64,000 bases of DNA from an uncultured Candidatus Saccharibacteria bacterium. Lineage in GTDB: Bacteria > Patescibacteriota > Minisyncoccia > Phycocordibacterales > G965230995. A program made the translations under genes and the position numbers. Each line of letters opens with the position of its first letter. Position 1 is the stretch's first letter. The stretch covers positions 73,868-137,867 of the forward strand of contig OZ246398.1 in NCBI GenBank assembly GCA_965230995.1. The letters run 5' to 3'. The notes below the pieces were generated by a model. It was not told the origin of the DNA, searched no databases, and saw only the letters and a list, made by a program, of their open reading frames with translations. This document shows, piece by piece, positions 1 through 64,000 of the stretch.

Positions 1-77
1 GAATTTTTGGCGGGAATGCGTTTGTGTCGGCGCTTCGCGCCGACCCCATTTCGGCTTCCAATTCCGATTTTCAATTT

Positions 78-170
78 TGGCGGAGAGTGTGGGATTCGAA
101 CCCACGAGGCCGTTTAACGGGCCTACCTCGTTAGCAGTGAGGCGCTTTCGGCCAGCTCAGCCAACTCTCC
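78..170 (-). tRNA. tRNA-Ser (anticodon GCU), class II with long variable arm, CCA encoded
   Basis: Reverse complement folds as cloverleaf: acceptor GGAGAGU/ACUCUCC, 3-bp D stem, anticodon loop CUGCUAA (GCU), long variable hairpin GGCC..GGCC, T arm GUGGG-UUCGAAU-CCCAC, 3' GCCA. Confidence 0.75.
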
Positions 171-312
171 ATTCGTACAACTATAATCTAATAATGTGAT
201 ATCTTCAAGCGCCGACAGTGTTGTAATTTTTTAAACTTAAGACTTTGTAAAATATATATTGATACATAATAAAGACTTTGGTGTATAATATTGAGAGATA
301 AAAAATATTTAT

Positions 313-990
313 ATGAACAAAAATGCACTCGTTATTGTAATCGTAATCATCGCCCTCGTGGTTTTGGGTTATTTTGCATATTTTGCAACAACAAAGACAA
401 ACCTTGAGGCAAAATCTTTTTTAACTTCTAAAGAAAATATAAATACGCAACCTATAAATACCGCACCAATAGTAACGACAAGAACTACAAGAACTTCGAC
501 CGCTAAATCTACTCCAAAAACATCTAGCACAAACACGAGCAAGCAGACTACTCCAGCCCCCAAACTTACTGCACCAAAAGCAACAACCACCCCACCGACA
601 CCACCAGTATCTCCGGACGCAAAATTACCAGACCTAATTGTTGAAAACATAACCATTTCTCCTGCTACTCCAACGATAAACAATAGTAATGTTGAGATAA
701 CAGTTACAATTAAAAATACAGGACAAGGCACTCTAACAAATACAGATCCAGTTTCTGTTACCATAGAATCAGACACAGGTTTCTTTACCGAAAAATCTCT
801 GTCGACAACACTTGCACCTGGCAAAACTGCTCAAGTAAAATACAAACCATTTCTAGACCTCGAAGAACCATTTGAACCGGGAGAATCAGTGATTAGCGCC
901 TATATAAATATTGATGCAATGGTTGAAGAAGAAGACTACGACAATAACGATAAAACCGTAACTGTAGAATTTCTAGAGGAGACAGAATAA
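313..990 (+). CDS. secreted/membrane-anchored protein with N-terminal TM helix, Thr/Pro-rich linker and CARDB-like beta-sandwich domain
   Basis: ORF 225 aa; hydrophobic N-terminus, TTRTTRTSTAKSTPKTSS linker, motif PDLIVENITISP...VTIKNTGQG typical of CARDB domains; TTGATA-N17-TATAAT promoter upstream (~260-295). Confidence 0.5.
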   Translation: MNKNALVIVIVIIALVVLGYFAYFATTKTNLEAKSFLTSKENINTQPINTAPIVTTRTTRTSTAKSTPKTSSTNTSKQTTPAPKLTAPKATTTPPTPPVSPDAKLPDLIVENITISPATPTINNSNVEITVTIKNTGQGTLTNTDPVSVTIESDTGFFTEKSLSTTLAPGKTAQVKYKPFLDLEEPFEPGESVISAYINIDAMVEEEDYDNNDKTVTVEFLEETE

Positions 991-991
991 T

Positions 992-3148
992 ATGGAACTT
1001 TCTGACGAGATAATAAAATACCATAAGCTGACCGAGATTCAGATAAAAGCTTTGAAAAGACTCGGACTCAAAAAAGTCCGAGATCTTTTATATTATTTCC
1101 CCACTCGTTATGGAAATACTTTTGCGATAAAAATGATACAGGATTTAACTGCCGGCGAAGAAGCTGAAGTCTACGGCACGATTAAAAAACTTAAAACAGG
1201 AAAGACATTTAAAACCAGAATGCCTTTTGCCGAAGCGGTTTTATATGATGAAACAGGCTCTATTTCTCTAAAATGGTTTAACCAACCATATATGGCAAAA
1301 CTGATTTCCGAAGGAAAAGTCGTAAAAGTAAGCGGAAAAATTAATCAGGACAAAAAAGGCCATCTTTCATTTTTAAATCCACATACAGAAGCAGTCAGCG
1401 ATGTCCCAATTGCAGTTGGTGATTCTTTATTTACAACAAGCGAAACTTCTTTGGGGATGCCTGTATATCCAGAAACAAAAGGCATTACATCGACATGGAT
1501 ACACCATGCAATAGTGAGAGCTTTCAAAAATGGAGCTTTAGATAAAATAAAAGATCCAATTCCAAAAGAAATTTTGACAAGATACAGTTTGCCATCACTG
1601 CGAACTGCATTGATTTGGATACATAACCCGAGAAAAAATGAAGACGCCGAATCAGCGAGGAAACGTTTTGCTTTTGAAGAAATATTTTTTGTACAACTAA
1701 AGAAACAACAAGAAAGAAAATTACACGAAGAAAGTGGGGCTTTCGTAATTGAACCAAACAACAAACACGTACAAGAGTTCATAAAGAGGTTCCCTTTCAA
1801 AGCGACAGATTCACAGATAAAAGCTATTGATCATATACTCAGTGATTTTAAAAAAGGTCACGCAATGTCTAGACTGCTCGAGGGTGATGTGGGTTCCGGA
1901 AAGACAGCAGTGGCTGCGGTCACAGCATTTGCTGTAGTCACAACCCCACCGCCAGACAACAAATATGGGAATTTGCAGGTGGCATATATGGCACCGACAG
2001 AAATTCTTGCGAACCAACATTTCGAAAGTTTTATAAAATTTTTCTCTTATCTCGGTGTCCAGGTCGGTCTCATTACTGGTAGTGGTTGCAAAAAATTTCC
2101 ATCAAAAACAAACCCGGGTCAATCAACTCCGATCTCAAAAGCTCAACTTTTGCGATGGGTGAAAAGTGGTGAAATACCGATCTTGGTCGGAACACACGCT
2201 CTCATTTCTAAAAATGTCGAATTTAAAAATTTGGCTTATATAGTAATTGACGAACAACACAAATTCGGGACAAAACAAAGACAAAAATTGCGAAACAAGG
2301 ACGACATTGTCCCCCATCTGTTATCGATGACAGCTACACCAATCCCGAGAACACTCGCTCTCACATTATATGGCGACCTTGACCTAACACTACTTGATAC
2401 AATGCCAGCAGGAAGAAAAAAGACAGAGACATTTATTGTCCGCCCAAAGGAAAGACAAAATATGTACGAAGAAATTAGAAACAGGCTCGAAGCCGGAAGA
2501 CAGTTGTATGTTATATGCCCTAGAATTTCCGAACCAGACCCAGACAAACAAACTGCCCTTCTTGTCGCATCAGCAGAGGCAGAAGCAAAAAGATTAAAAT
2601 CTGATGTTTTTCCAGAATTTGAAATTGGTTTATTGCACGGAAAGATGACTCCAAAAGAAAAAGACAAAGCAATGAAAGATTTTGAAAATAACAAAACACA
2701 AATATTGGTTTCAACATCTGTAGTCGAAGTCGGCGTAAACGTTCCGAATGCCACGATGATTATAATAGAAGGAGCAGAAAGATTTGGTCTGGCACAATTA
2801 CATCAATTGCGTGGCCGGGTTGCGAGAAGCAGTCATGATTCATATTGTTTTGTTTTTAGTGATTCAGAAAGAGAAAAAACAATTGAAAGATTAGAGAGCC
2901 TAATCAAAGCAAAAAATGGTTTCGAGCTTGCCGAATTTGATTTGAAACAAAGAGGACCGGGTGAACTATCTGGCCTCAGACAATGGGGAATTTCAGATAT
3001 AGCAATGGAAGCCATCAAGAATATCAAAATGGTAGAGGCAGCTAGAATTGAAGCAAAAAATATAATCGAAAGCGACAGAGAATTAAATAATATACCAATC
3101 ACAAAAGCCGAGTTCATTTATAGAACAGAGCATTTGCATATGGAATAG
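992..3148 (+). CDS. recG: ATP-dependent DNA helicase RecG
   Basis: 718 aa; Walker A GDVGSGKT, DEQH box (VIDEQHKFG), helicase C motifs (QLHQLRGRVAR), N-terminal wedge-like region. Confidence 0.9.
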   Translation: MELSDEIIKYHKLTEIQIKALKRLGLKKVRDLLYYFPTRYGNTFAIKMIQDLTAGEEAEVYGTIKKLKTGKTFKTRMPFAEAVLYDETGSISLKWFNQPYMAKLISEGKVVKVSGKINQDKKGHLSFLNPHTEAVSDVPIAVGDSLFTTSETSLGMPVYPETKGITSTWIHHAIVRAFKNGALDKIKDPIPKEILTRYSLPSLRTALIWIHNPRKNEDAESARKRFAFEEIFFVQLKKQQERKLHEESGAFVIEPNNKHVQEFIKRFPFKATDSQIKAIDHILSDFKKGHAMSRLLEGDVGSGKTAVAAVTAFAVVTTPPPDNKYGNLQVAYMAPTEILANQHFESFIKFFSYLGVQVGLITGSGCKKFPSKTNPGQSTPISKAQLLRWVKSGEIPILVGTHALISKNVEFKNLAYIVIDEQHKFGTKQRQKLRNKDDIVPHLLSMTATPIPRTLALTLYGDLDLTLLDTMPAGRKKTETFIVRPKERQNMYEEIRNRLEAGRQLYVICPRISEPDPDKQTALLVASAEAEAKRLKSDVFPEFEIGLLHGKMTPKEKDKAMKDFENNKTQILVSTSVVEVGVNVPNATMIIIEGAERFGLAQLHQLRGRVARSSHDSYCFVFSDSEREKTIERLESLIKAKNGFELAEFDLKQRGPGELSGLRQWGISDIAMEAIKNIKMVEAARIEAKNIIESDRELNNIPITKAEFIYRTEHLHME

Positions 3149-3151
3149 TTT

Positions 3152-4141
3152 TTAATTCGATAGATATTTTTTACCGACTGAAACTGAGATATATCCAAGA
3201 CCGATGAATATGAACCCAAGTATTATCACTAGAAATGGCCAGGCTATCGAATCTGCAAAATACTTGAATGTAATATAAGAAGAATATCCTATAAAGAATA
3301 GCGATGTGGCAACAAGAGCACTTATACTCTTTATTTTTGTTGATATTGCAAAACAGATGAAGATGACTATGAAATATAGAGCTTCACCTAAACCAGTTTT
3401 AAGTATTTCTGCAATAAGTACACCGGAAAGTATTCCTATGCTTCCGAAAAAATACAAAAGACCAGATAATCTTTTATTCCTTCCCAAAGCAAATGTCCTA
3501 CCTAGCATTAGATAAGAGATACCGACAAGTACAGTCAGGTAGCCAAACAGACTTTCCGTTCCGTTCAAACCAAATAGACCTTCAGTACCGTTCATGTCAT
3601 TTATGAACGCTCCAAGCAATGCAAAGACGAATACGGTACCATGAACAATAGAGAAAAATGATAGGATTGGGTGTTTGTGAATATAATCAAGTATCAGATA
3701 AACTACAAACAAAATAGCAAATGTAACCGCCCCCTGCCACAAAGAAGGAATAGCTGACGTCGTCTCGAATAAAGTAACAAGCGCCCCAATAGGAACAAGA
3801 ACACCTGAAATTGTATGAAATACTGCTCCAATTTGTTCGCCTGGTTTTTTGACAAATAACACAGAACCAATAGAAGCAAATACAATCCCAAGACCTAGAG
3901 TTGAGATTATTCTACCGAAAGACCCGATATCTTCCCAAATGAGCATCATAAAAAATATTATTCCGATTACAACAATTAGTGTACCAATAGAATATAATAT
4001 TTTATTTACAGTAAGCATACCTTTGGTTACAGATTGGCTATTTGCATTAGAAATACCAAAAATATTTGTTATTTCATCCTGGCGAATTTCCCCACTCTCT
4101 AATTTGCTTTTTAGCAAAGATAATAATTGTTCTTTTTCCAT
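3152..4141 (-). CDS. integral membrane protein (multi-TM, N-terminal soluble segment)
   Basis: 329 aa ORF, 8+ hydrophobic segments, no recognisable catalytic motif. Confidence 0.45.
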   Translation of the reverse strand: MEKEQLLSLLKSKLESGEIRQDEITNIFGISNANSQSVTKGMLTVNKILYSIGTLIVVIGIIFFMMLIWEDIGSFGRIISTLGLGIVFASIGSVLFVKKPGEQIGAVFHTISGVLVPIGALVTLFETTSAIPSLWQGAVTFAILFVVYLILDYIHKHPILSFFSIVHGTVFVFALLGAFINDMNGTEGLFGLNGTESLFGYLTVLVGISYLMLGRTFALGRNKRLSGLLYFFGSIGILSGVLIAEILKTGLGEALYFIVIFICFAISTKIKSISALVATSLFFIGYSSYITFKYFADSIAWPFLVIILGFIFIGLGYISVSVGKKYLSN

Positions 4142-4156
4142 TTTTTAATTATTAAT

Positions 4157-4711
4157 TTATAGCACCCAACCGATTAGCTTAAAATTGTTGTCGTTATAAT
4201 AGCTATCTGGCGATGAAATAGTATTCATCTTCATTTTTTTGCCGTCTTTCATTAGATAGTAACCTGATTCTGATCTGCCACCATCAAAAAACAAGAAGTC
4301 ACCTGAGCCTTCGTAGCTCCATTTGAGCATCACACCATCTGGAGATTGAACAAGGTCGCTAAGTTCATTTTTTTCTACTTCTGCAAGTGTAATTTCCTTA
4401 CTAATATTTTTTTCTGTATCGTGTTTAAAAATTCTGACTTTTTTACCTTTTGCAAAATTTTCAAAATCACTTCCCGCTTCTGGTTCTGTATAAGTAAGTT
4501 TTTTGTCTGCAACCTTGTAGTGAGCATTTATGAATTCGAGACAATTTGTCTTTTCATAATAGTATGATCCTCCATCGCAAGTAGCATATACAAAATCATA
4601 ATCAGTTTCGACCACCCTATTTGGAACGTAAACATACAAAGCAACCACAGCAAGGAATATAATTGGAATCAAAATTGCAATAGCAACTATATTTTTTCTT
4701 ATAAAATCCAT
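4157..4711 (-). CDS. hypothetical membrane-anchored protein (single N-terminal TM)
   Basis: ORF track gives 4157..4786. The first 25 codons translate the upstream terminator hairpin, so the start was moved to the internal Met (MDFIRKNIVAIAIL...). Confidence 0.4.
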   Translation of the reverse strand: MDFIRKNIVAIAILIPIIFLAVVALYVYVPNRVVETDYDFVYATCDGGSYYYEKTNCLEFINAHYKVADKKLTYTEPEAGSDFENFAKGKKVRIFKHDTEKNISKEITLAEVEKNELSDLVQSPDGVMLKWSYEGSGDFLFFDGGRSESGYYLMKDGKKMKMNTISSPDSYYNDNNFKLIGWVL

Positions 4712-4752
4712 AATAAGTTTTTTAATTTGTAATGTTTTTATTATAACACAAA

Positions 4753-4780
4753 ACAGCCCCGCCGTAGGCGGGGCTGTTTT
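4753..4780 (-). terminator. rho-independent terminator (bidirectional hairpin) after 4790..6196 gene
   Basis: AAAACAGCCCCGCC-GUAG-GCGGGGCUGUUUU perfect GC-rich stem flanked by A/T runs. Confidence 0.75.
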
Positions 4781-4789
4781 AATCAATTG

Positions 4790-6196
4790 TTATCTAAACA
4801 AATCTAGTAATATATCTAGTATTCCTCTTGATGATTCTCCAACTGATGCAACTGAAGAATCTGAGTCTTCAGAAGCTACTGCGGGAGCAACTATATTGAC
4901 ACCTTCTACTTTTGCAACAACTGGAGCTGACGCCTCGTCTCCTGAGTATGTAATTCTGACAGTATAGTTTTCTGATACAGGTGCATTTTTAGGAATTCTA
5001 ATCAACTGCTTTCCATCATTTGTAGAAACATCGTAAGCATAAGCGATTCCATCTTTAATTAATTCAACCAAAACTTTTTCTGAAGTCTTTAGAGATACAG
5101 ACGCCCAAGTCACAGTCATTGTTCCGCCAATTGCTGACAATACAGAATCGCTATTTGGTGACGTTATCAATATAGCCGGAGCAGGAACAGCAAGAACTTT
5201 AAACGCATCACTCTTATCCTCTGTCACCACTTCACCCTTTGTGTGAGTTACTTTGAAAAAATAGTCTGATCCAGGAACAGCATCCGCTGGGATTTTAAAT
5301 AGTTTTGATTTTATATTTGATACAAAGCTAGAAACTAGAACAGCAGATGAGTCTGTCGAGTTTACATCCCCTTTATATAGTTCAACTTTGTATGAACCGC
5401 CAACTATATTTTCAGTTGTCCATTTAACCTGTATATTTTTCCCAACCGTAACTTCTACACCAGCTGTTGGTTCAACTACAGTAATTGCAGGGAGCTTTAC
5501 TTCTGGAGCTGTGATACTAAATACACCTGACTCTGCTGACAGTGCAGCTGTTGTATTAGATTCAGCAACAACGCTGACCCTTACCTTATAATCATTTCCG
5601 GCTACCAAGGTTTTTTCTGTCTTTACTTGAAAACTCTTTGTATTAGAAATATCTTGACTTGATACAACTACTGAGCCTTTTACGAGTTCAACCTTGAGTT
5701 TCTGTGCAGCAAGCATATTTGTTGTCTTCCATATTGCTTTTATGTTTGTTCCAGCAACAAATGTTGCTCCAGCAATAGGAGCGGTGACTGTGATGGTTGG
5801 ATCTGTTGGTTTTACTCCCAAACATGAAACTTCTTTTATCTTTGCCCTAGTCAAAGGACCTGTCTTTCCATATTCTACAGATTCAGTACTTGTGTCCTTT
5901 GTTACTACTCCCACTTTCTTTTGCCAAGCGAGGAGGGCCTTTGTTGTCAAAGTTCCAAAGTACCCATATTGTCCTTCTGGAACATTAAGTGTTCCATAGT
6001 CCGTAAGGAATAGCTGAAGTTTAGTAACATCACCAACACCTGAAGCAACGCCCGCTACATCTACATCAACATCTCCTTCCCTTAAGAATTTAGTAATATT
6101 TACACATGTTGCGCTTTCTGCCTGAGCCGAAACCCCAGCGATATTAGCAGAAAATGCTAAAGCGATTACGAGAATTGTTAATAAATATTTTTTCAT
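4790..6196 (-). CDS. secreted protein: signal peptide, peptidoglycan-binding (PG_binding_1-like) domain, three tandem ~100-aa Ig-like Ser/Thr-rich repeats
   Basis: 468 aa; signal peptide MKKYLLTILVIALAFSANIAGVSA; LQLFLTDYG...GYFGTLTTKALLAWQKKVGV resembles PG-binding domain; repeats KVELVKGSVV.. / KVELYKGDV.. Confidence 0.55.
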   Translation of the reverse strand: MKKYLLTILVIALAFSANIAGVSAQAESATCVNITKFLREGDVDVDVAGVASGVGDVTKLQLFLTDYGTLNVPEGQYGYFGTLTTKALLAWQKKVGVVTKDTSTESVEYGKTGPLTRAKIKEVSCLGVKPTDPTITVTAPIAGATFVAGTNIKAIWKTTNMLAAQKLKVELVKGSVVVSSQDISNTKSFQVKTEKTLVAGNDYKVRVSVVAESNTTAALSAESGVFSITAPEVKLPAITVVEPTAGVEVTVGKNIQVKWTTENIVGGSYKVELYKGDVNSTDSSAVLVSSFVSNIKSKLFKIPADAVPGSDYFFKVTHTKGEVVTEDKSDAFKVLAVPAPAILITSPNSDSVLSAIGGTMTVTWASVSLKTSEKVLVELIKDGIAYAYDVSTNDGKQLIRIPKNAPVSENYTVRITYSGDEASAPVVAKVEGVNIVAPAVASEDSDSSVASVGESSRGILDILLDLFR

Positions 6197-6295
6197 AATT
6201 TTTTTAATAATAACTAATAGTTCAATTGACCTAATTGAATACTTAAATATTATACTATTCTTTCGTTAAAAGAAGAAATTAGTTATCAACAAAAA

Positions 6296-6893
6296 AACGA
6301 CTTCGTTATTTTGTGCGCGCGGGAGGACTCGGTCACTCTCGTGGCTTTTTATTTCGTCCATTTGATGTTCCAGGACTCGGTCACGAATCACTAAGTCTGC
6401 TCATATTGCAAAGCAATATTGCGCGGACTAAGTGTTCGCGACCCCGCCTCACTTCTGAATTCTTTTTGGCAAAAAAGAATTCAGACTCCGCTTCGCTCCG
6501 TGCGTTCCGGCCTTCTCGTCCTGTCTCGAAACACCGGACAACAAAAAAGTGTACTAAGCGTACACTTTTTTGTTGTCAGTGCGCGTGCCAGGACTCGAAC
6601 CTTACAGGTTCAGTACCCCGATTGGATAATTACTTCGTCCTAGACGGACTCGTAATTATGCTCAATCGGGCTTCGAGTCCTGGACGAAAAGTCCCCCGGA
6701 CTTTTCTCACCAGCACAAAACAACTTCGTTATTTTGTGCGCGTGCCAGGACTCGAACCTTACAGGTTCAGTACCCCGATTGGATAATTACTTCGTCCTAG
6801 ACGGACTCGTAATTATGCTCAATCGGGCTTCGAGTCCTGGACGAAAAGTCCCCCGGACTTTTCTCACCAGCACAAAACAACTTCGTTATTTTG
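6296..6893 (-). repeat. tandem repeat array downstream of tRNA-Ile: two identical 157-bp units (6579-6735, 6736-6892) each ending in the 3' 22 nt of tRNA-Ile, plus degenerate older copies and long hairpins (6296-6578)
   Basis: Period 157 bp read directly from sequence (GTGCGCGTGCCAGGACTCGAACC recurs at 6579, 6736, 6893); degenerate GTGACCGAGTCCTCCCGCGCGCACAAAATAACGAAGTCG at ~6296-6330; 18-bp perfect hairpin 6541-6580; 14-bp palindrome 6456-6490. Confidence 0.85.
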
Positions 6894-6966
6894 TGCGCGT
6901 GCCAGGACTCGAACCTGGGACCACGGAGGTATAAGCTCCGCACTCTACCAACTGAGCTACACGCGC
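6894..6966 (-). tRNA. tRNA-Ile (anticodon UAU), no encoded CCA
   Basis: Reverse complement GCGCGUG-UA-GCUC-AGUUGGUA-GAGU-G-CGGAG-CUUAUAC-CUCCG-UGGUC-CCAGG-UUCGAGU-CCUGG-CACGCGC-A; canonical cloverleaf, U33, A37, anticodon UAU. Confidence 0.7.
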
Positions 6967-7056
6967 ATTTGTATCGAAATACTATCGCAAACTTTAAAAT
7001 ACAGCAAATATTGTAAAAAAGTCCATATTGCAATAAAATTAAGTTTTGAAAAACAT

Positions 7057-8409
7057 ATGAAAATCTCTTTATCATCAATACTGGTATTTTTAATATCAGC
7101 ACCGTTTATTTTACAAGCCAATATCAATTCAGAAAACACGATTAATTATTCGTTAATTTTTATCTGGATTGTAGTGATCCTATTATCAGCAAAAATTTCT
7201 AGTCTTATAGAAAAAGTCGGTATGCCTTCTGTCCTCGGTGAACTTTGTGTTGGTATTGCACTAGGAAATCTAGCGATATTTGGCTTTCCGTATCTTGAAG
7301 GTATTAAAGGAAACGAAATAATCTCCTTCCTAGCACAACTGGGTGTTGTAATTCTCCTATTTCAAATTGGGCTTGAGTCAAACATTTCAAAATTACTTGG
7401 CGTCGGTATTCGGGCAATCGGCGTAGCGTTTGCAGGAGTGCTCGCAACCTTTCTATTAATATGGGTTGCTCTTCCTTTTGTCTTTCCAAACCTATCACCC
7501 CTTGCATATATATTTTTCGCATCAACTTTTGTATCAACGTCAGTAGGTATTTCTGCAAGAGTTTTTAAAGATTTAAAAAAATCAGACAGTGAAGAATCAC
7601 GGCTCGTTCTCAGCTCTGCTGTTTTAGACGACGTCTTGGGTCTAATTGTTCTTGCAATTGCAACAGCCCTTGTGACGAACGGCAATATAAGCACCTTTGC
7701 AATTTCTACTATAGCTCTCAAGGCTATTGCATTTTTGGTTTTGTCTATAGTCATCGGACATTTCACAGCGCCAGCATTTGGAAAAGTTTTTTCAAAAATA
7801 CACACAGGAGTCGGAATGAAATTTACAATTGCAATATCATTTGCACTCGTTTTTGCTTTTTTTGCAGAGAAACTTGGACTTGCTCCGATAATCGGCGCAT
7901 TTGCTGCCGGTTTGGTTTTGGACCCTGTCCATTTTGAATCATTTAGAAAACCTAGAATCGTTAGAAAATTTGAAGAAGTTCTCGGGCAATGTAGTGAAGA
8001 TGTAAAAAGACACGTCTTTGATGCAATAGATCATCACAAAACACACGACATCGAAGACCTCGTCGAACCTCTCGGTCTTTTTCTAATTCCAATATTTTTT
8101 GTACTAACTGGAATGGCGGTTGATCTTAAAACCTTTACTGATCCAAAAATATTTTTGATTTCTTTAATTCTTACTGCACTAGCAATTGCAGGAAAGCTAA
8201 TTGCTGGACTAATTGCAAAAAAGGGTCAGAGAGTATCTGTCGGCTGGGGACTTGTACCTCGTGGCGAAGTCCAGCTTATATTTGCTACTGTTGGTTTATC
8301 GCTCGGTATTTTAAATGAACAAATGTACACCACTGTTGTTCTTGTCGTTTTGCTCACATCTCTTATCACGCCAATAGTTTTGCCGTTTACTCTCAAAAAG
8401 AAAATCTAG
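7057..8409 (+). CDS. cation:proton antiporter (CPA1/CPA2 family Na+/H+ or K+/H+ exchanger)
   Basis: 450 aa, ~12 TM segments, GLESNISKLLGVGIRAIGVAFAGVLATF region typical of Na_H_Exchanger fold; cytosolic insertion between TM blocks. Confidence 0.65.
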   Translation: MKISLSSILVFLISAPFILQANINSENTINYSLIFIWIVVILLSAKISSLIEKVGMPSVLGELCVGIALGNLAIFGFPYLEGIKGNEIISFLAQLGVVILLFQIGLESNISKLLGVGIRAIGVAFAGVLATFLLIWVALPFVFPNLSPLAYIFFASTFVSTSVGISARVFKDLKKSDSEESRLVLSSAVLDDVLGLIVLAIATALVTNGNISTFAISTIALKAIAFLVLSIVIGHFTAPAFGKVFSKIHTGVGMKFTIAISFALVFAFFAEKLGLAPIIGAFAAGLVLDPVHFESFRKPRIVRKFEEVLGQCSEDVKRHVFDAIDHHKTHDIEDLVEPLGLFLIPIFFVLTGMAVDLKTFTDPKIFLISLILTALAIAGKLIAGLIAKKGQRVSVGWGLVPRGEVQLIFATVGLSLGILNEQMYTTVVLVVLLTSLITPIVLPFTLKKKI

Positions 8410-8422
8410 ACTGCAAACCAAA

Positions 8423-9118
8423 ATGTTTAAACAACAAATATCCCCTTCCTTTTCTATAAATCATTTTGATTCTCTGGAACAAACTGTTTTGGAAGCAAAA
8501 AAATATCTTTCTAATTTACTCGAAAAATATACAAAAGAAAATGTACCTGTTCTTTTTTGTGTCTCGGGCGGTTCGGCATTGTCCATAATACAAGATATAA
8601 CTTTCGATAAATTGGTCACAATAATCGCTCTCGACGAGAGATTTACAACTGATGAAAAAAATAACAATTCTATTTTAATTAAAGAAAGGATAGGTAATCA
8701 AAATAACCTAATACAGACCATCCCAAAACAAAACGAGACTCTAAATGAATTTGGAAAAAGATACGAGAGAGAAATATTCAAATGGATAGAAAATAATCCT
8801 CAAGGAAAAATAGTTGCAACAATGGGTATGGGAAACGACGGTCATACCGCTGGCATAATGCCATTTGAAAATATCAATAATTTTTCAAATGAAAATTTTG
8901 TTTACGTATACGAAACAGACAAAAGCGAACACAGACAAAGAGCAACGACGACTTTCACTTTTCTCAAAAAAATAGATAAAGCAATAATGTTTATTTCAGA
9001 TAAAACAAAAAAGCAGGAGGCTTTTAATAAATTAATATCAAAAGATGGAAATCTATCTGAGACTCCAGCGAGAATAATTTATGAAATGAAAGACGTCTCT
9101 GTATTTGTTGATTTTTAA
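8423..9118 (+). CDS. 6-phosphogluconolactonase-like (glucosamine-6-P isomerase/6PGL superfamily)
   Basis: 231 aa; motifs VSGGSALSI, ALDERF, GMGNDGHTAGIMP match the 6PGL signature (GxGxDGHTAS) rather than NagB. Confidence 0.55.
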   Translation: MFKQQISPSFSINHFDSLEQTVLEAKKYLSNLLEKYTKENVPVLFCVSGGSALSIIQDITFDKLVTIIALDERFTTDEKNNNSILIKERIGNQNNLIQTIPKQNETLNEFGKRYEREIFKWIENNPQGKIVATMGMGNDGHTAGIMPFENINNFSNENFVYVYETDKSEHRQRATTTFTFLKKIDKAIMFISDKTKKQEAFNKLISKDGNLSETPARIIYEMKDVSVFVDF

Positions 9119-9123
9119 TATAA

Positions 9124-9150
9124 AAGCGTCCCGCCGTAGGCGGGACGCTT
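9124..9150. terminator. bidirectional rho-independent terminator between convergent pgl-like gene and ftsH
   Basis: AAAAGCGUCCCGCC-GUAG-GCGGGACGCUUUUU. Confidence 0.75.
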
Positions 9151-9156
9151 TTTATA

Positions 9157-11088
9157 TTAATTCTGATGTTCTATGTCTTCTTTTTTCTTTAATTCAATTC
9201 CGTTTGCAACTATTATTCTTTCGTATTCGTCCTTTTCTATCGTCTCAACTTCAATCAGTCTCTTTGCAATTATGTCGAGCAACTTTCTGTTTTCTATGAT
9301 CAGCTTTTCTGCTTTTGCTTGCGACTCTGACATTATCTTTTTTACTTCACTGTCTATTTTAGCATTGACCTCTGGAGAATATTGTTTGTCATCAACCCCC
9401 CTTCCAAATAGCGCTCTGCCGTTTGATTCGAGAGCAACCGGACCGATATCATCAGACATACCATACAACGTGACCATATCCCGAGCGAGAGCAGTCGAAA
9501 CTTGCAAATCATTCGATGGTCCTGTTGTGAGATCACCAAAGACAATTTTTTCTGTAACATATCCACCAAGCGAAACAACAATATCATCGAGAAACTCTTT
9601 CTTTGATTGTAGCTTTTTATCTTCAATCGGCAATTTCAAAGTATATCCCGCAGCACGCCCTCTCGAGATAACAGATATCTTGTGAACAGGATCAGCAAAA
9701 GGAAGAAGTGAAGCCAAGATAGCATGACCTGCTTCGTGATATGCGGTTAGCTCTTTTCCTTTTTTTGAAAGCACGTGGCTTTTTCGCTCGGGGCCGAGCA
9801 TTACTTTTTCTATTGATCTAATCAAATCAAATTGCGAAACTGTTTTTCTGTCTTCTCTCGCTGCCAAAATTGCAGCCTCGTTCATAAGAGAATACAAATC
9901 AGCTCCAGAAAATCCCGGTGTCCTTTCTGCAATCAAAGAAATATTTACATCTTCTGCCAAAGGTTTTTTTCTTGCGTGTATTTTTAATATTTCCTCTCTG
10001 TCTTTTCTGTCGGGAATATCTATTGTGACTCTTCTGTCGAATCTTCCCGGACGAAGAAGTGCTGGATCGAGAACGTCTGGTCTGTTCGTTGCCGCCATTA
10101 CGATAACCTTTTCATTTGGCTCAAAGCCATCCATTTCAACCAATATCTGGTTTAAAGTCTGTTCCCTTTCATCATTTCCGCCACCGACACCTGTACCGCG
10201 AACTCGCCCAACGGCATCAATCTCGTCGACAAAAATAATTGCTGGCGAAGATGATTTTGCTAATTTAAATAAATCTCGCACACGAGAAGCACCGACTCCA
10301 ACAAACATTTCAACGAATTCAGAACCTGAAATAGAAAAGAAATTTACTCCAGCTTCCCCTGCAACCGCCCTTGCAAGTAATGTCTTTCCAGTACCGGGAG
10401 CACCCATAAGCAAAATACCTTTTGGAATACGAGCACCGATCTCAAGGAATTTTTTTGGATTTCGGAGAAAATCAACAACTTCGGCGAGCTCTTCTTTTGC
10501 TTCTTTAGCACCTGCAACATCTTTGAAGGTGATTTTATTTCTCTTGTCGTTTGGATCAGTAATTCGCGCTCTTGATTGCCCAAAAGTAAATGCTTGCGCC
10601 CCCGCACCTTTTACCTGTCTCGTTAAAAACCATACAAAGAAAAGAATAAACAGAAGAGGTATCAGGATGGGAGATAATTGGATGAGCCAATAAAAGAAAC
10701 CGCTCTCGCCTTTTATTTCTGTCTTTACCGCATTAATTGCTTCTTGTGATACACCATAAGCATCCAAAGTTTCAACAACGCCGACCCCAGATTCTTTTTT
10801 GGTAAAGTATTCAGCGCCATCTTTGTATTTAATATTTAGATCATCGCCTTTTACGACAATATCGCTAACCTTGCCTTCTGAGACAGCAGTTGCGAGTTCA
10901 GAAATAGCAATTTGTTTTGGATTATTTGTCCCTTCTGTAAACATTGTGTACAGAGCAACAATCAAAACAAATATAAAAAGTATGTTAATAAAATTTCCAA
11001 ACATACCACTACCGCCCTTGCCTATTTTAGGAATTATCCTCAGCTTGAGAGGTTTCCTTTCTTTTTTCTTTTTTTCTTTTTGTGTCAT
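9157..11088 (-). CDS. ftsH: ATP-dependent zinc metalloprotease FtsH
   Basis: 643 aa; N-terminal TM, AAA Walker A GAPGTGKT, Walker [13 protein letters not shown], zinc motif HEAGHAI. Confidence 0.95.
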
Positions 11089-11165
11089 ACGGATATTATA
11101 CCGAAATTGACTATAAATAAAAGGCGTTCTCTAACTGACCGTTTATTTAAAACACCTATTCTGTT

Positions 11166-11618
11166 ATGATGCTTTATATGGATTTAGCAAGAAACAAAAA
11201 AGCCACATTTGATTATGAAATACTCGAAAAATTCGAAGCGGGTATCGAGCTTTTTGGACATGAAGTAAAATCTACAAGAAACAAAGGAGTGACGCTTGAT
11301 GGTAGCCGAATAACAGTCCGCGGAGGTGAAGCATATATAATTGGTATGACCATAAGACCCTACCAGCAGGCAAACATAAAAGAAGCATACGAACCAACAC
11401 GCAACCGCCGTTTACTTTTACACAAAAAAGAACTCGGAAAACTCGCCACGGCAGAAGATACTAAAGGATTGACAATCATCCCAATAGCGTTGTATAATAA
11501 AGGAACGAACATCAAGGTTTCAATTGGAATAGCACGCGGAAAGAAACAGTTCGACAAAAGAGAAAGTATAAAAAAACGAGATCTCGAAAGAGATATGGGT
11601 AGAAAATTCAAACGATAG
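11166..11618 (+). CDS. smpB: SsrA-binding protein SmpB
   Basis: 150 aa; FDYEILEKFEAGIELFGHEVKS...GLTIIPIALYNKGTNIKVSIGIARGKK conserved SmpB core; directly upstream of tmRNA. True start may be the internal MDLARN. Confidence 0.9.
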   Translation: MMLYMDLARNKKATFDYEILEKFEAGIELFGHEVKSTRNKGVTLDGSRITVRGGEAYIIGMTIRPYQQANIKEAYEPTRNRRLLLHKKELGKLATAEDTKGLTIIPIALYNKGTNIKVSIGIARGKKQFDKRESIKKRDLERDMGRKFKR

Positions 11619-11670
11619 TTTTTTGACAACAACGATCATTCGCGTAGAGCCCACCTTTGGCTGGTTCTAT

Positions 11671-12054
11671 GGGGATGATCGGCTTCGACAAGAAGTTCAA
11701 TATATATGCGCAAAGTGAAGCTCCAGCAACTTCTTAAAAGGCTGGAAAAACATAAGTGCAGACAATTCTGCAGCAACTCCTTCTCCATATTTTGGAACAA
11801 AGGATTTTGCTTTCGCTCTAGCTTAATAGCGGGCGCGCCCAGCCACCTCTCGTCTCGTGAGATGGTCTTGGGTGTCATTTTCAGAGACTCGGTGTTTGCA
11901 TTTCTCTAGGCTAACACTTAAACAAAAGAGATCGGTATAGAATTGTTTTGTTATTTTCAAAGGTTCTATATCTAAATCATAAAAAATAACTAAACTTTGT
12001 AGACACATATACATTTCCTTCTCTGGACGGGGGTTCGATTCCCCCCATCTCCAC
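11671..12054 (+). ncRNA. ssrA: tmRNA (SsrA)
   Basis: 5' GGGGAUGAUCGGCUUCGACA and 3' GGACGGGGGUUCGAUUCCCCCCAUCUCCAC form the tRNA-like acceptor/T arm; internal tag frame ...GTKDFAFALA followed by UAA UAG (11824-11829); terminator hairpin 12061-12090. Confidence 0.85.
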
Positions 12055-12252
12055 ATTTCAAAAATCAGCCCTTTGGGGCGATTTTTGTTATGTGGAGATG
12101 AGAAAGGTCTGGGAGACCTTTTGTGGGGGAATCGAAAGGCTTTTGTGTTGATTTTAGAGTTCGAGGAATGAGAACGAATAAAATCACCAAAAGGCATACT
12201 GTTCATGTAATGAGAGATTCCCCCATCTCTATCACAAAATGAAATACCCTTA

Positions 12253-14310
12253 CTATGAAACAGCTTGATCAAAATCAATTAGATAGAGCCTAGGTGTCCT
12301 TGTCATATCTAATTCTCCATCTTCATCTCTAAAGAAACGTAGACAAAAATTAGCATCGTGAGTATGCCCATGCTTAATATGTAACTTATCAAGCATAGCA
12401 ATGATTCTATCTCTTTGTTCCACTAGATCTGGCGTAAATAGTGTAGTTGAAATCCTCTGCCATGAGGCTAAATCTAAATCAAGGACACCACTATATACAT
12501 CGACTAATCCATTCTCTTTTAAACTATATGATTGAATTGGTTCAATTGGTACATAATCAAAACCGGCCTCCTTCCACTCCTGATGATTTTCATATAATTT
12601 TTGCCACGTTAAAAAAGAAGTTGAATTAATGTGTCTTATAATTATTTTGTCTTTTAATGGACCCCCGACCAGCGTCGTCTCAGATCCTGTTTTTTCAAAT
12701 TTCTTTCTCGAGAATGATTCCGTATTTAAATCTGGATGTTTGTTGTATAAGGGAGCAAATATAACATATTTTAGTAATTTATTTTCTAGAAGAACGTCAA
12801 ATATTTTTTTCCTCTCTGCTTCTGAAACAGACCGAATCATTAGAGCACCTATCCTTTGAATAATAGGATCATTACTTTCGAGCGCTTGTTCAATGAGTGA
12901 AAATCTTTTTTTTACTGGAAGATACTCAATCATTTGAGCACCAATCTTTCGGACTAAAGGATTATTACTTTTGAGTGTTTGCTCGATGAGTGAGATCATT
13001 TCTTCATCCGATACAGACAGAATCATTTCGGCACCGATCTCTTGGACTAGAGGATCATTACTTTCAAGAGCCTGCTTAACAAGTAATGATCTTTCATCTT
13101 CTGGCACATACCAAATCATCCGCATGGCTTCTTTTTGGACATTTGGATCATCACTTTCAAGGAGACGTTGAATTTTTTCAGTGACTATTTGCAATAAAAC
13201 GTCTCTTTCATTTAGTGGAGCATACTTAATCATTTCGGCACCAATCTTTTGAACTGCGTAGTTATTACTTTCAAAGATTTGTCGTATTTTCTTAGTTATT
13301 GTTTTTCTAAGTGAATCTTCTTCTTCATTTCCTGAAACAAACATGGTCATTTCGGCACCAATCTTTTGGACATTTGGATCATCACTTTCAAGGAGACTTT
13401 GAATTTTTTCAGTGACTATTTGCCATAAAGAATCCCTTTCATTTAGCGGAGCAGACCGAACTGTTTGAGCACCGATCTCTTGGACTAGAGGATCATTACT
13501 TTCAAGAGCCTGCTTAACAAGTAATGATCTTTCATTTTCTCGTGCATACTCAATCATTTGAGCACCAACCTCTTGGACTTTAGGGTCTTTACTTTCAAGA
13601 GCCTGCTTGATGAGTAATGACATTTCTTTTACAGGAACAAAACGAATCATTCCAGCACCAATCCTTTGAATCGCAAGGTCATCACTTTCAAGGAGACGTT
13701 GAATTTTTTCAGTGACTATTTTTCTAAGTAAAGATCTTTCTTCATCTTCTGAAGCAGACCGAATTATTTCAGCACCGATCTCTTGAACTAAAGGATCATT
13801 ACTTTCAAGAGCTTGCTTGATGAGCGAAAATCTTTTGTGTGCTGGAGCACACCAAAACAATCCTGCGCTTATCTTTCGAACTTCAGGGTTTTTACTTTCA
13901 AGAGCCTGCTTGATGAGCGAGAACACCTCATCCACTTTAGGACAGTATCGAATCATCTTAACACCAATCTCTTGGACTTCAGGGTTTTTACTTTCAAGAG
14001 CCTGCTTGATGAGTGGATATCTTTTATCTGTTGAAAAATACTCAATCTTTTCAGCACCAATTCTCTGAATCGCAAGATTATCGCTTTCAAGAGCCTGCTT
14101 GATGAGCGAGAATATTTCATCTACAGGAGAATTATTCAATTTTCTTTCAAAATCCGCGACTAATCTTATTCTTTCATCTTGCACTTTACATCGATCATAT
14201 CTTTCGAGATCTTTCTCTGTAATCTTTCCATGACCAGAAATTTGATACATATCGACAGGAAACACCTCTTCTCTTTGTCTACCTTTCTCTGTATTTTGTA
14301 TTTTTTCCAT
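12253..14310 (-). CDS. HEAT/PBS-lyase-like repeat protein (about 13 tandem ~31-aa repeats) with C-terminal ~230-aa domain carrying kinase-like HxD..N and IDFD motifs
   Basis: Repeats of SLIKQALESNDPLVQEIGAEMIR...; C-term HIKHGHTHDANFCL...LYLIDFDQA. ORF track start at 14394 replaced by internal Met (MEKIQNTEK) because the first 28 codons look non-protein-like. Confidence 0.55.
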   Translation of the reverse strand: MEKIQNTEKGRQREEVFPVDMYQISGHGKITEKDLERYDRCKVQDERIRLVADFERKLNNSPVDEIFSLIKQALESDNLAIQRIGAEKIEYFSTDKRYPLIKQALESKNPEVQEIGVKMIRYCPKVDEVFSLIKQALESKNPEVRKISAGLFWCAPAHKRFSLIKQALESNDPLVQEIGAEIIRSASEDEERSLLRKIVTEKIQRLLESDDLAIQRIGAGMIRFVPVKEMSLLIKQALESKDPKVQEVGAQMIEYARENERSLLVKQALESNDPLVQEIGAQTVRSAPLNERDSLWQIVTEKIQSLLESDDPNVQKIGAEMTMFVSGNEEEDSLRKTITKKIRQIFESNNYAVQKIGAEMIKYAPLNERDVLLQIVTEKIQRLLESDDPNVQKEAMRMIWYVPEDERSLLVKQALESNDPLVQEIGAEMILSVSDEEMISLIEQTLKSNNPLVRKIGAQMIEYLPVKKRFSLIEQALESNDPIIQRIGALMIRSVSEAERKKIFDVLLENKLLKYVIFAPLYNKHPDLNTESFSRKKFEKTGSETTLVGGPLKDKIIIRHINSTSFLTWQKLYENHQEWKEAGFDYVPIEPIQSYSLKENGLVDVYSGVLDLDLASWQRISTTLFTPDLVEQRDRIIAMLDKLHIKHGHTHDANFCLRFFRDEDGELDMTRTPRLYLIDFDQAVS

Positions 14311-14408
14311 TATTGATAAATAATATAACGTCTTAATAAAAAATAAAACCCGTTTAAAATCCCATTGCCTATTGCGAGGGTAAACAACAATCACTAATAC
14401 TTAACCAA

Positions 14409-14454
14409 TTGACACCACTAAATAAATACATAGTCTTTAAATCAGGCCAAGGAG
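14409..14454 (+). promoter_or_regulatory. promoter and RBS of GC-rich island 1 (TTGACA ... AAGGAGG)
   Basis: TTGACA at 14409-14414, AT-rich -10 region, AAGGAGG 14448-14454 followed by GTG 14461. Confidence 0.4.
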
Positions 14455-14460
14455 GAATTG

Positions 14461-14750
14461 TGACATTAGTACAAGTCCTTGCGGTTCAGAAACAGAGCGA
14501 ACAACCGCTAACCAAAGGAATGCTCCCAGGGATCATTGCAGAATGCCACAGGTGGCCATGGCCCGGCAGAACATCTGTTCGGTATACCGCCACAAACGGC
14601 AACACCATTGTGGCAACCATGCTACAGATTAACGGTAGCCACACTGTCACGAGCATGCAAAATGCCGTACAGCTTATGCTCACCAGGGGAGAATCTGAAT
14701 TCGTAACCAAAGAAAACGGGGGGCTCATTCTATGGACTGTCGTTCCGTAA
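14461..14750 (+). CDS. hypothetical protein encoded in GC-rich island 1
   Basis: 96 aa from GTG after AAGGAGG (the ORF track uses a longer frame from 14409). Codon usage and G+C are clearly higher than neighbours. No recognisable motifs. Confidence 0.35.
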
Positions 14751-14777
14751 TGCCGGAAGACCTCCGACAGAACGGAG

Positions 14778-14804
14778 AAGGCGCGCCACGGGCGCGCCTT
14801 TCCT
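14778..14804 (+). terminator. rho-independent terminator (GGCGCGCC palindrome hairpin) ending island 1
   Basis: AAGGCGCGCC-ACG-GGCGCGCCUU then UCCUCAUUU. Confidence 0.6.
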
Positions 14805-14811
14805 CATTTAT

Positions 14812-15939
14812 CTACACCCCTTTCTCCAAAATCAAATCCCATTTTGTTCTGAGAATTCTCTCTACTGATTCGTTTATTCTATCCTCACTAATCTCACCAT
14901 TATCTACCGCCTCTAATATCCTTTCGTATATTTGTTTTTGAATGTCTCTCGAATATGTACTGATTATAATATCAACACCGGATAGAATTGCTTTCAGACT
15001 ATTTTCGGCAATGTTTCCACCTACAGAAACCATTTCCATATCATCGGAAATGATCACACCCTTAAAACCAAGCTCTCCTCTCAAAATATCAACCAAGAAT
15101 TTTTCTGAAAGCGTAGCCGGTTTATCATCGACAATTGGCACGACAATATGAGCCGTCATAATCGGAACATAAGGATATTTTTCTATTACTTTTTTAAATG
15201 GCAAAATATTATTTTCCAAATCCTCTTTTGAAATTGAAATCGAAACACCTTTTTTGTGTGGATCAAGAGAAATATTTCCATATCCTGGAAAATGTTTTGC
15301 AACTGGAATAACACCCGAAGATTCATATCCTTTTATCATTTCAATTCCAAGCTCTGATATTTTTTCTGGTGTCGTACCAAAAGTCCTTTTGTATAGATAA
15401 GAATTCCTATCGGTTACATAATCCAAAACCGGAGCAAAATTCATATTTACGCCAATAGAAGAAAGCTCCTCCCCTCTTTTCTTTGAAATTTTAAAAGCAT
15501 CCTCTGTATTTTTAATTTCAACCTGTTGTGTTAATTCAGAGAAAAAATTAAAACGAATTACATCTCCCCCTTCTTGATCGGTAGCGATAAATAGAGGAAT
15601 ATTTGCAAAGTTTTGCATTTGAGAAATCAAATCTCGGGACTGACTCTCATCTAAAATATTTCTACCGAGCAAATTAAAACCTCCAACATTATAATCCTTT
15701 ATCATTTCTATAGTATCGGGATCGAGATTTTTTCCTGGAAGACCGATAATGAGCATCTGACCAATCTTTTCTTTTATCGTCATGGATGACAATTTCTTCT
15801 CTATTTCTACCGAAACAGTATCTTCTTTTGTCTCAATATTGTTATTTTCTATGTCGACATTTTTTTCATTTTTTAAATATACAAAAGAAAAAACTAGAGC
15901 AAGGACAATTACGAGGATTACAAAAAGTTTTTTAAACAT
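14812..15939 (-). CDS. glycoside hydrolase family 3 N-terminal domain protein (beta-N-acetylhexosaminidase NagZ-like), membrane anchored
   Basis: 375 aa; N-terminal TM; KHFPGYG motif and GH3 fold order (IATDQEGG, FAPVLD). Confidence 0.65.
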   Translation of the reverse strand: MFKKLFVILVIVLALVFSFVYLKNEKNVDIENNNIETKEDTVSVEIEKKLSSMTIKEKIGQMLIIGLPGKNLDPDTIEMIKDYNVGGFNLLGRNILDESQSRDLISQMQNFANIPLFIATDQEGGDVIRFNFFSELTQQVEIKNTEDAFKISKKRGEELSSIGVNMNFAPVLDYVTDRNSYLYKRTFGTTPEKISELGIEMIKGYESSGVIPVAKHFPGYGNISLDPHKKGVSISISKEDLENNILPFKKVIEKYPYVPIMTAHIVVPIVDDKPATLSEKFLVDILRGELGFKGVIISDDMEMVSVGGNIAENSLKAILSGVDIIISTYSRDIQKQIYERILEAVDNGEISEDRINESVERILRTKWDLILEKGV

Positions 15940-15980
15940 AAAAGAAGTCTATCATGACAATATGCAAGGATTAAAGCTAT

Positions 15981-16009
15981 TTGACTTTATACACAAAGAT
16001 TGTATTATT
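15981..16009 (+). promoter_or_regulatory. sigma70-like promoter, first of three homologous promoters in GC-rich island 2 (TTGACT-N16/17-TATTAT)
   Basis: TTGACTTTATACACAAAGATTGTATTATT; near-identical copy at 16466-16496 and related copy at 16991-17019 (TTTACT-N17-TATAAT). Confidence 0.5.
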
Positions 16010-16048
16010 ATTTTGGCTTAGAGTTCCTAACACAAGCGGAGAAAAGCG

Positions 16049-16396
16049 ATGAGTGAAGTCACTGTAACCCAGCTCGTTAAACATGAGCACTTCCTGAGGG
16101 ACATCGGGTGTCTGAAGGGGTTCCTCAGTCATCTCGGCTGGCATCTTCCGGAAGATGTATTCGTGGTATGCCTACATCTTACATGGAAGGAAATCACCCT
16201 ACTCATGGTCAAGGAAACAATGGGGATCGGAGTTCCACATAAGTGCACAGTGATGGGTACCACCTCTATCACGGCGGAGAACGTTGTCCGCATGATTGAC
16301 TGGACCTTCAGACACCATTACGAACTCATCGTGAGACCTCCGGACAACAAGTTCCAGTTCCGCTTCATTCATCAACTGCAATCCCCTGGCGCCTAG
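16049..16396 (+). CDS. hypothetical protein A of GC-rich island 2
   Basis: 115 aa, GGAG RBS, GC-rich codons, followed by terminator hairpin 16424-16449. Confidence 0.4.
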   Translation: MSEVTVTQLVKHEHFLRDIGCLKGFLSHLGWHLPEDVFVVCLHLTWKEITLLMVKETMGIGVPHKCTVMGTTSITAENVVRMIDWTFRHHYELIVRPPDNKFQFRFIHQLQSPGA

Positions 16397-16537
16397 GAAG
16401 CGCCACCCTACCCACCAAGACAGCCCACCAAGGCGCGTCTGGTGGGTTTGTCATTTATGCAGAACTTTACTTTATGTATAAAGATTGTATTATAATTTTG
16501 GCTTAGAAGTTCTGAACTCACAACCGGAGACCAGGAA

Positions 16538-16900
16538 ATGGCACCCGCCACAACCAAAGATATCCACATTGGACGCGAACAATTGTATGTGTTCTTAAGT
16601 GGAAAGGATGGACACGGTGGTCTAGAGGCGCAATTCGGAGACAACGGAGTAGTCACCCTACACGTTATGCATCGAGGAGAAGGTTCTGCAAAAACCATCA
16701 CGATCCAAGTAACGATGGAGAGACGTGTTGGTTTCCAGGAAGAAAAGCTAGTGAAGGTGATCGAAGAGTTTGACGGAGAGGAAATCAATGGATGGATTTC
16801 CTCCCTGATGAAGGGAAACAACATTCCACTCTTCTTCTTACCACCCAACCGCTTCCACCTGTTCCATTTCAAAATCGATGATATACCCCCCGGCGTCTAG
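16538..16900 (+). CDS. hypothetical protein B of GC-rich island 2
   Basis: 120 aa, own promoter copy and GGAGACC RBS, followed by terminator 16928-16953 homologous to the first. Confidence 0.4.
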   Translation: MAPATTKDIHIGREQLYVFLSGKDGHGGLEAQFGDNGVVTLHVMHRGEGSAKTITIQVTMERRVGFQEEKLVKVIEEFDGEEINGWISSLMKGNNIPLFFLPPNRFHLFHFKIDDIPPGV

Positions 16901-17065
16901 GAGACGCCACCCCACCCACCAAGACAGCCCACCGAGGCACGTCTGGTGGGTTTGTCATTTATGGCTAAAATATGTGGCTTTTTTGTACTATTTACTTTTA
17001 AACGCGTTTGTTGTATAATATATGAGAAACAGTACCGTACAACAAACCAATTAGGAGACGCTACC

Positions 17066-17563
17066 ATGCGTTACTTCACCATCGTTCTATTCGCGGTCAC
17101 GATGTTCATCACCGGTAGCGGGTGCATTGCCTACTACCAGATCAACGGAAAGGAAGGAGTCCTCGCCGTTCCACCCCTTGTGGGTACGCCGGTGGTGGTT
17201 GTCGCTTCCTGCGACCGCTGTCACTACCGTCACTGCCGTTGCGAGCAGTATGAATACCGCTGGCAGTGCGAGATCTGCAACCAGTACTTTGGTCGGCTTG
17301 CCGACCAATACTGGGACGGAGGACGTCGCACCTGCCGGTGGTGCCATCATGAAAAGTGGCCCTACCGCGCGTGGCAGTGCACAGTGTGCCATGGTTACTA
17401 CTGGCCAGTGGATGTTCGCAACAACATACACCGTGGCCATAACACTTGCTGGCGGTGTCTCGTGAGAGACAACATGGAGTGCGAGCAAGGCTGTAACGAA
17501 CCAACAACACTGCCCTGTCGCAGGTGGTATCATAGCTATTTCGGACCACCTCCTCCGAAATAG
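17066..17563 (+). CDS. cysteine-rich (about 20 Cys, multiple CxxC) secreted or lipoprotein-like protein of GC-rich island 2
   Basis: Start at internal ATG after AGGAGACG RBS (ORF track starts at 16946). N-terminal TM/lipobox-like FITGSGC; CDRCHYRHCRC, CEIC, CRWC, CTVC, CWRC; terminator 17567-17615. Confidence 0.45.
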   Translation: MRYFTIVLFAVTMFITGSGCIAYYQINGKEGVLAVPPLVGTPVVVVASCDRCHYRHCRCEQYEYRWQCEICNQYFGRLADQYWDGGRRTCRWCHHEKWPYRAWQCTVCHGYYWPVDVRNNIHRGHNTCWRCLVRDNMECEQGCNEPTTLPCRRWYHSYFGPPPPK

Positions 17564-17631
17564 CCCCCCGCCAGAGAGAACCCGCCAGTACACGGCGCCT
17601 CTCTCTGGCGGGTTTTCTTTTGTCTTAAAAT

Positions 17632-18087
17632 CTATTTCTTCTTTAGATTGTTTTCGATAATAGTTTTGTATATATCACCTCTTGTGACAATACCGACTAA
17701 TTTGCCATTTTCATCCATTACGGGCATCCTGTGAATACTTCGTGCGAGCATAATTGCGCCAACTTTCATAATAGGATCATCTGGGGAAACAGAAACGACT
17801 TCACGCGACATAAATCTTTCGATTGGGTTCTTTCGTATTTCTTGTATTTTTGATTCTCTTTTTTCTGGATCAGTATAGCTCTCTGGGTTTTCGTAGAAAC
17901 TTCGGTAATAAGGGAAAAGTACTTTGTATAAATCTTTGTCAGAAATCATACCGATAACATCACCGCTTTCATTAACGACAGGACAACCTTTTATACCGCT
18001 TTTTAACAGAAAAGTGGCCGCGTCTTCATAAGTAGTATCAAAAGGTAGAGTAAGCACTGGCGAATGCATTAATTCTTTTGTTTTCAT
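17632..18087 (-). CDS. CBS-domain pair protein
   Basis: 151 aa; two CBS repeats (VMTRDV.. / GIVTRGDIYK), no fused catalytic domain. Confidence 0.7.
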   Translation of the reverse strand: MKTKELMHSPVLTLPFDTTYEDAATFLLKSGIKGCPVVNESGDVIGMISDKDLYKVLFPYYRSFYENPESYTDPEKRESKIQEIRKNPIERFMSREVVSVSPDDPIMKVGAIMLARSIHRMPVMDENGKLVGIVTRGDIYKTIIENNLKKK

Positions 18088-18185
18088 AATTATATAATAC
18101 CACTTTTAGAGAAAGTAAACATAATCTTGCAGTGTATTAAAAATAGTGCTATATTCTCTGTATTCATAAGCCTAATCACACACAA

Positions 18186-18743
18186 TTGAAACGAGACGAT
18201 CGTATCAGAATAAATGAAAGGATTCGCGCGAGAGAACTTCGCGTAGTTGATGCCGAGGGTAAAATGCTTGGTGTTTTGTCTATTGATGAAGCCTTGCGAA
18301 AATCCAGAGAAGCCGGATTAGACCTCATAGAAATATCTCCAAACGCAGTCCCTCCAGTAGCAAAAATAATGGACTACGGAAAATATCTTTACAGCGAAAA
18401 GAAAAAGGCAAAAGAAGTAAAAGCCAAAGCTCACAGTGTCGAGGTAAAAAATATACAGGTAAAAGTCGGTACCGGAGAAAACGACCTGGCCTTGAAAGCA
18501 AGAAAAGTCACCGAATGGCTATCCGAAGGAAACCGAGTAAAAATCGACTTGTTCCTACCTGGTAGACTCAAATATATGGATGAAAAATTCCTAAAAGAAA
18601 GAATTGAAAGAGTATTAAAGCTCGTCTCTGTTCCCTACAAAATTGCTGATAGTGCTAAAAAAAGCCCTAAAGGTATGACTATTGTGATAGAAAAGGACAA
18701 ATCTCAAAAGGAAAACCCTCAGGAAAAACCTGCTCAAAAATAG
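18186..18743 (+). CDS. infC: translation initiation factor IF-3 (TTG start)
   Basis: INERIRARELRVVDAEG...EALRKSREAGLDLIEISPNAVPPVAKIMDYGKYLY core. Confidence 0.9.
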   Translation: MKRDDRIRINERIRARELRVVDAEGKMLGVLSIDEALRKSREAGLDLIEISPNAVPPVAKIMDYGKYLYSEKKKAKEVKAKAHSVEVKNIQVKVGTGENDLALKARKVTEWLSEGNRVKIDLFLPGRLKYMDEKFLKERIERVLKLVSVPYKIADSAKKSPKGMTIVIEKDKSQKENPQEKPAQK

Positions 18744-18806
18744 CTAGACAAAAAGCCCGATATAGTATAGTATTTTAGCCTATACTATTTTTGGTTTAAT
18801 TATTGT

Positions 18807-19016
18807 ATGAAAACAAACAAGTCATTCACGAAGCGACTCAAAGTCACCAAAAATGGCAAGATCCTAGGCCGAAAACCAGGAAGAAGCCATTACAACGCGA
18901 AAGAAAGTCGCCGAAAGACACAGCTCGGCAAGAAAGGCCTTGTTGAAATAACCCTTGCAAGTAACAAGGTTATATCAAGATTCCTACCGGGAAAATATAT
19001 TGCAAAGAAAAAATAA
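18807..19016 (+). CDS. rpmI: 50S ribosomal protein L35
   Basis: 69 aa basic protein, KRLKVTKNGKIL..RSHYNAKESRRK pattern, infC-rpmI-rplT order. Confidence 0.8.
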   Translation: MKTNKSFTKRLKVTKNGKILGRKPGRSHYNAKESRRKTQLGKKGLVEITLASNKVISRFLPGKYIAKKK

Positions 19017-19025
19017 TACAAATTT

Positions 19026-19373
19026 ATGACACGAGTAAAAGGAGGGGTTAATGCCCTAAAAACAAGACGAAATATCCTAAAGCAGACAAAAGGATACCGA
19101 TTCGGAAGATCAACAAAAGAAGCAGATGCATACCAAGCAATAGTTCACGCTGGGGTCTATTCTTTTGCTCACCGAAGAGACAAAAAGGGAGACTTTAGAA
19201 AGCTTTGGACAGTTCGAATCAATTCTTCATTGGATGATATGGGTTATTCATACAGCAAATTCATTGGAGCTCTAAAAAAGAAAAACATCGAATTAGACCG
19301 AAAAGTACTATCTCAAATAGCGCAAGAAAACTCTGAAGTTTTCAAAAAGATCGCAGAAAAAGCAATGAATTAA
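19026..19373 (+). CDS. rplT: 50S ribosomal protein L20
   Basis: MTRVKGGVNALKTRRNILKQTKGYRFGRS...YSYSKFIGALKK matches L20. Confidence 0.9.
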   Translation: MTRVKGGVNALKTRRNILKQTKGYRFGRSTKEADAYQAIVHAGVYSFAHRRDKKGDFRKLWTVRINSSLDDMGYSYSKFIGALKKKNIELDRKVLSQIAQENSEVFKKIAEKAMN

Positions 19374-19383
19374 TTAAATAAAA

Positions 19384-19409
19384 GCCCCGCGCGAAGCGCG
19401 GGGCTTTTA
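19384..19409. terminator. bidirectional terminator after rplT
   Basis: AAAAGCCCCGCGCGAAGCGCGGGGCUUUU. Confidence 0.75.
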
Positions 19410-19411
19410 TT

Positions 19412-19714
19412 TTATTTAATACTCTCTCTCACTTTTTTGAATTCCTCTATTACTTCCCCCACTGCTCTCTTTGCTGTTTTGTCGAAATCAGGATAGATTT
19501 CTTTTATTTCAGAAAAAACTTTTTCGCCTTCTGTTTCAAACCTACTTTCTAAATCTGATAACATTTTGCTATCAATGTGATTTTTTAGGATATCAAAAAT
19601 TCTGTTATGGATAGCATTCCACACATAGCCAATTACTTCTTTTTGTTCATCTTGTGATAGTCCTGATAAGCCAATATAGGAGACAAGAAAGTCATCCAGA
19701 TTATTTGCGGTCAT
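19412..19714 (-). CDS. hypothetical small protein (start moved to MTANNLDD)
   Basis: ORF track 19412..19738. An upstream 49-aa ORF (19701..19850, minus strand, MEQKIEQLKK...) ends with its stop overlapping this start (ATGACCGCAAATAA), suggesting coupling. Confidence 0.3.
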   Translation of the reverse strand: MTANNLDDFLVSYIGLSGLSQDEQKEVIGYVWNAIHNRIFDILKNHIDSKMLSDLESRFETEGEKVFSEIKEIYPDFDKTAKRAVGEVIEEFKKVRESIK

Positions 19715-19867
19715 ATTCTTTTTCTGCAATATAAGCATTGAGAATTTCGTTTGAAAGCGCCGAGACTAGAGGAGTGTTTGCTTCTTGGTTTTCTACACCA
19801 AGTTCAGCAAATGGAGAGGCTTTTTTTAGTTGTTCAATTTTTTGTTCCATAATGTAATTATTATACT

Positions 19868-21247
19868 CTAAAGCTCAATGTCGTACATCTTGCCTTTTTC
19901 TGGATATAATGCGCTGATGTCGTATTCGTCAACAATTCTCTGTGCCAGATACAAAGAGGACTTTGGTTCACCCATAGCAACAAAAACTTTTTCTAAACTA
20001 TCTACTCCGGTACCAACAAAACCAAGCAAACCATCAGAATCTTTGTGTGACGAATATCCAAGCACACTCACAATCTCACTTTTTACTTTTACGTAATCTT
20101 CTTCGATTTTAATTTTCTTTAGTCCTTCAATTAACTGCCTCCCAACTGTGCCAACCGCCTGATAACCTACCAATATTAGAGTATTTTGTGGATCAGGTAG
20201 GTATTTTTTCTCGTGAGATTGGATCCTACCACCAGCCGACATTCCAGAACCTGCAATAATAATCTTTGCTCCTGGGATGCTATGTATAGCAGAAGAATCA
20301 ATAACGTCTTTGACTAGTTTTAGTTTTGGAAAATCAAATATATCATCACCACTTTTTATTTCTTGTTTTACAAGATTGTTAAATTGTTCTTTGTATCTGC
20401 CATAAACACCTGTGACCTTTATTGCAAGCGGAGAATCCAAAAATACAGGCACAGAAGGGATTTTATGATCTTCGACCATATTGTTTATCTCGTACAAAAT
20501 TACTTGAGTCCTTTCGAGAGAAAATGCAGGAATGAGCACCGTTCCGCCGCGTGCCAAAGTTTTCTTTATGGTCTCTTGCAATTTTCTATCTCTCTCGTCT
20601 TTTGAATCGTGATTTCTATCTCCATAGACACTCTCCATCACCAAATATTTAACTCCTTCTCCAATTGATTCTGTATCAGACAAAAGCGGTGACGGTGAAT
20701 TACCGAGATCTCCTGTAAACATAATTTTTCTGTCTTTGTTTCCGAGAGAAAATTCTACCATTACAGATCCGAGAATGTGTCCAGAATTTTTGAAAAAAAC
20801 ATTTAATTCATCAACTTTAAAATCCTTGTGATATTCTGCTTCTTTCCAAAGCGACATTGTTTTGGTCACTGCTTCTTTTTCATACAGTGGCAAGGTGCCA
20901 TATTTTTCATAGTTATATGACATTATCTTCAGCGCATCTTCAAACATAAGCCCGGCTATTTCTTTTGTTGCCGGAGTAGAATATATGTCTCCATTAAATC
21001 CCATTTCAACCAATCTAGGAATACGACCAATATGATCCATATGTGCGTGAGTCACGAAAAGTGCCGATACTTCACTTGGGTTATATTGGAAAGGTTCGTA
21101 ATTGCTTTTCTCTCCTTCGCGCCCTTCTTGGCAAAGACCACAATCAACAAGATATTTTTTACCTTGTGGTGTTGTGAGCATAAAATTAGCTCCAGTTACA
21201 CTGCCCACACCACCAAAACATGAGAGTTTTAATTTTTTTGTATCCAT
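19868..21247 (-). CDS. metallo-beta-lactamase / beta-CASP ribonuclease (RNase J-like)
   Basis: 459 aa; HAHMDHIGRIP (HxHxDH), beta-CASP order; shorter than canonical RNase J (lacks C-terminal domain). Confidence 0.55.
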   Translation of the reverse strand: MDTKKLKLSCFGGVGSVTGANFMLTTPQGKKYLVDCGLCQEGREGEKSNYEPFQYNPSEVSALFVTHAHMDHIGRIPRLVEMGFNGDIYSTPATKEIAGLMFEDALKIMSYNYEKYGTLPLYEKEAVTKTMSLWKEAEYHKDFKVDELNVFFKNSGHILGSVMVEFSLGNKDRKIMFTGDLGNSPSPLLSDTESIGEGVKYLVMESVYGDRNHDSKDERDRKLQETIKKTLARGGTVLIPAFSLERTQVILYEINNMVEDHKIPSVPVFLDSPLAIKVTGVYGRYKEQFNNLVKQEIKSGDDIFDFPKLKLVKDVIDSSAIHSIPGAKIIIAGSGMSAGGRIQSHEKKYLPDPQNTLILVGYQAVGTVGRQLIEGLKKIKIEEDYVKVKSEIVSVLGYSSHKDSDGLLGFVGTGVDSLEKVFVAMGEPKSSLYLAQRIVDEYDISALYPEKGKMYDIEL

Positions 21248-21248
21248 T

Positions 21249-21641
21249 TTATATTTTTTCTTTTTTAATTGAAATTAAAAACACAGCAAAAAATCCAACG
21301 ATGCCGCCGACTATATCCATTAGAATATCAGAGACTGTATCAGGCACATACCATTTTGTATAAGGGACGATATCAAAAACATATTCGAACACTTCCCAGC
21401 CAAGACCCACTAAAAGTGATGCTCCGATAGTATAAAAAAGTATTTCTTTAATAGAAAATTTTGTTTTATCAAACAGAAAAAGATAACCTCCAAGGGCAAT
21501 AAATAATCCCCCTAGAAAATGCATAACAATATCAGTCCAAAGAAATCTCCAATACAAAAAATAAGTCAGAGAAATATTATGAAGTATTGCAATTAAGGCA
21601 ATTAAAAAGAACAGTCCGACAATATATTTTCCTCTGGTCAT
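21249..21641 (-). CDS. small polytopic membrane protein, VanZ-like
   Basis: 130 aa, 4 TM; LLVGLGWEVFEYVFD...SDILMDIVGGIVGF resembles the VanZ family signature. Confidence 0.4.
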   Translation of the reverse strand: MTRGKYIVGLFFLIALIAILHNISLTYFLYWRFLWTDIVMHFLGGLFIALGGYLFLFDKTKFSIKEILFYTIGASLLVGLGWEVFEYVFDIVPYTKWYVPDTVSDILMDIVGGIVGFFAVFLISIKKEKI

Positions 21642-21954
21642 ACATATATTCTACCTTTTTTCTTCCAAACAAAAAACCCTTCGCAAGCGATGGGTTTTTT
21701 GTAGGGTGTCTGGTAATATTGCCCTAGATAAAATTCTAGGTGGGTGCCCTCAGCAGTCATTTCTCTGAAGAAATTAATCCTCATCGATACAAATGCAATT
21801 TGAGCTCCCTTACAATATGTTAACTAGATAATATTCCAGCTCACCCTTCTCTATTATACACCTAAATTTTTGATAGCAAAACTTTTTGCAAATTCAAAAC
21901 AAATTCCGTGGCAAGTAAAGATATATTATTATAAAAAATCCTGTACTATTTATA

Positions 21955-22252
21955 GCGGAGACTCGGTAGGGTCACTTAACTTAGTGGGAAGCAAAGGGTT
22001 ACTGACTTCTCGAGCCGAGCGAGCAACAGTCAAAACTCTTCGCCCACGGAGATAGATTTCTCTGTCTTGGGGGCTTGAGAGGCACTCATTGCGGAGGGTT
22101 TGTTCTATCTCCATCGCCGTCCTTTTTGCTTTATGGGGTAGGAACGCGTGCACAGGGATTCGCACTTGGTTTTCGCTTTTGTCCACAACACCAAGCATCC
22201 CGAACACGCCGACATGGGGAGGCTTACGCGAGTCTCCCCTGTCTTTATATAT
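21955..22252. ncRNA. candidate structured non-coding RNA of unknown class (not RNase P, not tmRNA)
   Basis: ~300-nt non-coding stretch, locally GC-rich relative to flanks, closed by a perfect 9-bp terminal helix (GGAGACUCG 21958.. / CGAGUCUCC ..22250), bracketed by hairpin terminators at 21667-21700 and 22256-22280. Strand undetermined. Confidence 0.3.
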
Positions 22253-22285
22253 ACAAAAACAGGCTTTGGGCCTGTTTCTGAAATT

Positions 22286-22891
22286 TTATTCAAGTATTCC
22301 GTCTAGGTTCACATCGTAGAGAATTTCTTCTTGCACCAATCTGTAATTTACAATTTCCCCTTCTTTAAACCAGAGATTTATTTCACCTTTTGCTTCGTCC
22401 ACTGTACCCGATGCATGAATTAGATTTCTTATTGCTCTACCAGATGTGTCGGCCATTAAATATGAATCAAGAACAAAGTCACCTCTGATAGTACCAACAT
22501 CAGATGATCTTGGTTCTGTACCTCCAGTTATTTTTCTTACTACTTCGACACTGTGCACACCCTGCCAAACCATAGCAATGACAGGCCCACTTGTAAGATA
22601 TTTTTTAAGGACTTCAACGACATTTTTTCCAACTGCAATTGGGTCATTTGATGGCGGTGTTTGTCCTTTCTTTTTGTAGCTTTCTATAGATTTTTCACCG
22701 ACTTTTCTCATCCATTCTGGATCAAGGAGATAATGCTTTTCGATCAAATCCGCTGTGGGCACAATCATTTTCATTGCAACCAGCTTTAGTCCAGCTCTTT
22801 CGTATCTTTTTATTATTTCTCCTACTAGAGTCCTTTGTATTGCATCTGGTTTAATAACGACTAAGGTTCTCTCGTTCTTTAAATTATCCAT
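22286..22891 (-). CDS. ndk: nucleoside diphosphate kinase with ~35-aa internal insertion
   Basis: ERTLVVIKPDAIQRTLVGEIIKRYE...GPVIAMVWQG...GTIRGDF..NLIHASG; insertion DPEWMRKVGEKSIESYKKKGQTPPSND. Confidence 0.85.
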   Translation of the reverse strand: MDNLKNERTLVVIKPDAIQRTLVGEIIKRYERAGLKLVAMKMIVPTADLIEKHYLLDPEWMRKVGEKSIESYKKKGQTPPSNDPIAVGKNVVEVLKKYLTSGPVIAMVWQGVHSVEVVRKITGGTEPRSSDVGTIRGDFVLDSYLMADTSGRAIRNLIHASGTVDEAKGEINLWFKEGEIVNYRLVQEEILYDVNLDGILE

Positions 22892-22953
22892 AGTAAAAAT
22901 ATTAAATTATGCCTAAAATTATGCCCGAAATAGTAAACCAACGCAATAGGACA

Positions 22954-25719
22954 CTATAGATTCTTTGTTGCCTTGTATTTTGCCATTATGGCTTCGTCGA
23001 CTTCTTTTCTGTCTTTACCATATTTTAGACCAGATAATTCTTTGAGAGGTTCGACTTTCTCTTTGTTGCCCTGTTCTGGAGGTAAAATACCTATACTAAA
23101 AGGTTTGATTGGCGTCCCATCCGACAACATTTTTATATAGGCATTTCTATTTTCAATATTCATAAGTTCCCTTGCAGTAAATACAGGTGTAAATTGTTTT
23201 TCAAGGAATTCGGCGTCTTCGGAGCCGACTCTAAAGGCGACCATCGAACCCACGTTACCAAAAACAGAATCACTAATCTTTTCATCAAGCTGTGCGATAA
23301 ATTGATGAGCAATATTTAGAGAAAGTTTATATTTTCTGGCTTCTGACAAAATTGTTGAGATAGAATCCGTGGTAATGTTCTGGAACTCGTCTATATATAG
23401 ATAGAACGGTGGCAAATCCTGACCAAAGGAATCAACACGAGAAAGTGCCGCCATAAGTATTTTACCTACAATAATGAGACCAAGAAGGTTTGCATTTATA
23501 TCACCCAGTCTTCCCTTTGAAAGGTTAACCAAAAGTATTTTCTTTTGATCCATTATTTCACGGAAATTAAAAGATGATTTTTCTTGAGCTACTATCGGAC
23601 GCATAATATCGTTCGAGAGAAAGACGTCGAATTTGCTCGTAATGTATGGCACGATGTTTTTGATATCAGCCTCACCACCAGCTTTGTCTGCGATGTCTCG
23701 CCAGTATCCAACAATTACTGGATTTTTACATCTAGAAAGTTTTAATTCTCTAAAGCCTTTGTCAGCAAGAACCCTCGAAACATCGAGTAGAGTGTTTCCA
23801 GTTTCTGGATCTTCCATCACAAGCATCACTGCATTTCTAAAATACTGTTCGAACATAGGACCACCCGCAACTTTCATATCAAACAATTTGTTGAATATAG
23901 AAAGCATTTCGTTTACCACGAAAGTTTTTTGTTCTGGAAATCTTCTGTCGTATTCAAGCATATTGAGAGAAATCGGTCTCTCAACATTACTTGGATCAAA
24001 ATAGATGACGTCTTCGTATCTTTCTTCTGGTATGGTTGCCAAAATGTCTTGGATATCCGAGCCGTGTGGATCAATCATACAAACTCCCTCTCCGTTTTTG
24101 ATATCCTGAACAACCAAATTTTTGAGGAAGGTTGATTTTCCAGTACCTGTCTGACCGATTGTGTATATGTGTCTCAATCGATCCTCTTTGGACATATATA
24201 TTGGGGTCTCAGAGCTTGAATGTCTGTTTACACCAAGCAAAATTCCCTCTTTAGTGAGCCCTGCTGGAGCCGGAGCCGTAACTAATCTATTGAATTTAAG
24301 ATTACTTGCTGTTTCTATTGCTTTTGTCTGGAAGTGCATTATTGTTGCAACCTCGGAAAGAGAAAGCGGAATATTTTGTGAAGAATTAAAAGTTCGGAAA
24401 GTAAAATTTCTAAGCATATCTGTGAGCGACCCTCGTTTTAATTCCTTCCATACAAAACTGTTGCCTTTTGTGTTTTCAAATTGATTAAAGGCAGATTCGA
24501 TGTCACCCAAAATATCTCTTGCATCTTTTTCTTCTTCTGCTGATACTACAATTCTGATATTTGTTTGAACGATCGGACTACTGATTTTCTTTTTTATTTC
24601 GTCTATAACAGTCTGATCGATTGGATCTTTTTTTTCATCTTCACCTTCTTTTTTCTTTATTGTTTTAAAAATATCTTTGGCTGTTTTGAAAAGCTCCCCT
24701 CCAATAGAATCTGGGATATCTATTGATTCGGACACGTCTTTCCCTTTCATAATTTGCTCGAGGGCATAAGAATATTTTTTTATATAATTATCACCAACTG
24801 GTTTAAAGACAAACTGTATAGATGCTCCCTCGCCTTCTTTTTTCATTTTTGAAAAAGAATTGAGTATTGCGTTTATTGGGTCATGATCAAACAAGTCATA
24901 TGTCTTTATTGGATATATTGGATTTCCACCTGATGTAGCGCAAGCTCCAACGGTGTGACCGTCTTCATTGAAAATATTATAATCGTCTCTTTTTGGTATG
25001 AGCCTTGCTGATGGATATACAGATAGAATATGTTTTTCAAATAATTCTTGTCTTGAATCTGGCATTGCAACAAAAAAAGAATATTCTTCGCCGACATTTG
25101 GCATTGCGAGCTCCATTGTAAAATATTCTAGATTTGGTTCTTTTCCTGTTTGTTGTGAGATAGACATCAAACCTGAAAATAATTGCTCCATCGAAGAAAT
25201 TAATTCTTTGAGTGGTTTTTTATCTTCGTTTTTTTGTTCGGGCAATTGTATTTCAAACAAAGTCATTTTTAATGCTTTCGTGGTCGTATCTTTCGGACTA
25301 AGCCTTGTTTCGTATCCACCTTTTACGAGAGCAACCAACATTCTATGAAAATCGTCCTCGATATGGGGATTTTTCATCTTTGAGATAACAGAAAGAGCAT
25401 TATATACACCTCTTGTTTTTACAAGTGCCATCAATTCGGAAAGTTTTGTATCGTGTTCTTCTGGAGAAATCTTCAAAACAAAACCGGATATTTCGACTTC
25501 AGTCATCTGAGATTTTGGAGCAAGAACATCGTGTGGAAGTTTTTTTCTGTGTAAATCTATTTCGGCTTTGACTAATTTTTCTGTGTCGGGAACCATACCA
25601 GCGTTTTCTGCTGTCTTTTCATGTTCGGCTACTCGTTTCCTGAGATATTCAAGTTCCTCGTAAGGAGTACTAAATTTTTTTTGTTCTTTAAAGAGATCCA
25701 TCGTCCTATTATATACCAT
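22954..25719 (-). CDS. large P-loop ATPase, VirB4/TrbE/CagE-like (type IV secretion or conjugation family, DUF87-type)
   Basis: 921 aa, no TM; Walker A IGQTGTGKST at mid-protein, Walker B LYIDEFQN, C-terminal ATPase domain. Family assignment from motif spacing only. Confidence 0.4.
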   Translation of the reverse strand: MVYNRTMDLFKEQKKFSTPYEELEYLRKRVAEHEKTAENAGMVPDTEKLVKAEIDLHRKKLPHDVLAPKSQMTEVEISGFVLKISPEEHDTKLSELMALVKTRGVYNALSVISKMKNPHIEDDFHRMLVALVKGGYETRLSPKDTTTKALKMTLFEIQLPEQKNEDKKPLKELISSMEQLFSGLMSISQQTGKEPNLEYFTMELAMPNVGEEYSFFVAMPDSRQELFEKHILSVYPSARLIPKRDDYNIFNEDGHTVGACATSGGNPIYPIKTYDLFDHDPINAILNSFSKMKKEGEGASIQFVFKPVGDNYIKKYSYALEQIMKGKDVSESIDIPDSIGGELFKTAKDIFKTIKKKEGEDEKKDPIDQTVIDEIKKKISSPIVQTNIRIVVSAEEEKDARDILGDIESAFNQFENTKGNSFVWKELKRGSLTDMLRNFTFRTFNSSQNIPLSLSEVATIMHFQTKAIETASNLKFNRLVTAPAPAGLTKEGILLGVNRHSSSETPIYMSKEDRLRHIYTIGQTGTGKSTFLKNLVVQDIKNGEGVCMIDPHGSDIQDILATIPEERYEDVIYFDPSNVERPISLNMLEYDRRFPEQKTFVVNEMLSIFNKLFDMKVAGGPMFEQYFRNAVMLVMEDPETGNTLLDVSRVLADKGFRELKLSRCKNPVIVGYWRDIADKAGGEADIKNIVPYITSKFDVFLSNDIMRPIVAQEKSSFNFREIMDQKKILLVNLSKGRLGDINANLLGLIIVGKILMAALSRVDSFGQDLPPFYLYIDEFQNITTDSISTILSEARKYKLSLNIAHQFIAQLDEKISDSVFGNVGSMVAFRVGSEDAEFLEKQFTPVFTARELMNIENRNAYIKMLSDGTPIKPFSIGILPPEQGNKEKVEPLKELSGLKYGKDRKEVDEAIMAKYKATKNL

Positions 25720-25755
25720 CTACAAAACGAAAAACATACACAGGTGTGTATGTTT

Positions 25756-26526
25756 TTATATCTTTGTTAAAACGATTGGTCCGTCTTTTGTGATCGCAAC
25801 AGTATGTTCGAAATGTGCACTTCTCTTGCCGTCTGCTGTTTTGTAAGTGTAGCCATCATCTGCCAAAATTATCTTTCCTTTTCCTTCGCAAAGCATAGGT
25901 TCTATTGCAATGACCATACCGACAGTTATTTTTTCTCCTGTTCCTTTTTTACCTTTGTTTGGAACATAAGGATCTTCGTGAACCTCGTAACCAACACCGT
26001 GACCCGATAGACCTTCGGCAACTGACAATCCTGCTTTCTTTGCAATATTTCCGATCTCGTAACCAATATCACCAATATTTCCACCAATTCTTATTGCCTT
26101 TATACCAGCTTCGAGAGATTCTCTGGTTGTTTCAACAAGCGAAACAGCCTTTGGGTCTCCACTACCTGTAATAACAGTTCTGGCAGAATCCAAAATAAAA
26201 TTTTTATGAGCAAGACCCATATCGAGACTGACAACGTCCCCATCTTTTATAATCTTTTCTTTTTCGTTGGATATGCCGTGTACGATTTCATCATTTACAG
26301 AAACACAAAGCGCTGAAGGATAAGGGCGATCTGCTCCGTGAGGAGTGTAACCCAAAAAGGCACTCGAATCGCCATAATCTTTTACCATTTTTTCCGCTTT
26401 GTCATTTAATTCTCTTGCAGTAACACCTGGCACAACCATTTTTTCAAGCTCATTTAAAATCAAGGCCAATCTCTTGCCCCCCTCTTTCATTATTTCAATT
26501 TCTTTTTCTGTTTTAAGCCTGATCAT
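25756..26526 (-). CDS. map: methionine aminopeptidase type I
   Basis: 256 aa; pita-bread fold motifs (DGDVVSLDMG, HGIG-like VHGIS, FEHTVAI). Confidence 0.9.
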   Translation of the reverse strand: MIRLKTEKEIEIMKEGGKRLALILNELEKMVVPGVTARELNDKAEKMVKDYGDSSAFLGYTPHGADRPYPSALCVSVNDEIVHGISNEKEKIIKDGDVVSLDMGLAHKNFILDSARTVITGSGDPKAVSLVETTRESLEAGIKAIRIGGNIGDIGYEIGNIAKKAGLSVAEGLSGHGVGYEVHEDPYVPNKGKKGTGEKITVGMVIAIEPMLCEGKGKIILADDGYTYKTADGKRSAHFEHTVAITKDGPIVLTKI

Positions 26527-27130
26527 TAAATAATTTTGCTTTTAATTCCGAAAAGACGCCTTCAATATCCTGATTACCATTTACTTCTATGAATCTAAAC
26601 TTATTCTTATTTCTAAAATAATCAATAGCTGGAATTACAAACTCTCTGTACCAATCCATTCTCTTTTCAACATCGCTTATGAATTGATCGTCTTTTCTGC
26701 CTTCGGTATGTGCCCGATGGAGTATTCTCCTCTTTGATTCTTCGATATCTGTGTTTATAAATACAAGTGCTGGTCTATCTATACCATAGAAATCAAAAGC
26801 TGATTCCATCAATTGCGCGTCCTCAACCCTCCTCGGAGAACCATCAATTATTATGTGCTCGTCTCCTTTTATGTTATTTACTAGATAATCAACCCAAAGC
26901 ATAACTTGAAGAAAGCTTGGCTGAAGACCACCTTTTTTGTTTATCTCTCTCGATAGGTCTGCACTAAAACCAGTTCCATCCTTCCACATAGAACGAAACA
27001 AATCTCCCATCACTAGATTAACAATCGCCGTATCAGGGTCTTGCTTTGCTAAATATTCCTTGAGCAATTTAACCTGGGTGCCCTTTCCGCATCCCGAAGG
27101 TCCAAGAAACATTAGCGCAAGTCTTTTCAT
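26513..27130 (-). CDS. adk: adenylate kinase-like NMP kinase (paralog 1, short LID, no zinc motif)
   Basis: P-loop GPSGCGKGTQ, NMP-binding GDLFRS, IIDGSPRR; position after secY as in spc operon. Confidence 0.7.
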   Translation of the reverse strand: MKRLALMFLGPSGCGKGTQVKLLKEYLAKQDPDTAIVNLVMGDLFRSMWKDGTGFSADLSREINKKGGLQPSFLQVMLWVDYLVNNIKGDEHIIIDGSPRRVEDAQLMESAFDFYGIDRPALVFINTDIEESKRRILHRAHTEGRKDDQFISDVEKRMDWYREFVIPAIDYFRNKNKFRFIEVNGNQDIEGVFSELKAKLFNDQA

Positions 27131-27727
27131 TTATATATTTATTTTGCTTATTATTTCCTTGTGCACGTCTTCAATTGGTTGCTGTCCATTTACTTCGATG
27201 AAATGATAGTCTGGATTATTTCTGTAAAAATTTACAGCGGGTAGAACCATCGTGTCATACCAATTGACTCTTTTCTTTATGGCTTCTTCGGTATCGTCTT
27301 CTCTTTTTCTTGCGAGTAGTCTTTTGTGTGATTCTTCTTTTGAAACATCAATTACAATAAAATATGGCTTTTCTCTTTTGTAGAATTTCATAGCGGAATC
27401 AAGAGATTGTGCCTCTACAAGAGTTCTTGGTGAACCATCAATAAAAATATGCTCGTCACCTTTTATATTTTTCACGAAAGCTCCTGCCCAAAGCCAAACA
27501 GCGAGAAAATTAGGCTGAAGTTCGCCTCTTTTCATTATTTCATCTGATATGGTGCTTGAATAGTTGTCTTTTTTGTCTATAAATTCTCTAAATCCGTCAC
27601 CAGAATAGTAATTAAAAATATTTTCATTAGGAAATTTTTTAACGATATATTCATTTAATAATTTCCTTTGGGTGCCCTTTCCGCATCCCGATCTTCCTGC
27701 AAATATGAATGTGTGTTTTTTATCCAT
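27131..27727 (-). CDS. adk: adenylate kinase-like NMP kinase (paralog 2)
   Basis: GRSGCGKGTQ, GDGFRE, IDGSPRT; directly abuts paralog 1 (27130/27131). Confidence 0.7.
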   Translation of the reverse strand: MDKKHTFIFAGRSGCGKGTQRKLLNEYIVKKFPNENIFNYYSGDGFREFIDKKDNYSSTISDEIMKRGELQPNFLAVWLWAGAFVKNIKGDEHIFIDGSPRTLVEAQSLDSAMKFYKREKPYFIVIDVSKEESHKRLLARKREDDTEEAIKKRVNWYDTMVLPAVNFYRNNPDYHFIEVNGQQPIEDVHKEIISKINI

Positions 27728-27786
27728 TACCTCTTATATAACCTGTTAATAATCCATTGTAACCGATTTTGGGAGCTTTTCAAAGC

Positions 27787-27808
27787 AAAAAACGCCCGAA
27801 GGCGTTTT
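27787..27808 (-). terminator. terminator after secY
   Basis: AAAAAACGCC-CGAA-GGCGUUUUUU. Confidence 0.7.
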
Positions 27809-27814
27809 TTGCTT

Positions 27815-29086
27815 TTAGTATTCTCGCATTGAGACTTGGGCATCCATTTTCTTTACCAGATCTATGACTACCGACACCACGATAAGGAGGGCTGTTCCAC
27901 CAACCATAAGCGATTGGTTTTTTGTAAGAACTTGCATAATTATAGGCAAAACGGCAATCAAACCCAGGAACAGTGCCCCAAACAATGTCAGTCTTGTTGT
28001 TATGCTGGCCAAATGGTCAACGGTTGGTTTTCCTGGTCTTACTCCTGGAATGAAGGCTCCACCCTTTTGAAGATTTTCTGCAATTTTGTTTGGATCAAAA
28101 GTTACTGCTGTATAGAAATATGTAAAGAAGAAAACCAGAACAAAATACAGACCGGCATAAATCCATTGATTCTGAAGCTGTGTAAGCAAGAATTGCGACA
28201 CGCTTGTTACGGAGCTTATATCTAGTCTACTTGCAAATGACAAGATCATCTGAGGAAATAGCAAAATGGATAGAGCAAAGATAATTGGAATAACTCCAGC
28301 CTGGTTCAATCTGATAGGAAGATATGTTGATTGACCTCCCATTGTTTTCATACCTCTAACCTGTTTTGCATAAGTTACCGGAATAGGTCTCTCTGATTCA
28401 GTTATAATCACAACAGCGTATATCACAATAACCGCAATCAACGCTCCGATAATATAAGTCGGAAGCTGTGCTGGGTCATATAATTGAAAGAATCTTATTG
28501 CTGTCTGAGGAATTGCAGAAACGATACCAGCAAAGATAATCAGAGAGACTCCGTTACCGATTCCAAATTCTGTAACCAATTCACCAACCCAAGTAAGAAG
28601 AAGTGATCCCGCAACAGCAACTGTGATAATCACTGCAATCTCAAAAGAAGTTACTTCTCCAAGAATATTTTGTGAACGAAGCAAGCTAATGAAACCAAAA
28701 CCCTGTATCACAGCGAGCGGAACAGTAAGCATTCTCGAATACTGAGTCATTTTTCTTCGTCCAGTATCGCCTTCTTCTTGGTACATAGCCTTTATCTTTG
28801 GCGACATAATTGTCGCAAGCTGCATAATGATCGAAGCTGTAATGTAAGGGCTAACACCAAGCATAATAATAGACATTTGTTTCAAACCACCTCCTGAAAA
28901 TACGTTTATCAAACCGAAAATATCGCTACTTGATAGAAAGTTTTCTAGTAGTGTTGTGTTTATACCGGGAAGCGGAATATTAGCAAAAAGCCTGAACACA
29001 AGAAGAGCACCGAGAGTAAACAAAACTCTTTTTCGCAAAACTCGGTCTTCAAATATCAGCTTTATTTTATGTAATACCTTTTTCAT
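27815..29086 (-). CDS. secY: preprotein translocase SecY
   Basis: 423 aa, 10 TM, conserved SecY segments (GVSPYITASIIMQL, GGTALLIVV). Confidence 0.95.
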   Translation of the reverse strand: MKKVLHKIKLIFEDRVLRKRVLFTLGALLVFRLFANIPLPGINTTLLENFLSSSDIFGLINVFSGGGLKQMSIIMLGVSPYITASIIMQLATIMSPKIKAMYQEEGDTGRRKMTQYSRMLTVPLAVIQGFGFISLLRSQNILGEVTSFEIAVIITVAVAGSLLLTWVGELVTEFGIGNGVSLIIFAGIVSAIPQTAIRFFQLYDPAQLPTYIIGALIAVIVIYAVVIITESERPIPVTYAKQVRGMKTMGGQSTYLPIRLNQAGVIPIIFALSILLFPQMILSFASRLDISSVTSVSQFLLTQLQNQWIYAGLYFVLVFFFTYFYTAVTFDPNKIAENLQKGGAFIPGVRPGKPTVDHLASITTRLTLFGALFLGLIAVLPIIMQVLTKNQSLMVGGTALLIVVSVVIDLVKKMDAQVSMREY

Positions 29087-29120
29087 AAAGATTGGTTAAT
29101 TAGAAAAGAAAGACGCTCGA

Positions 29121-29567
29121 TTAGTAACCGAGCACCTTTCCTCCAGCTTTAGTTATTTTTTCCAAAGCGCTTTTAGACACTTTACATTCTGCAACAGTAA
29201 TCTTTTTTGTTATTTCTCCAGTTCCGAGAATCTTTATTCTTGGTCGCTTTCCTTTTGAAATAGAAATTGCCTTTGTTGCGATTATCGTAGATGGTGTTAC
29301 TTTGTCGCCGTCTTTGAATAATTCATTTATAACAGCAAGGTTGATTGGAAACATTTTCTCATTTACAGGAGTGTTGATGTTTACACCTCGTCCTCGAAGT
29401 TTAGGAATCTTTTCGATGAATTCTCTTGCTTCTGGTCGCAATTTGCTACCAGCTCTGGCAGTCTGTCCCTTTCCTCCTCGTCCTGAGGTCTTTCCTCTCT
29501 TTCCTCCTCGTCCAATGTTCTTTGAATCCTTTAGAGGTGTTCTTCTTTTTAGTTCGTGTGTTTGCAT
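29121..29567 (-). CDS. rplO: 50S ribosomal protein L15
   Basis: Gly/Arg-rich N-terminus GRGGKRGKTSGRGGKGQ, position before secY. Confidence 0.85.
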   Translation of the reverse strand: MQTHELKRRTPLKDSKNIGRGGKRGKTSGRGGKGQTARAGSKLRPEAREFIEKIPKLRGRGVNINTPVNEKMFPINLAVINELFKDGDKVTPSTIIATKAISISKGKRPRIKILGTGEITKKITVAECKVSKSALEKITKAGGKVLGY

Positions 29568-29576
29568 ATTAGTATT

Positions 29577-30188
29577 TTATAGTTTTGCGAGCGCCTCGAT
29601 GGCAACACGAGCGTTGTTAATTTTGTTCTTTGATCTAGAAAATATTTTTGCTCCAACGTCTTTTATTCCACCTAATTCGAGCACTGTTCTAACAGATGAA
29701 CCAGCAATCAAACCTCTTTCTGGAGCTGGCATAATGAGAACTCGTGAGCTTGCGTATTTTGCTTCGACTTCTTTTGGAATTGAATTTGTCTTTGTTAATT
29801 TAACTCTGAGCATATTCTTTTCTGCATCTCTCAATGCTTTTTCAATTGCAAGAGCAGTGTCTGAAGCCTTACCCATTCCAACGCCGACTCGTCCTTTTTT
29901 GTCTCCAGCAACAATACCAACAGAGAAACTGAATCTTCGTCCACCTGAAACGACACGAGTCACTCTTCGAATACTGATTATCTTGTGTTCGAATTCTGAC
30001 TTTTGTCTTTCTGGTCGCTTTGATTGTCTTTTGTCTCCGTCTCGTCTTGGTCCGCCCTTTCCGTCTCTTCTCTGACCATTTCCACCTCTTGCCCTACCTC
30101 CAAAATCGCGTCGAGGAGGGAATTTTCGAGGCTCTGACTGTGGCTTTACCGCCTGAACTTCTTTTTTTGGTTCTTGTACGTTATCCAT
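29577..30188 (-). CDS. rpsE: 30S ribosomal protein S5 with Arg/Gly-rich N-terminal extension
   Basis: IISIRRVTRVVSGGRRFSFSVGIVAGDKKGRVGVGMGKA core. Confidence 0.9.
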   Translation of the reverse strand: MDNVQEPKKEVQAVKPQSEPRKFPPRRDFGGRARGGNGQRRDGKGGPRRDGDKRQSKRPERQKSEFEHKIISIRRVTRVVSGGRRFSFSVGIVAGDKKGRVGVGMGKASDTALAIEKALRDAEKNMLRVKLTKTNSIPKEVEAKYASSRVLIMPAPERGLIAGSSVRTVLELGGIKDVGAKIFSRSKNKINNARVAIEALAKL

Positions 30189-30198
30189 ATTGATTACA

Positions 30199-30549
30199 TT
30201 AAAATACGAGTCCGCCCTTTCGCGCTCCTTCTGCTAATTTTGCAATAACACCTGCATACGCAAATCCTCCTCTATCAAATACGACCTTTGAGATTCCTTT
30301 TTCTTTTGCTTTCTCTGCAATTTTTTGTCCTGCTTCATTCGCTCTTTCTCCAAGAGTTCCTTTCTTGATTTCCTTTGTTGATGAAGAAACGATTGTCTTT
30401 CCAGCTACGTCATCAATAACCTGCGCATAAATCGCAGTATTTGATTTAAAGATAGACAGCCTTGGTCTCTCTGCTGTACCAGACACTTTTGATCTTATTC
30501 TCTTGTGTCGTCTGTCTCTTTTTTCTGTTTTTATAGAAGTGTTTTTCAT
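30199..30549 (-). CDS. rplR: 50S ribosomal protein L18
   Basis: [18 protein letters not shown]...[26 protein letters not shown]. Confidence 0.85.
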
Positions 30550-30558
30550 ATGCGTTGA

Positions 30559-31092
30559 CTATACTGATTTCTTACCTTCTTTTCGTTTGATAACTTCATC
30601 ATCATATCGGAAACCTTTTCCTTTGTATGGTTCAGGTTTCTTTAGAGCCCGCACAGAAGCAGAGAAGCTTCCAACGAGTTCTTTGTCGATACCTGTAAAT
30701 GTAACAAGGTTTTTCTCGGCTGTTACTGTAATACCCTCTGGAATTGAAACATTTACTGGATGAGAAAATCCAAGAGCAAGCACAAGATTCTTTCCTTTTA
30801 CTTCTGATTTAAAACCAACTCCTTCGAGGATAAGTTTCTTTACGCAAGGAGTATTAACACCTTCAATCATATTTTCGATATGAGAAGCTGTTGTTCCCCA
30901 TAGAGCCTTTAGAGAACTGCTGTTTCTTGTAGGTTCAAAAGTTATTTTATTTCCATCTATTTTGATTTTTATAGCTGAATCAAACTTTCGTGTGAGTGTT
31001 CCGAGTTTACCTTTTACAGTTACGATATTTCCGTCCATTGTAACGGTAGTTCCAGCAGGGATTTCAATTTCTTTTTTTCCAATTCTTGACAT
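30559..31092 (-). CDS. rplF: 50S ribosomal protein L6
   Basis: MSRIGKKEIEIPAGTTVTMDGNIVTVKGKLG...; two L6 repeats. Confidence 0.9.
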   Translation of the reverse strand: MSRIGKKEIEIPAGTTVTMDGNIVTVKGKLGTLTRKFDSAIKIKIDGNKITFEPTRNSSSLKALWGTTASHIENMIEGVNTPCVKKLILEGVGFKSEVKGKNLVLALGFSHPVNVSIPEGITVTAEKNLVTFTGIDKELVGSFSASVRALKKPEPYKGKGFRYDDEVIKRKEGKKSV

Positions 31093-31101
31093 ATTCGTGT
31101 A

Positions 31102-31494
31102 TTACCAAACTTTTAATAGAAGTTCCCCGCCGACCTTTTGCTTTCGTGCTTCAGATCCAGACAAAATACCCTTTGGGGTAGTCATCACCAAAAGTCCAGC
31201 ACCGTTCTTTACTGGTCTTATCTCGCTAACTGAACCGTAGATTCTTTTTGAGAATTTAGAAACTTTTGATGTTCCTGTTATTTTTGGATTCTTTCCTTCG
31301 TATTTTAGAGTTATTACTATCGCTTTCTCAGAGACTTTTTTACCTTTTGTATCTACATCAGCAATGAAGCCTTCCTTTTTCAAGACTTCGCAAATCGCAA
31401 ATTTTATTTTTGAATATGGAACTTCGACGGTATCCTTTCGGACCACGCCGGCGTTCTTTATCCTTATCATCATGTCTGCTACAGAGTCGTTCAT
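31102..31494 (-). CDS. rpsH: 30S ribosomal protein S8
   Basis: DSVADMMIRIKNAG...GAGLLVMTTPKGILSGSEARKQKVGGELLLKVW. Confidence 0.9.
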   Translation of the reverse strand: MNDSVADMMIRIKNAGVVRKDTVEVPYSKIKFAICEVLKKEGFIADVDTKGKKVSEKAIVITLKYEGKNPKITGTSKVSKFSKRIYGSVSEIRPVKNGAGLLVMTTPKGILSGSEARKQKVGGELLLKVW

Positions 31495-31524
31495 AATATT
31501 ATTTCAAATTAAAGCAGGAAATTC

Positions 31525-31710
31525 CTACCACGATGACTTTTTAATACCTGGAATTACGCCTTCGTTTGCGTATTCCCTAAAACAGATTCGACACAAGTCG
31601 AAATCTCTCATAAAACCATTTGTTCGACCACATTTAAAACAACGATTTGTTCTTCGTGTGCTAAACTTTTGCTTCTTTTGCGATCTTGCAATTACTGATG
31701 TCTTTGCCAT
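31525..31710 (-). CDS. rpsN: 30S ribosomal protein S14 (zinc-binding type Z)
   Basis: 61 aa; CFKCGR...CRICFRE zinc ribbon. Confidence 0.9.
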   Translation of the reverse strand: MAKTSVIARSQKKQKFSTRRTNRCFKCGRTNGFMRDFDLCRICFREYANEGVIPGIKKSSW

Positions 31711-31879
31711 ATATGTTTTGATTGATAATTAAACAAAAATAGTCAACAAAAAGGGACTATTTTGCTTGTCTGCAATGTAGGATTGTAATCCAAACGCGCA
31801 GACTTCCCTTATGAAAGCGCCAAAACGCTTGGGTGATATACTACCATAATCAGAAAAAAGCGCAAGGAACCGCGCGCCT

Positions 31880-31902
31880 ACGGCGCGCGGTGGTTTAGGC
31901 CT
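31880..31902 (-). terminator. GC-rich hairpin terminator after inserted HExxH gene, upstream of rpsN
   Basis: ACCGCGCGCC-UAC-GGCGCGCGGU. Confidence 0.6.
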
Positions 31903-31909
31903 TAAAAAT

Positions 31910-32968
31910 CTATTCCGAAAGTAATCTTCTTACTGTTTTATGCCAGTCTTTTAGTTTCTTTAGACTTAGTAATGCAACAGCTTCTTCATTTGTATACCCA
32001 CCTTTTTTAATTAATTCATCAAATGCCTTAAAGGCAATTTCTAATTGTTTTTCATATTCACCAACAAGGGCACTGACAATTTTTTGATTTAGTTTATCGT
32101 TTTTCCCAGAGTTAATTAGACTAGCAATTTCTTCTGGAATATAAAAATAGACAGGAAGCGACCATGCAGTTTTATCAAATCTTAATAGTTTGTATATTTC
32201 TTCTGTTTCCTGATTCTCAGCCTTTTTTCTGACTAGAAACTCATCTTTTGCCTGTTCAAGCATAAATTCCTTTATGGAACGTATGTCTTTTATTGTATTT
32301 TCATCAATCTCTTTATTTATAAGTAAGGATACGGCAAGTCGAATTTTTGCTGAAAAATAATCATTAAGGGCAGCAGTACCATTTATAGCAACATAAAGCA
32401 GATAATTGCCGACGTGACCAACTTCATGAGCAACTGTAGATTGATATTCTTCTGAATCCTTATCCACGAGAAATTCTGAGACAAAAGATGGGTCTAGACG
32501 GTTGGAATTTTCTTTAATTTTCTTTGCAAGTAGTACCAATCTATCCTCGTCCTTTGTCAGTTCCTTTCGGGCAGAAAATATAACAGGTACAACGCGACCA
32601 GCAAACTCTCTAAAAACCATTAATCCTCCTCGAGATCTACCACTTGCACTATCAAAAAAAGGAGAGTCATTTTCTATATGAATATATGTAGAATGAAATG
32701 TCACTTTCGCATTTAATAATTGATTGTACTCTGCGGTTTCTGAAAGCATTCCTAATATTTCTGTTTCTGTGTATTTATTTTTTAAAAACAATAAATCAAA
32801 AAAGAATTCCTCTAGTCTACTGAACCACCTAAGCATCTTCTCTCTATCATTTTTAAACAAAAGCTTATGGTCTTCGAGATGCATAATTGCTTCAAATAAA
32901 ATACTAGAAAATTCTTCTTTTGTAACATCATCAGGAATACTATCAATGGCTTTTTCAACATCCATCAA
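31910..32968 (-). CDS. hypothetical protein with HExxH motif (possible metallopeptidase-like), inserted inside the spc ribosomal operon
   Basis: 352 aa; AHEVGHVGNY motif; no other recognisable domain. Confidence 0.4.
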   Translation of the reverse strand: MMDVEKAIDSIPDDVTKEEFSSILFEAIMHLEDHKLLFKNDREKMLRWFSRLEEFFFDLLFLKNKYTETEILGMLSETAEYNQLLNAKVTFHSTYIHIENDSPFFDSASGRSRGGLMVFREFAGRVVPVIFSARKELTKDEDRLVLLAKKIKENSNRLDPSFVSEFLVDKDSEEYQSTVAHEVGHVGNYLLYVAINGTAALNDYFSAKIRLAVSLLINKEIDENTIKDIRSIKEFMLEQAKDEFLVRKKAENQETEEIYKLLRFDKTAWSLPVYFYIPEEIASLINSGKNDKLNQKIVSALVGEYEKQLEIAFKAFDELIKKGGYTNEEAVALLSLKKLKDWHKTVRRLLSE

Positions 32969-33058
32969 AAGGGCACCAAAAACTTCTAGCTCATCATTTG
33001 CTAGTTTTACAACATCTTTTACGTGTTCTCTTCTCTCTTTTTTAGGTAGTTTTAGTAT

Positions 33059-33250
33059 TTAATTTAAAGCCTCTTTTGCTGTCATAGTATATTGAGACTT
33101 GTCTTTACTATGTAGTCGTTCAACAGTAGTGGTAATTAATTTACTTGTAGGTTTAATTGGGTTCCCTATATCTTCTTCGTCTCCAGAGGTCCTTTTTGGT
33201 CCATTCTCGCTTGTAATCTTGTTTGTTGGTATCTTGTCTAACATATACAC
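33059..33250 (-). CDS. small hypothetical ORF (63 aa) upstream of HExxH gene
   Basis: ORF only; low complexity; may be non-coding. Confidence 0.2.
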   Translation of the reverse strand: MYMLDKIPTNKITSENGPKRTSGDEEDIGNPIKPTSKLITTTVERLHSKDKSQYTMTAKEALN

Positions 33251-33270
33251 ATATTAGCATTTTAATATAC

Positions 33271-33300
33271 AAACAAAAAATACCCCGCTTTTGCGGAGTA
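33271..33300 (-). terminator. terminator after rplE
   Basis: AAAAAAUACCCCGC-UUUU-GCGGAGUAUUUUUU (one mismatch in stem). Confidence 0.55.
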
Positions 33301-33313
33301 TTTTTTGTTTTGA

Positions 33314-33859
33314 TTATTTAACTTGAGCTTTTTTGAAAGGAAAACCTAGGTGTTTAAAGAATTCGAGAGCTTGTTTTTTGTCTTTTGCTGTTGTTACGAA
33401 AGTAATTGCCATCCCGAATATATCTCTAACGTCTTCGTCTGCTGTTTCTGGGAAGATTGTATGTTCTTTGATTCCCAATGTGTAGTTTCCGATATCATCG
33501 ATTGAAGATTCAGATATTCCTCGGAAGTCTTTTGTTCGAGGAAGAGCAGTAAGAAGAAGCCTGTCAACGAAAGCCTCCATTCTTGTACCTCTCAAGGTAA
33601 CCTGATAGCCAACAATATCACCTTGTCTCAATTTGAATGTAGCAATAGACATTCTAGCTGGTCTTCCAGCTGGCTTTTGTCCTGTGATTTTTGCAAGTCT
33701 GTCCTGAATAAGCTTCATCTTGTTCTTGTCTTTTACAGAACCGACTCCAACGCTCACAATAACCTTTGAAAGTTTTGGAGCTTGCATAGGGTTCTTTAGC
33801 CCCAATGTATCTTTGAGAACTTTAAAGCTTGTATTGTTTTTTTCTTTTGTTATAGACAT
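33314..33859 (-). CDS. rplE: 50S ribosomal protein L5
   Basis: 181 aa, LKNPMQAPKLSKVIVSVGVG...ITFVTTAK conserved L5. Confidence 0.9.
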   Translation of the reverse strand: MSITKEKNNTSFKVLKDTLGLKNPMQAPKLSKVIVSVGVGSVKDKNKMKLIQDRLAKITGQKPAGRPARMSIATFKLRQGDIVGYQVTLRGTRMEAFVDRLLLTALPRTKDFRGISESSIDDIGNYTLGIKEHTIFPETADEDVRDIFGMAITFVTTAKDKKQALEFFKHLGFPFKKAQVK

Positions 33860-33873
33860 ATTCAGTTTGAAAA

Positions 33874-34179
33874 TTATATCGTTGCTGAGCTTTTCTTTGC
33901 GATTCTTTCTTTTTTGTCTCCGTTTACTTTGTAACCAATTCTAGTTCCTTTTTTTGTTTTAGGATCTACAATCATTACGTTTGAAACGTGAATAGGCATT
34001 GTCACTTCGACAATCTGGCCTTTTCCGCCTTTCTTTGTTTTTTTCTTGTGGACTTTTCTGACATTAACACCTTCGATTACTACCCTGTCTTCTTTTGGAA
34101 GTGCGTGAACAACCTTTCCAGACTTTCCTTTGTCCTTTCCGGCTATCACTATTACGTTGTCGTCTTTCTTGATTTTCAT
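33874..34179 (-). CDS. rplX: 50S ribosomal protein L24 (start at MKIKKDD; ORF track extends to 34266)
   Basis: KOW motif VIVIAGKDKGKSGKV. Confidence 0.85.
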   Translation of the reverse strand: MKIKKDDNVIVIAGKDKGKSGKVVHALPKEDRVVIEGVNVRKVHKKKTKKGGKGQIVEVTMPIHVSNVMIVDPKTKKGTRIGYKVNGDKKERIAKKSSATI

Positions 34180-34186
34180 AATGTTT

Positions 34187-34558
34187 TTATACAACCTCTG
34201 GCGCAAGGGAAATAATCTTCTGGAAACCAGCCTCTCCCACTTCTCTTGGGATTGGGCCGAAGACACGTCCTGCGATAGGTTCTTTCTTTATCTTTTCTAC
34301 CAAAACGACGGCGTTTTCATCGAATCTAACGTATGATCCGTCCTTTCGTCTGATTGGTCTCTTTGTTCGTACCACAACGGCTCGGACAACTTCTTTTTTC
34401 TTTACGCCTTTTCGTGGTTCTGCCTTTTGTATTGAAATGACTACGAGTTCACCAACTTCTGCCCATCTCTTTTTTGATGAACCAAGCACTTTGAAAATTC
34501 GTCCTATCTTGGCGCCAGAGTTGTCGGCTATTTTAACTATTGATCGTGGCTGAATCAT
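34187..34558 (-). CDS. rplN: 50S ribosomal protein L14
   Basis: MIQPRSIVKIADNSGAK... Confidence 0.95.
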   Translation of the reverse strand: MIQPRSIVKIADNSGAKIGRIFKVLGSSKKRWAEVGELVVISIQKAEPRKGVKKKEVVRAVVVRTKRPIRRKDGSYVRFDENAVVLVEKIKKEPIAGRVFGPIPREVGEAGFQKIISLAPEVV

Positions 34559-34562
34559 ATTA

Positions 34563-34823
34563 TTAAATTACTTTAAAAGTCTTTGTTTTTGAAATTGGCT
34601 TTACTTCGACAATTGTAACTGTTTCGCCAATTTTCTTTGTATTACCAGCATCGTGTGCTTTTATTCTTTTGCTTCTCTTTATGAATTTCTGATATTTTGG
34701 ATGTTTTACATATCGTCCAACTTCGACAACAATAGTGTCTTTCATTTTGTCAGAAACAACCATACCTTTGAATGTTTTCTGGCTTTTTATCTCTGTATTA
34801 TTATTTGAAGCTGTTTTTGTCAT
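34563..34823 (-). CDS. rpsQ: 30S ribosomal protein S17
   Basis: [20 protein letters not shown]...[19 protein letters not shown]. Confidence 0.9.
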
Positions 34824-34824
34824 A

Positions 34825-35007
34825 TTATGCCTTTCTTGAATTTAATTCTGTAAGAAGTCTTGCTATATCTTTTTTCAAGTTCTTGCCAAGTTTTACATTT
34901 CTAGTCTTGCTTCCAGAGAGATCAAAACGAAACTGCCTTAGTTCGGCTTTCTTATCCCTTATATCCTTTAGGATATCTTTATCTGATTTTTTGCTGATCT
35001 CTTTCAT
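34825..35007 (-). CDS. rpmC: 50S ribosomal protein L29
   Basis: 60 aa helical, [15 protein letters not shown].. Confidence 0.85.
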
Positions 35008-35050
35008 AATAAGCTACTAGACTACATTATTTATCTAAAAAACACAATGG

Positions 35051-35476
35051 TTAAGCTCTGACTACGAATTTTACCTTTACAGGGAGCTTTGCTCCTGCTT
35101 TTCGAAGCGCTTCTTTTGCAACCTCTTCAGAAACACCATCTACTTCAAACAAAACGTTTCCTGCCAAAACTGGGGCAACATAACCCTGAAGGTCTCCCTT
35201 TCCTTTTCCGAGTTTAACTTCGGCTGGCTTTTGTGTATAAGGCATATCAGGGAAAACTCTAACCCAAAGCTTTCCTGCTTTTCCGATTGTTCTTGAAACA
35301 ACCTTTCTTGCAGATTCAAGCTGGTTTGATTTTATTCGTCCCATCTCTGTTGCTTTGATACCGTATGAACCAAAAGAAACTTTTGTTCCTCTTGTGGCGT
35401 TACCAACACGGCTAGGATTTCGCCTAAATGTGTGCCACTTTCGATGTTTAACTTTCTTTGGAAAAAATTGTGACAT
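35051..35476 (-). CDS. rplP: 50S ribosomal protein L16
   Basis: KKVKHRKWHTFRRNPSRVGNATRGTKVSFG... Confidence 0.95.
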   Translation of the reverse strand: MSQFFPKKVKHRKWHTFRRNPSRVGNATRGTKVSFGSYGIKATEMGRIKSNQLESARKVVSRTIGKAGKLWVRVFPDMPYTQKPAEVKLGKGKGDLQGYVAPVLAGNVLFEVDGVSEEVAKEALRKAGAKLPVKVKFVVRA

Positions 35477-35481
35477 GGTAA

Positions 35482-36150
35482 TTAATTATTCTTTTCTTTT
35501 GCAAAAATATCACCTTTGTATATCCAAACCTTGATACCAATCACTCCATAAGGAAGGTTGGCTCGATATCTGGCAAAATCAACATTGGCTCGGATCGTTT
35601 GAAGAGGAATTCGGCCCTTTTTCATTTTTTCTGTTCTAGCCATTTCTGCTCCTCCAAGTCTTCCGCCCATTTCAAATCTAGCACCCAAGACTTCTCTGTT
35701 TGCCATTACCTTTTCAATCATTTGCTTCATTACTCTTCGGAAAGGAAGTCTTTTTTCGAGTCCTTCTGCAATCATTTCTCCTACAATTCTTGCATTTCCT
35801 TCTGGATTTCGAATTTCTTTTACATCAAGCCTAAGCTCTTCTGTTCCGAGAACATTCTTCTTTCGAAGTTCTTTTGTGATTTCGTCTCGCAATTTTTGAG
35901 CACCTTCTCCGCTTCTTCCGATAACGAGTCCCGGTCTTCCTGTTTCGATAATAATTCGAAGATATTTCTGGCTTCTTTCTATCTCGATATTACCGACGCT
36001 CATATTTCGAAGTCTCTTTTCGAGATATTCTCTTATAACAATGTCACCCCTTAGGTTCTTTTTGTAGGCATCTTTTACGCCGAACCAACGACTTTTCCAG
36101 TCTTTTATTACTCCGAGTCTATGTGAATATGGGTGAACTGTATGTGACAT
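35482..36150 (-). CDS. rpsC: 30S ribosomal protein S3
   Basis: VHPYSHRLGVIKDWKSRWFG..KH domain.. Confidence 0.95.
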   Translation of the reverse strand: MSHTVHPYSHRLGVIKDWKSRWFGVKDAYKKNLRGDIVIREYLEKRLRNMSVGNIEIERSQKYLRIIIETGRPGLVIGRSGEGAQKLRDEITKELRKKNVLGTEELRLDVKEIRNPEGNARIVGEMIAEGLEKRLPFRRVMKQMIEKVMANREVLGARFEMGGRLGGAEMARTEKMKKGRIPLQTIRANVDFARYRANLPYGVIGIKVWIYKGDIFAKEKNN

Positions 36151-36169
36151 ATTTGTTTATAATTTTCGA

Positions 36170-36625
36170 TTATTTAGTTTCTTTTTTTGCTTTTGTAGTC
36201 TTTCTTGTAGTGGTCTTTTTTACTTTTGTCGCAACTGTTTTCTTTTCTACTGTTTTCTTTTCTTTGGCTTCTGGCTTTTTTTCTTTTGGAGCCTCGGTTG
36301 ATTCAAGAGTAACTTTGAGGTGGCTTGTTCTCTTTCTGATTGGGAAAGCTCTACCTCTTGCTCTTTCCATTCGTCTCATCATTACAATTCCCTTGTCGAC
36401 TGTTAGATTCTTTACGACTAGAGATTCTTCGGAATATCCGAGTGTCTTTGCATTTGAAACCGCAGAAAGGATAAGTTTTTTAACTGGATCAGAAGCTCTC
36501 TTTGGAAGAAGAGAAAGTCTTGAGACAGCGTTTGCAATCTTTTTTCCTTTTACATAATCAGCAACAAGTCGCACCTTTCTAGGAGACTGTCTGTAGTTTT
36601 TAAGTTGTGCTGTAATATATGACAT
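36170..36625 (-). CDS. rplV: 50S ribosomal protein L22 with Lys/Thr-rich C-terminal extension
   Basis: AQLKNYRQSPRKVRLVADYVKGKKIANAV... Confidence 0.9.
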   Translation of the reverse strand: MSYITAQLKNYRQSPRKVRLVADYVKGKKIANAVSRLSLLPKRASDPVKKLILSAVSNAKTLGYSEESLVVKNLTVDKGIVMMRRMERARGRAFPIRKRTSHLKVTLESTEAPKEKKPEAKEKKTVEKKTVATKVKKTTTRKTTKAKKETK

Positions 36626-36634
36626 AATCCTTTA

Positions 36635-36973
36635 TTATTTAGATGCTGTTGTAGCCTTTGCTGATTGTGCTGCAGTAATTTCTGCCTGCTTCTTTGCGGC
36701 ATCAATTTCCTTTTGCATTTTACCTCCATGTCTGTGGAATGTTCGTGTAAGTGAAAATTCACCCAATCTGTGTCCAACCATTTCTTCTGTAACCAATACT
36801 TCGATATGAGTCTTTCCGTTGTGAACACCAAAAGTGAAACCTACCATTTCTGGAGATATTTGGCATGCTCTTGACCAAGTTTTAATAACCCCAGTTTCTC
36901 TTGGGTTCTTGCCGAGAACTTTATTTAGGACTCGTTCATCTACATATGGTCCTTTTTTTAGCGACCTAGTCAT
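36635..36973 (-). CDS. rpsS: 30S ribosomal protein S19 with C-terminal extension
   Basis: [16 protein letters not shown]...[17 protein letters not shown]. Confidence 0.9.
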
Positions 36974-37128
36974 TTGATTGCGTTTCGTAAATTAAAATGC
37001 CCCTACATAGAGCTGGGCTACATAGTAGCAAAAAATAAAAATGTGTCAAACGAAAAAACGGTTTTTTATATAAAACAGAAACACCCCACAAGGAGGAGGG
37101 GGTGTCCCTGCCCTTTTGGGGTGTAAAT

Positions 37129-37356
37129 TCACTTTTTGATTTCGAACCCGAAATCGTCTGCGAGTTTGATTACCTCGCTAGAGTCCGGGTTTTCCGCCAG
37201 CATCGCGCCAACTTTCATTGACGCATCCTTGTGGTTTGGGGAACACCCAAACACCTTTCTGAACCGCTTGAGTCGGGAATACCTCCTCGAGCGGGTGAGG
37301 CCGTAAACGGCCTGCATGAGAATCATCCCGGCAATGACAGCCAACACATAAAGCAT
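37129..37356 (-). CDS. small hypothetical protein with N-terminal TM helix, in GC-rich island 3 inserted between rpsS and rplB
   Basis: 75 aa; GC-rich codons; TATAAT promoter on minus strand (~37395-37400) and GAGGT RBS; GC hairpin downstream (~37090-37115). Confidence 0.35.
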   Translation of the reverse strand: MLYVLAVIAGMILMQAVYGLTRSRRYSRLKRFRKVFGCSPNHKDASMKVGAMLAENPDSSEVIKLADDFGFEIKK

Positions 37357-37445
37357 AGTTTACCTCGGGTTTTGGTTTCTGGCTTAGTTTCTCCGCTACA
37401 TATTATAACACACTCATTTTAAAAAAGCAACAGCGCGTAGCACTT

Positions 37446-38099
37446 CTAGTTTTCTAAAATATCTAGAAATTCCAGCTCTTTTTGAATCTTTTTCTCGTAT
37501 TCTTTTAAAAATTCTATGTAATCGACAGCAATTTGTTTTGCCTTTTCGATATGAAAAATAGGCATATAATCACGAATATTTGTCCTTATGTCATCTAAAA
37601 TGCTTTTGGGATCTGCGTATGTTGATTCTGGATTAATGCTGTATAAATAGTTATGTTCATATATGGGTAAATGGGGTGAAAATTGCCCAGATCTTATGAT
37701 TACAGAAGGTGATAGGTTTGCTAATTTATCAGAATCTTGGAGTATTTTTTGGGTCTCTGATTTATGTTCCGGAGAAATATGCGAATGCTCAAGGACTGCA
37801 AAATATATCTCTTGTTTTTCAGATTCAGAAAAATTATCTCCTGTCATTTCAATCATTTCTTTTACTTTTTTTGATACGCTATCACTCGAAACCAGTCTAT
37901 CGATAGAATGAATGAGGCCTGCGACAAAAGCAGTATTTGCAGTTTTTTCGTCACCAGCAATTTTTAGAGCATAGCTCGCAACAGAGATATCATGATCAAA
38001 GCCGTGTCCCCTATTCTTTTTTTCTGAAGTCTTGTGCAAATCTGATATCGCTTCGTATAGATTTTTGTACTTTTCCTTTAATTCTTTAAATGTGGGCAT
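37446..38099 (-). CDS. HD-domain phosphohydrolase-like protein inserted in the S10 operon between rplB and rpsS
   Basis: 217 aa; H..HD motif HGFDHDISVASYALKIA, additional His/Asp downstream. Confidence 0.55.
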   Translation of the reverse strand: MPTFKELKEKYKNLYEAISDLHKTSEKKNRGHGFDHDISVASYALKIAGDEKTANTAFVAGLIHSIDRLVSSDSVSKKVKEMIEMTGDNFSESEKQEIYFAVLEHSHISPEHKSETQKILQDSDKLANLSPSVIIRSGQFSPHLPIYEHNYLYSINPESTYADPKSILDDIRTNIRDYMPIFHIEKAKQIAVDYIEFLKEYEKKIQKELEFLDILEN

Positions 38100-38109
38100 T
38101 GATTTATTA

Positions 38110-38135
38110 TAACAAAAAGACCCCGCAGGGTCTTT
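38110..38135 (-). terminator. terminator after rplB
   Basis: AAAAGACCC-CGCA-GGGUCUUUUU. Confidence 0.7.
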
Positions 38136-38140
38136 TTGTT

Positions 38141-38980
38141 TTATTTCTTTCCAACTTTTCGTCTTCGAACAACAAGATAATTTGAGTATTTCTTTGGAGT
38201 TCTTGATTTCTGTCCTTTTCCTGTTGGTTTTCCGTAAATAGAGATTGCTCGTCTTCGTCCTCGTCCCTGTCTTCCTTCTCCACCACCATGTGGGTGATCA
38301 ACTGGGTTCATTGCAGTACCTCTAACTGTTGGTCTTATACCCTTCCATCTGCTTCTTCCGGCCTTTCCGAGATTAACCAAATGATGCTCTTCGTTTGAAA
38401 CCTGTCCGATTGATGCCCATGCTGTATCTAGAATTTTTCTTACTTCAGATGAAGGCATTTTGATATGAGCATAACCACCATCGTGAGCAATGACTTCAGC
38501 GTAGTTTCCGGCTGATCTTGCCAATTTTGCTCCACCAAGAGGTTTGACTTCGACATTGTATACAAATGTACCAACCTGAATATATTTGAGCTGTGCTCTG
38601 TTTCCTGGTTTGAGAGGGGCTTCTTTTGAGACAATCAATTCTTCACCGACTTTTACAGTCTGAGGCAAAAGGGTGTATCTCTTTTCTCCGTCTTTGTAAT
38701 TTACAAGACCGATGAAACCAGATCGGTTTGGATCGTATTCTACTGAAACAACCTTGAAAGGAATATCAATTTTGTCCATCTTGAAATCAACAAGTCGGTA
38801 TAGTTTTTTGTGTCCTGCACCCTTGTGTCTTGTGTTGATTCTACCTGTATTTCCCCTTCCTACTGATCGCTTGTAACCTTTTGTAAGAGACTTGATTGGC
38901 TCTGCCACTGTCAAAACCTTTCGGTAATTAATACCGGTCATATTTCGACGTGAAGGTGATGTTGGTTTATAGGTTTTCAT
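38141..38980 (-). CDS. rplB: 50S ribosomal protein L2
   Basis: 279 aa; GRNxxGxITxRHxGGGHK-type motifs (RHKGAGHKKLYR), C-terminal PVDHPHGGGEGR. Confidence 0.95.
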   Translation of the reverse strand: MKTYKPTSPSRRNMTGINYRKVLTVAEPIKSLTKGYKRSVGRGNTGRINTRHKGAGHKKLYRLVDFKMDKIDIPFKVVSVEYDPNRSGFIGLVNYKDGEKRYTLLPQTVKVGEELIVSKEAPLKPGNRAQLKYIQVGTFVYNVEVKPLGGAKLARSAGNYAEVIAHDGGYAHIKMPSSEVRKILDTAWASIGQVSNEEHHLVNLGKAGRSRWKGIRPTVRGTAMNPVDHPHGGGEGRQGRGRRRAISIYGKPTGKGQKSRTPKKYSNYLVVRRRKVGKK

Positions 38981-39001
38981 ATTATTTGTGGCAGTGTTTT
39001 A

Positions 39002-39358
39002 TTATACAATCTCGATTTTTTCTTTTTTATCTACATATACATAAGCTTTCTTTCCTCCTTTCTTTGTTCCCCATTTTCCTCTGATGAAAGCTGTTTTTGA
39101 TGGGACTTTTGTCACTCTGATTTTAACTGGAGTGACTTTGTATGTTTCTTTTATCGCAAGAGCAACATCGTGCTTTGTTGATTTTGTGTCTACATCAAAG
39201 ACATAAACATTTTTGTCAGCCGAAAAAGTGGCTTTTTCTGTTATTCGAGGCGCTTTGATAATTCCGCCCAATGTTCTTTCGCCCAAAGAAGCTTCTTTTG
39301 TTGTTTTAGCAACTACTTCTTCTTTTTTGTCTTCACTTTTTTTGCTGAATAATGCCAT
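39002..39358 (-). CDS. rplW: 50S ribosomal protein L23 with N-terminal extension
   Basis: ITEKATFSADKNVYVFDVDTKSTKHDVALAIKETYKVTPVKIRV. Confidence 0.85.
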   Translation of the reverse strand: MALFSKKSEDKKEEVVAKTTKEASLGERTLGGIIKAPRITEKATFSADKNVYVFDVDTKSTKHDVALAIKETYKVTPVKIRVTKVPSKTAFIRGKWGTKKGGKKAYVYVDKKEKIEIV

Positions 39359-39372
39359 ATTGGTATTTTAGA

Positions 39373-40068
39373 TTATTTTACCTTCTTTGCTAGAAGTTTC
39401 TTTGCAGAAAACATCTCTATTATTTTTTCTGGATTTTCAAAAACTACGTATTTGTTGTTTAGAACATCTAGAACATTTAGGTTTCTCGCTTCGATTGCTG
39501 AAAGATTACCAAAGTTTGCAAAACTTTTTTCTACATTGATATCTTTGCTATCAAGAGCGATTACACCAGCATTTCTTTTCTTTGATGCAAGGTATGAAAA
39601 ATTCTTTTCTGCTTTGCTAAGTGATGCGATGACTTCTTTTGCTGTCTTTGTTTTTGGAGCGTCAAAAGAAAAATCTTCTACAAAAATCACTTCGCCGTTT
39701 GTAAGTTTTCGAGAAAGCACAGTATATAGAGCCTTTGTCTTCATCTTTCTGTTTACCTTTCGGTCAAAATTCTTTTCATTTCGAGGACCGTGTGTAATAC
39801 CTCCTTTTACCCAAATAGGAGATCTAGAAGATCCGTGTCTTGCTCTACCTGTTCCCTTCTGTTGCCAAGGCTTTTTTCCACCTCCGCTCACTTCGCCTCT
39901 ATCTTTTGTGTGGGCGACAGGAGTTCTCGCGGTGCTCATCATAGAATTCGCTACTTGCGAAACTAGATCCGCGTTCCAAGACAATCCAAAGACAGCCTCT
40001 GGAAGAGTTATCTTTTTTACTTCTTTTCCTTTTTGGTTATAAACAGTTGCTTCCATAATGCTGTCCAA
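39373..40068 (-). CDS. rplD: 50S ribosomal protein L4
   Basis: 231 aa; KPWQQKGTGRARHGSSRSPIWVKGG. Confidence 0.9.
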   Translation of the reverse strand: MDSIMEATVYNQKGKEVKKITLPEAVFGLSWNADLVSQVANSMMSTARTPVAHTKDRGEVSGGGKKPWQQKGTGRARHGSSRSPIWVKGGITHGPRNEKNFDRKVNRKMKTKALYTVLSRKLTNGEVIFVEDFSFDAPKTKTAKEVIASLSKAEKNFSYLASKKRNAGVIALDSKDINVEKSFANFGNLSAIEARNLNVLDVLNNKYVVFENPEKIIEMFSAKKLLAKKVK

Positions 40069-40097
40069 TATTACTTAAAATTTATATTATGTCTAGT

Positions 40098-40706
40098 TTA
40101 GGCGGTGATTTCAACAAGAGTTCCTCTCCTTCCTGCAATTGCACCCTGAATGAAAATCTGATTATTTTCTGAATCAACTGCAACTACTTTTAGGTTCTTT
40201 GTTGTAATTCTATCTCCACCCATTCTTCCTGCCATTCTCATTCCTTTTGGTACTCGGCCTCCATTTCTAGTACCTCCAGAAATAGAACCTGGTGCGTTTT
40301 CTGAGTGTTTCTGTCCGTGTGATCTTGGGCCTCCTTTGAAACCGTGTCTTTTTATGACGCTCTGAAAACCTTTTCCTTTTGAGACTGCAGATACGGTTAC
40401 TATATCTCCAACAGCAAAAGAAGAAACATTTAGAGTATCACCGACTTTTTCTTCTCCTGCTTTTCCAAATTCGCGCACATGTGCAAAATTACCGAGATTT
40501 TTGAAATGACCTTGCTGAGCTTTGTTTATGTTTTTTACTTTTCTTTCGCCAAAGCCAACCTGCACGGCCTCGTATCCGTCCTTTTCTTTTGTTTTTATTT
40601 GTGTCACAACCACTGGCCCGGCATTTACTACCGTAGCGACGTGCACATTACCCGCATCATCGAAGATTTGGGTCATATTCAGTTTTTTTCCAAGTATGAA
40701 TTTCAT
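40098..40706 (-). CDS. rplC: 50S ribosomal protein L3
   Basis: MKFILGKKLNMTQIFDDAGNVHVATVV...FKGGPRSHGQKH. Confidence 0.9.
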   Translation of the reverse strand: MKFILGKKLNMTQIFDDAGNVHVATVVNAGPVVVTQIKTKEKDGYEAVQVGFGERKVKNINKAQQGHFKNLGNFAHVREFGKAGEEKVGDTLNVSSFAVGDIVTVSAVSKGKGFQSVIKRHGFKGGPRSHGQKHSENAPGSISGGTRNGGRVPKGMRMAGRMGGDRITTKNLKVVAVDSENNQIFIQGAIAGRRGTLVEITA

Positions 40707-40832
40707 CCCGTTTGTATTAATTTGCTATGCGCTAATTTTCATAAAGTTCACAGCCAAGTTATGAACTTTGAAACATTAATTAGCTTATTTCCGAGCCCTC
40801 TTTGAGAAGAGCTCGGATAAAGCTCGTTAATG

Positions 40833-41198
40833 CTACATCATTTTTACATCAATATTCACTCCAGAAGGAAGATTGAGGTTCGTTAGAGACTCGATCACCT
40901 TTGCGCTTGGATTGATGATATCAATTAATCGCTTGTGTGTTCGCATCTCGAATTGCTCTCGCGCGTTTTTGTAAACGAATGTTGAACGGTTAACCGTGTA
41001 CTTTTTCTTTGCAGTAGGAAGAGGGATAGGACCTAATACTTCGGCGTCGAAACGCAAAGCTGTATCCATAATCTGTTTTACTGAAAGATCAAGCACTTTG
41101 TATTCGTATGCACGAACCCTTATTCGAAGCTTGCTTCCTGTTTCCTTCTTTGTTTTTGATGTTGCCTTTGGGGCTGTTTTTGTAGCAGTTTTAGCCAT
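40833..41198 (-). CDS. rpsJ: 30S ribosomal protein S10 with N-terminal extension
   Basis: [15 protein letters not shown]...[14 protein letters not shown]. Confidence 0.9.
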
Positions 41199-41213
41199 AT
41201 TTTTTAGTTGTAT

Positions 41214-42407
<1,194 letters not shown>

Positions 42408-42640
42408 ATAAATTATTATTAATTGATTAACTAAGAGAAGTGAGCGCGCGAGAAAGGCTCAGTACTCCCAATTAATTCTGATAATTCTTATAAATTCTGT
42501 GCTTTCGTTTGAATGATAACAAACAAAAACAACGCAAAATGCGGTACCGCCCATAATAGCAGAAAGCAAGAGAGTGTCAATAGGATTAAAGGGTTTTTCT
42601 GATTTTTTTGATACTTTTGAAAATTAGAAAAATGAGCAAA

Positions 42641-42667
42641 AGAAAAAAACCGGCTTTCGCCGGTTTT
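42641..42667 (-). terminator. terminator after fusA
   Basis: AAAAAAACCGGC-UUUC-GCCGGUUUUUUU. Confidence 0.75.
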
Positions 42668-42673
42668 TTTCTT

Positions 42674-44815
42674 TTATTTTGTTCTCTTTTCAACTATTTC
42701 TTTTTCAATGTTTCCTGGAACAACTGCGTATTCTGCAAATTCCATAGTAGATGTTCCGCGACCTTCTGTCATAGAACGTAGGGCAGTAACGTATCCGAAC
42801 ATTTCAGAAAGAGGTACTTTTGCAGTGATAACCTTTAGATCGCCTCGATCACCCATACTTTCTACTTGTCCTCTTTTTGATGAAAGATTTCCAGTAATGT
42901 CACCCATGAATTTTTCTGGGACAACGACTTCGACTTTCATTATAGGTTCAAGAATAACTGGTTTTGCTCGCTTTGCCGCATCTTGGAAAGCCTGTGAAGC
43001 TGCAATCTTGTAAGCAATTTCAGAAGAGTCGACATCGTGATATGAACCAAAAGTAAGTTCTGCTGAAATATTTGTCATCTTGTATCCAGCAACAACTCCT
43101 CTTTCCATACCTTCTTTAATTCCCTTTTCAACTGCTGGGATGAATTCCTGTGGGATAACACCTCCCTTGATTGAATCGATGAATTCGAAATCAGCATATC
43201 TCTTTACGTTCTTTGGCTGTTTCTTTTCTGGATCAATAGGCGGAAGAGGTTTGATATTGATTTTAACGTGACCATATTGTCCTTTACCACCAGACTGTTT
43301 GATATATTTGTGTTCTGCTTCAGCAGTTGCCAAAATAGTTTCTTTGTAAGCAACCATTGGTTTTCCAACATTTGCTTCAACTTTGAACTCTCTTTTCATT
43401 CGGTCAACGATAATTTCAAGATGGAGTTCACCCATACCTTTGATAACAGTTTCTCCTGTCTCTGAATTAGTTTCGATTTTGAATGTTGGGTCTTCATCTG
43501 AAAGTCTCTTTAGAGCCATACCCATTTTTTCTTGGTCAGCTTTTGTCTTTGGTTCGATTCGAAGAGAGATAACTGGTTCTGGGAATTTAATTTCTTCAAG
43601 GATGATTGGATTGTTTTCATCACAGAAAGTGTGAGATGTTTTTGCTTCTTTAAGACCAACGGCAGCGGCAATTTCTCCAGCGTGTACTTCTTTTACTTCC
43701 ATTCGTTCATTTGCTTGAAGTCTCACAATTCTACCAAGTCTTTCTTTGTTTCCTGTAGTTGAGTTATACAAATATGATCCAGAAGAAACAACACCTGAAT
43801 AAACTCTAAAGAATGTAAGCTGTCCTACAAATGGATCGGCTTGCAATTTGAAAGCCAAAGCAGAGAAAGGTTCCTCGTCAGAAGCGTGTCTGACAATTTC
43901 GTTTCCTGTTTTTGGATCTATTCCTTTAATAGGAGGAACATCCAAAGGTGAAGGCAAGTAATCAACCACAGCATCCAAAACCAGTTGTACACCCTTGTTT
44001 TTCAAAGCAGATCCAGTCAAGACTGGAATAAGTTTAATATCCAAACAAGCCTTTCTAAGTGTTTTCTTTAATTCATCAACTGTGATCTCTCCTCCTTCAA
44101 AGAAACGATTCATCAGAGCTTCATCGTGTTCTACAATTTTTTCAACCAATTTTGCTCTTTCTGCTTCGGCTTCTTTTTTGTATTCTTCTGGGATTTCAGC
44201 TTCTCTGATTGCGTTTCCCATTTCTCCTTCAAAATAGAAGGCTTTCATTTTAATTAGGTCAATCACACCTTCAAATTTGTCTTCAGATCCGATAGGAAGC
44301 TGAATTTTGACAGCATTTTTGTTCAATCTGTTTAGAATTGATTGGTATGATCTTTCAAAGCTTGCTCCTGTTCGATCGAGCTTGTTTATAAAACAAATTC
44401 GTGGAACATGACTTTCGTCAGCATATCGCCAGTTAGTTTCTGATTGAGATTCAACTCCGGCAACTCCGTCGAACACGACAACAGCACCGTCGAGCACCAT
44501 AAGCGATCGCTTTACTTCTACTGTAAAGTCGATGTGTCCGGGTGTATCAATAACGTTAAATCTGTGCTTTCGAGAAAGATCCTGACCCATATAGGTAGGA
44601 TTCCAAAAACAAGTGATAGCAGCAGCGGTAATTGTAATACCTCGCTCTTTTTCCTGTTCCATCCAGTCGGTAGTTGCTTCACCATCGTGAACTTCTCCGA
44701 TTTTGTGTGATTCTCCTGTGTAATAGAGGATTCGCTCTGATGTCGTAGTTTTTCCGGCATCAATGTGAGCAATGATTCCAAAGTTACGTACTTTTTCTAA
44801 TGGATAATCTCTCAT
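42674..44815 (-). CDS. fusA: elongation factor G
   Basis: [21 protein letters not shown], 713 aa. Confidence 0.97.
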
Positions 44816-44875
44816 ATTTTTATATTAATTTTGAATTGAATAGATCTATAAAGACAAAGCGCAACGAACACAAAA

Positions 44876-45346
44876 CTACCAAGCGAAGTGTGCGAATGCT
44901 TTGTTTGCTTCTGCCATCTTGTGGACGTTTTCTCGTTTTGTAACTGCTGCTCCTTCGTTTTTGCTTGCGAGTATTATTTCATCAGAAAGCTTTTCTACCA
45001 TTGGTTTTCCCTTTCCTGACCTTGCGGCTGCGATTATCCATTTCATAGAATATTCTTCCTTTCGTTTTGGTCTGACTTCTACTGGAACCTGGTAGTTTGC
45101 TCCACCGACTCTTCTTGATCTAACTTCCATAGAAGGACCAACATTTCGGAGAGCCTGCTCGAATACTTCGATAGGATTTTCTGTTTTTGCTTTTTCTTTG
45201 ATTGACTCAAAAGCACCATAAACTATTTCCCTCGCTGTGTTTTTCTTTCCCTTCTCCATTATATAGTTAATGAACTTTTCAACTTTTTGTGAGCTGAATT
45301 TGATGTCAGGTTTTACTATATTTCGATTTTTTACCTTTCTTCGCAT
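44876..45346 (-). CDS. rpsG: 30S ribosomal protein S7
   Basis: 156 aa, conserved S7 core. Confidence 0.95.
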   Translation of the reverse strand: MRRKVKNRNIVKPDIKFSSQKVEKFINYIMEKGKKNTAREIVYGAFESIKEKAKTENPIEVFEQALRNVGPSMEVRSRRVGGANYQVPVEVRPKRKEEYSMKWIIAAARSGKGKPMVEKLSDEIILASKNEGAAVTKRENVHKMAEANKAFAHFAW

Positions 45347-45365
45347 ATTAGAAAATAGTTAAATA

Positions 45366-45779
45366 TTAAGCCTTCTTTGGCTTTTTGTTTCCGTAAAGTG
45401 ATCGACCCTTTCTTCGGCTTTCAACTCCGGCAGCATCGAGTCGTCCTCGAACCACCTTGTATCTTGTACCAACGTCTTTTGTCTTTCCACCTCGGACAAC
45501 CACCACAGAGTGTTCCTGTAGGTTGTGTCCCATTCCTGGAATATAGGCTGTAATTTCTTGTCCGTTTGTAAGACGAACTCTCGCGATTTTTCGTATAGCT
45601 GAGTTAGGTTTCTTTGGAGTTTTTGTTGTAACTTTTACACAAACACCTCTTTTAAATGGTGATGGGTAAAATGTTGGTTTGTTCTTTATGGTATTGAAAC
45701 CACGAAGCAACATTTTTGATCTCACTTTTCGTGAGACTTTCTTTCGTCCTTTTTTTACTAATTGATTTACTGTCGACAT
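45366..45779 (-). CDS. rpsL: 30S ribosomal protein S12
   Basis: [28 protein letters not shown]. Confidence 0.95.
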
Positions 45780-45913
45780 TTTATTTTAATGTTTTAACAA
45801 CTCGCTGTCCCAGCTATGAAACAGACTTTTTCTCTTTTTGTAGCATTTTAAAATTAGCCACAAAAGAAAAAACAAGTGGCAATACTTTAATACAAATTAC
45901 GTTTAAATGCAAG

Positions 45914-46528
45914 CTAAAGAAGGAGTCCTGAGATAAGCATCACAATATTTAAAAAATAGTCCCAGACAAAAAATATAAAGAAAAGTAATATTACAAAGCC
46001 ATATTTCTCTAAAATATTCTTTATGTGGCTGTATTTATATGGCAAAATAGAGAAAAGTATCTTTGAACCATCAAGAGGTGGTATCGGGACGAGGTTAAAT
46101 ATTGCCAAAATCATATTTATCATAACGATAAAACCCGTGATTTTATCGAATCCCTCATTTTGAATTCCTAAATTAGGTGCTAAATGTAGAAACACCGAGA
46201 AAACAATTGCAACACATATATTAGACAGAGGACCAGCCATAGCAACGAGTGCATCTCCCCATTTTTGATTTGATAGATTGTATGGATTATATGGAACAGG
46301 TTTTGCCCAACCAAAAACGAAATTGCCTTTTGTCGCAATTGACATAAGTAACGGGAGAATAATCGTACCAAAAGGATCGATATGCTTTACAGGATTAAGA
46401 GTTAACCTACCAGCGAGTTTTGCTGTTTTATCGCCTAGCGCAAGAGCCATATACCCATGAGAGACCTCGTGGATAATAATCGAAAAAAGTACTACTGCTA
46501 TCATTAATATCGTTTCCATAAAAAACAT
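45914..46528 (-). CDS. site-2 protease family (peptidase M50) membrane metalloprotease
   Basis: 204 aa, HEVSHG (HExxH) in TM helix, LNLVPIPPLDG motif. Confidence 0.65.
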   Translation of the reverse strand: MFFMETILMIAVVLFSIIIHEVSHGYMALALGDKTAKLAGRLTLNPVKHIDPFGTIILPLLMSIATKGNFVFGWAKPVPYNPYNLSNQKWGDALVAMAGPLSNICVAIVFSVFLHLAPNLGIQNEGFDKITGFIVMINMILAIFNLVPIPPLDGSKILFSILPYKYSHIKNILEKYGFVILLFFIFFVWDYFLNIVMLISGLLL

Positions 46529-46586
46529 TGTATCACAGAAGAAATAACTATTGCGAAAAAATATACACTATGTTAGGATAGCCCGC

Positions 46587-46829
46587 ATGGCAAAGAAATG
46601 CGCAATAACAGGAAAAGGGTCAAGAATGGCTGGTGGATACAGTAACCGAACTCGAGCCACACAATTTAACCCTACAGGAATGACAAGGAAATATCCTAAT
46701 CTTCAGAAAAAGAGGATTTATATTCCTGAACTTAAAAAGACAGTGATTCTAAACGTTTCAGCTCGCGCAATCAAAACTCTAAATAAAAACGGCGCTTACA
46801 GAACACTAAAGGAAGCTGGAATAATTTAA
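46587..46829 (+). CDS. rpmB: 50S ribosomal protein L28 (start at MAKKCAITGK; ORF track starts at 46551)
   Basis: CAITGKGSRMAGGYSNRTRATQFNPTG..VSARAIKTL. Confidence 0.75.
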   Translation: MAKKCAITGKGSRMAGGYSNRTRATQFNPTGMTRKYPNLQKKRIYIPELKKTVILNVSARAIKTLNKNGAYRTLKEAGII

Positions 46830-46842
46830 ATTAATTGTAAAA

Positions 46843-46870
46843 GCGCCCCGCCTTCGGCGGGGCGCTTTTA
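46843..46870 (+). terminator. terminator after rpmB
   Basis: AAAAGCGCCCCGCC-UUCG-GCGGGGCGCUUUU. Confidence 0.75.
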
Positions 46871-46958
46871 CTTTACTTTTACAAAAAATAATATAGGGTT
46901 TTACCCAGAGTCAGACATCCGTCTGACAAAAAAGAACCTCAAACAAAGACTGAAAGCA

Positions 46959-47570
46959 ATGGCCACAAACTGGAGAGTTCAATTCGAGAGACGTCGCGAG
47001 ATATGGGTCCACAACGGAAGCGATCACACACCGCATTTGGTGCTTCCATCCGGGCTTCACTCAGACGGCTTCTTCGATGTCGAGGGAATCAAGAACAACG
47101 ACAGTCAGCTAGCGCTCGCTTCTATTGGTCTTCTGACCAAACTTTCCGGCCACATTGACCTCTGCGAAGCAGGAGGTGTCGTTGGGCACCAACATCTCGC
47201 GGAACCACTATCGAATGACATCACCCGCCGCACGCACGGCAGTGAGAGCCTCTGGGTTTCCCCAATCGGGGAGTCAGACGAGATGTCATTTTGCGAAGAA
47301 GACGCAAAGTCACTTCTAAGGAGAACGGTCATCATCTGTGATTTCGTCGCTAGCGCTGGCCGTATCAAGTCAATGGCAGATGCTGTTCTGAGGGCTGGCG
47401 GGTTAGTACTGCCTTACGCGCTCGTCCTCCTCAACCCCATGGGCTATGCCCGAATCGACGACGACATGCTCGTCATCTCGCTCGTGAACCAGCAGATGAA
47501 CAGATGGGAGCCCCAAGACTGTCCCCTGTGCAAGATGGGGTCGTCAGCCGTCAGCACCATCGACAGTTAA
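46959..47570 (+). CDS. phosphoribosyltransferase-like (OPRTase/PyrE-like type I PRTase fold) protein with C-terminal CxxC, encoded in GC-rich island 4
   Basis: 203 aa; LPSGLHSDGFFDVEGI (PRPP-loop-like), RTVIICDFVASAGRIKSMADAV (PRTase hydrophobic-acidic motif); markedly GC-rich codons; hairpin terminator 47605-47628. Confidence 0.45.
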   Translation: MATNWRVQFERRREIWVHNGSDHTPHLVLPSGLHSDGFFDVEGIKNNDSQLALASIGLLTKLSGHIDLCEAGGVVGHQHLAEPLSNDITRRTHGSESLWVSPIGESDEMSFCEEDAKSLLRRTVIICDFVASAGRIKSMADAVLRAGGLVLPYALVLLNPMGYARIDDDMLVISLVNQQMNRWEPQDCPLCKMGSSAVSTIDS

Positions 47571-47632
47571 CCCCCTCGCCAAAAAAGAAATTGGTGAGAA
47601 CCCGGCTCCGCACACAATGCGGAGCCGAAACT

Positions 47633-48445
47633 TTAAAACTCAATTCTCCCTAATGTAATTGTGGACAAAAAAGGTATCGAGAGACTTTTTAATCTATCAA
47701 TTGTTTCTTTGCTTGGATGTCCGTATTGGTTGTTTTTGCCAGCAGAAATTATTGCAACCTTTGGTTTTACATAATTCAGAAAATCTTTTGAACTCGAAGT
47801 CTTTGAACCGTGATGCCCGAGTTTCAAAACATCACTCTGCAAATCATTTTTGAATTTAGAAATTAATTTTGCCTCTACTTTCTGTGTGGCATCCCCAGTT
47901 AAAAGAAAAGAACCTTTGTTCATTTGAACCCTTGCAACTATCGACCCCTCGTTTCCTTTTTCAACATTTTCTTTTGTAAATGGAAATAATATTTTCAAAA
48001 CTACATTATTACCTAAATCTATCACTTCCCCACTTTTGACTATTTTAACAGGAATATTCTTTGACTTTGCTTTTGATAAAAAATCGCTTGCTGTTTTTGT
48101 TGTGGTCTCCGCCCCATTTATCAAAACCAAACCAATATCATAGGAATCCAAAATATATTCAAATCCTCCAATATGATCCGCGTCAAAATGTGATGCCATA
48201 ATTACATCAATATGTTTATCTCCGTATTTCATCACTTCTCGCAATTCTGGAATAACTTCTTTCCCTCTACCCGAATCAAGCAAAAGCTGATTACCGTTTT
48301 TTGATTCAATTAAAATACTGTCCCCTTGGCCAACATCAAGAAAAACTAGTCTCTCAAAACTAACAGAAAAAGTTAGAGAATATATGAAGATAAAAATAGA
48401 AAAGAAGAAAAAAGACCAAACAGATATGACTAGATATTTCTTCAT
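47633..48445 (-). CDS. ComEC-type metallo-beta-lactamase domain protein (C-terminal half of ComEC as separate ORF with own TM anchor)
   Basis: LDVGQGDSILIE start motif of ComEC MBL domain, HFDADHIGG. Confidence 0.6.
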   Translation of the reverse strand: MKKYLVISVWSFFFFSIFIFIYSLTFSVSFERLVFLDVGQGDSILIESKNGNQLLLDSGRGKEVIPELREVMKYGDKHIDVIMASHFDADHIGGFEYILDSYDIGLVLINGAETTTKTASDFLSKAKSKNIPVKIVKSGEVIDLGNNVVLKILFPFTKENVEKGNEGSIVARVQMNKGSFLLTGDATQKVEAKLISKFKNDLQSDVLKLGHHGSKTSSSKDFLNYVKPKVAIISAGKNNQYGHPSKETIDRLKSLSIPFLSTITLGRIEF

Positions 48446-48516
48446 TCTACAATTTTAGCACCTTTTGTTTATGTGGCACCTTGTTATAATGAATACATAT
48501 AAGATAAAACAAAAAA

Positions 48517-49098
48517 ATGTACACACCAAAAACTTTTAACATTCCAAAACTTGTGGGTATTTCAGAGAAAACAATAGCCGAGCACATAAAACTTTACGAA
48601 GGTTATGTAAAAAATACAAATGGAATTATAGAAAAAATTAACGAGCTCGCAGTTGATTCAGAGAAAAATGCTTACCTGCTCGGTGAAGTCCAGCGAAGAT
48701 TCGGTTTTGAATTTGGAGGAATGAGAAATCATGAATATTATTTTGGCTCTCTTGAAAACGGACCGAAAGAAATATCAAAAGAAAGCGGTCTATATAAAAG
48801 CATAGAAAGCGAATATGATTCTTTTGAAAAATGGCTTACAAGATTTAAAGCAATCGCTCTAACGAGAGGCATTGGCTGGGCAATGCTATATAGAGATACA
48901 AAAACAAATAGACTTTTATCAACATGGATAGACGAACAACACATTGGGCATTTGGCTGGTTGCGAAATAATTCTTGCTTTGGATATGTGGGAACATTCTT
49001 TTGTTGCCGATTATATGCCGAGCGGTAAAAAGCAATATGTCGAAGATTTCTTTTCTAATTTGAATTGGGACTTTGTAACAGAAAATTACAAAGTATAG
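48517..49098 (+). CDS. Fe/Mn superoxide dismutase family protein
   Basis: 193 aa; C-terminal D-WEH-(x)4-Y motif (ALDMWEHSFVADY), conserved NH..Y; N-terminal His pair partly degenerate. Confidence 0.55.
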   Translation: MYTPKTFNIPKLVGISEKTIAEHIKLYEGYVKNTNGIIEKINELAVDSEKNAYLLGEVQRRFGFEFGGMRNHEYYFGSLENGPKEISKESGLYKSIESEYDSFEKWLTRFKAIALTRGIGWAMLYRDTKTNRLLSTWIDEQHIGHLAGCEIILALDMWEHSFVADYMPSGKKQYVEDFFSNLNWDFVTENYKV

Positions 49099-50580
49099 TT
49101 ATCTATTTTTTGAAACTATTTCATTAATATTTCTTTGGATTAATTTTACTTTCCAAAGAAAGACAAGACCATAGACAATCAAAACAAAAATGATTGAGAA
49201 ATTTTTTACGTTCAAAAATGCGAACGGTAGTTTTGCCATTATTTTTATAACAAACATTTCATACAGCAATAATACATACGCCGGAAAGCCTACAATCATT
49301 CCAAAAAAAGGAGATAGATAAGTAACCAGACCAGACAAAAATCCAAAAAGCATTGTCGGTGCAATGACAGGTAATATTAGAATATTAGATAAAATCGATA
49401 CAACAGAAACATTACCCATCTTGAGAAGAATAAAAGGAACGACAAAAATTTCTACTGCAATTGTCGAAACAACTATTTCTCTGATACCGAATTTTTTAGT
49501 AAGCCATAGAAAATATTTTTCCAAATCTACAGCTAAAATCACAAGACCGAGCGTAGCTAAAAACGAAAGCTGAAACGAAATATCATAAATAACAATAAAA
49601 GGGTTCAGCATTATCATTATGAAACCTGCAATAAGTAACGCTCTCATCGCATCATATTTTCTGCCAATATATTTTCCAAGCATAGCTAGAACTACCATTA
49701 TCGTCGCTCTCATCACTGTAGATTCCATTCCAACTGCAAGAGAAAACAACACGATTCCAGAAACAGCAAAAACGAATCTAATTTTTCTCGGGAGAAAATA
49801 TGTGATTGCCATTATCATCACGCCGACTATTGCAATATTGAAACCTGATAACACTATTATATGGCTCACACCGGCACGCCTGAACAATTCCAAATTTTCC
49901 TCACCGAGAGAACTTTTGTTTCCAACGAGCAAACCGGATAGCAGAGCTGATTCAGGAAAATTAAAAACTTTTTCTATATTTCCAATAAAACTTTTTTTGA
50001 TATCAGATAGCCTAACCAACAAACCGTTTTGTCTCTCGCCTGTTTTTTCAATCTTGGCTTTTTCAATTATGTAACCAACCTTTTGGCTCTTTAAATACCC
50101 TTTGTAATCAAAAATAATTCCAGATTCATTTTCAAAATTTTCTGGCACAGAAAGCGTTCCGTTTACGATTATTTTTTCACCAAACAAAACATCTTTTTTA
50201 TCTGCTGTTCTAATTAAAATATTTTGTTTATCGGAAGTTTTTATTTTAAAGTTTCTGTAATATTTACTGTGTGTCACATCGCTTGAAACATATCCAGATA
50301 TTTGAACCGATTGATTAACTTTAGATGAAAGGCTACTTTCATTTTCAACAAAAAATAAAACCCTTGCCATTCCAAAGGAAGAAAGGATTACAAAAAATCC
50401 TAAAGCAAAAAGATAAATTTTTTGTTTAATAAAAAAGGAAGAAGCAGTCAGCAGTATTAAACCAAAGAAAAATATAAACGTAGATGCGGAAAAATTGCTT
50501 CGCAATTTTTCCGCGACCACAATACCAAAACACAGACCAGCAACCCCTATCGAAATGATTATATTATCGCGATCTCTCAC
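49099..50580 (-). CDS. comEC: competence protein ComEC/Rec2 membrane channel portion (DUF4131 + Competence domain)
   Basis: 493 aa polytopic; AGVSHIIVLSGFNIAIV motif. Confidence 0.65.
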   Translation of the reverse strand: MRDRDNIIISIGVAGLCFGIVVAEKLRSNFSASTFIFFFGLILLTASSFFIKQKIYLFALGFFVILSSFGMARVLFFVENESSLSSKVNQSVQISGYVSSDVTHSKYYRNFKIKTSDKQNILIRTADKKDVLFGEKIIVNGTLSVPENFENESGIIFDYKGYLKSQKVGYIIEKAKIEKTGERQNGLLVRLSDIKKSFIGNIEKVFNFPESALLSGLLVGNKSSLGEENLELFRRAGVSHIIVLSGFNIAIVGVMIMAITYFLPRKIRFVFAVSGIVLFSLAVGMESTVMRATIMVVLAMLGKYIGRKYDAMRALLIAGFIMIMLNPFIVIYDISFQLSFLATLGLVILAVDLEKYFLWLTKKFGIREIVVSTIAVEIFVVPFILLKMGNVSVVSILSNILILPVIAPTMLFGFLSGLVTYLSPFFGMIVGFPAYVLLLYEMFVIKIMAKLPFAFLNVKNFSIIFVLIVYGLVFLWKVKLIQRNINEIVSKNR

Positions 50581-51277
50581 GGAAACTTTCTATTATTTGT
50601 TTCTCGTCTTCTTCAGATACAGATTTTCTATACAAAGCACCTTTGACCCCTTTCACTCTTTCTTCGCATTCTGCCCAAGTCTTGTGTATTTTTATTTCCC
50701 CATCAACCATAGATAGATACGAATAAGCCTTTGCATTTGATCTAGTTTTTTGTCCGCTCTTTGCCTCGGCTTTAATTTCGTTTATAGAAAAATCCATTAC
50801 ATTGATTCCGTAATCTCTTATTGAACCAGAATATAATTTTACATCTATCCCATCAGCAAGATCAGATGCAATTTTGTCTGCTCTTTCGTTTCCTGGAATT
50901 CCGACATGTCCCTGCAAGAGTCTCCACTCGACACTGATACCGCTAGAATTTGAGACCAATTTTTCCCAAATATCTTTATTCAAAACATCACCGCCTGTCA
51001 TTGTCTTCCATCCTTTCCTCTGCCATCCTGAAACCCATTTTGTAATTCCATTCACAAGATAGCTCGAATCTGTATAAATAATTATCGATCTGTTTTTTGA
51101 TTTTGCATATTCCAGAGCAGACAACCCCGCCATCATCTCCATTCTGTTATTTGTTGTTTTCTTTTCAAAACCACCGAACTCAGAAATACTTTCTCCAAAA
51201 ACAACTACAGATCCCCACCCACCAGGGCCGGGATTTCCTTTTGACGCCCCATCAGTAAAAGCAATAATTTTTTCCAT
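50564..51277 (-). CDS. rnhA: ribonuclease HI with C-terminal extension
   Basis: IAFTDGASKGNPGPGGWGSVV, DSSYLVNGITKW, HVGIPGNERAD. Confidence 0.8.
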   Translation of the reverse strand: MEKIIAFTDGASKGNPGPGGWGSVVVFGESISEFGGFEKKTTNNRMEMMAGLSALEYAKSKNRSIIIYTDSSYLVNGITKWVSGWQRKGWKTMTGGDVLNKDIWEKLVSNSSGISVEWRLLQGHVGIPGNERADKIASDLADGIDVKLYSGSIRDYGINVMDFSINEIKAEAKSGQKTRSNAKAYSYLSMVDGEIKIHKTWAECEERVKGVKGALYRKSVSEEDEKQIIESFRERSR

Positions 51278-51298
51278 TTTAAAATTGTAACAGCTAAA

Positions 51299-52984
51299 TT
51301 AATTTTTGAGTATATCCACCAAACGCAATCGCAATTCAATTTTCCCTCTGAAAATAGCTTTTTCCATATGAGCAATGATATTTACAATAATACCCGGCTT
51401 CAGTTCCACAGAGAAAGAATCCGGCCCCGCAAAAAATGCAATTGCTTCGGCTTTCTTTCCACTACCGTCCTGTAGTGTAAGTGAAAGATGATTTTTTTGT
51501 TTTCCAAAAAGCTTCATTCCTATTATTTCTACATTAGGAAATAGAAACAACGGCTTTCTGTTGTCTATCCCAAAAGGACTCATCATTTCAATCGTCCTGT
51601 AATTTTCTATATTTATATCCGCCAAAGACAATTTTCCGTCTAGAACTATTTCTTCAGAAATTTCTTCACGTTCAATGGTTCTGAATACTTCACATAATTT
51701 TTCTTCCATATGATGTACCGCTTCTTCAAATACTGAAAAACCTCCGGCCATTTTATGCCCGCCAAATTGTGAAAATACATCCGGAAGAGATTTCATTAGA
51801 TGGACCAAATCTGTTACTCCATCAGATCTGCAAGATCCTTTTATCATATGCTTACCCTCTCTACCCCACAAAAATACAGGGCATTTATATTCTTCTGAAA
51901 CACTGTTTGCAACCAAACCAACAAGCGAAGGTCGCCAATCTGGATTACCCATCACAATGACTTCGGGAACATCTCCCCTTGCTTTCATTCTTTTTTTTAC
52001 TTCTTTAACTATCGAAGCCACCACCCCTTTTCTTTCGTTGTTTATCTCCTCGAGTTTTCTTGCGTAAGCATCACCCTCGGCTTCATCTTTTGTTGAAAGC
52101 AAGAAAAATGCATCGGCGGGGTCACCCATTCTCGAAGCTGCATTTATTCTCGGAGCAATCATAAAACCAATATCGTCTTCAGTAATAAACCTCTGATCAA
52201 TATTTAATTTCTGTACTAGTTTTCTAATTCCCGGTCGTGGGCTTTTCCTCAAAACAAGCAAACCATATTTACCCAATATCCTATTTTCATCAACCAAAGG
52301 CACCATATCAGACAATGTTGCAATTCCAACCATATCAAGAAGCCATTTTTCTTGACCTGGTTTCAAACCAAAATCTCTAGATTGTAAAATTGCCTGCACA
52401 AGTTTCCATCCTACCCCGCTCCCACAGAGACCATCAAAAGGATAATTACAATCGTGACGTTTGGGATCAACAACAGCATATGCGGGCGGAAGTTTTTCTG
52501 GTTGTTCGTGATGATCAGTGACAATCACATCAATTCCTTTTTCGTTTGCATATGCAATTTCATCGTAATCAGCAATACCGCAATCAAGGGTGACGAGTAA
52601 ATCCACGCCATCGCGAGCAAAAGAATCTATCGCTTCACTATTTAATCCAAAACCCTCGTCGTGTCTATGGGGAATATAATTTTTTGCATTTGGATAACCA
52701 ATCAAATCAAAAAAATCCTTCATCATCACTCCAGCAGGAATTCCATCTGCATCGTAATCGCTATAAATTAAAATATTCTCACCATTATCAATTGCGCGCA
52801 GTATTCTCTCGACTGCTCTGTCCATATCACGCATTAAAAAAGGATCATGAAAGCCATCGTCAAATGACGGATTCAAAAAATCATCCGGATCTTCTATCTC
52901 CCTATTTTTTAGCAACTGGGCAAGCAAAAAATTATCTACCTGCTCCACCGCGTCTGCCAGGCGGTATCTTTTTCTCATAGACAT
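51299..52984 (-). CDS. recJ: single-stranded-DNA-specific exonuclease RecJ
   Basis: DHH motifs (DYDADG, IVTDHH), DHHA1 region, 561 aa. Confidence 0.85.
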   Translation of the reverse strand: MSMRKRYRLADAVEQVDNFLLAQLLKNREIEDPDDFLNPSFDDGFHDPFLMRDMDRAVERILRAIDNGENILIYSDYDADGIPAGVMMKDFFDLIGYPNAKNYIPHRHDEGFGLNSEAIDSFARDGVDLLVTLDCGIADYDEIAYANEKGIDVIVTDHHEQPEKLPPAYAVVDPKRHDCNYPFDGLCGSGVGWKLVQAILQSRDFGLKPGQEKWLLDMVGIATLSDMVPLVDENRILGKYGLLVLRKSPRPGIRKLVQKLNIDQRFITEDDIGFMIAPRINAASRMGDPADAFFLLSTKDEAEGDAYARKLEEINNERKGVVASIVKEVKKRMKARGDVPEVIVMGNPDWRPSLVGLVANSVSEEYKCPVFLWGREGKHMIKGSCRSDGVTDLVHLMKSLPDVFSQFGGHKMAGGFSVFEEAVHHMEEKLCEVFRTIEREEISEEIVLDGKLSLADINIENYRTIEMMSPFGIDNRKPLFLFPNVEIIGMKLFGKQKNHLSLTLQDGSGKKAEAIAFFAGPDSFSVELKPGIIVNIIAHMEKAIFRGKIELRLRLVDILKN

Positions 52985-53007
52985 ATGATAACATATAAAA
53001 ATAACTT

Positions 53008-53376
53008 TTGAACAAAAATATGGATTGTGTATTTTGCAAAATAGTAGCTGGAGAAATCCCTTGTCATAAAATCTACGAGGATGATAATTTTATTGCTTTT
53101 CTCGATATAAACCCTGTCGCACCAGGACACACACAGGTCATACCTAAAAAACATTACCGCTGGGTTTGGAATGTTCCAAACGTTGGTGAATATTTCGAAG
53201 TGGCAAGAAAAATCGCAATAGCACAAGGCAAAGCTTTTAACACAGATTTCATTCTTTCAAAAACAATCGGCAACGAAGTCCCCCACGCCCATATCTGGGT
53301 CTTTCCAAATGACACGGTTACAGGTGACAAAAAAGATTTTTCTGGCAACTCCCAAAAAATATTAGAGAATATGTAG
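53008..53376 (+). CDS. HIT family hydrolase
   Basis: CVFCKI..., histidine triad [10 protein letters not shown]. Confidence 0.8.
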
Positions 53377-53406
53377 ACAGGCATTATAAATGATATATAC
53401 GAAAAA

Positions 53407-54594
53407 ATGAAAGCTGAATCTCTCAAATCAAGTTCAGATAACAAAAAAGAGCCTGAATTTTTCGAAGACCCAGCGGTATTTAATTGGAAAGACAGTCCTT
53501 CGATTGGTGATGCCGGACTATCAGAAACAGAAATATCAATGATAAGAAATGATCTAACACCAGAGATTGCAGAGAAATTACTCCAAAAATATGATTCCGC
53601 GATAGCACAACATAAAGAATTTGTATCATATATGATTAAAGACTTCGGTCTGCAACTTGGGCAAGATTGGCTTTTAAAAAGTGGTGCATCTAGTGCAAGA
53701 TCTATGATTCTACGCATTGTATCGAGGATAAAAAAAGAAGGCTATACAAAAGAAACAGAGAGAGAAATTGAATCCATAGATGACAGAACACTTCTTATGC
53801 TTAATATAGACAAACTCTTATCAAAATTTTCCTCAAAATATACCCCCGGAAAACAGGTCGAAACCAGTAGCGAGGCATTACATACAGATATTTTTCCAGC
53901 ATCAGATCTAACAGAAAAACAATGGGAAGAAATCTTAAGGATATGCAAAGATAATTATACAGATGATAAAATATTATTGACTTATGTAACTGAAGCCCTA
54001 AAAAGGCTACGAGAAGATGCTCCGAGACTTTCAAAGACCCGTTTTCACTTAGTAAACAGTTTTGATTTGCCAATCGCTTTTTTAAGAGTAGAAGAAAGAT
54101 CCCCGGACACGGTATTTGTTGGAACATTAAATTCCAACCGCTTATATAATGGATATAATGTTGGAATTAAACTATATGAAAATGCTATAAATGAACTAGT
54201 AAAAGAAAAAGTTGTGCTTGCCGAGGCCGACCCCACTTCAGCTATTATCCTAAAATACAGTAAATCCGGTGCGTATTTCTATGACACAAAAGAAATTTTG
54301 GACAACAACGGAAATTCTCGGACACTAATATCACTCATATGGAGAAATAGACCAGAAAGAACTAGAGAATTAACAGCGGAAGAATACTCAGACGAGTACT
54401 TAAATGAAATCAAGTCAGAAGGAGAGATATTTTCCGAGAGCTGTGAAAAAAGGGAACTCCCAACGAGACTAGTAGAATTAATAAAAGAAGGAAAAGTAAT
54501 AATATATGTCTACAAAAATTCTGGTAAATTCGAAATACTTTATCAAACATTAACACCAGAACTTAAACAAAAACTACTTCAAAAGAGAGTCTAG
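53407..54594 (+). CDS. hypothetical protein
   Basis: 395 aa ORF, no recognisable motifs. Confidence 0.35.
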   Translation: MKAESLKSSSDNKKEPEFFEDPAVFNWKDSPSIGDAGLSETEISMIRNDLTPEIAEKLLQKYDSAIAQHKEFVSYMIKDFGLQLGQDWLLKSGASSARSMILRIVSRIKKEGYTKETEREIESIDDRTLLMLNIDKLLSKFSSKYTPGKQVETSSEALHTDIFPASDLTEKQWEEILRICKDNYTDDKILLTYVTEALKRLREDAPRLSKTRFHLVNSFDLPIAFLRVEERSPDTVFVGTLNSNRLYNGYNVGIKLYENAINELVKEKVVLAEADPTSAIILKYSKSGAYFYDTKEILDNNGNSRTLISLIWRNRPERTRELTAEEYSDEYLNEIKSEGEIFSESCEKRELPTRLVELIKEGKVIIYVYKNSGKFEILYQTLTPELKQKLLQKRV

Positions 54595-55341
54595 GTCCCA
54601 TATAAGATCAAAAATTGCCGTTATAGATTCCTTGATTGATATAGAATCAATTACAACACCGACAAAAACGCCTTTTCTAAAGGTTATAAATGCAACCTTG
54701 TTTTTAAATGAATATATAACTGTATCAAGCAATTTAGTAGTTTTTAATTTTACAGTTTTAAAAGTAACCCATTCATCCTTTAAAGAACTAACGAGATCTT
54801 CGTTTTCCTTTGTTTCTGGAATAATAATTCTCTTCTTAACACCTTTGTTTCTTCTAATCTTTAAGTATTCTTCATTAATCTTTGCTATTTCCCCACTAAC
54901 CGATCGCAAGTCTACAAATTGGTAAACTATTTCATCCTCACTAACATCTAGAGTTTCATCTAAAATCTTCCATATTCCTTTTTTCCCCTCAAAGAAACGT
55001 ACATTTGGCTTTCCAGAAATCAGATTAAAATCTGAAATCATTTCTCCCATTATTGCTTCCAAAGAAGATTTGGCTGTGCTTATTTTTCTAGCCCTATCAT
55101 CTACAATTTCTTCTATATGTTTTGGGTTTTTTGCAATGTATTTTAATATTTTTGAGTCTTTTACGTTCTCTATTAGATTAAGAACTAAAAGTTGCTTAAT
55201 GTTTTTGTAAACCAAAGTCCTCTCTATCCCTGTAAGGAGAGATATCCTAGCAACCTGAATAGGTCCGTTTTTTAGAACTGCTTCATATATACGGCTCTGG
55301 TCATGTGTTAAGCCTGCGTCAACTAAATATTTTTCATACAT
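54574..55341 (-). CDS. TrmB-like transcriptional regulator (winged HTH + C-terminal domain)
   Basis: N-terminal LTHDQSRIYEAVLKNGPIQVARISLLTGIERTLVYKNIKQL; C-terminal NKVAFI motif shared with three paralogs downstream. Confidence 0.5.
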   Translation of the reverse strand: MYEKYLVDAGLTHDQSRIYEAVLKNGPIQVARISLLTGIERTLVYKNIKQLLVLNLIENVKDSKILKYIAKNPKHIEEIVDDRARKISTAKSSLEAIMGEMISDFNLISGKPNVRFFEGKKGIWKILDETLDVSEDEIVYQFVDLRSVSGEIAKINEEYLKIRRNKGVKKRIIIPETKENEDLVSSLKDEWVTFKTVKLKTTKLLDTVIYSFKNKVAFITFRKGVFVGVVIDSISIKESITAIFDLIWDLDSLLK

Positions 55342-55478
55342 ACAATTTTTTATATGATTTATATACTATAATATTTTTATCTGTTATGCAAATTTCACAA
55401 AAATATTTGAAAATTTAAATATAAAAATGGCTTTTTTTATAGTTTTTTCAAGATTTAGTGATATTTAGTTATGTTTAT

Positions 55479-55513
55479 TTGACATAATTAAACGCCTAGT
55501 GTAAAGTCATGCA
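55479..55513 (+). promoter_or_regulatory. strong sigma70-like promoter of GC-rich island 5 (TTGACA-N17-TG-TAAAGT)
   Basis: TTGACATAATTAAACGCCTAGTGTAAAGT. Confidence 0.5.
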
Positions 55514-55812
55514 CAGAAAAGCCCGACAGCAATCGGGGTGAAGCACCAAAAACATTAACTGGCGGTCTAGCGTCCAAAGCAAGGACGTAGAGTGCACAAA
55601 GCCTAAGGGAAGCAAGGCAGTGCACCCCATTAGACGGGATATGGGCGTAAGTGACGCCCAGCCTACAAGTGAACTGACAGGCACTTGTTCAGCTTCCCAT
55701 GTGAAGAACTCTTTCTGTTGTGGACGGTCCAATCCCGTTGAAACAGAAGAGACGTATTGGTAGGAGAATTACCAATGTCAAAAAAATCTCCGGGCGGTTT
55801 GCTGACTGCCCG

Positions 55813-55861
55813 TCTGTCGCAGGATGGTTCCTGCCTGATGAGCCAATAATGGCGAAACAGA
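55813..55861 (+). ncRNA. hammerhead ribozyme copy 1, type III topology (closed stems I and II, open stem III), predicted cleavage after C55818
   Basis: UCUGU-C^-GCAGG-AUGGUU-CCUGC-CUGAUGA-GCCA-AUAA-UGGC-GAAAC-AGA; all catalytic-core nucleotides present. Confidence 0.8.
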
Positions 55862-56125
55862 ATATTTACCGTCGAGGACAACTCTTAACTGCTCGGGCGC
55901 ACGTGCACGATCGTAGGTCGGACGTGAACCACGCACATAAATAGAGACAACAAGGTATTGTGCTGAAAAGGCTTCGGGTAAGTGCCAGCTGTTTGCTGAG
56001 TAACTAACGGACACCCTTAGTAGGCAACCTCGCGGAGGATAGAATCTCTACTATCCCGTTGGTGTGACCATCGACAATAGTCACAAAAATTTTTGGAGAT
56101 GGTTTGCAAACACCTTCCATCTCCA

Positions 56126-56176
56126 TTCTGTCGCAGGATGGTTCCTGCCTGATGAGCCAATAATGGCGAAACAGAA
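56126..56176 (+). ncRNA. hammerhead ribozyme copy 2, type III, predicted cleavage after C56132
   Basis: 52 nt identical to copy 1 (UCUGUCGCAGGAUGGUUCCUGCCUGAUGAGCCAAUAAUGGCGAAACAGAA); stem III UUCUGU/ACAGAA. Confidence 0.8.
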
Positions 56177-56207
56177 ACAATTCCTTTGTAACTATTGGGA
56201 GGTTTGT

Positions 56208-56417
56208 ATGTTTGATTACCGAAGAGCTGAGCGTGACGCTGACATCGAAGAGCTGTACCGGGAAGACGAGCACCTCATGGTTAGTATCACAAAGCTCGAA
56301 ACCCTCAAACCCACCCCAAAAATCAAAGAAAGAATAAGTAAAATAAAGAGAAAACGTGCAGTGATACAATCACTGCTGAGGGAGGCCAAGGAAGACAGAT
56401 ACTTCCACGGCCTGTAG
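56208..56417 (+). CDS. small hypothetical protein (69 aa) downstream of hammerhead 2
   Basis: GGGAGG RBS 7 nt before ATG; charged helical MFDYRRAERDADIEELYREDEHL...; hairpin + T-run terminator ~56420-56455. The ORF-track 56064 start reads through the ribozyme and was rejected. Confidence 0.35.
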   Translation: MFDYRRAERDADIEELYREDEHLMVSITKLETLKPTPKIKERISKIKRKRAVIQSLLREAKEDRYFHGL

Positions 56418-56488
56418 CCCTCAAACCACCCGCAGGACTTAGGTCCGGGGTGTTTTTGTATTTGTGCATTATCAATTTAACCTATATT

Positions 56489-57541
56489 CTACAAAGCAAC
56501 ACATTTGTTATTTTCTACCTTTGTTAAAGTAAGATCTCTTTCAACCACCCTATCATCACCGAATTCAACTGTTCCATATAGACCATCAATTTTTGCAGTC
56601 TTTAGATATTCTCGGACTTTTTCTGGATTATCTCCGACTTTGTCTATTGCGGTTAGAAGAATCAATGTATTTTCAAAAGCAGATGTGTAGAATGTTGAAT
56701 ATTCACCACCATGACCATCAATCCATTCAACGATTTCTTTGTTTCCTACAACAGGAAACTCGTAACTTAGTGAACCTTCGAGAGAATTGGCGGTTAAAAC
56801 CCCAGGTAGAGTACAAGAAAGATAGGAAACAAACTTTTTATTGTCTATCCCAATATTATTTAAGTCTTTATAAACAGGATTGAGTGAAGAACCATATGCA
56901 ACGACAACTAATTTATCAGGATTAAACTGTTTGATTTTTGCAGCTTCAGTAGAAAAATCCTTTGCATCTCGTGCGACTGAATAGCTCGTAACTGTAATTT
57001 TATCCTTAACTGCATTACGAATATTATTTTCCCATTGTATTCCGAACTCATCATTAGTATAAATAATTGCAAGTTTTGATACTCCTGAATTCTTCATGTA
57101 TGGACCAACACCGTTTAACGAGGTAAGAAAGTTTTGAAAGAAATTATTATAGTTTCTATTAATTCCAATAGTAGTAGCGTCAGTTACCAACACAACGTCA
57201 TTTGAATTTGTGAGCGGAGCAACTGCAGCCGAGACATTACTTAATCCAATAACAGCATAATTAACACCGCTTGCAGCAAAAAGTTTCTGAGCGACAGACA
57301 CACCCACTTTTGGATCACCAACCGTATCTTCTTCGACTAGATTAACCTTAACATTGTTTTTTTCTTCAAAATATTTAACAGCGTCCCTTGCCCCTCGAAT
57401 TGACCTTTCTCCGTATGTAGAAACAGGCCCAGACTGTGCATAAAGGGCACCAATAGTTATTTCCTGTGAATCCTTCTTGATAAAGGAAATGCCCAAAATC
57501 ACCAAGACTATTACAACCAATATAATTAATTTCTTTTTCAT
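56489..57541 (-). CDS. periplasmic binding protein type 1 (LivJ/ANF-receptor-like solute-binding protein) a
   Basis: 350 aa; N-terminal TM/signal, ITIGALYAQSGPVSTYG start typical of Leu/Ile/Val-binding family. Confidence 0.65.
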   Translation of the reverse strand: MKKKLIILVVIVLVILGISFIKKDSQEITIGALYAQSGPVSTYGERSIRGARDAVKYFEEKNNVKVNLVEEDTVGDPKVGVSVAQKLFAASGVNYAVIGLSNVSAAVAPLTNSNDVVLVTDATTIGINRNYNNFFQNFLTSLNGVGPYMKNSGVSKLAIIYTNDEFGIQWENNIRNAVKDKITVTSYSVARDAKDFSTEAAKIKQFNPDKLVVVAYGSSLNPVYKDLNNIGIDNKKFVSYLSCTLPGVLTANSLEGSLSYEFPVVGNKEIVEWIDGHGGEYSTFYTSAFENTLILLTAIDKVGDNPEKVREYLKTAKIDGLYGTVEFGDDRVVERDLTLTKVENNKCVAL

Positions 57542-57695
57542 AAAATTTATTATCTACTATGTCAATAATGGTAATACAAAAAAAGAACAAGTCAACTTGT
57601 TTAGACTTTTTTTCCTTTCTACCCTTATTTTTCAACATATATAAGTTGACGTCAGTTTTATTGACACTTTTTTGTAAAAAATATATACTAAAAAT

Positions 57696-58454
57696 ATGGA
57701 AGATTTACAGAAAACATTAATAGATTCTGGTTTAAACAAAAAAGAAGCCCAAGTTTATTTAACAGCCCTAGAGCTCGGCCGTTTTAGTATGACTGCTATT
57801 TCTGCAAAATCGAGAGTAAAGAGACCGACCTGTTATCTCATACTTGAACAATTGATAAACAAAGGACTCATAAGCAAGGCTCCACAACCTAAAAAAATGA
57901 TGTATGTTGCCGAACCACCAGAAAAAATTGAGGAGGAATTAAAGAAAAAATATATCGGTTTCAGAAAGTCCCTTCCCCTACTCAAAACCCTCGGTACAAG
58001 ACAAAAGAAAAATCCAGAAATACAATTTTTTCGTGGAGCAAAGGGTGTTGAGGCAGTATATAAGCAAGTTCTCGACGACGCCCCAAAACAAGTCTGCTCT
58101 ATTTTAAATACAGATAGACTTTTTTCTGTTACGGGAAAAGAATTTTTGGATGATTGGATAAAAAAACGAACCGCAAAGGGTATCCACATTGACTCTCTGA
58201 TGACAATTCCAAATGACAAGCAATATTTTTATGAATCTGATCCAGAGATATTGCGAAAGACAACATTTTTTAAGCCAACTACAGCTCTTGGCGGTGCTTT
58301 GTGGTTTTATAATAACAAAGTAGCTTTTGTATCGAGCAAGGAAGATGATTTTAGTTTTATTGTATCAAGCGAAGAGTTCCGAAAGACAGTCCAAGGTGTC
58401 TTTGAAGTTCTAAAAGAAAAATTGGAAAAAGAAAAGACAGAGAGTGATAAATAG
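57696..58454 (+). CDS. TrmB-like transcriptional regulator a
   Basis: GLNKKEAQVYLTALELGRFSMTAISAKSRVKRPTCYLILEQLINKGLIS wHTH; divergent from the binding protein gene. Confidence 0.5.
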   Translation: MEDLQKTLIDSGLNKKEAQVYLTALELGRFSMTAISAKSRVKRPTCYLILEQLINKGLISKAPQPKKMMYVAEPPEKIEEELKKKYIGFRKSLPLLKTLGTRQKKNPEIQFFRGAKGVEAVYKQVLDDAPKQVCSILNTDRLFSVTGKEFLDDWIKKRTAKGIHIDSLMTIPNDKQYFYESDPEILRKTTFFKPTTALGGALWFYNNKVAFVSSKEDDFSFIVSSEEFRKTVQGVFEVLKEKLEKEKTESDK

Positions 58455-58520
58455 CCAAACAAAACAACCACCCCGCAGGCCTTCGGCCTGCGGGGTGGAT
58501 TTGCTTTTTAATGATCTAGA

Positions 58521-59576
58521 TTATTGCACCAGTTTTGAAATAACTACATCACTCTGAAGTATTCTGTTAGCAAATTTTGCTCCAGCATATCCCTCTGGAA
58601 TATAATTATTTGAATTAATTTTATCTATAACACAAGATGCCGACTTGGTACCACAAGATGCCAGAGCATGCCCAGTTGCCATAAGAGATTGGTACACATT
58701 AGCCATAGCAGACACCTGATCGAAAGTAGCATTCGGATACATTTGTTTTGCCTTTTCTTTAAATGCTTCACTTAGCGGTATTTCAAAGACAGTAACCTTA
58801 TTTTTTGCCGTACCCGACAGACTATTTAAATTATTTTCTGTAGCACAATCTTGCTTGTAGCAGAATACTTTTGCATTCACGCCTAATTCAACATTTTGTT
58901 TTATTAGGTTAAAAGAATCGGCTTCATACATAATGCTGAAAATATAGTCTGGGTGAAAATCCTTATTTTGAGTCAAAATAGTACGAAAATCATTACCGGT
59001 GATATTCTCGATAATCTTAATGTTTGACGTAGGTATAACTTTTTCAAGACCATTCATACAGTACGGCACAACATCAACTAATTTTGATAATATAAGTATT
59101 CTTGTGTTTGGATTTGCGTAAGCTTTTGTAAATTTTTCGCAGACCACCTCATAACCCACAAATGTTTTAACAGTATTTGGATTGTCTTCAGCAATTTTTT
59201 GATTGAACGCACTATAGACAAGCACTTTATCTGCACTTTTTGCTATAGGAGCAATGGAACTAGCCATACCAGAAAATTCGGTATAAAGCACATCCACTTT
59301 ATCTATATCAAGCATTTTTTTTGCAACTGTTGCCGCAACAGAGACATTACTTTGACTGTCTTCAACAATAATTGACACATTATTTTTGCCATACTCATTT
59401 TCCAAATCAATTCGTGCAAGGTTTATCCCCATCTTTACTCCCTCACCCCAAAAGGCACCGAAGCCGGTTTCTGGTATAGCAGCTCCTATTGAAATCATCT
59501 TTTTATCTGACGAACCAAAGAAGATTATCAATGAAACAACGACCAGAACGACTAAACTAATGATTATTTTTTTCAT
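58521..59576 (-). CDS. periplasmic binding protein type 1 (LivJ-like) b
   Basis: 351 aa, ISIGAAIPETGFGAFWG. Confidence 0.65.
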   Translation of the reverse strand: MKKIIISLVVLVVVSLIIFFGSSDKKMISIGAAIPETGFGAFWGEGVKMGINLARIDLENEYGKNNVSIIVEDSQSNVSVAATVAKKMLDIDKVDVLYTEFSGMASSIAPIAKSADKVLVYSAFNQKIAEDNPNTVKTFVGYEVVCEKFTKAYANPNTRILILSKLVDVVPYCMNGLEKVIPTSNIKIIENITGNDFRTILTQNKDFHPDYIFSIMYEADSFNLIKQNVELGVNAKVFCYKQDCATENNLNSLSGTAKNKVTVFEIPLSEAFKEKAKQMYPNATFDQVSAMANVYQSLMATGHALASCGTKSASCVIDKINSNNYIPEGYAGAKFANRILQSDVVISKLVQ

Positions 59577-59731
59577 ATGTTTAATAAATATTATTAATAG
59601 ACAATATTATATTAATAATGGCAAATTCTGTCATAACTTAATACGCATATATCTATATATGCTGTGCTATGGCTCTATATATAGATATTAATCTCTTTAC
59701 TTTCTGTCACTTTTTGTGATAGAATTGATAG

Positions 59732-60475
59732 ATGGAAAATTTAGAACAAAATCTAGAAACTTACGGCTTGGATTCAAGGGAATCTCAGATATATGTTTTC
59801 TTATTAAAAAACAAGGATATCCCAGTTACACTAATACAAAAGGAGACCGTGCTACCCAGAGCCACTATATACAAAATTCTAGATAAACTATCACACAAGG
59901 GGCTAGTTACCAGTTGGACAAAAAATAACGTCAGACATTATTCTGCAGAGTCACCTCACATCTTAGAAAAAACAATTGAAAATAGACGACTAGCACTTAA
60001 CGAAGTCATGCCAGAATTAACAAGGCTTTTTGGTATAAATACAAAAAACCCTACATCAAAGCTATACATTGGGAAAGACGGCGTAAAAACAGCATACGAA
60101 ATAATTCTAGAAAAACTAAAACAACACAGAAAGACACGCATTTTAGTTTATACCGACGGAGGATTAGTCGAAATATTGCCAAAATTTTATACAGAGTGGA
60201 AGAAAAAAAGAGATCAAACTGGAGCATTTACAGAATTACTCACACCAGCAAAACTCAGTATCGAGAGGGGCTACCAATCGGATCCTTTTCGAGAAGTTAG
60301 ATATATGCAGGGCGACCTCCCATTCAAAGGAAGTTTCAATGTTGTCGATTCATTAGTTATTTTCTTTTCATTCAAAGAAGAAAATACTTATTCGGTCGTT
60401 ATAGACTCCCCTGTCATCGCCGAAATGATGACTGGTATATTCAAATATTTCTGGAATACGCTTGGTAATAGATAA
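59732..60475 (+). CDS. TrmB-like transcriptional regulator b
   Basis: GLDSRESQIYVFLLKNKDIPVTLIQKETVLPRATIYKILDKLSHKGLV; C-terminus YSVVIDSPVIAEMMTGIFKYFWN. Confidence 0.5.
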   Translation: MENLEQNLETYGLDSRESQIYVFLLKNKDIPVTLIQKETVLPRATIYKILDKLSHKGLVTSWTKNNVRHYSAESPHILEKTIENRRLALNEVMPELTRLFGINTKNPTSKLYIGKDGVKTAYEIILEKLKQHRKTRILVYTDGGLVEILPKFYTEWKKKRDQTGAFTELLTPAKLSIERGYQSDPFREVRYMQGDLPFKGSFNVVDSLVIFFSFKEENTYSVVIDSPVIAEMMTGIFKYFWNTLGNR

Positions 60476-60527
60476 AAGTTACAATCAGTTATTGCTACAA
60501 GCAATATTCTATGATATAATATAAAAA

Positions 60528-60838
60528 CCTGTTAGATAGACGCGGGGCGTAAGCTCTGAGGAAAGTCCGAACACAGCCAAGTATTTTACTTGGAGCAAGG
60601 TAGTGGGTAACACCCATCTGTCGAAAGACACGAGGTGCGAGCAGTGACGCCAAAGGCGAAAGCCCTAGGATTCCTTTGGGAATAATTTGATAGAAATATC
60701 AAAGTGAAACGGCTAAATCCTTATCCCTGTGCAAGGCCGTGCCGGTCGCAAGATCGGAGTGCCGCTTGAGCCGGCAAGTAATTGCCGGCCTAGATTAATG
60801 GCTATCCACGACAGAATTCGGCTTACAGACAGGCATAT
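60528..60838 (+). ncRNA. rnpB: RNase P RNA (bacterial type A-like, reduced)
   Basis: P4 strands GAGGAAAGUCCGAAC (60558-) and ACAGAAUUCGGCUUAC (60811-60826); GGUAAC loop (GUGGGUAACACCCAU), GUGAAACGG, GGUGCGAGCAGUGACGCC; TATAAT at 60515-60520; P1 CCUGU/ACAGG; terminator 60841-60868. Confidence 0.8.
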
Positions 60839-60876
60839 GAAAACCGCAAGCGTTCCGCTTGCGGTTTTCTCTTTGA

Positions 60877-61995
60877 TTACAGATCAACAATCTTTCCTTT
60901 TACTATTTCTCGAAACACTGGCTTTCTATCAACTTCACAATCCTCGTTAAATGTAAGCGTTCCTGTTACCGCAGAATAATTTTCTAATTGGCTTATATAC
61001 TCTCCGACTTTCTTTGGATTATCACCAACGGCTTTTATGGCATCAAGTAATATCACGATTGGATCATAAGTAGCAACGACAAATAGAGGTGCTTCGCTTT
61101 TATATTTTTCCTGATATTTAGCTTTAAAATCTCTTGCTATATCAGAATCGCTACTCTGTATGCTCGACTGATATTCGTAATCAACAAATTTTGCATTACC
61201 AAGTAATGCTTTGTCATTCAGAGATGGATTGTTTACTGTGTAGTAATCAGTAATTATTGGCAAAACAATACCGAGTTCTCTCATTTGGTTTAACATAGGT
61301 TCAATTGTATTGGTCACTTGTGCAATTACAATGGCATCATTTTCACCCTGTCTTGCTTTTATCTTTGTGAGATTAGTTCTATAGTCACCAACAGAATTTT
61401 GTGTGTTATAAAATTCTGAAATCAATATATCCCCCTTAAATTCCTTTTTTAATTCCTCATATATTCCCCTACCATATTCATTATCTGGTAGTAGCGTTGC
61501 AATTTTTTGATATTTATTCTTTTCAAGTAGTTCAGAATATGCTGGACCAAAGTTTTTTGCAGTAAGCGCTATCCTGCATGACATATTATCTCCATCAAAA
61601 TATGCCGGCGTCGTCGGTATTCCAGTAATAATCAAATTTCCATCCTTTAATACAGTTTCTCTCAGAGAAGCAACAACAGGACTTCCGTCAGTCACAATAT
61701 ATTTAACACCGCGAAATTTCAGCTCGTTGTATGAATTAAGTGCAATTTTAGGATCATAACCTGAATCTGAAATGATTATTTCTACCGGTCTCCCATCTAT
61801 ACCGCCCTCGGCATTAATCTTTTCTTGTGCCAAATACACGGCTCTTTTCTGTGTTTCTCCCAATGCCGATGCTGGACCAGTCAAAAACAACTGAACACCA
61901 ATTTTTATTGATTCTTTATTGTCGTTTTTCAAAAACACAAAACTCACAACAACAATAACCAGAATCACTCCGAGCAGTATTTTTAATATTTTCAT
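60877..61995 (-). CDS. periplasmic binding protein type 1 (LivJ-like) c
   Basis: 372 aa, IKIGVQLFLTGPASALG. Confidence 0.65.
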   Translation of the reverse strand: MKILKILLGVILVIVVVSFVFLKNDNKESIKIGVQLFLTGPASALGETQKRAVYLAQEKINAEGGIDGRPVEIIISDSGYDPKIALNSYNELKFRGVKYIVTDGSPVVASLRETVLKDGNLIITGIPTTPAYFDGDNMSCRIALTAKNFGPAYSELLEKNKYQKIATLLPDNEYGRGIYEELKKEFKGDILISEFYNTQNSVGDYRTNLTKIKARQGENDAIVIAQVTNTIEPMLNQMRELGIVLPIITDYYTVNNPSLNDKALLGNAKFVDYEYQSSIQSSDSDIARDFKAKYQEKYKSEAPLFVVATYDPIVILLDAIKAVGDNPKKVGEYISQLENYSAVTGTLTFNEDCEVDRKPVFREIVKGKIVDL

Positions 61996-62150
61996 ATTAA
62001 TAAATCATTTATATTAATGGTCATATTATAGGTGTTTCATTGATTGACGTCATAAAATTTTACTCACAAATCACATTTTGTATATATACCCTTTATTTAA
62101 AAGGTAAAAAAGCCATTTACTTTCGTCATAAATTATGACACTATACTAGT

Positions 62151-62891
62151 ATGGATAAAATAGAGCAGAGTTTAATAAAGTATGGGCTAAGTCAAAGAGA
62201 GACCCGTGTTTATTTATTTTTGTTAAAAAATAAAGACATCGACGTAACAACCATAGGCAAATCCCTATCCTACCCTCGTGCAACTGTTTATAAAACATTA
62301 GACGATCTGAAGACTAAAAACCTTGTTTCTAGCTGGGTTAAAAACGGGATTAGACATTATTATGCTGAAAATCCAAAAACAATAGAAAAAGATGCTCAAG
62401 AAAAAATGGAGATGATCAAAGAAATAATTCCTGACCTGAGCCTTTTTTTTGGCACAGTGACAAAAAATCCAAAGATTTTTCTATACGAAGGTACAAACGG
62501 GATTAAAAATGCTTATGACATGTTGCTTGAAAAAATAAGCACAAAGAAAAATTTACGAATGTATGTCTACACCGACGGCGAACTGATTCCAAAATTACCT
62601 AGATTTTTCAAGGAATGGCGAAAAAAGAGACTTGTCGCGCCCGCAACATCACAAATAATCATACCGGAATCATTTTTGTCGTCTTCTGATTATAAAAGCG
62701 ACGCGCACAGAGAAACCCGTGTAATAAAAGGCGAGTCACCAATGGTAGGTACATTTAACATCTGTGATTCTTTGGTTTTATTTTTTTCGTATAAAGAAGG
62801 AAATATGTATTCAATTGTCATTGACTCACCTGTCATCGCCGAAATGATGACCGGAATATTCAAATATGTATGGAATAGTTTAGAGAAATAA
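62151..62891 (+). CDS. TrmB-like transcriptional regulator c
   Basis: GLSQRETRVYLFLLKNKDIDVTTIGKSLSYPRATVYKTLDDLKTKNLV; C-terminus nearly identical to regulator b. Confidence 0.5.
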   Translation: MDKIEQSLIKYGLSQRETRVYLFLLKNKDIDVTTIGKSLSYPRATVYKTLDDLKTKNLVSSWVKNGIRHYYAENPKTIEKDAQEKMEMIKEIIPDLSLFFGTVTKNPKIFLYEGTNGIKNAYDMLLEKISTKKNLRMYVYTDGELIPKLPRFFKEWRKKRLVAPATSQIIIPESFLSSSDYKSDAHRETRVIKGESPMVGTFNICDSLVLFFSYKEGNMYSIVIDSPVIAEMMTGIFKYVWNSLEK

Positions 62892-62949
62892 GAACAAAGA
62901 AAACCGCAAGCGTTCCGCTTGCGGTTTTCTTTTTGCGACAAATAATGGT

Positions 62950-64000
62950 TTATTCCAATACTTTCCACTTTCCTCCTTCTGCTTCAATCATCAACACTTC
63001 TCTGTTTGATCTTCCCTTTTCATCAAAGGTAACTAGTCCGGCAACCCCGTCATATTCTATATTCTCTACTGTCTCTGAAAAACAATCGTTATCCAGCGTA
63101 TCGTTTTTGAAACATTTTTCAAAACCAGCTTTTATAATATACATATCATCGTATGGATAGACGATAACTGGTGAGATTCCCTCTCCAAAACGTGCTTTAT
63201 ATTTTGCAATAAACTGATTTGTTTTTTCTGAATTACCAACATCGGCAAAACCATACCAAGTGCTCACAGTATTATTTTCCGAGAACAATTGCCTCATTTC
63301 TGCAGTATCGGCTACAGGGAGTGTTGGTGCAGTATATTGGAATGTTTGAGTTCCAATATGACCCATATCATTTAGCTGTTTAATGAGCAAATGTGCGTGC
63401 CTCCATGCACAAGCAATCAAAACATCGTCGTCATTTAAATCTAATTTTGTAATGCTCGTTCGCAAGTCTGTTGCATTTGATTGAAAATATTCTTGTTTTT
63501 CTACATTTATTGCAGAACCTTTTAACACTTTCTTTGCTGAATCGACATACAACTGGCAAACATCACTTTGTTCTGAAATTATTTTTACAGGACGTGAATT
63601 TCCAACACGGTTTATGACTTCGTTTGCAATTGCCACACCACTATGTTCAGTATCAAAGCTGTCTCTAAAAAATATCTCGCTTTGTTCGGCTATCCTGCCA
63701 TCGTTTGCGGAATAGAACATCGGCTTTTTTGCATCCATTACTGTTTGGCTGATTGCCTGAGTAAGATTGGTTCTACCAGAGAAAATCACATCTGCTCCAG
63801 ATAAAATGAGTTTCTGCGCAACAGATGCTGCAACTTTCGGATCACCCTGATTGTCTTCTGATATAATTTCTACTCTCTTTCCAGCAATACCTCCATTTTT
63901 GTTTATTTCTTCTGCCGCTAAAATCAGAGCATTTGTATCTGACTGCCCCAAGAAAGCAAGGCTTCCGCTCAGCGCTGAGTTATTTCCAATCTTAATTACA
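62950..64000 (-). CDS. periplasmic binding protein type 1 (LivJ-like) d, N-terminus beyond window end
   Basis: Reading frame stays open upstream of the TTG picked by the ORF track: ...VIKIGNNSALSGSLAFLGQSD continues the typical binding-protein N-terminus to position 64000. Confidence 0.6.
   Translation of the reverse strand, partial: VIKIGNNSALSGSLAFLGQSDTNALILAAEEINKNGGIAGKRVEIISEDNQGDPKVAASVAQKLILSGADVIFSGRTNLTQAISQTVMDAKKPMFYSANDGRIAEQSEIFFRDSFDTEHSGVAIANEVINRVGNSRPVKIISEQSDVCQLYVDSAKKVLKGSAINVEKQEYFQSNATDLRTSITKLDLNDDDVLIACAWRHAHLLIKQLNDMGHIGTQTFQYTAPTLPVADTAEMRQLFSENNTVSTWYGFADVGNSEKTNQFIAKYKARFGEGISPVIVYPYDDMYIIKAGFEKCFKNDTLDNDCFSETVENIEYDGVAGLVTFDEKGRSNREVLMIEAEGGKWKVLE

Follow-up and report, generated by a model that had tools for sequence, protein, structure and literature searches.

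The locus described here poses the question of which RNAs are made from a GC-rich island that carries two hammerhead ribozymes in the same direction, and what kind of genetic element such an island represents. The unit spans ~0.98 kb (~55479-56459) of the window, by which we mean the whole 64-kb stretch of DNA analysed. It consists of a promoter-like site, a structured leader, a first hammerhead (HH1), a 314-nt segment, a second hammerhead (HH2), a ribosome-binding site (RBS), a 69-aa ORF and a weak terminator (Table 1). We favor, with a probability of about 0.55, the explanation that horizontal transfer brought in the island as a self-contained, phage-type transcription unit, whose transcript is punctuated by its own hammerheads.

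Table 1. Features of the hammerhead-bearing unit and the evidence for each
Feature	Position	Strand	Evidence
Sigma-70-type promoter-like site, TTGACA-17 nt-TAAAGT	55479..55507	+	10/12 consensus matches, the region's best
Segment A, 5' leader RNA of ~305 nt, GC-rich, multi-hairpin	55512..55818	+	Fold z = -4.5
Possible decayed third hammerhead (weak)	55710..55752	+	Repeat and alignment; R1 10.6 bits, E 0.03
Hairpin / A-rich linker / hairpin module (loop GGUUUGC), abutting the 5' side of HH1	55757..55810	+	Homologous to the HH2 module
HH1, type III hammerhead	55811..55863	+	RF00008 43.1 bits; R1 74.4 bits; core read in the sequence
Segment B, 314-nt RNA between the predicted cleavage sites	55819..56132	+	Fold z = -2.95
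Hairpin-linker-hairpin module 5' of HH2 (UGUGAC..GUCACA and GGAGAUGG..CCAUCUCC)	56059..56124	+	Local alignment and fold
HH2, type III hammerhead	56125..56177	+	RF00008 47.7 bits; R1 71.5 bits
RBS GGGAGG, 5 nt 5' of ATG and 20 nt 3' of HH2	56197..56202	+	Read in the sequence
Orphan ORF, 69 aa	56208..56417	+	Translation, codon statistics, AlphaFold
Weak terminator-like hairpin, then UGUUUUUGU; end of the GC-rich unit	56430..56459	+	Sequence reading and fold; no call in terminator scan

The hammerhead pair

The first-pass annotation had claimed two complete type III hammerheads, and this claim was upheld. Both copies aligned over the full length of the Rfam Hammerhead_3 model (RF00008, positions 1-54 of 54), although their scores of 43.1 bits (HH1) and 47.7 bits (HH2) are 5.4 and 0.8 bits short of the gathering cut-off of 48.5 bits, which is a curation threshold and no biological criterion. 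Because both scores lie below this cut-off, the default Rfam scan overlooked the pair. The local E-values were 7.6e-8 for HH1 and 4e-9 for HH2. Calculated for the entire window (64 kb, two strands, 4227 Rfam families), they were 4.4e-6 and 2.3e-7, respectively; therefore, the matches are not due to chance. A sub-family covariance model, R1, which we built from 12 training sequences with HH1 among them, scored HH1 at 74.4 and HH2 at 71.5 bits.

The catalytic core is complete in HH1 and HH2 with no deviation (UCUGUC, CUGAUGA and GAAAC, cleavage triplet GUC). Three helices surround it in the type III topology. Stem I (GCAGG/CCUGC) is closed by the loop AUGGUU, stem II (GCCA/UGGC) is closed by the loop AUAA, and stem III is open, with 5 bp in HH1 and 6 bp in HH2. 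The U-G of loop I and one A of loop II are unchanged in 12 of 12 sub-family members including HH1, and these nucleotides may be available for a contact between the two loops. Ensemble thermodynamics of the whole transcript gave the pairs of stems I and II probabilities of at least 0.95, apart from the pair that closes the loop of stem II (0.75). Stem III reached 0.05-0.11 at 37 C and up to 0.39 at 55 C, low values that come from nearest-neighbour models, which leave out the hammerhead core and tertiary contacts. Judging from the motifs, cleavage should take place after C55818 in HH1 and after C56132 in HH2. These positions and the 314-nt product agree with the earlier prediction, and a non-coding RNA of this length with 5'-OH and 2',3'-cyclic-phosphate ends remains the predicted outcome of double cleavage.

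HH1 and HH2 are identical at 50 of 50 nt (55813-55862 vs. 56127-56176). The bordering bases differ (cg vs. at on the 5' side, t vs. a on the 3' side), so that the flanks do diverge as annotated, but the identity extends over 50 nt and not 52. No further copy was detected in the 64-kb window with Rfam or R1, and these models found no ribozyme on the minus strand. The stretch 55710-55752 is possibly a degenerate third hammerhead. It retains UCUGU...GAAACAGAA (the stem III strands and GAAA), and it is without half of stem I and without the CUGAUGA box.

Leader, excised segment and small ORF

The two predicted cleavage sites divide the transcript into segments A, B and C (305, 314 and ~320 nt). 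The whole unit gave a fold z of -5.6 and its parts gave about -3 to -4.8, with -4.8 for segment C and -3.7 for the sub-segment 55512-55711 of segment A; the background of 300-nt windows has a mean of -0.59 and a standard deviation of 1.43. Because the minus strand gave equally negative values, the fold z does not tell the strand. Segment A matched no Rfam family at E<=10, and no ORF in its six-frame translation, which has stops throughout, is convincing. Cleavage at HH1 would leave it with a terminal 2',3'-cyclic phosphate. Segment B is made up of the HH1 body, ~195 nt of structured non-coding RNA, a hairpin module and, from HH2, the 5' strand of stem III. As annotated, there is no ORF between the hammerheads: none of at least 25 aa was found in the 256-nt interval, and the longest + strand ORFs (117 and 74 aa) both cross the hammerheads. 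The hairpins named in the first-pass annotation were recovered in the predicted folds. The termini of segment B can pair in a hybrid stem III of 7 bp (55857-55863 with 56125-56131, ACAGAAU/AUUCUGU), which closes the fold. If circular, the segment is predicted to be branched with eight hairpin loops and not rod-like.

Hammerheads aside, homology within the unit is confined to ~50 nt on the 5' side of each hammerhead. Local alignment of 55757-55802 with 56059-56107 gave ~67% identity (z 4.9), a score reached by 3 of 1000 dinucleotide shuffles. The hammerheads are identical at 50/50 positions and the adjoining homologous ~50 nt at only ~67%; therefore, the hammerheads have been kept far more strictly than their surroundings. 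This suggests selection on the hammerheads. We also considered segments A, B and C as a diverged trimer of a ~314-nt unit. This was rejected, since the global alignment of A with B gave a z of 1.8 and those of A with C and B with C gave nothing.

A strong promoter of its own had been assigned to the unit. The site is a good consensus match, but such sites are not enriched over shuffled sequence (4 found vs. 3.3 expected). It points away from the TrmB-family gene at 54574-55341 on the minus strand, and the GC-rich sequence begins ~5 nt 3' of it. At the other end, the annotated RBS and small ORF are present, the ORF at the corrected position 56208-56417, whereas the terminator is weak: it is a short imperfect hairpin with a U-run, and the + strand terminator scan did not call it.

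The 69-aa product is rich in charged residues and is predicted to form an antiparallel two-helix hairpin (helices 4-31 and 37-66; AlphaFold pLDDT 87.5). A fold search with this model returned generic helical-hairpin matches only, with E-values of at least 0.4. The ORF belongs to no Pfam, PHROG or PADLOC family and has no word-sharing homologue and no tblastn match in phages. An exhaustive HMMER search of 1.84 billion cluster representatives found no homologue; its single match, P0001, was spurious, being a translated tandem repeat. The GC3 of the ORF is 0.54 vs. 0.28 in host genes, and its codon log-likelihood is -0.07 vs. +0.11 to +0.41.

Related hammerheads and genomic setting

Two simple pattern scans showed that the sub-family of HH1 and HH2 is present in phage contigs (L002, L005, L014, L016-L019 and L023) and in one Parcubacteria MAG (contig JBDKKW010000022.1, L007). 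These DNA phage contigs and this bacterial MAG hold the nearest hammerheads to HH1 and HH2. The first-pass annotation had regarded type III as uncommon in bacteria; this did not hold, for each of the three topologies is on record from bacteria and phages (PMC3088659, PMC7761336) and the same sub-family occurs in the contigs just named. Its members share a stem I of the form GCNNG-AUG..-CNNGC, a stem II of 4 bp whose loop is A-rich and a stem III with CUGU/ACAG. In the sub-family alignment 97.6% of the cells are paired, vs. 35-40% with the partners slid. Compensatory changes occur in 10 of 14 pairs and all three stems covary. Stem I, which was unconstrained in most of the search patterns, is 100% paired and covaries in five of five pairs.

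The comparator loci share much of their layout with our unit. Within a locus the copies match exactly or almost exactly. In L002 and L023, the loci whose sequence was read, the hammerhead comes immediately after a hairpin, and an RBS and start codon generally follow 10-35 nt 3' of the hammerhead, with the exception of L007, where the start lies ~150 nt downstream. The order hammerhead, RBS, start is also found in phage contigs L021, L023 and L026. In 10 of 10 comparator tandem intervals the hammerheads enclose an ORF of 65-321 aa, which fills most of the interval in the phage contigs.

The GC-rich island is real: its GC content is 0.46-0.51, vs. 0.27-0.40 in the flanks, and the cassette as a unit has 0.47-0.50 vs. 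~0.35 in the host chromosome. At least four GC-rich orphan cassettes, this one included, lie in the 64-kb window. We considered that high GC might simply mark structured RNA in a thermophile; the RNase P RNA fits this idea, which is weakened by the other GC-rich islets being orphan ORF cassettes. Nearby lie genes for TrmB-family regulators, periplasmic binding proteins, RecJ and RNase P RNA. The unit stands alone among core chromosomal genes, and within 8 kb of it there is neither a phage nor an integrase nor a tRNA context. Both island flanks are identical in contigs assembled from several metagenome samples.

Neither a hammerhead nor a GC island was found in ~60 kb of loci (some overlapping) from relatives with TrmB/binding-protein arrays. 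The more distant relatives L034-L036 carry no hammerhead, and L035 (21 kb, GC-profiled) carries no GC island. A relative with the orthologous binding-protein/TrmB pair at 64-68% identity (L029-L033) has a different gene pair following it, so that the site is neither empty nor filled. In another, whose TrmB1 orthologue is P0003 (44% identity; contigs in ERZ1426828 and ERZ1426852), stretches of 851 and 968 nt upstream of TrmB contain no gene. No alignment was obtained for the divergent promoter regions of the four TrmB genes. Judged by its GC content, GC3, codon statistics and absence from the relatives' loci, the cassette looks foreign and horizontally acquired.

The island had no blastn match in phages and plasmids, and six-frame tblastn against all comparison loci matched at the hammerheads only. 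A semi-general hammerhead pattern, run against viral, genome and metagenome contigs, returned only other hammerheads of the sub-family, in contigs without similarity to segments A, B and C. Viral contigs contained no exact match to a 24-mer from the hammerhead. Hairpin words were also taken from segments A and B; one 17-mer and one 20-mer among them had a match in one viral contig each. The 20-mer match reaches 24 nt within an uncharacterised gene of phage contig L028, and it was judged to be a chance hit because it extends no further in DNA or protein. Since no homologue of the cassette was found anywhere, we infer its function.

Interpretation of the unit

For a phage-type unit we propose the following course of events. 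Transcription would begin just past the promoter-like site and give a primary transcript of ~940 nt. Each hammerhead would fold once made and cleave itself after C55818 or C56132, as its motifs suggest. The products would be a ~305-nt structured 5' RNA, the 314-nt structured non-coding RNA, and a ~320-nt monocistronic mRNA for the 69-aa helical-hairpin protein. The mRNA would start with a 5'-OH and the hammerhead stem-loops, with the RBS 20 nt further on, and both upstream products would end in a stable hairpin with a 2',3'-cyclic phosphate. By setting the RNA ends, cleavage would give three separate RNAs and so uncouple their fates, a role already proposed for the hammerhead clusters of prophage operons.

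This proposal has precedents. Operons of prophages or bacteria can be punctuated by clustered hammerheads (Perreault et al. 2011, PMC3088659), which flank prophage genes and cleave during in vitro transcription, and the processing of polycistronic transcripts is their proposed role (PMC6765202). Our unit resembles these operons in having at least two same-orientation hammerheads per transcription unit, near-identical copies, and the same hammerhead sub-family. The order hairpin, HH2, RBS, ATG is that of the phage-type loci. A ribozyme-processed sRNA or mRNA, one of the alternatives in the first-pass annotation, is the best fit among them. The unit also differs from the operons. Its hammerheads do not flank individual genes, the only ORF follows HH2, an extra 300-nt structured non-coding leader is present, and the ~0.98-kb unit stands alone, outside any prophage or integrative element. 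Two of the three "cistrons" are structured non-coding RNA, unlike the precedent. The lack of nearby phage genes or integrase and the non-coding insert, unlike 10 of 10 comparator intervals, argue against the phage-type reading. The sub-threshold Rfam scores, the low pairing probabilities of stem III, and a promoter and terminator recognised at the level of consensus also count against it.

The alternative that survives best, although we consider it unlikely, is that the unit is a decaying remnant of an acquired hammerhead-punctuated phage operon, in which A and B are dead cistrons, the hammerheads may still cut, and no part of the unit is under selection. The candidate decayed hammerhead at 55710-55752, the orphan status of the whole unit, its foreign composition, its absence from the relatives' loci examined and its weak terminator would all fit. 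The decay is difficult to reconcile with hammerheads that remain 50/50 identical while the adjacent homologous module is down to ~67%. The GC content shows no drift toward the host value, the ORF is intact with a strong RBS, and the flanks are identical across contigs from several metagenome samples. In their structure, segments A and C stand out from the background (z -4.5 and -4.8 against a mean of -0.6 and a standard deviation of 1.4), which one would not expect of dead coding sequence.

A somewhat less probable alternative is that RtcB, or the hammerhead itself, joins the two ends of the 314-nt RNA; the stable circle would then be either the functional product or a mobile element's intermediate. 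Retrozymes, known from plants and animals, are circular RNAs with hammerheads that the genome encodes (PMC7761336, PMC7229834). Like them, our unit has direct tandem hammerheads around a non-coding RNA of a few hundred nucleotides (314 nt, within ~170-1000 nt; animal retrozyme circles have 170-400 nt, PMC7229834), and double cleavage is predicted to leave ligatable ends kept together by the hammerhead fold. The predicted end chemistry is right, and the hybrid stem III of the termini has 7 bp vs. 5 and 6 bp in the precursor hammerheads, although two additional base pairs weigh little. RtcB ligase circularises 30-80% of doubly cleaved retrozyme monomers in vitro (PMC7229834), and the interval has no ORF to express, in contrast to the phage and MAG intervals. 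On the other hand, bacterial tandem hammerheads gave no detected circle when one was sought (PMC3088659). The predicted circle is branched and keeps hammerhead stems I and II, with no alternative fold that buries the hammerhead; it should therefore re-cleave. A scan that covered 35 longer ORFs of the window revealed neither RtcB nor reverse transcriptase.

The retrozyme-like reading of the first-pass annotation appears unlikely. The tandem hammerheads around a 314-nt unit without an ORF agree with it, whereas long terminal repeats, a target-site duplication and a second copy in the 64-kb window are all lacking. The exact repeat stops at 50 nt, with ~50 more at ~67%, and the bases outside differ (CCCG upstream, ACAA downstream). 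Also unlike retrozymes, the host is a bacterium and an ORF follows in the same transcript. The boldest form of this reading is that the unit is the first bacterial chromosomal gene for a ribozyme-excised, covalently closed ~314-nt RNA, a prokaryotic retrozyme counterpart with a TrmB-controlled promoter and a co-expressed small helical protein that may bind this RNA. We regard this form as quite doubtful.

Tandem ribozyme pairs also enclose segments of 186-399 nt in the 5' UTRs of eukaryotic RNA viruses (bioRxiv 10.1101/2024.05.16.594327). As in our unit, a self-cleaving pair surrounds a small non-coding segment upstream of an ORF, and self-cleavage is linked to expression of that ORF, which we count as a likeness. 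Those pairs, however, are mostly type I, lie in the RNA genomes of fungal and plant viruses and serve cap-independent translation, while ours is in bacterial DNA with a Shine-Dalgarno site.

That HH1 and HH2 are chance resemblances or inactive hammerhead-like sequences is very improbable: both do score under the Rfam cut-off, but the window-wide E-values (2e-7 and 4e-6), the 74 and 71 bits with R1, the presence of all invariant core positions and the two identical copies speak against it. The weakest explanation, in which the unit would be DNA copied from an autonomous replicon, a viroid-like, satellite or Obelisk-like RNA, shares type III topology with Avsunviroidae, hammerhead satellite RNAs and Obelisks and, in its ~0.94 kb and small helical protein, bears a superficial resemblance to Obelisks (PMC10827157), but it has next to no chance of being right and this reading of the first-pass annotation fails, because the ribozymes are of a single polarity, the predicted fold is branched with eight hairpin loops, there is no large, Oblin-sized ORF and no Oblin homologue (the 69-aa ORF had no homologue in the 1.84 billion cluster representatives), the unit is chromosomal with an ordinary DNA gene layout including its own promoter-like site and terminator-like hairpin, and the hammerheads most like HH1 and HH2 come from DNA phage contigs and a bacterial MAG.

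The role of most bacterial self-cleaving ribozymes has been described as largely elusive (PMC6765202). The arrangement reported here, a hammerhead-punctuated operon, is a known one; what is new is that the excised middle piece has no ORF. Because this piece and the 300-nt leader are non-coding, cutting operons into single-gene mRNAs is not the whole story at this locus. If the unit is merely a processed leader or a relic, it adds one further case of the known arrangement. Its compact 1-kb size offers a direct route to finding out whether hammerheads serve bacteria in producing non-coding RNAs that are defined, stable or circular.

Tandem type III hammerheads and their relatives

The sequence at 55811-56178 reads as the first-pass annotation described, with two hammerheads in direct orientation (HH1 and HH2). 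A repeat search found 50-nt direct copies at 55813-55862 and 56127-56176, 100% identical and spaced 314 nt apart. The identity of the copies had been read correctly, but their length had been put at 52 nt; the bases on both sides of the 50 nt differ. A default Rfam scan of the window returned only the tmRNA and two tRNAs. It missed both hammerheads because their scores lie just below the 48.5-bit cut-off of Hammerhead_3. In a permissive cmscan both copies covered the whole model, at 47.7 and 43.1 bits (E-values of 4e-9 and 7.6e-8 in the local scan; 2.3e-7 and 4.4e-6 taking in every family and both strands of the 64 kb). As had been claimed, the core is complete, with each invariant nucleotide found in both copies. 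Both have the same stem I (GCAGG/CCUGC, loop AUGGUU) and stem II (GCCA/UGGC, loop AUAA), and the open stem III is one pair longer in HH2 (6 bp) than in HH1 (5 bp). The hammerhead pair is confirmed, far beyond chance. The predicted cleavage after C55818 and C56132, which would release a 314-nt RNA, also stands.

Relatives were sought with a first pattern that fixed CTGTC, CTGATGAGCC and GGCGAAACAG and nothing else. Its matches lay in phage contigs, in marine or sediment metagenome contigs, and in a single contig (L007) of a Parcubacteria MAG; a second pattern, based on stem I and loop shape, added more phage contigs. Twelve distinct members gave a clean alignment, from which we built the covariance model R1. 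Paired cells make up 97.6% of this alignment, compared to 35-40% with the partners slid, and compensatory changes occur at 10 of 14 pairs. All five pairs of stem I covary and are 100% paired; the first pattern had left this stem free, and the second restricted it only in part. R1 scored the window copies at 74.4 and 71.5 bits, HH1 being among its training sequences, and found no further copy in the 64-kb window. The nearest relatives of the window motif are the three hammerheads of L007, set between hypothetical genes beside a tRNA gene. Hammerheads 1 and 2 of L007 are identical, and hammerhead 3 has a long stem II insertion and a stem I nearly the same as that of the window.

The first-pass annotation regarded type III as uncommon in bacteria. 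This has to be given up, since the sub-family occurs in phage contigs and a Parcubacteria MAG; together with published cases (PMC7761336), these loci make the type III topology unremarkable in bacteria or phages. Tandem hammerheads are common in the comparison loci, with spacings from 294 nt to ~1070 nt. Loci L002 and L023 carry a repeated intergenic module of hairpin, hammerhead, then RBS and start codon, and in L021 and L026 an RBS and start also lie shortly after the hammerhead. An ORF of 65-321 aa was present in 10 of 10 inter-hammerhead intervals examined, and in the phage contigs it occupies most of the interval. In contrast, the 314-nt piece of the window (segment B) contains no ORF of at least 25 aa, as had been noted. 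Clustered hammerheads of prophages flank genes and cleave during in vitro transcription (PMC3088659), and the loci examined here fit that picture. The favoured but unproven role of bacterial hammerheads is the processing of polycistronic transcripts (PMC6765202).

Layout of the unit and its 69-aa ORF

The GC content rises from ~0.29 to 0.50 at about 55512, 5 nt downstream of a promoter-like site, and drops again past ~56450. The site, described before as a strong promoter, is the best of its kind in the region, but such sites are not enriched over shuffles. Segment A, the leader up to the HH1 cleavage site, had no Rfam match, even at E<=10, and no credible ORF. One of its hairpins scored 10.6 bits on R1 (E 0.03), a weak resemblance suggesting that it may be a decayed third hammerhead copy.

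Features of the hammerhead unit, of the rest of the window and of the L007 locus
Feature	Coordinates	Strand	Remarks
Promoter-like site	55479-55507		TTGACA-17-TAAAGT
Segment A	55512-55818		multi-hairpin RNA; fold z = -4.5
Candidate decayed third hammerhead hairpin	55710-55752		shares UCUGU...GAAACAGAA with the hammerheads; lacks CUGAUGA
HH1	55811-55863	+	
HH2	56125-56177	+	
69-aa ORF	56208-56417		
Weak hairpin and U-run	56430-56459		terminator-like
RNase P RNA, bacterial class A	60524-60841	+	99.3 bits; Rfam cut-off 100
tRNA	6894-6966	-	
Further GC-rich islets	14401-14800, 16000-17600, 46850-47600		0.46-0.58 GC vs ~0.35 genome
Repeated promoter-like modules of the 16000-17600 islet	15981-16022, 16466-16507		
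Double-hairpin terminator-like modules of the 16000-17600 islet	16383-16459, 16887-16963		
L007 hammerheads (JBDKKW010000022.1, Candidatus Parcubacteria MAG)	2840-4599		three, type III, one orientation; 49.1, 45.4, 39.3 bits

Directly 5' of each hammerhead lie two hairpins joined by an A-rich linker. These modules (55757-55802 and 56059-56107) are homologous, with ~67% identity and a score reached by 3 of 1000 shuffles; the hammerheads stayed identical while this adjoining sequence diverged. Segment B has a branched fold (z = -2.95). GGGAGG is found 20 nt past HH2, followed after 5 nt by the ATG of the 69-aa ORF, in agreement with the annotated RBS and small ORF. The terminator placed behind it corresponds to a weak hairpin with a U-run, which the terminator scan did not call. 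The whole transcript folds with z = -5.6, and windows over the island range from -1.4 to -3.9 against a background of -0.59 (sd 1.43) for 300-nt windows of this genome; the RNase P RNA gave -2.8 as a whole and -2.4 and -4.9 in overlapping windows. The minus strand folds equally well, so the strand is given by the hammerheads and not by structure.

A 13-nt inverted repeat (56075-56087 / 56185-56197, 92% complementary) has its arms on either side of HH2, the second one reaching the first G of the RBS; its helix is a long-range pairing in the whole-transcript minimum-energy fold. The last hairpin of segment B (56094-56117) has a 24-nt exact match to phage contig L028 (IMGVR_UViG_3300045988_090739, 7023-7046), within the coding region of an uncharacterised gene. 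We judged it a coincidence, as no similarity extends past it at the DNA or protein level.

The 69-aa ORF had no homologue in a word-seeded search, no match in a phage tblastn, and no Pfam, PHROG or PADLOC family. An exhaustive HMMER search of 1.84 billion representatives gave one match, a translated tandem repeat. AlphaFold predicted a confident two-helix hairpin (pLDDT 87.5) with only generic fold matches. Its GC3 is 0.54 vs 0.28 in host genes, and its codon log-likelihood under host usage (-0.07) lies below the values of host genes (+0.11 to +0.41). The ORF is either of foreign origin or no gene at all; its strong RBS and a spacing of hammerhead, RBS and ATG like that in phages speak for a real gene. 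Decay of the whole unit to a relic, which its orphan status and the possible dead hammerhead would suit, is unlikely given the perfect hammerheads next to diverged flanks, the intact ORF and the extreme structure.

Genomic setting and origin of the island

The window is core chromosome, with ribosomal protein genes, EF-Tu, RecG, FtsH, RecJ, tmRNA and RNase P RNA. The island sits within an array (54574-63951) of four TrmB-family regulators paired with periplasmic binding proteins; three each have a divergent binding-protein gene as neighbour, and a fourth gene of that kind lies after the array. The remaining TrmB gene (54574-55341) has the divergent island in that place, and its product may control the unit. 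The intergenic regions of the TrmB genes did not align with one another. Relatives (L029, L034 and L035) have arrays of this kind made up of other members. The RNase P RNA, flanked by a TrmB gene and a gene for a binding protein, was missed by the default scan because its score is just below the cut-off; it shares with the hammerhead unit a GC-rich transcript preceded by an AT-rich promoter.

The source organism is an isolated, uncultured lineage, whose EF-Tu has no cluster mates at 90% identity; its growth temperature, roughly estimated from the proteome, is near 55 C. Its contigs from several metagenome runs (L001, L008, L009 and L010; Logan assemblies SRR14271367 and SRR14271374), with flanks identical to the window, break off within the 50-nt hammerhead repeat itself, whichever side they come from. 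The 314-nt middle segment is therefore prone to be lost from short-read assemblies. A relative at 64-68% protein identity has different genes next to the orthologous pair. More distant relatives had no hammerhead in the loci examined, and no GC island in the one 21-kb locus profiled. Upstream of the start of P0003, the one moderately close orthologue (44% identity) of the island-adjacent TrmB, two contigs (ENA ERZ1426828 and ERZ1426852) have gene-free gaps of 851 and 968 nt, at the same position as the island and of similar size.

No phage or integrase gene was found near the island. Besides the island, the window carries at least three GC-rich cassettes whose ORFs are orphans, and the ORFs of the three islets belong to no Pfam or PHROG family. 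The 16000-17600 islet consists of two paralogous cassettes with repeated modules. In view of these cassettes, high GC here is a mark not only of structured RNA genes but also of acquired cassettes. The island is best read as a further member of the latter group; elsewhere, its hammerhead sub-family occurs in phages and in a mobile-looking part of a Parcubacteria MAG.

Tandem 157-nt units (6579-6735 and 6736-6892, 100% identical) adjoin the tRNA. Each includes a copy of the tRNA 3' part, with a fourth, diverged copy at 6294-6331, and the predicted folds are extreme (z -7.7 and -10.8). The overlapping ORF 6313-6786 matched no Pfam family and probably does not code for a protein; the units could be tRNA-linked repeats or repeated attachment sites.

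Predicted processing of the transcript

We infer that a single transcript of ~940 nt would cut itself co-transcriptionally into segment A (~305 nt), segment B (314 nt) and an mRNA of ~320 nt (segment C). A and B would end 3' in a hairpin and a cyclic phosphate, and B and C would start with a 5'-OH and hammerhead stem-loops. Closure of B into a circle has the right geometry: its ends pair in a 7-bp hybrid stem III, longer than that of either precursor hammerhead, and such monomers are efficiently circularised by RtcB in vitro (PMC7229834). However, the predicted circle leaves the hammerhead exposed to re-cleavage, the unit lacks retrozyme hallmarks, and no spliced or circular products were detected for the clustered prophage hammerheads tested (PMC3088659); we consider a circular product improbable. 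The viroid-like or Obelisk-like origin suggested in the first-pass annotation failed all tests made and is highly implausible.

A 5'-OH could either raise or lower the stability of the mRNA. The preferred substrates of RNase E carry a 5'-monophosphate, whereas the 5'-OH product of the glmS ribozyme is degraded by RNase J1. A beta-CASP RNase-like protein is encoded in the window (19868-21247). Cleavage of glmS is followed by degradation by cellular RNases (PMC6765202). More speculatively, the modelled helix 56075-56087 / 56185-56197 could tie translation to cleavage or to RNA B.

Hammerheads of this class and their tandem arrangement were already known; the novelty lies in a stand-alone chromosomal unit whose leader and hammerhead-flanked piece are both structured non-coding RNA. 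The function of this single orphan locus is argued by analogy: cleavage would set the RNA ends and thus uncouple the stability and translation of the parts.
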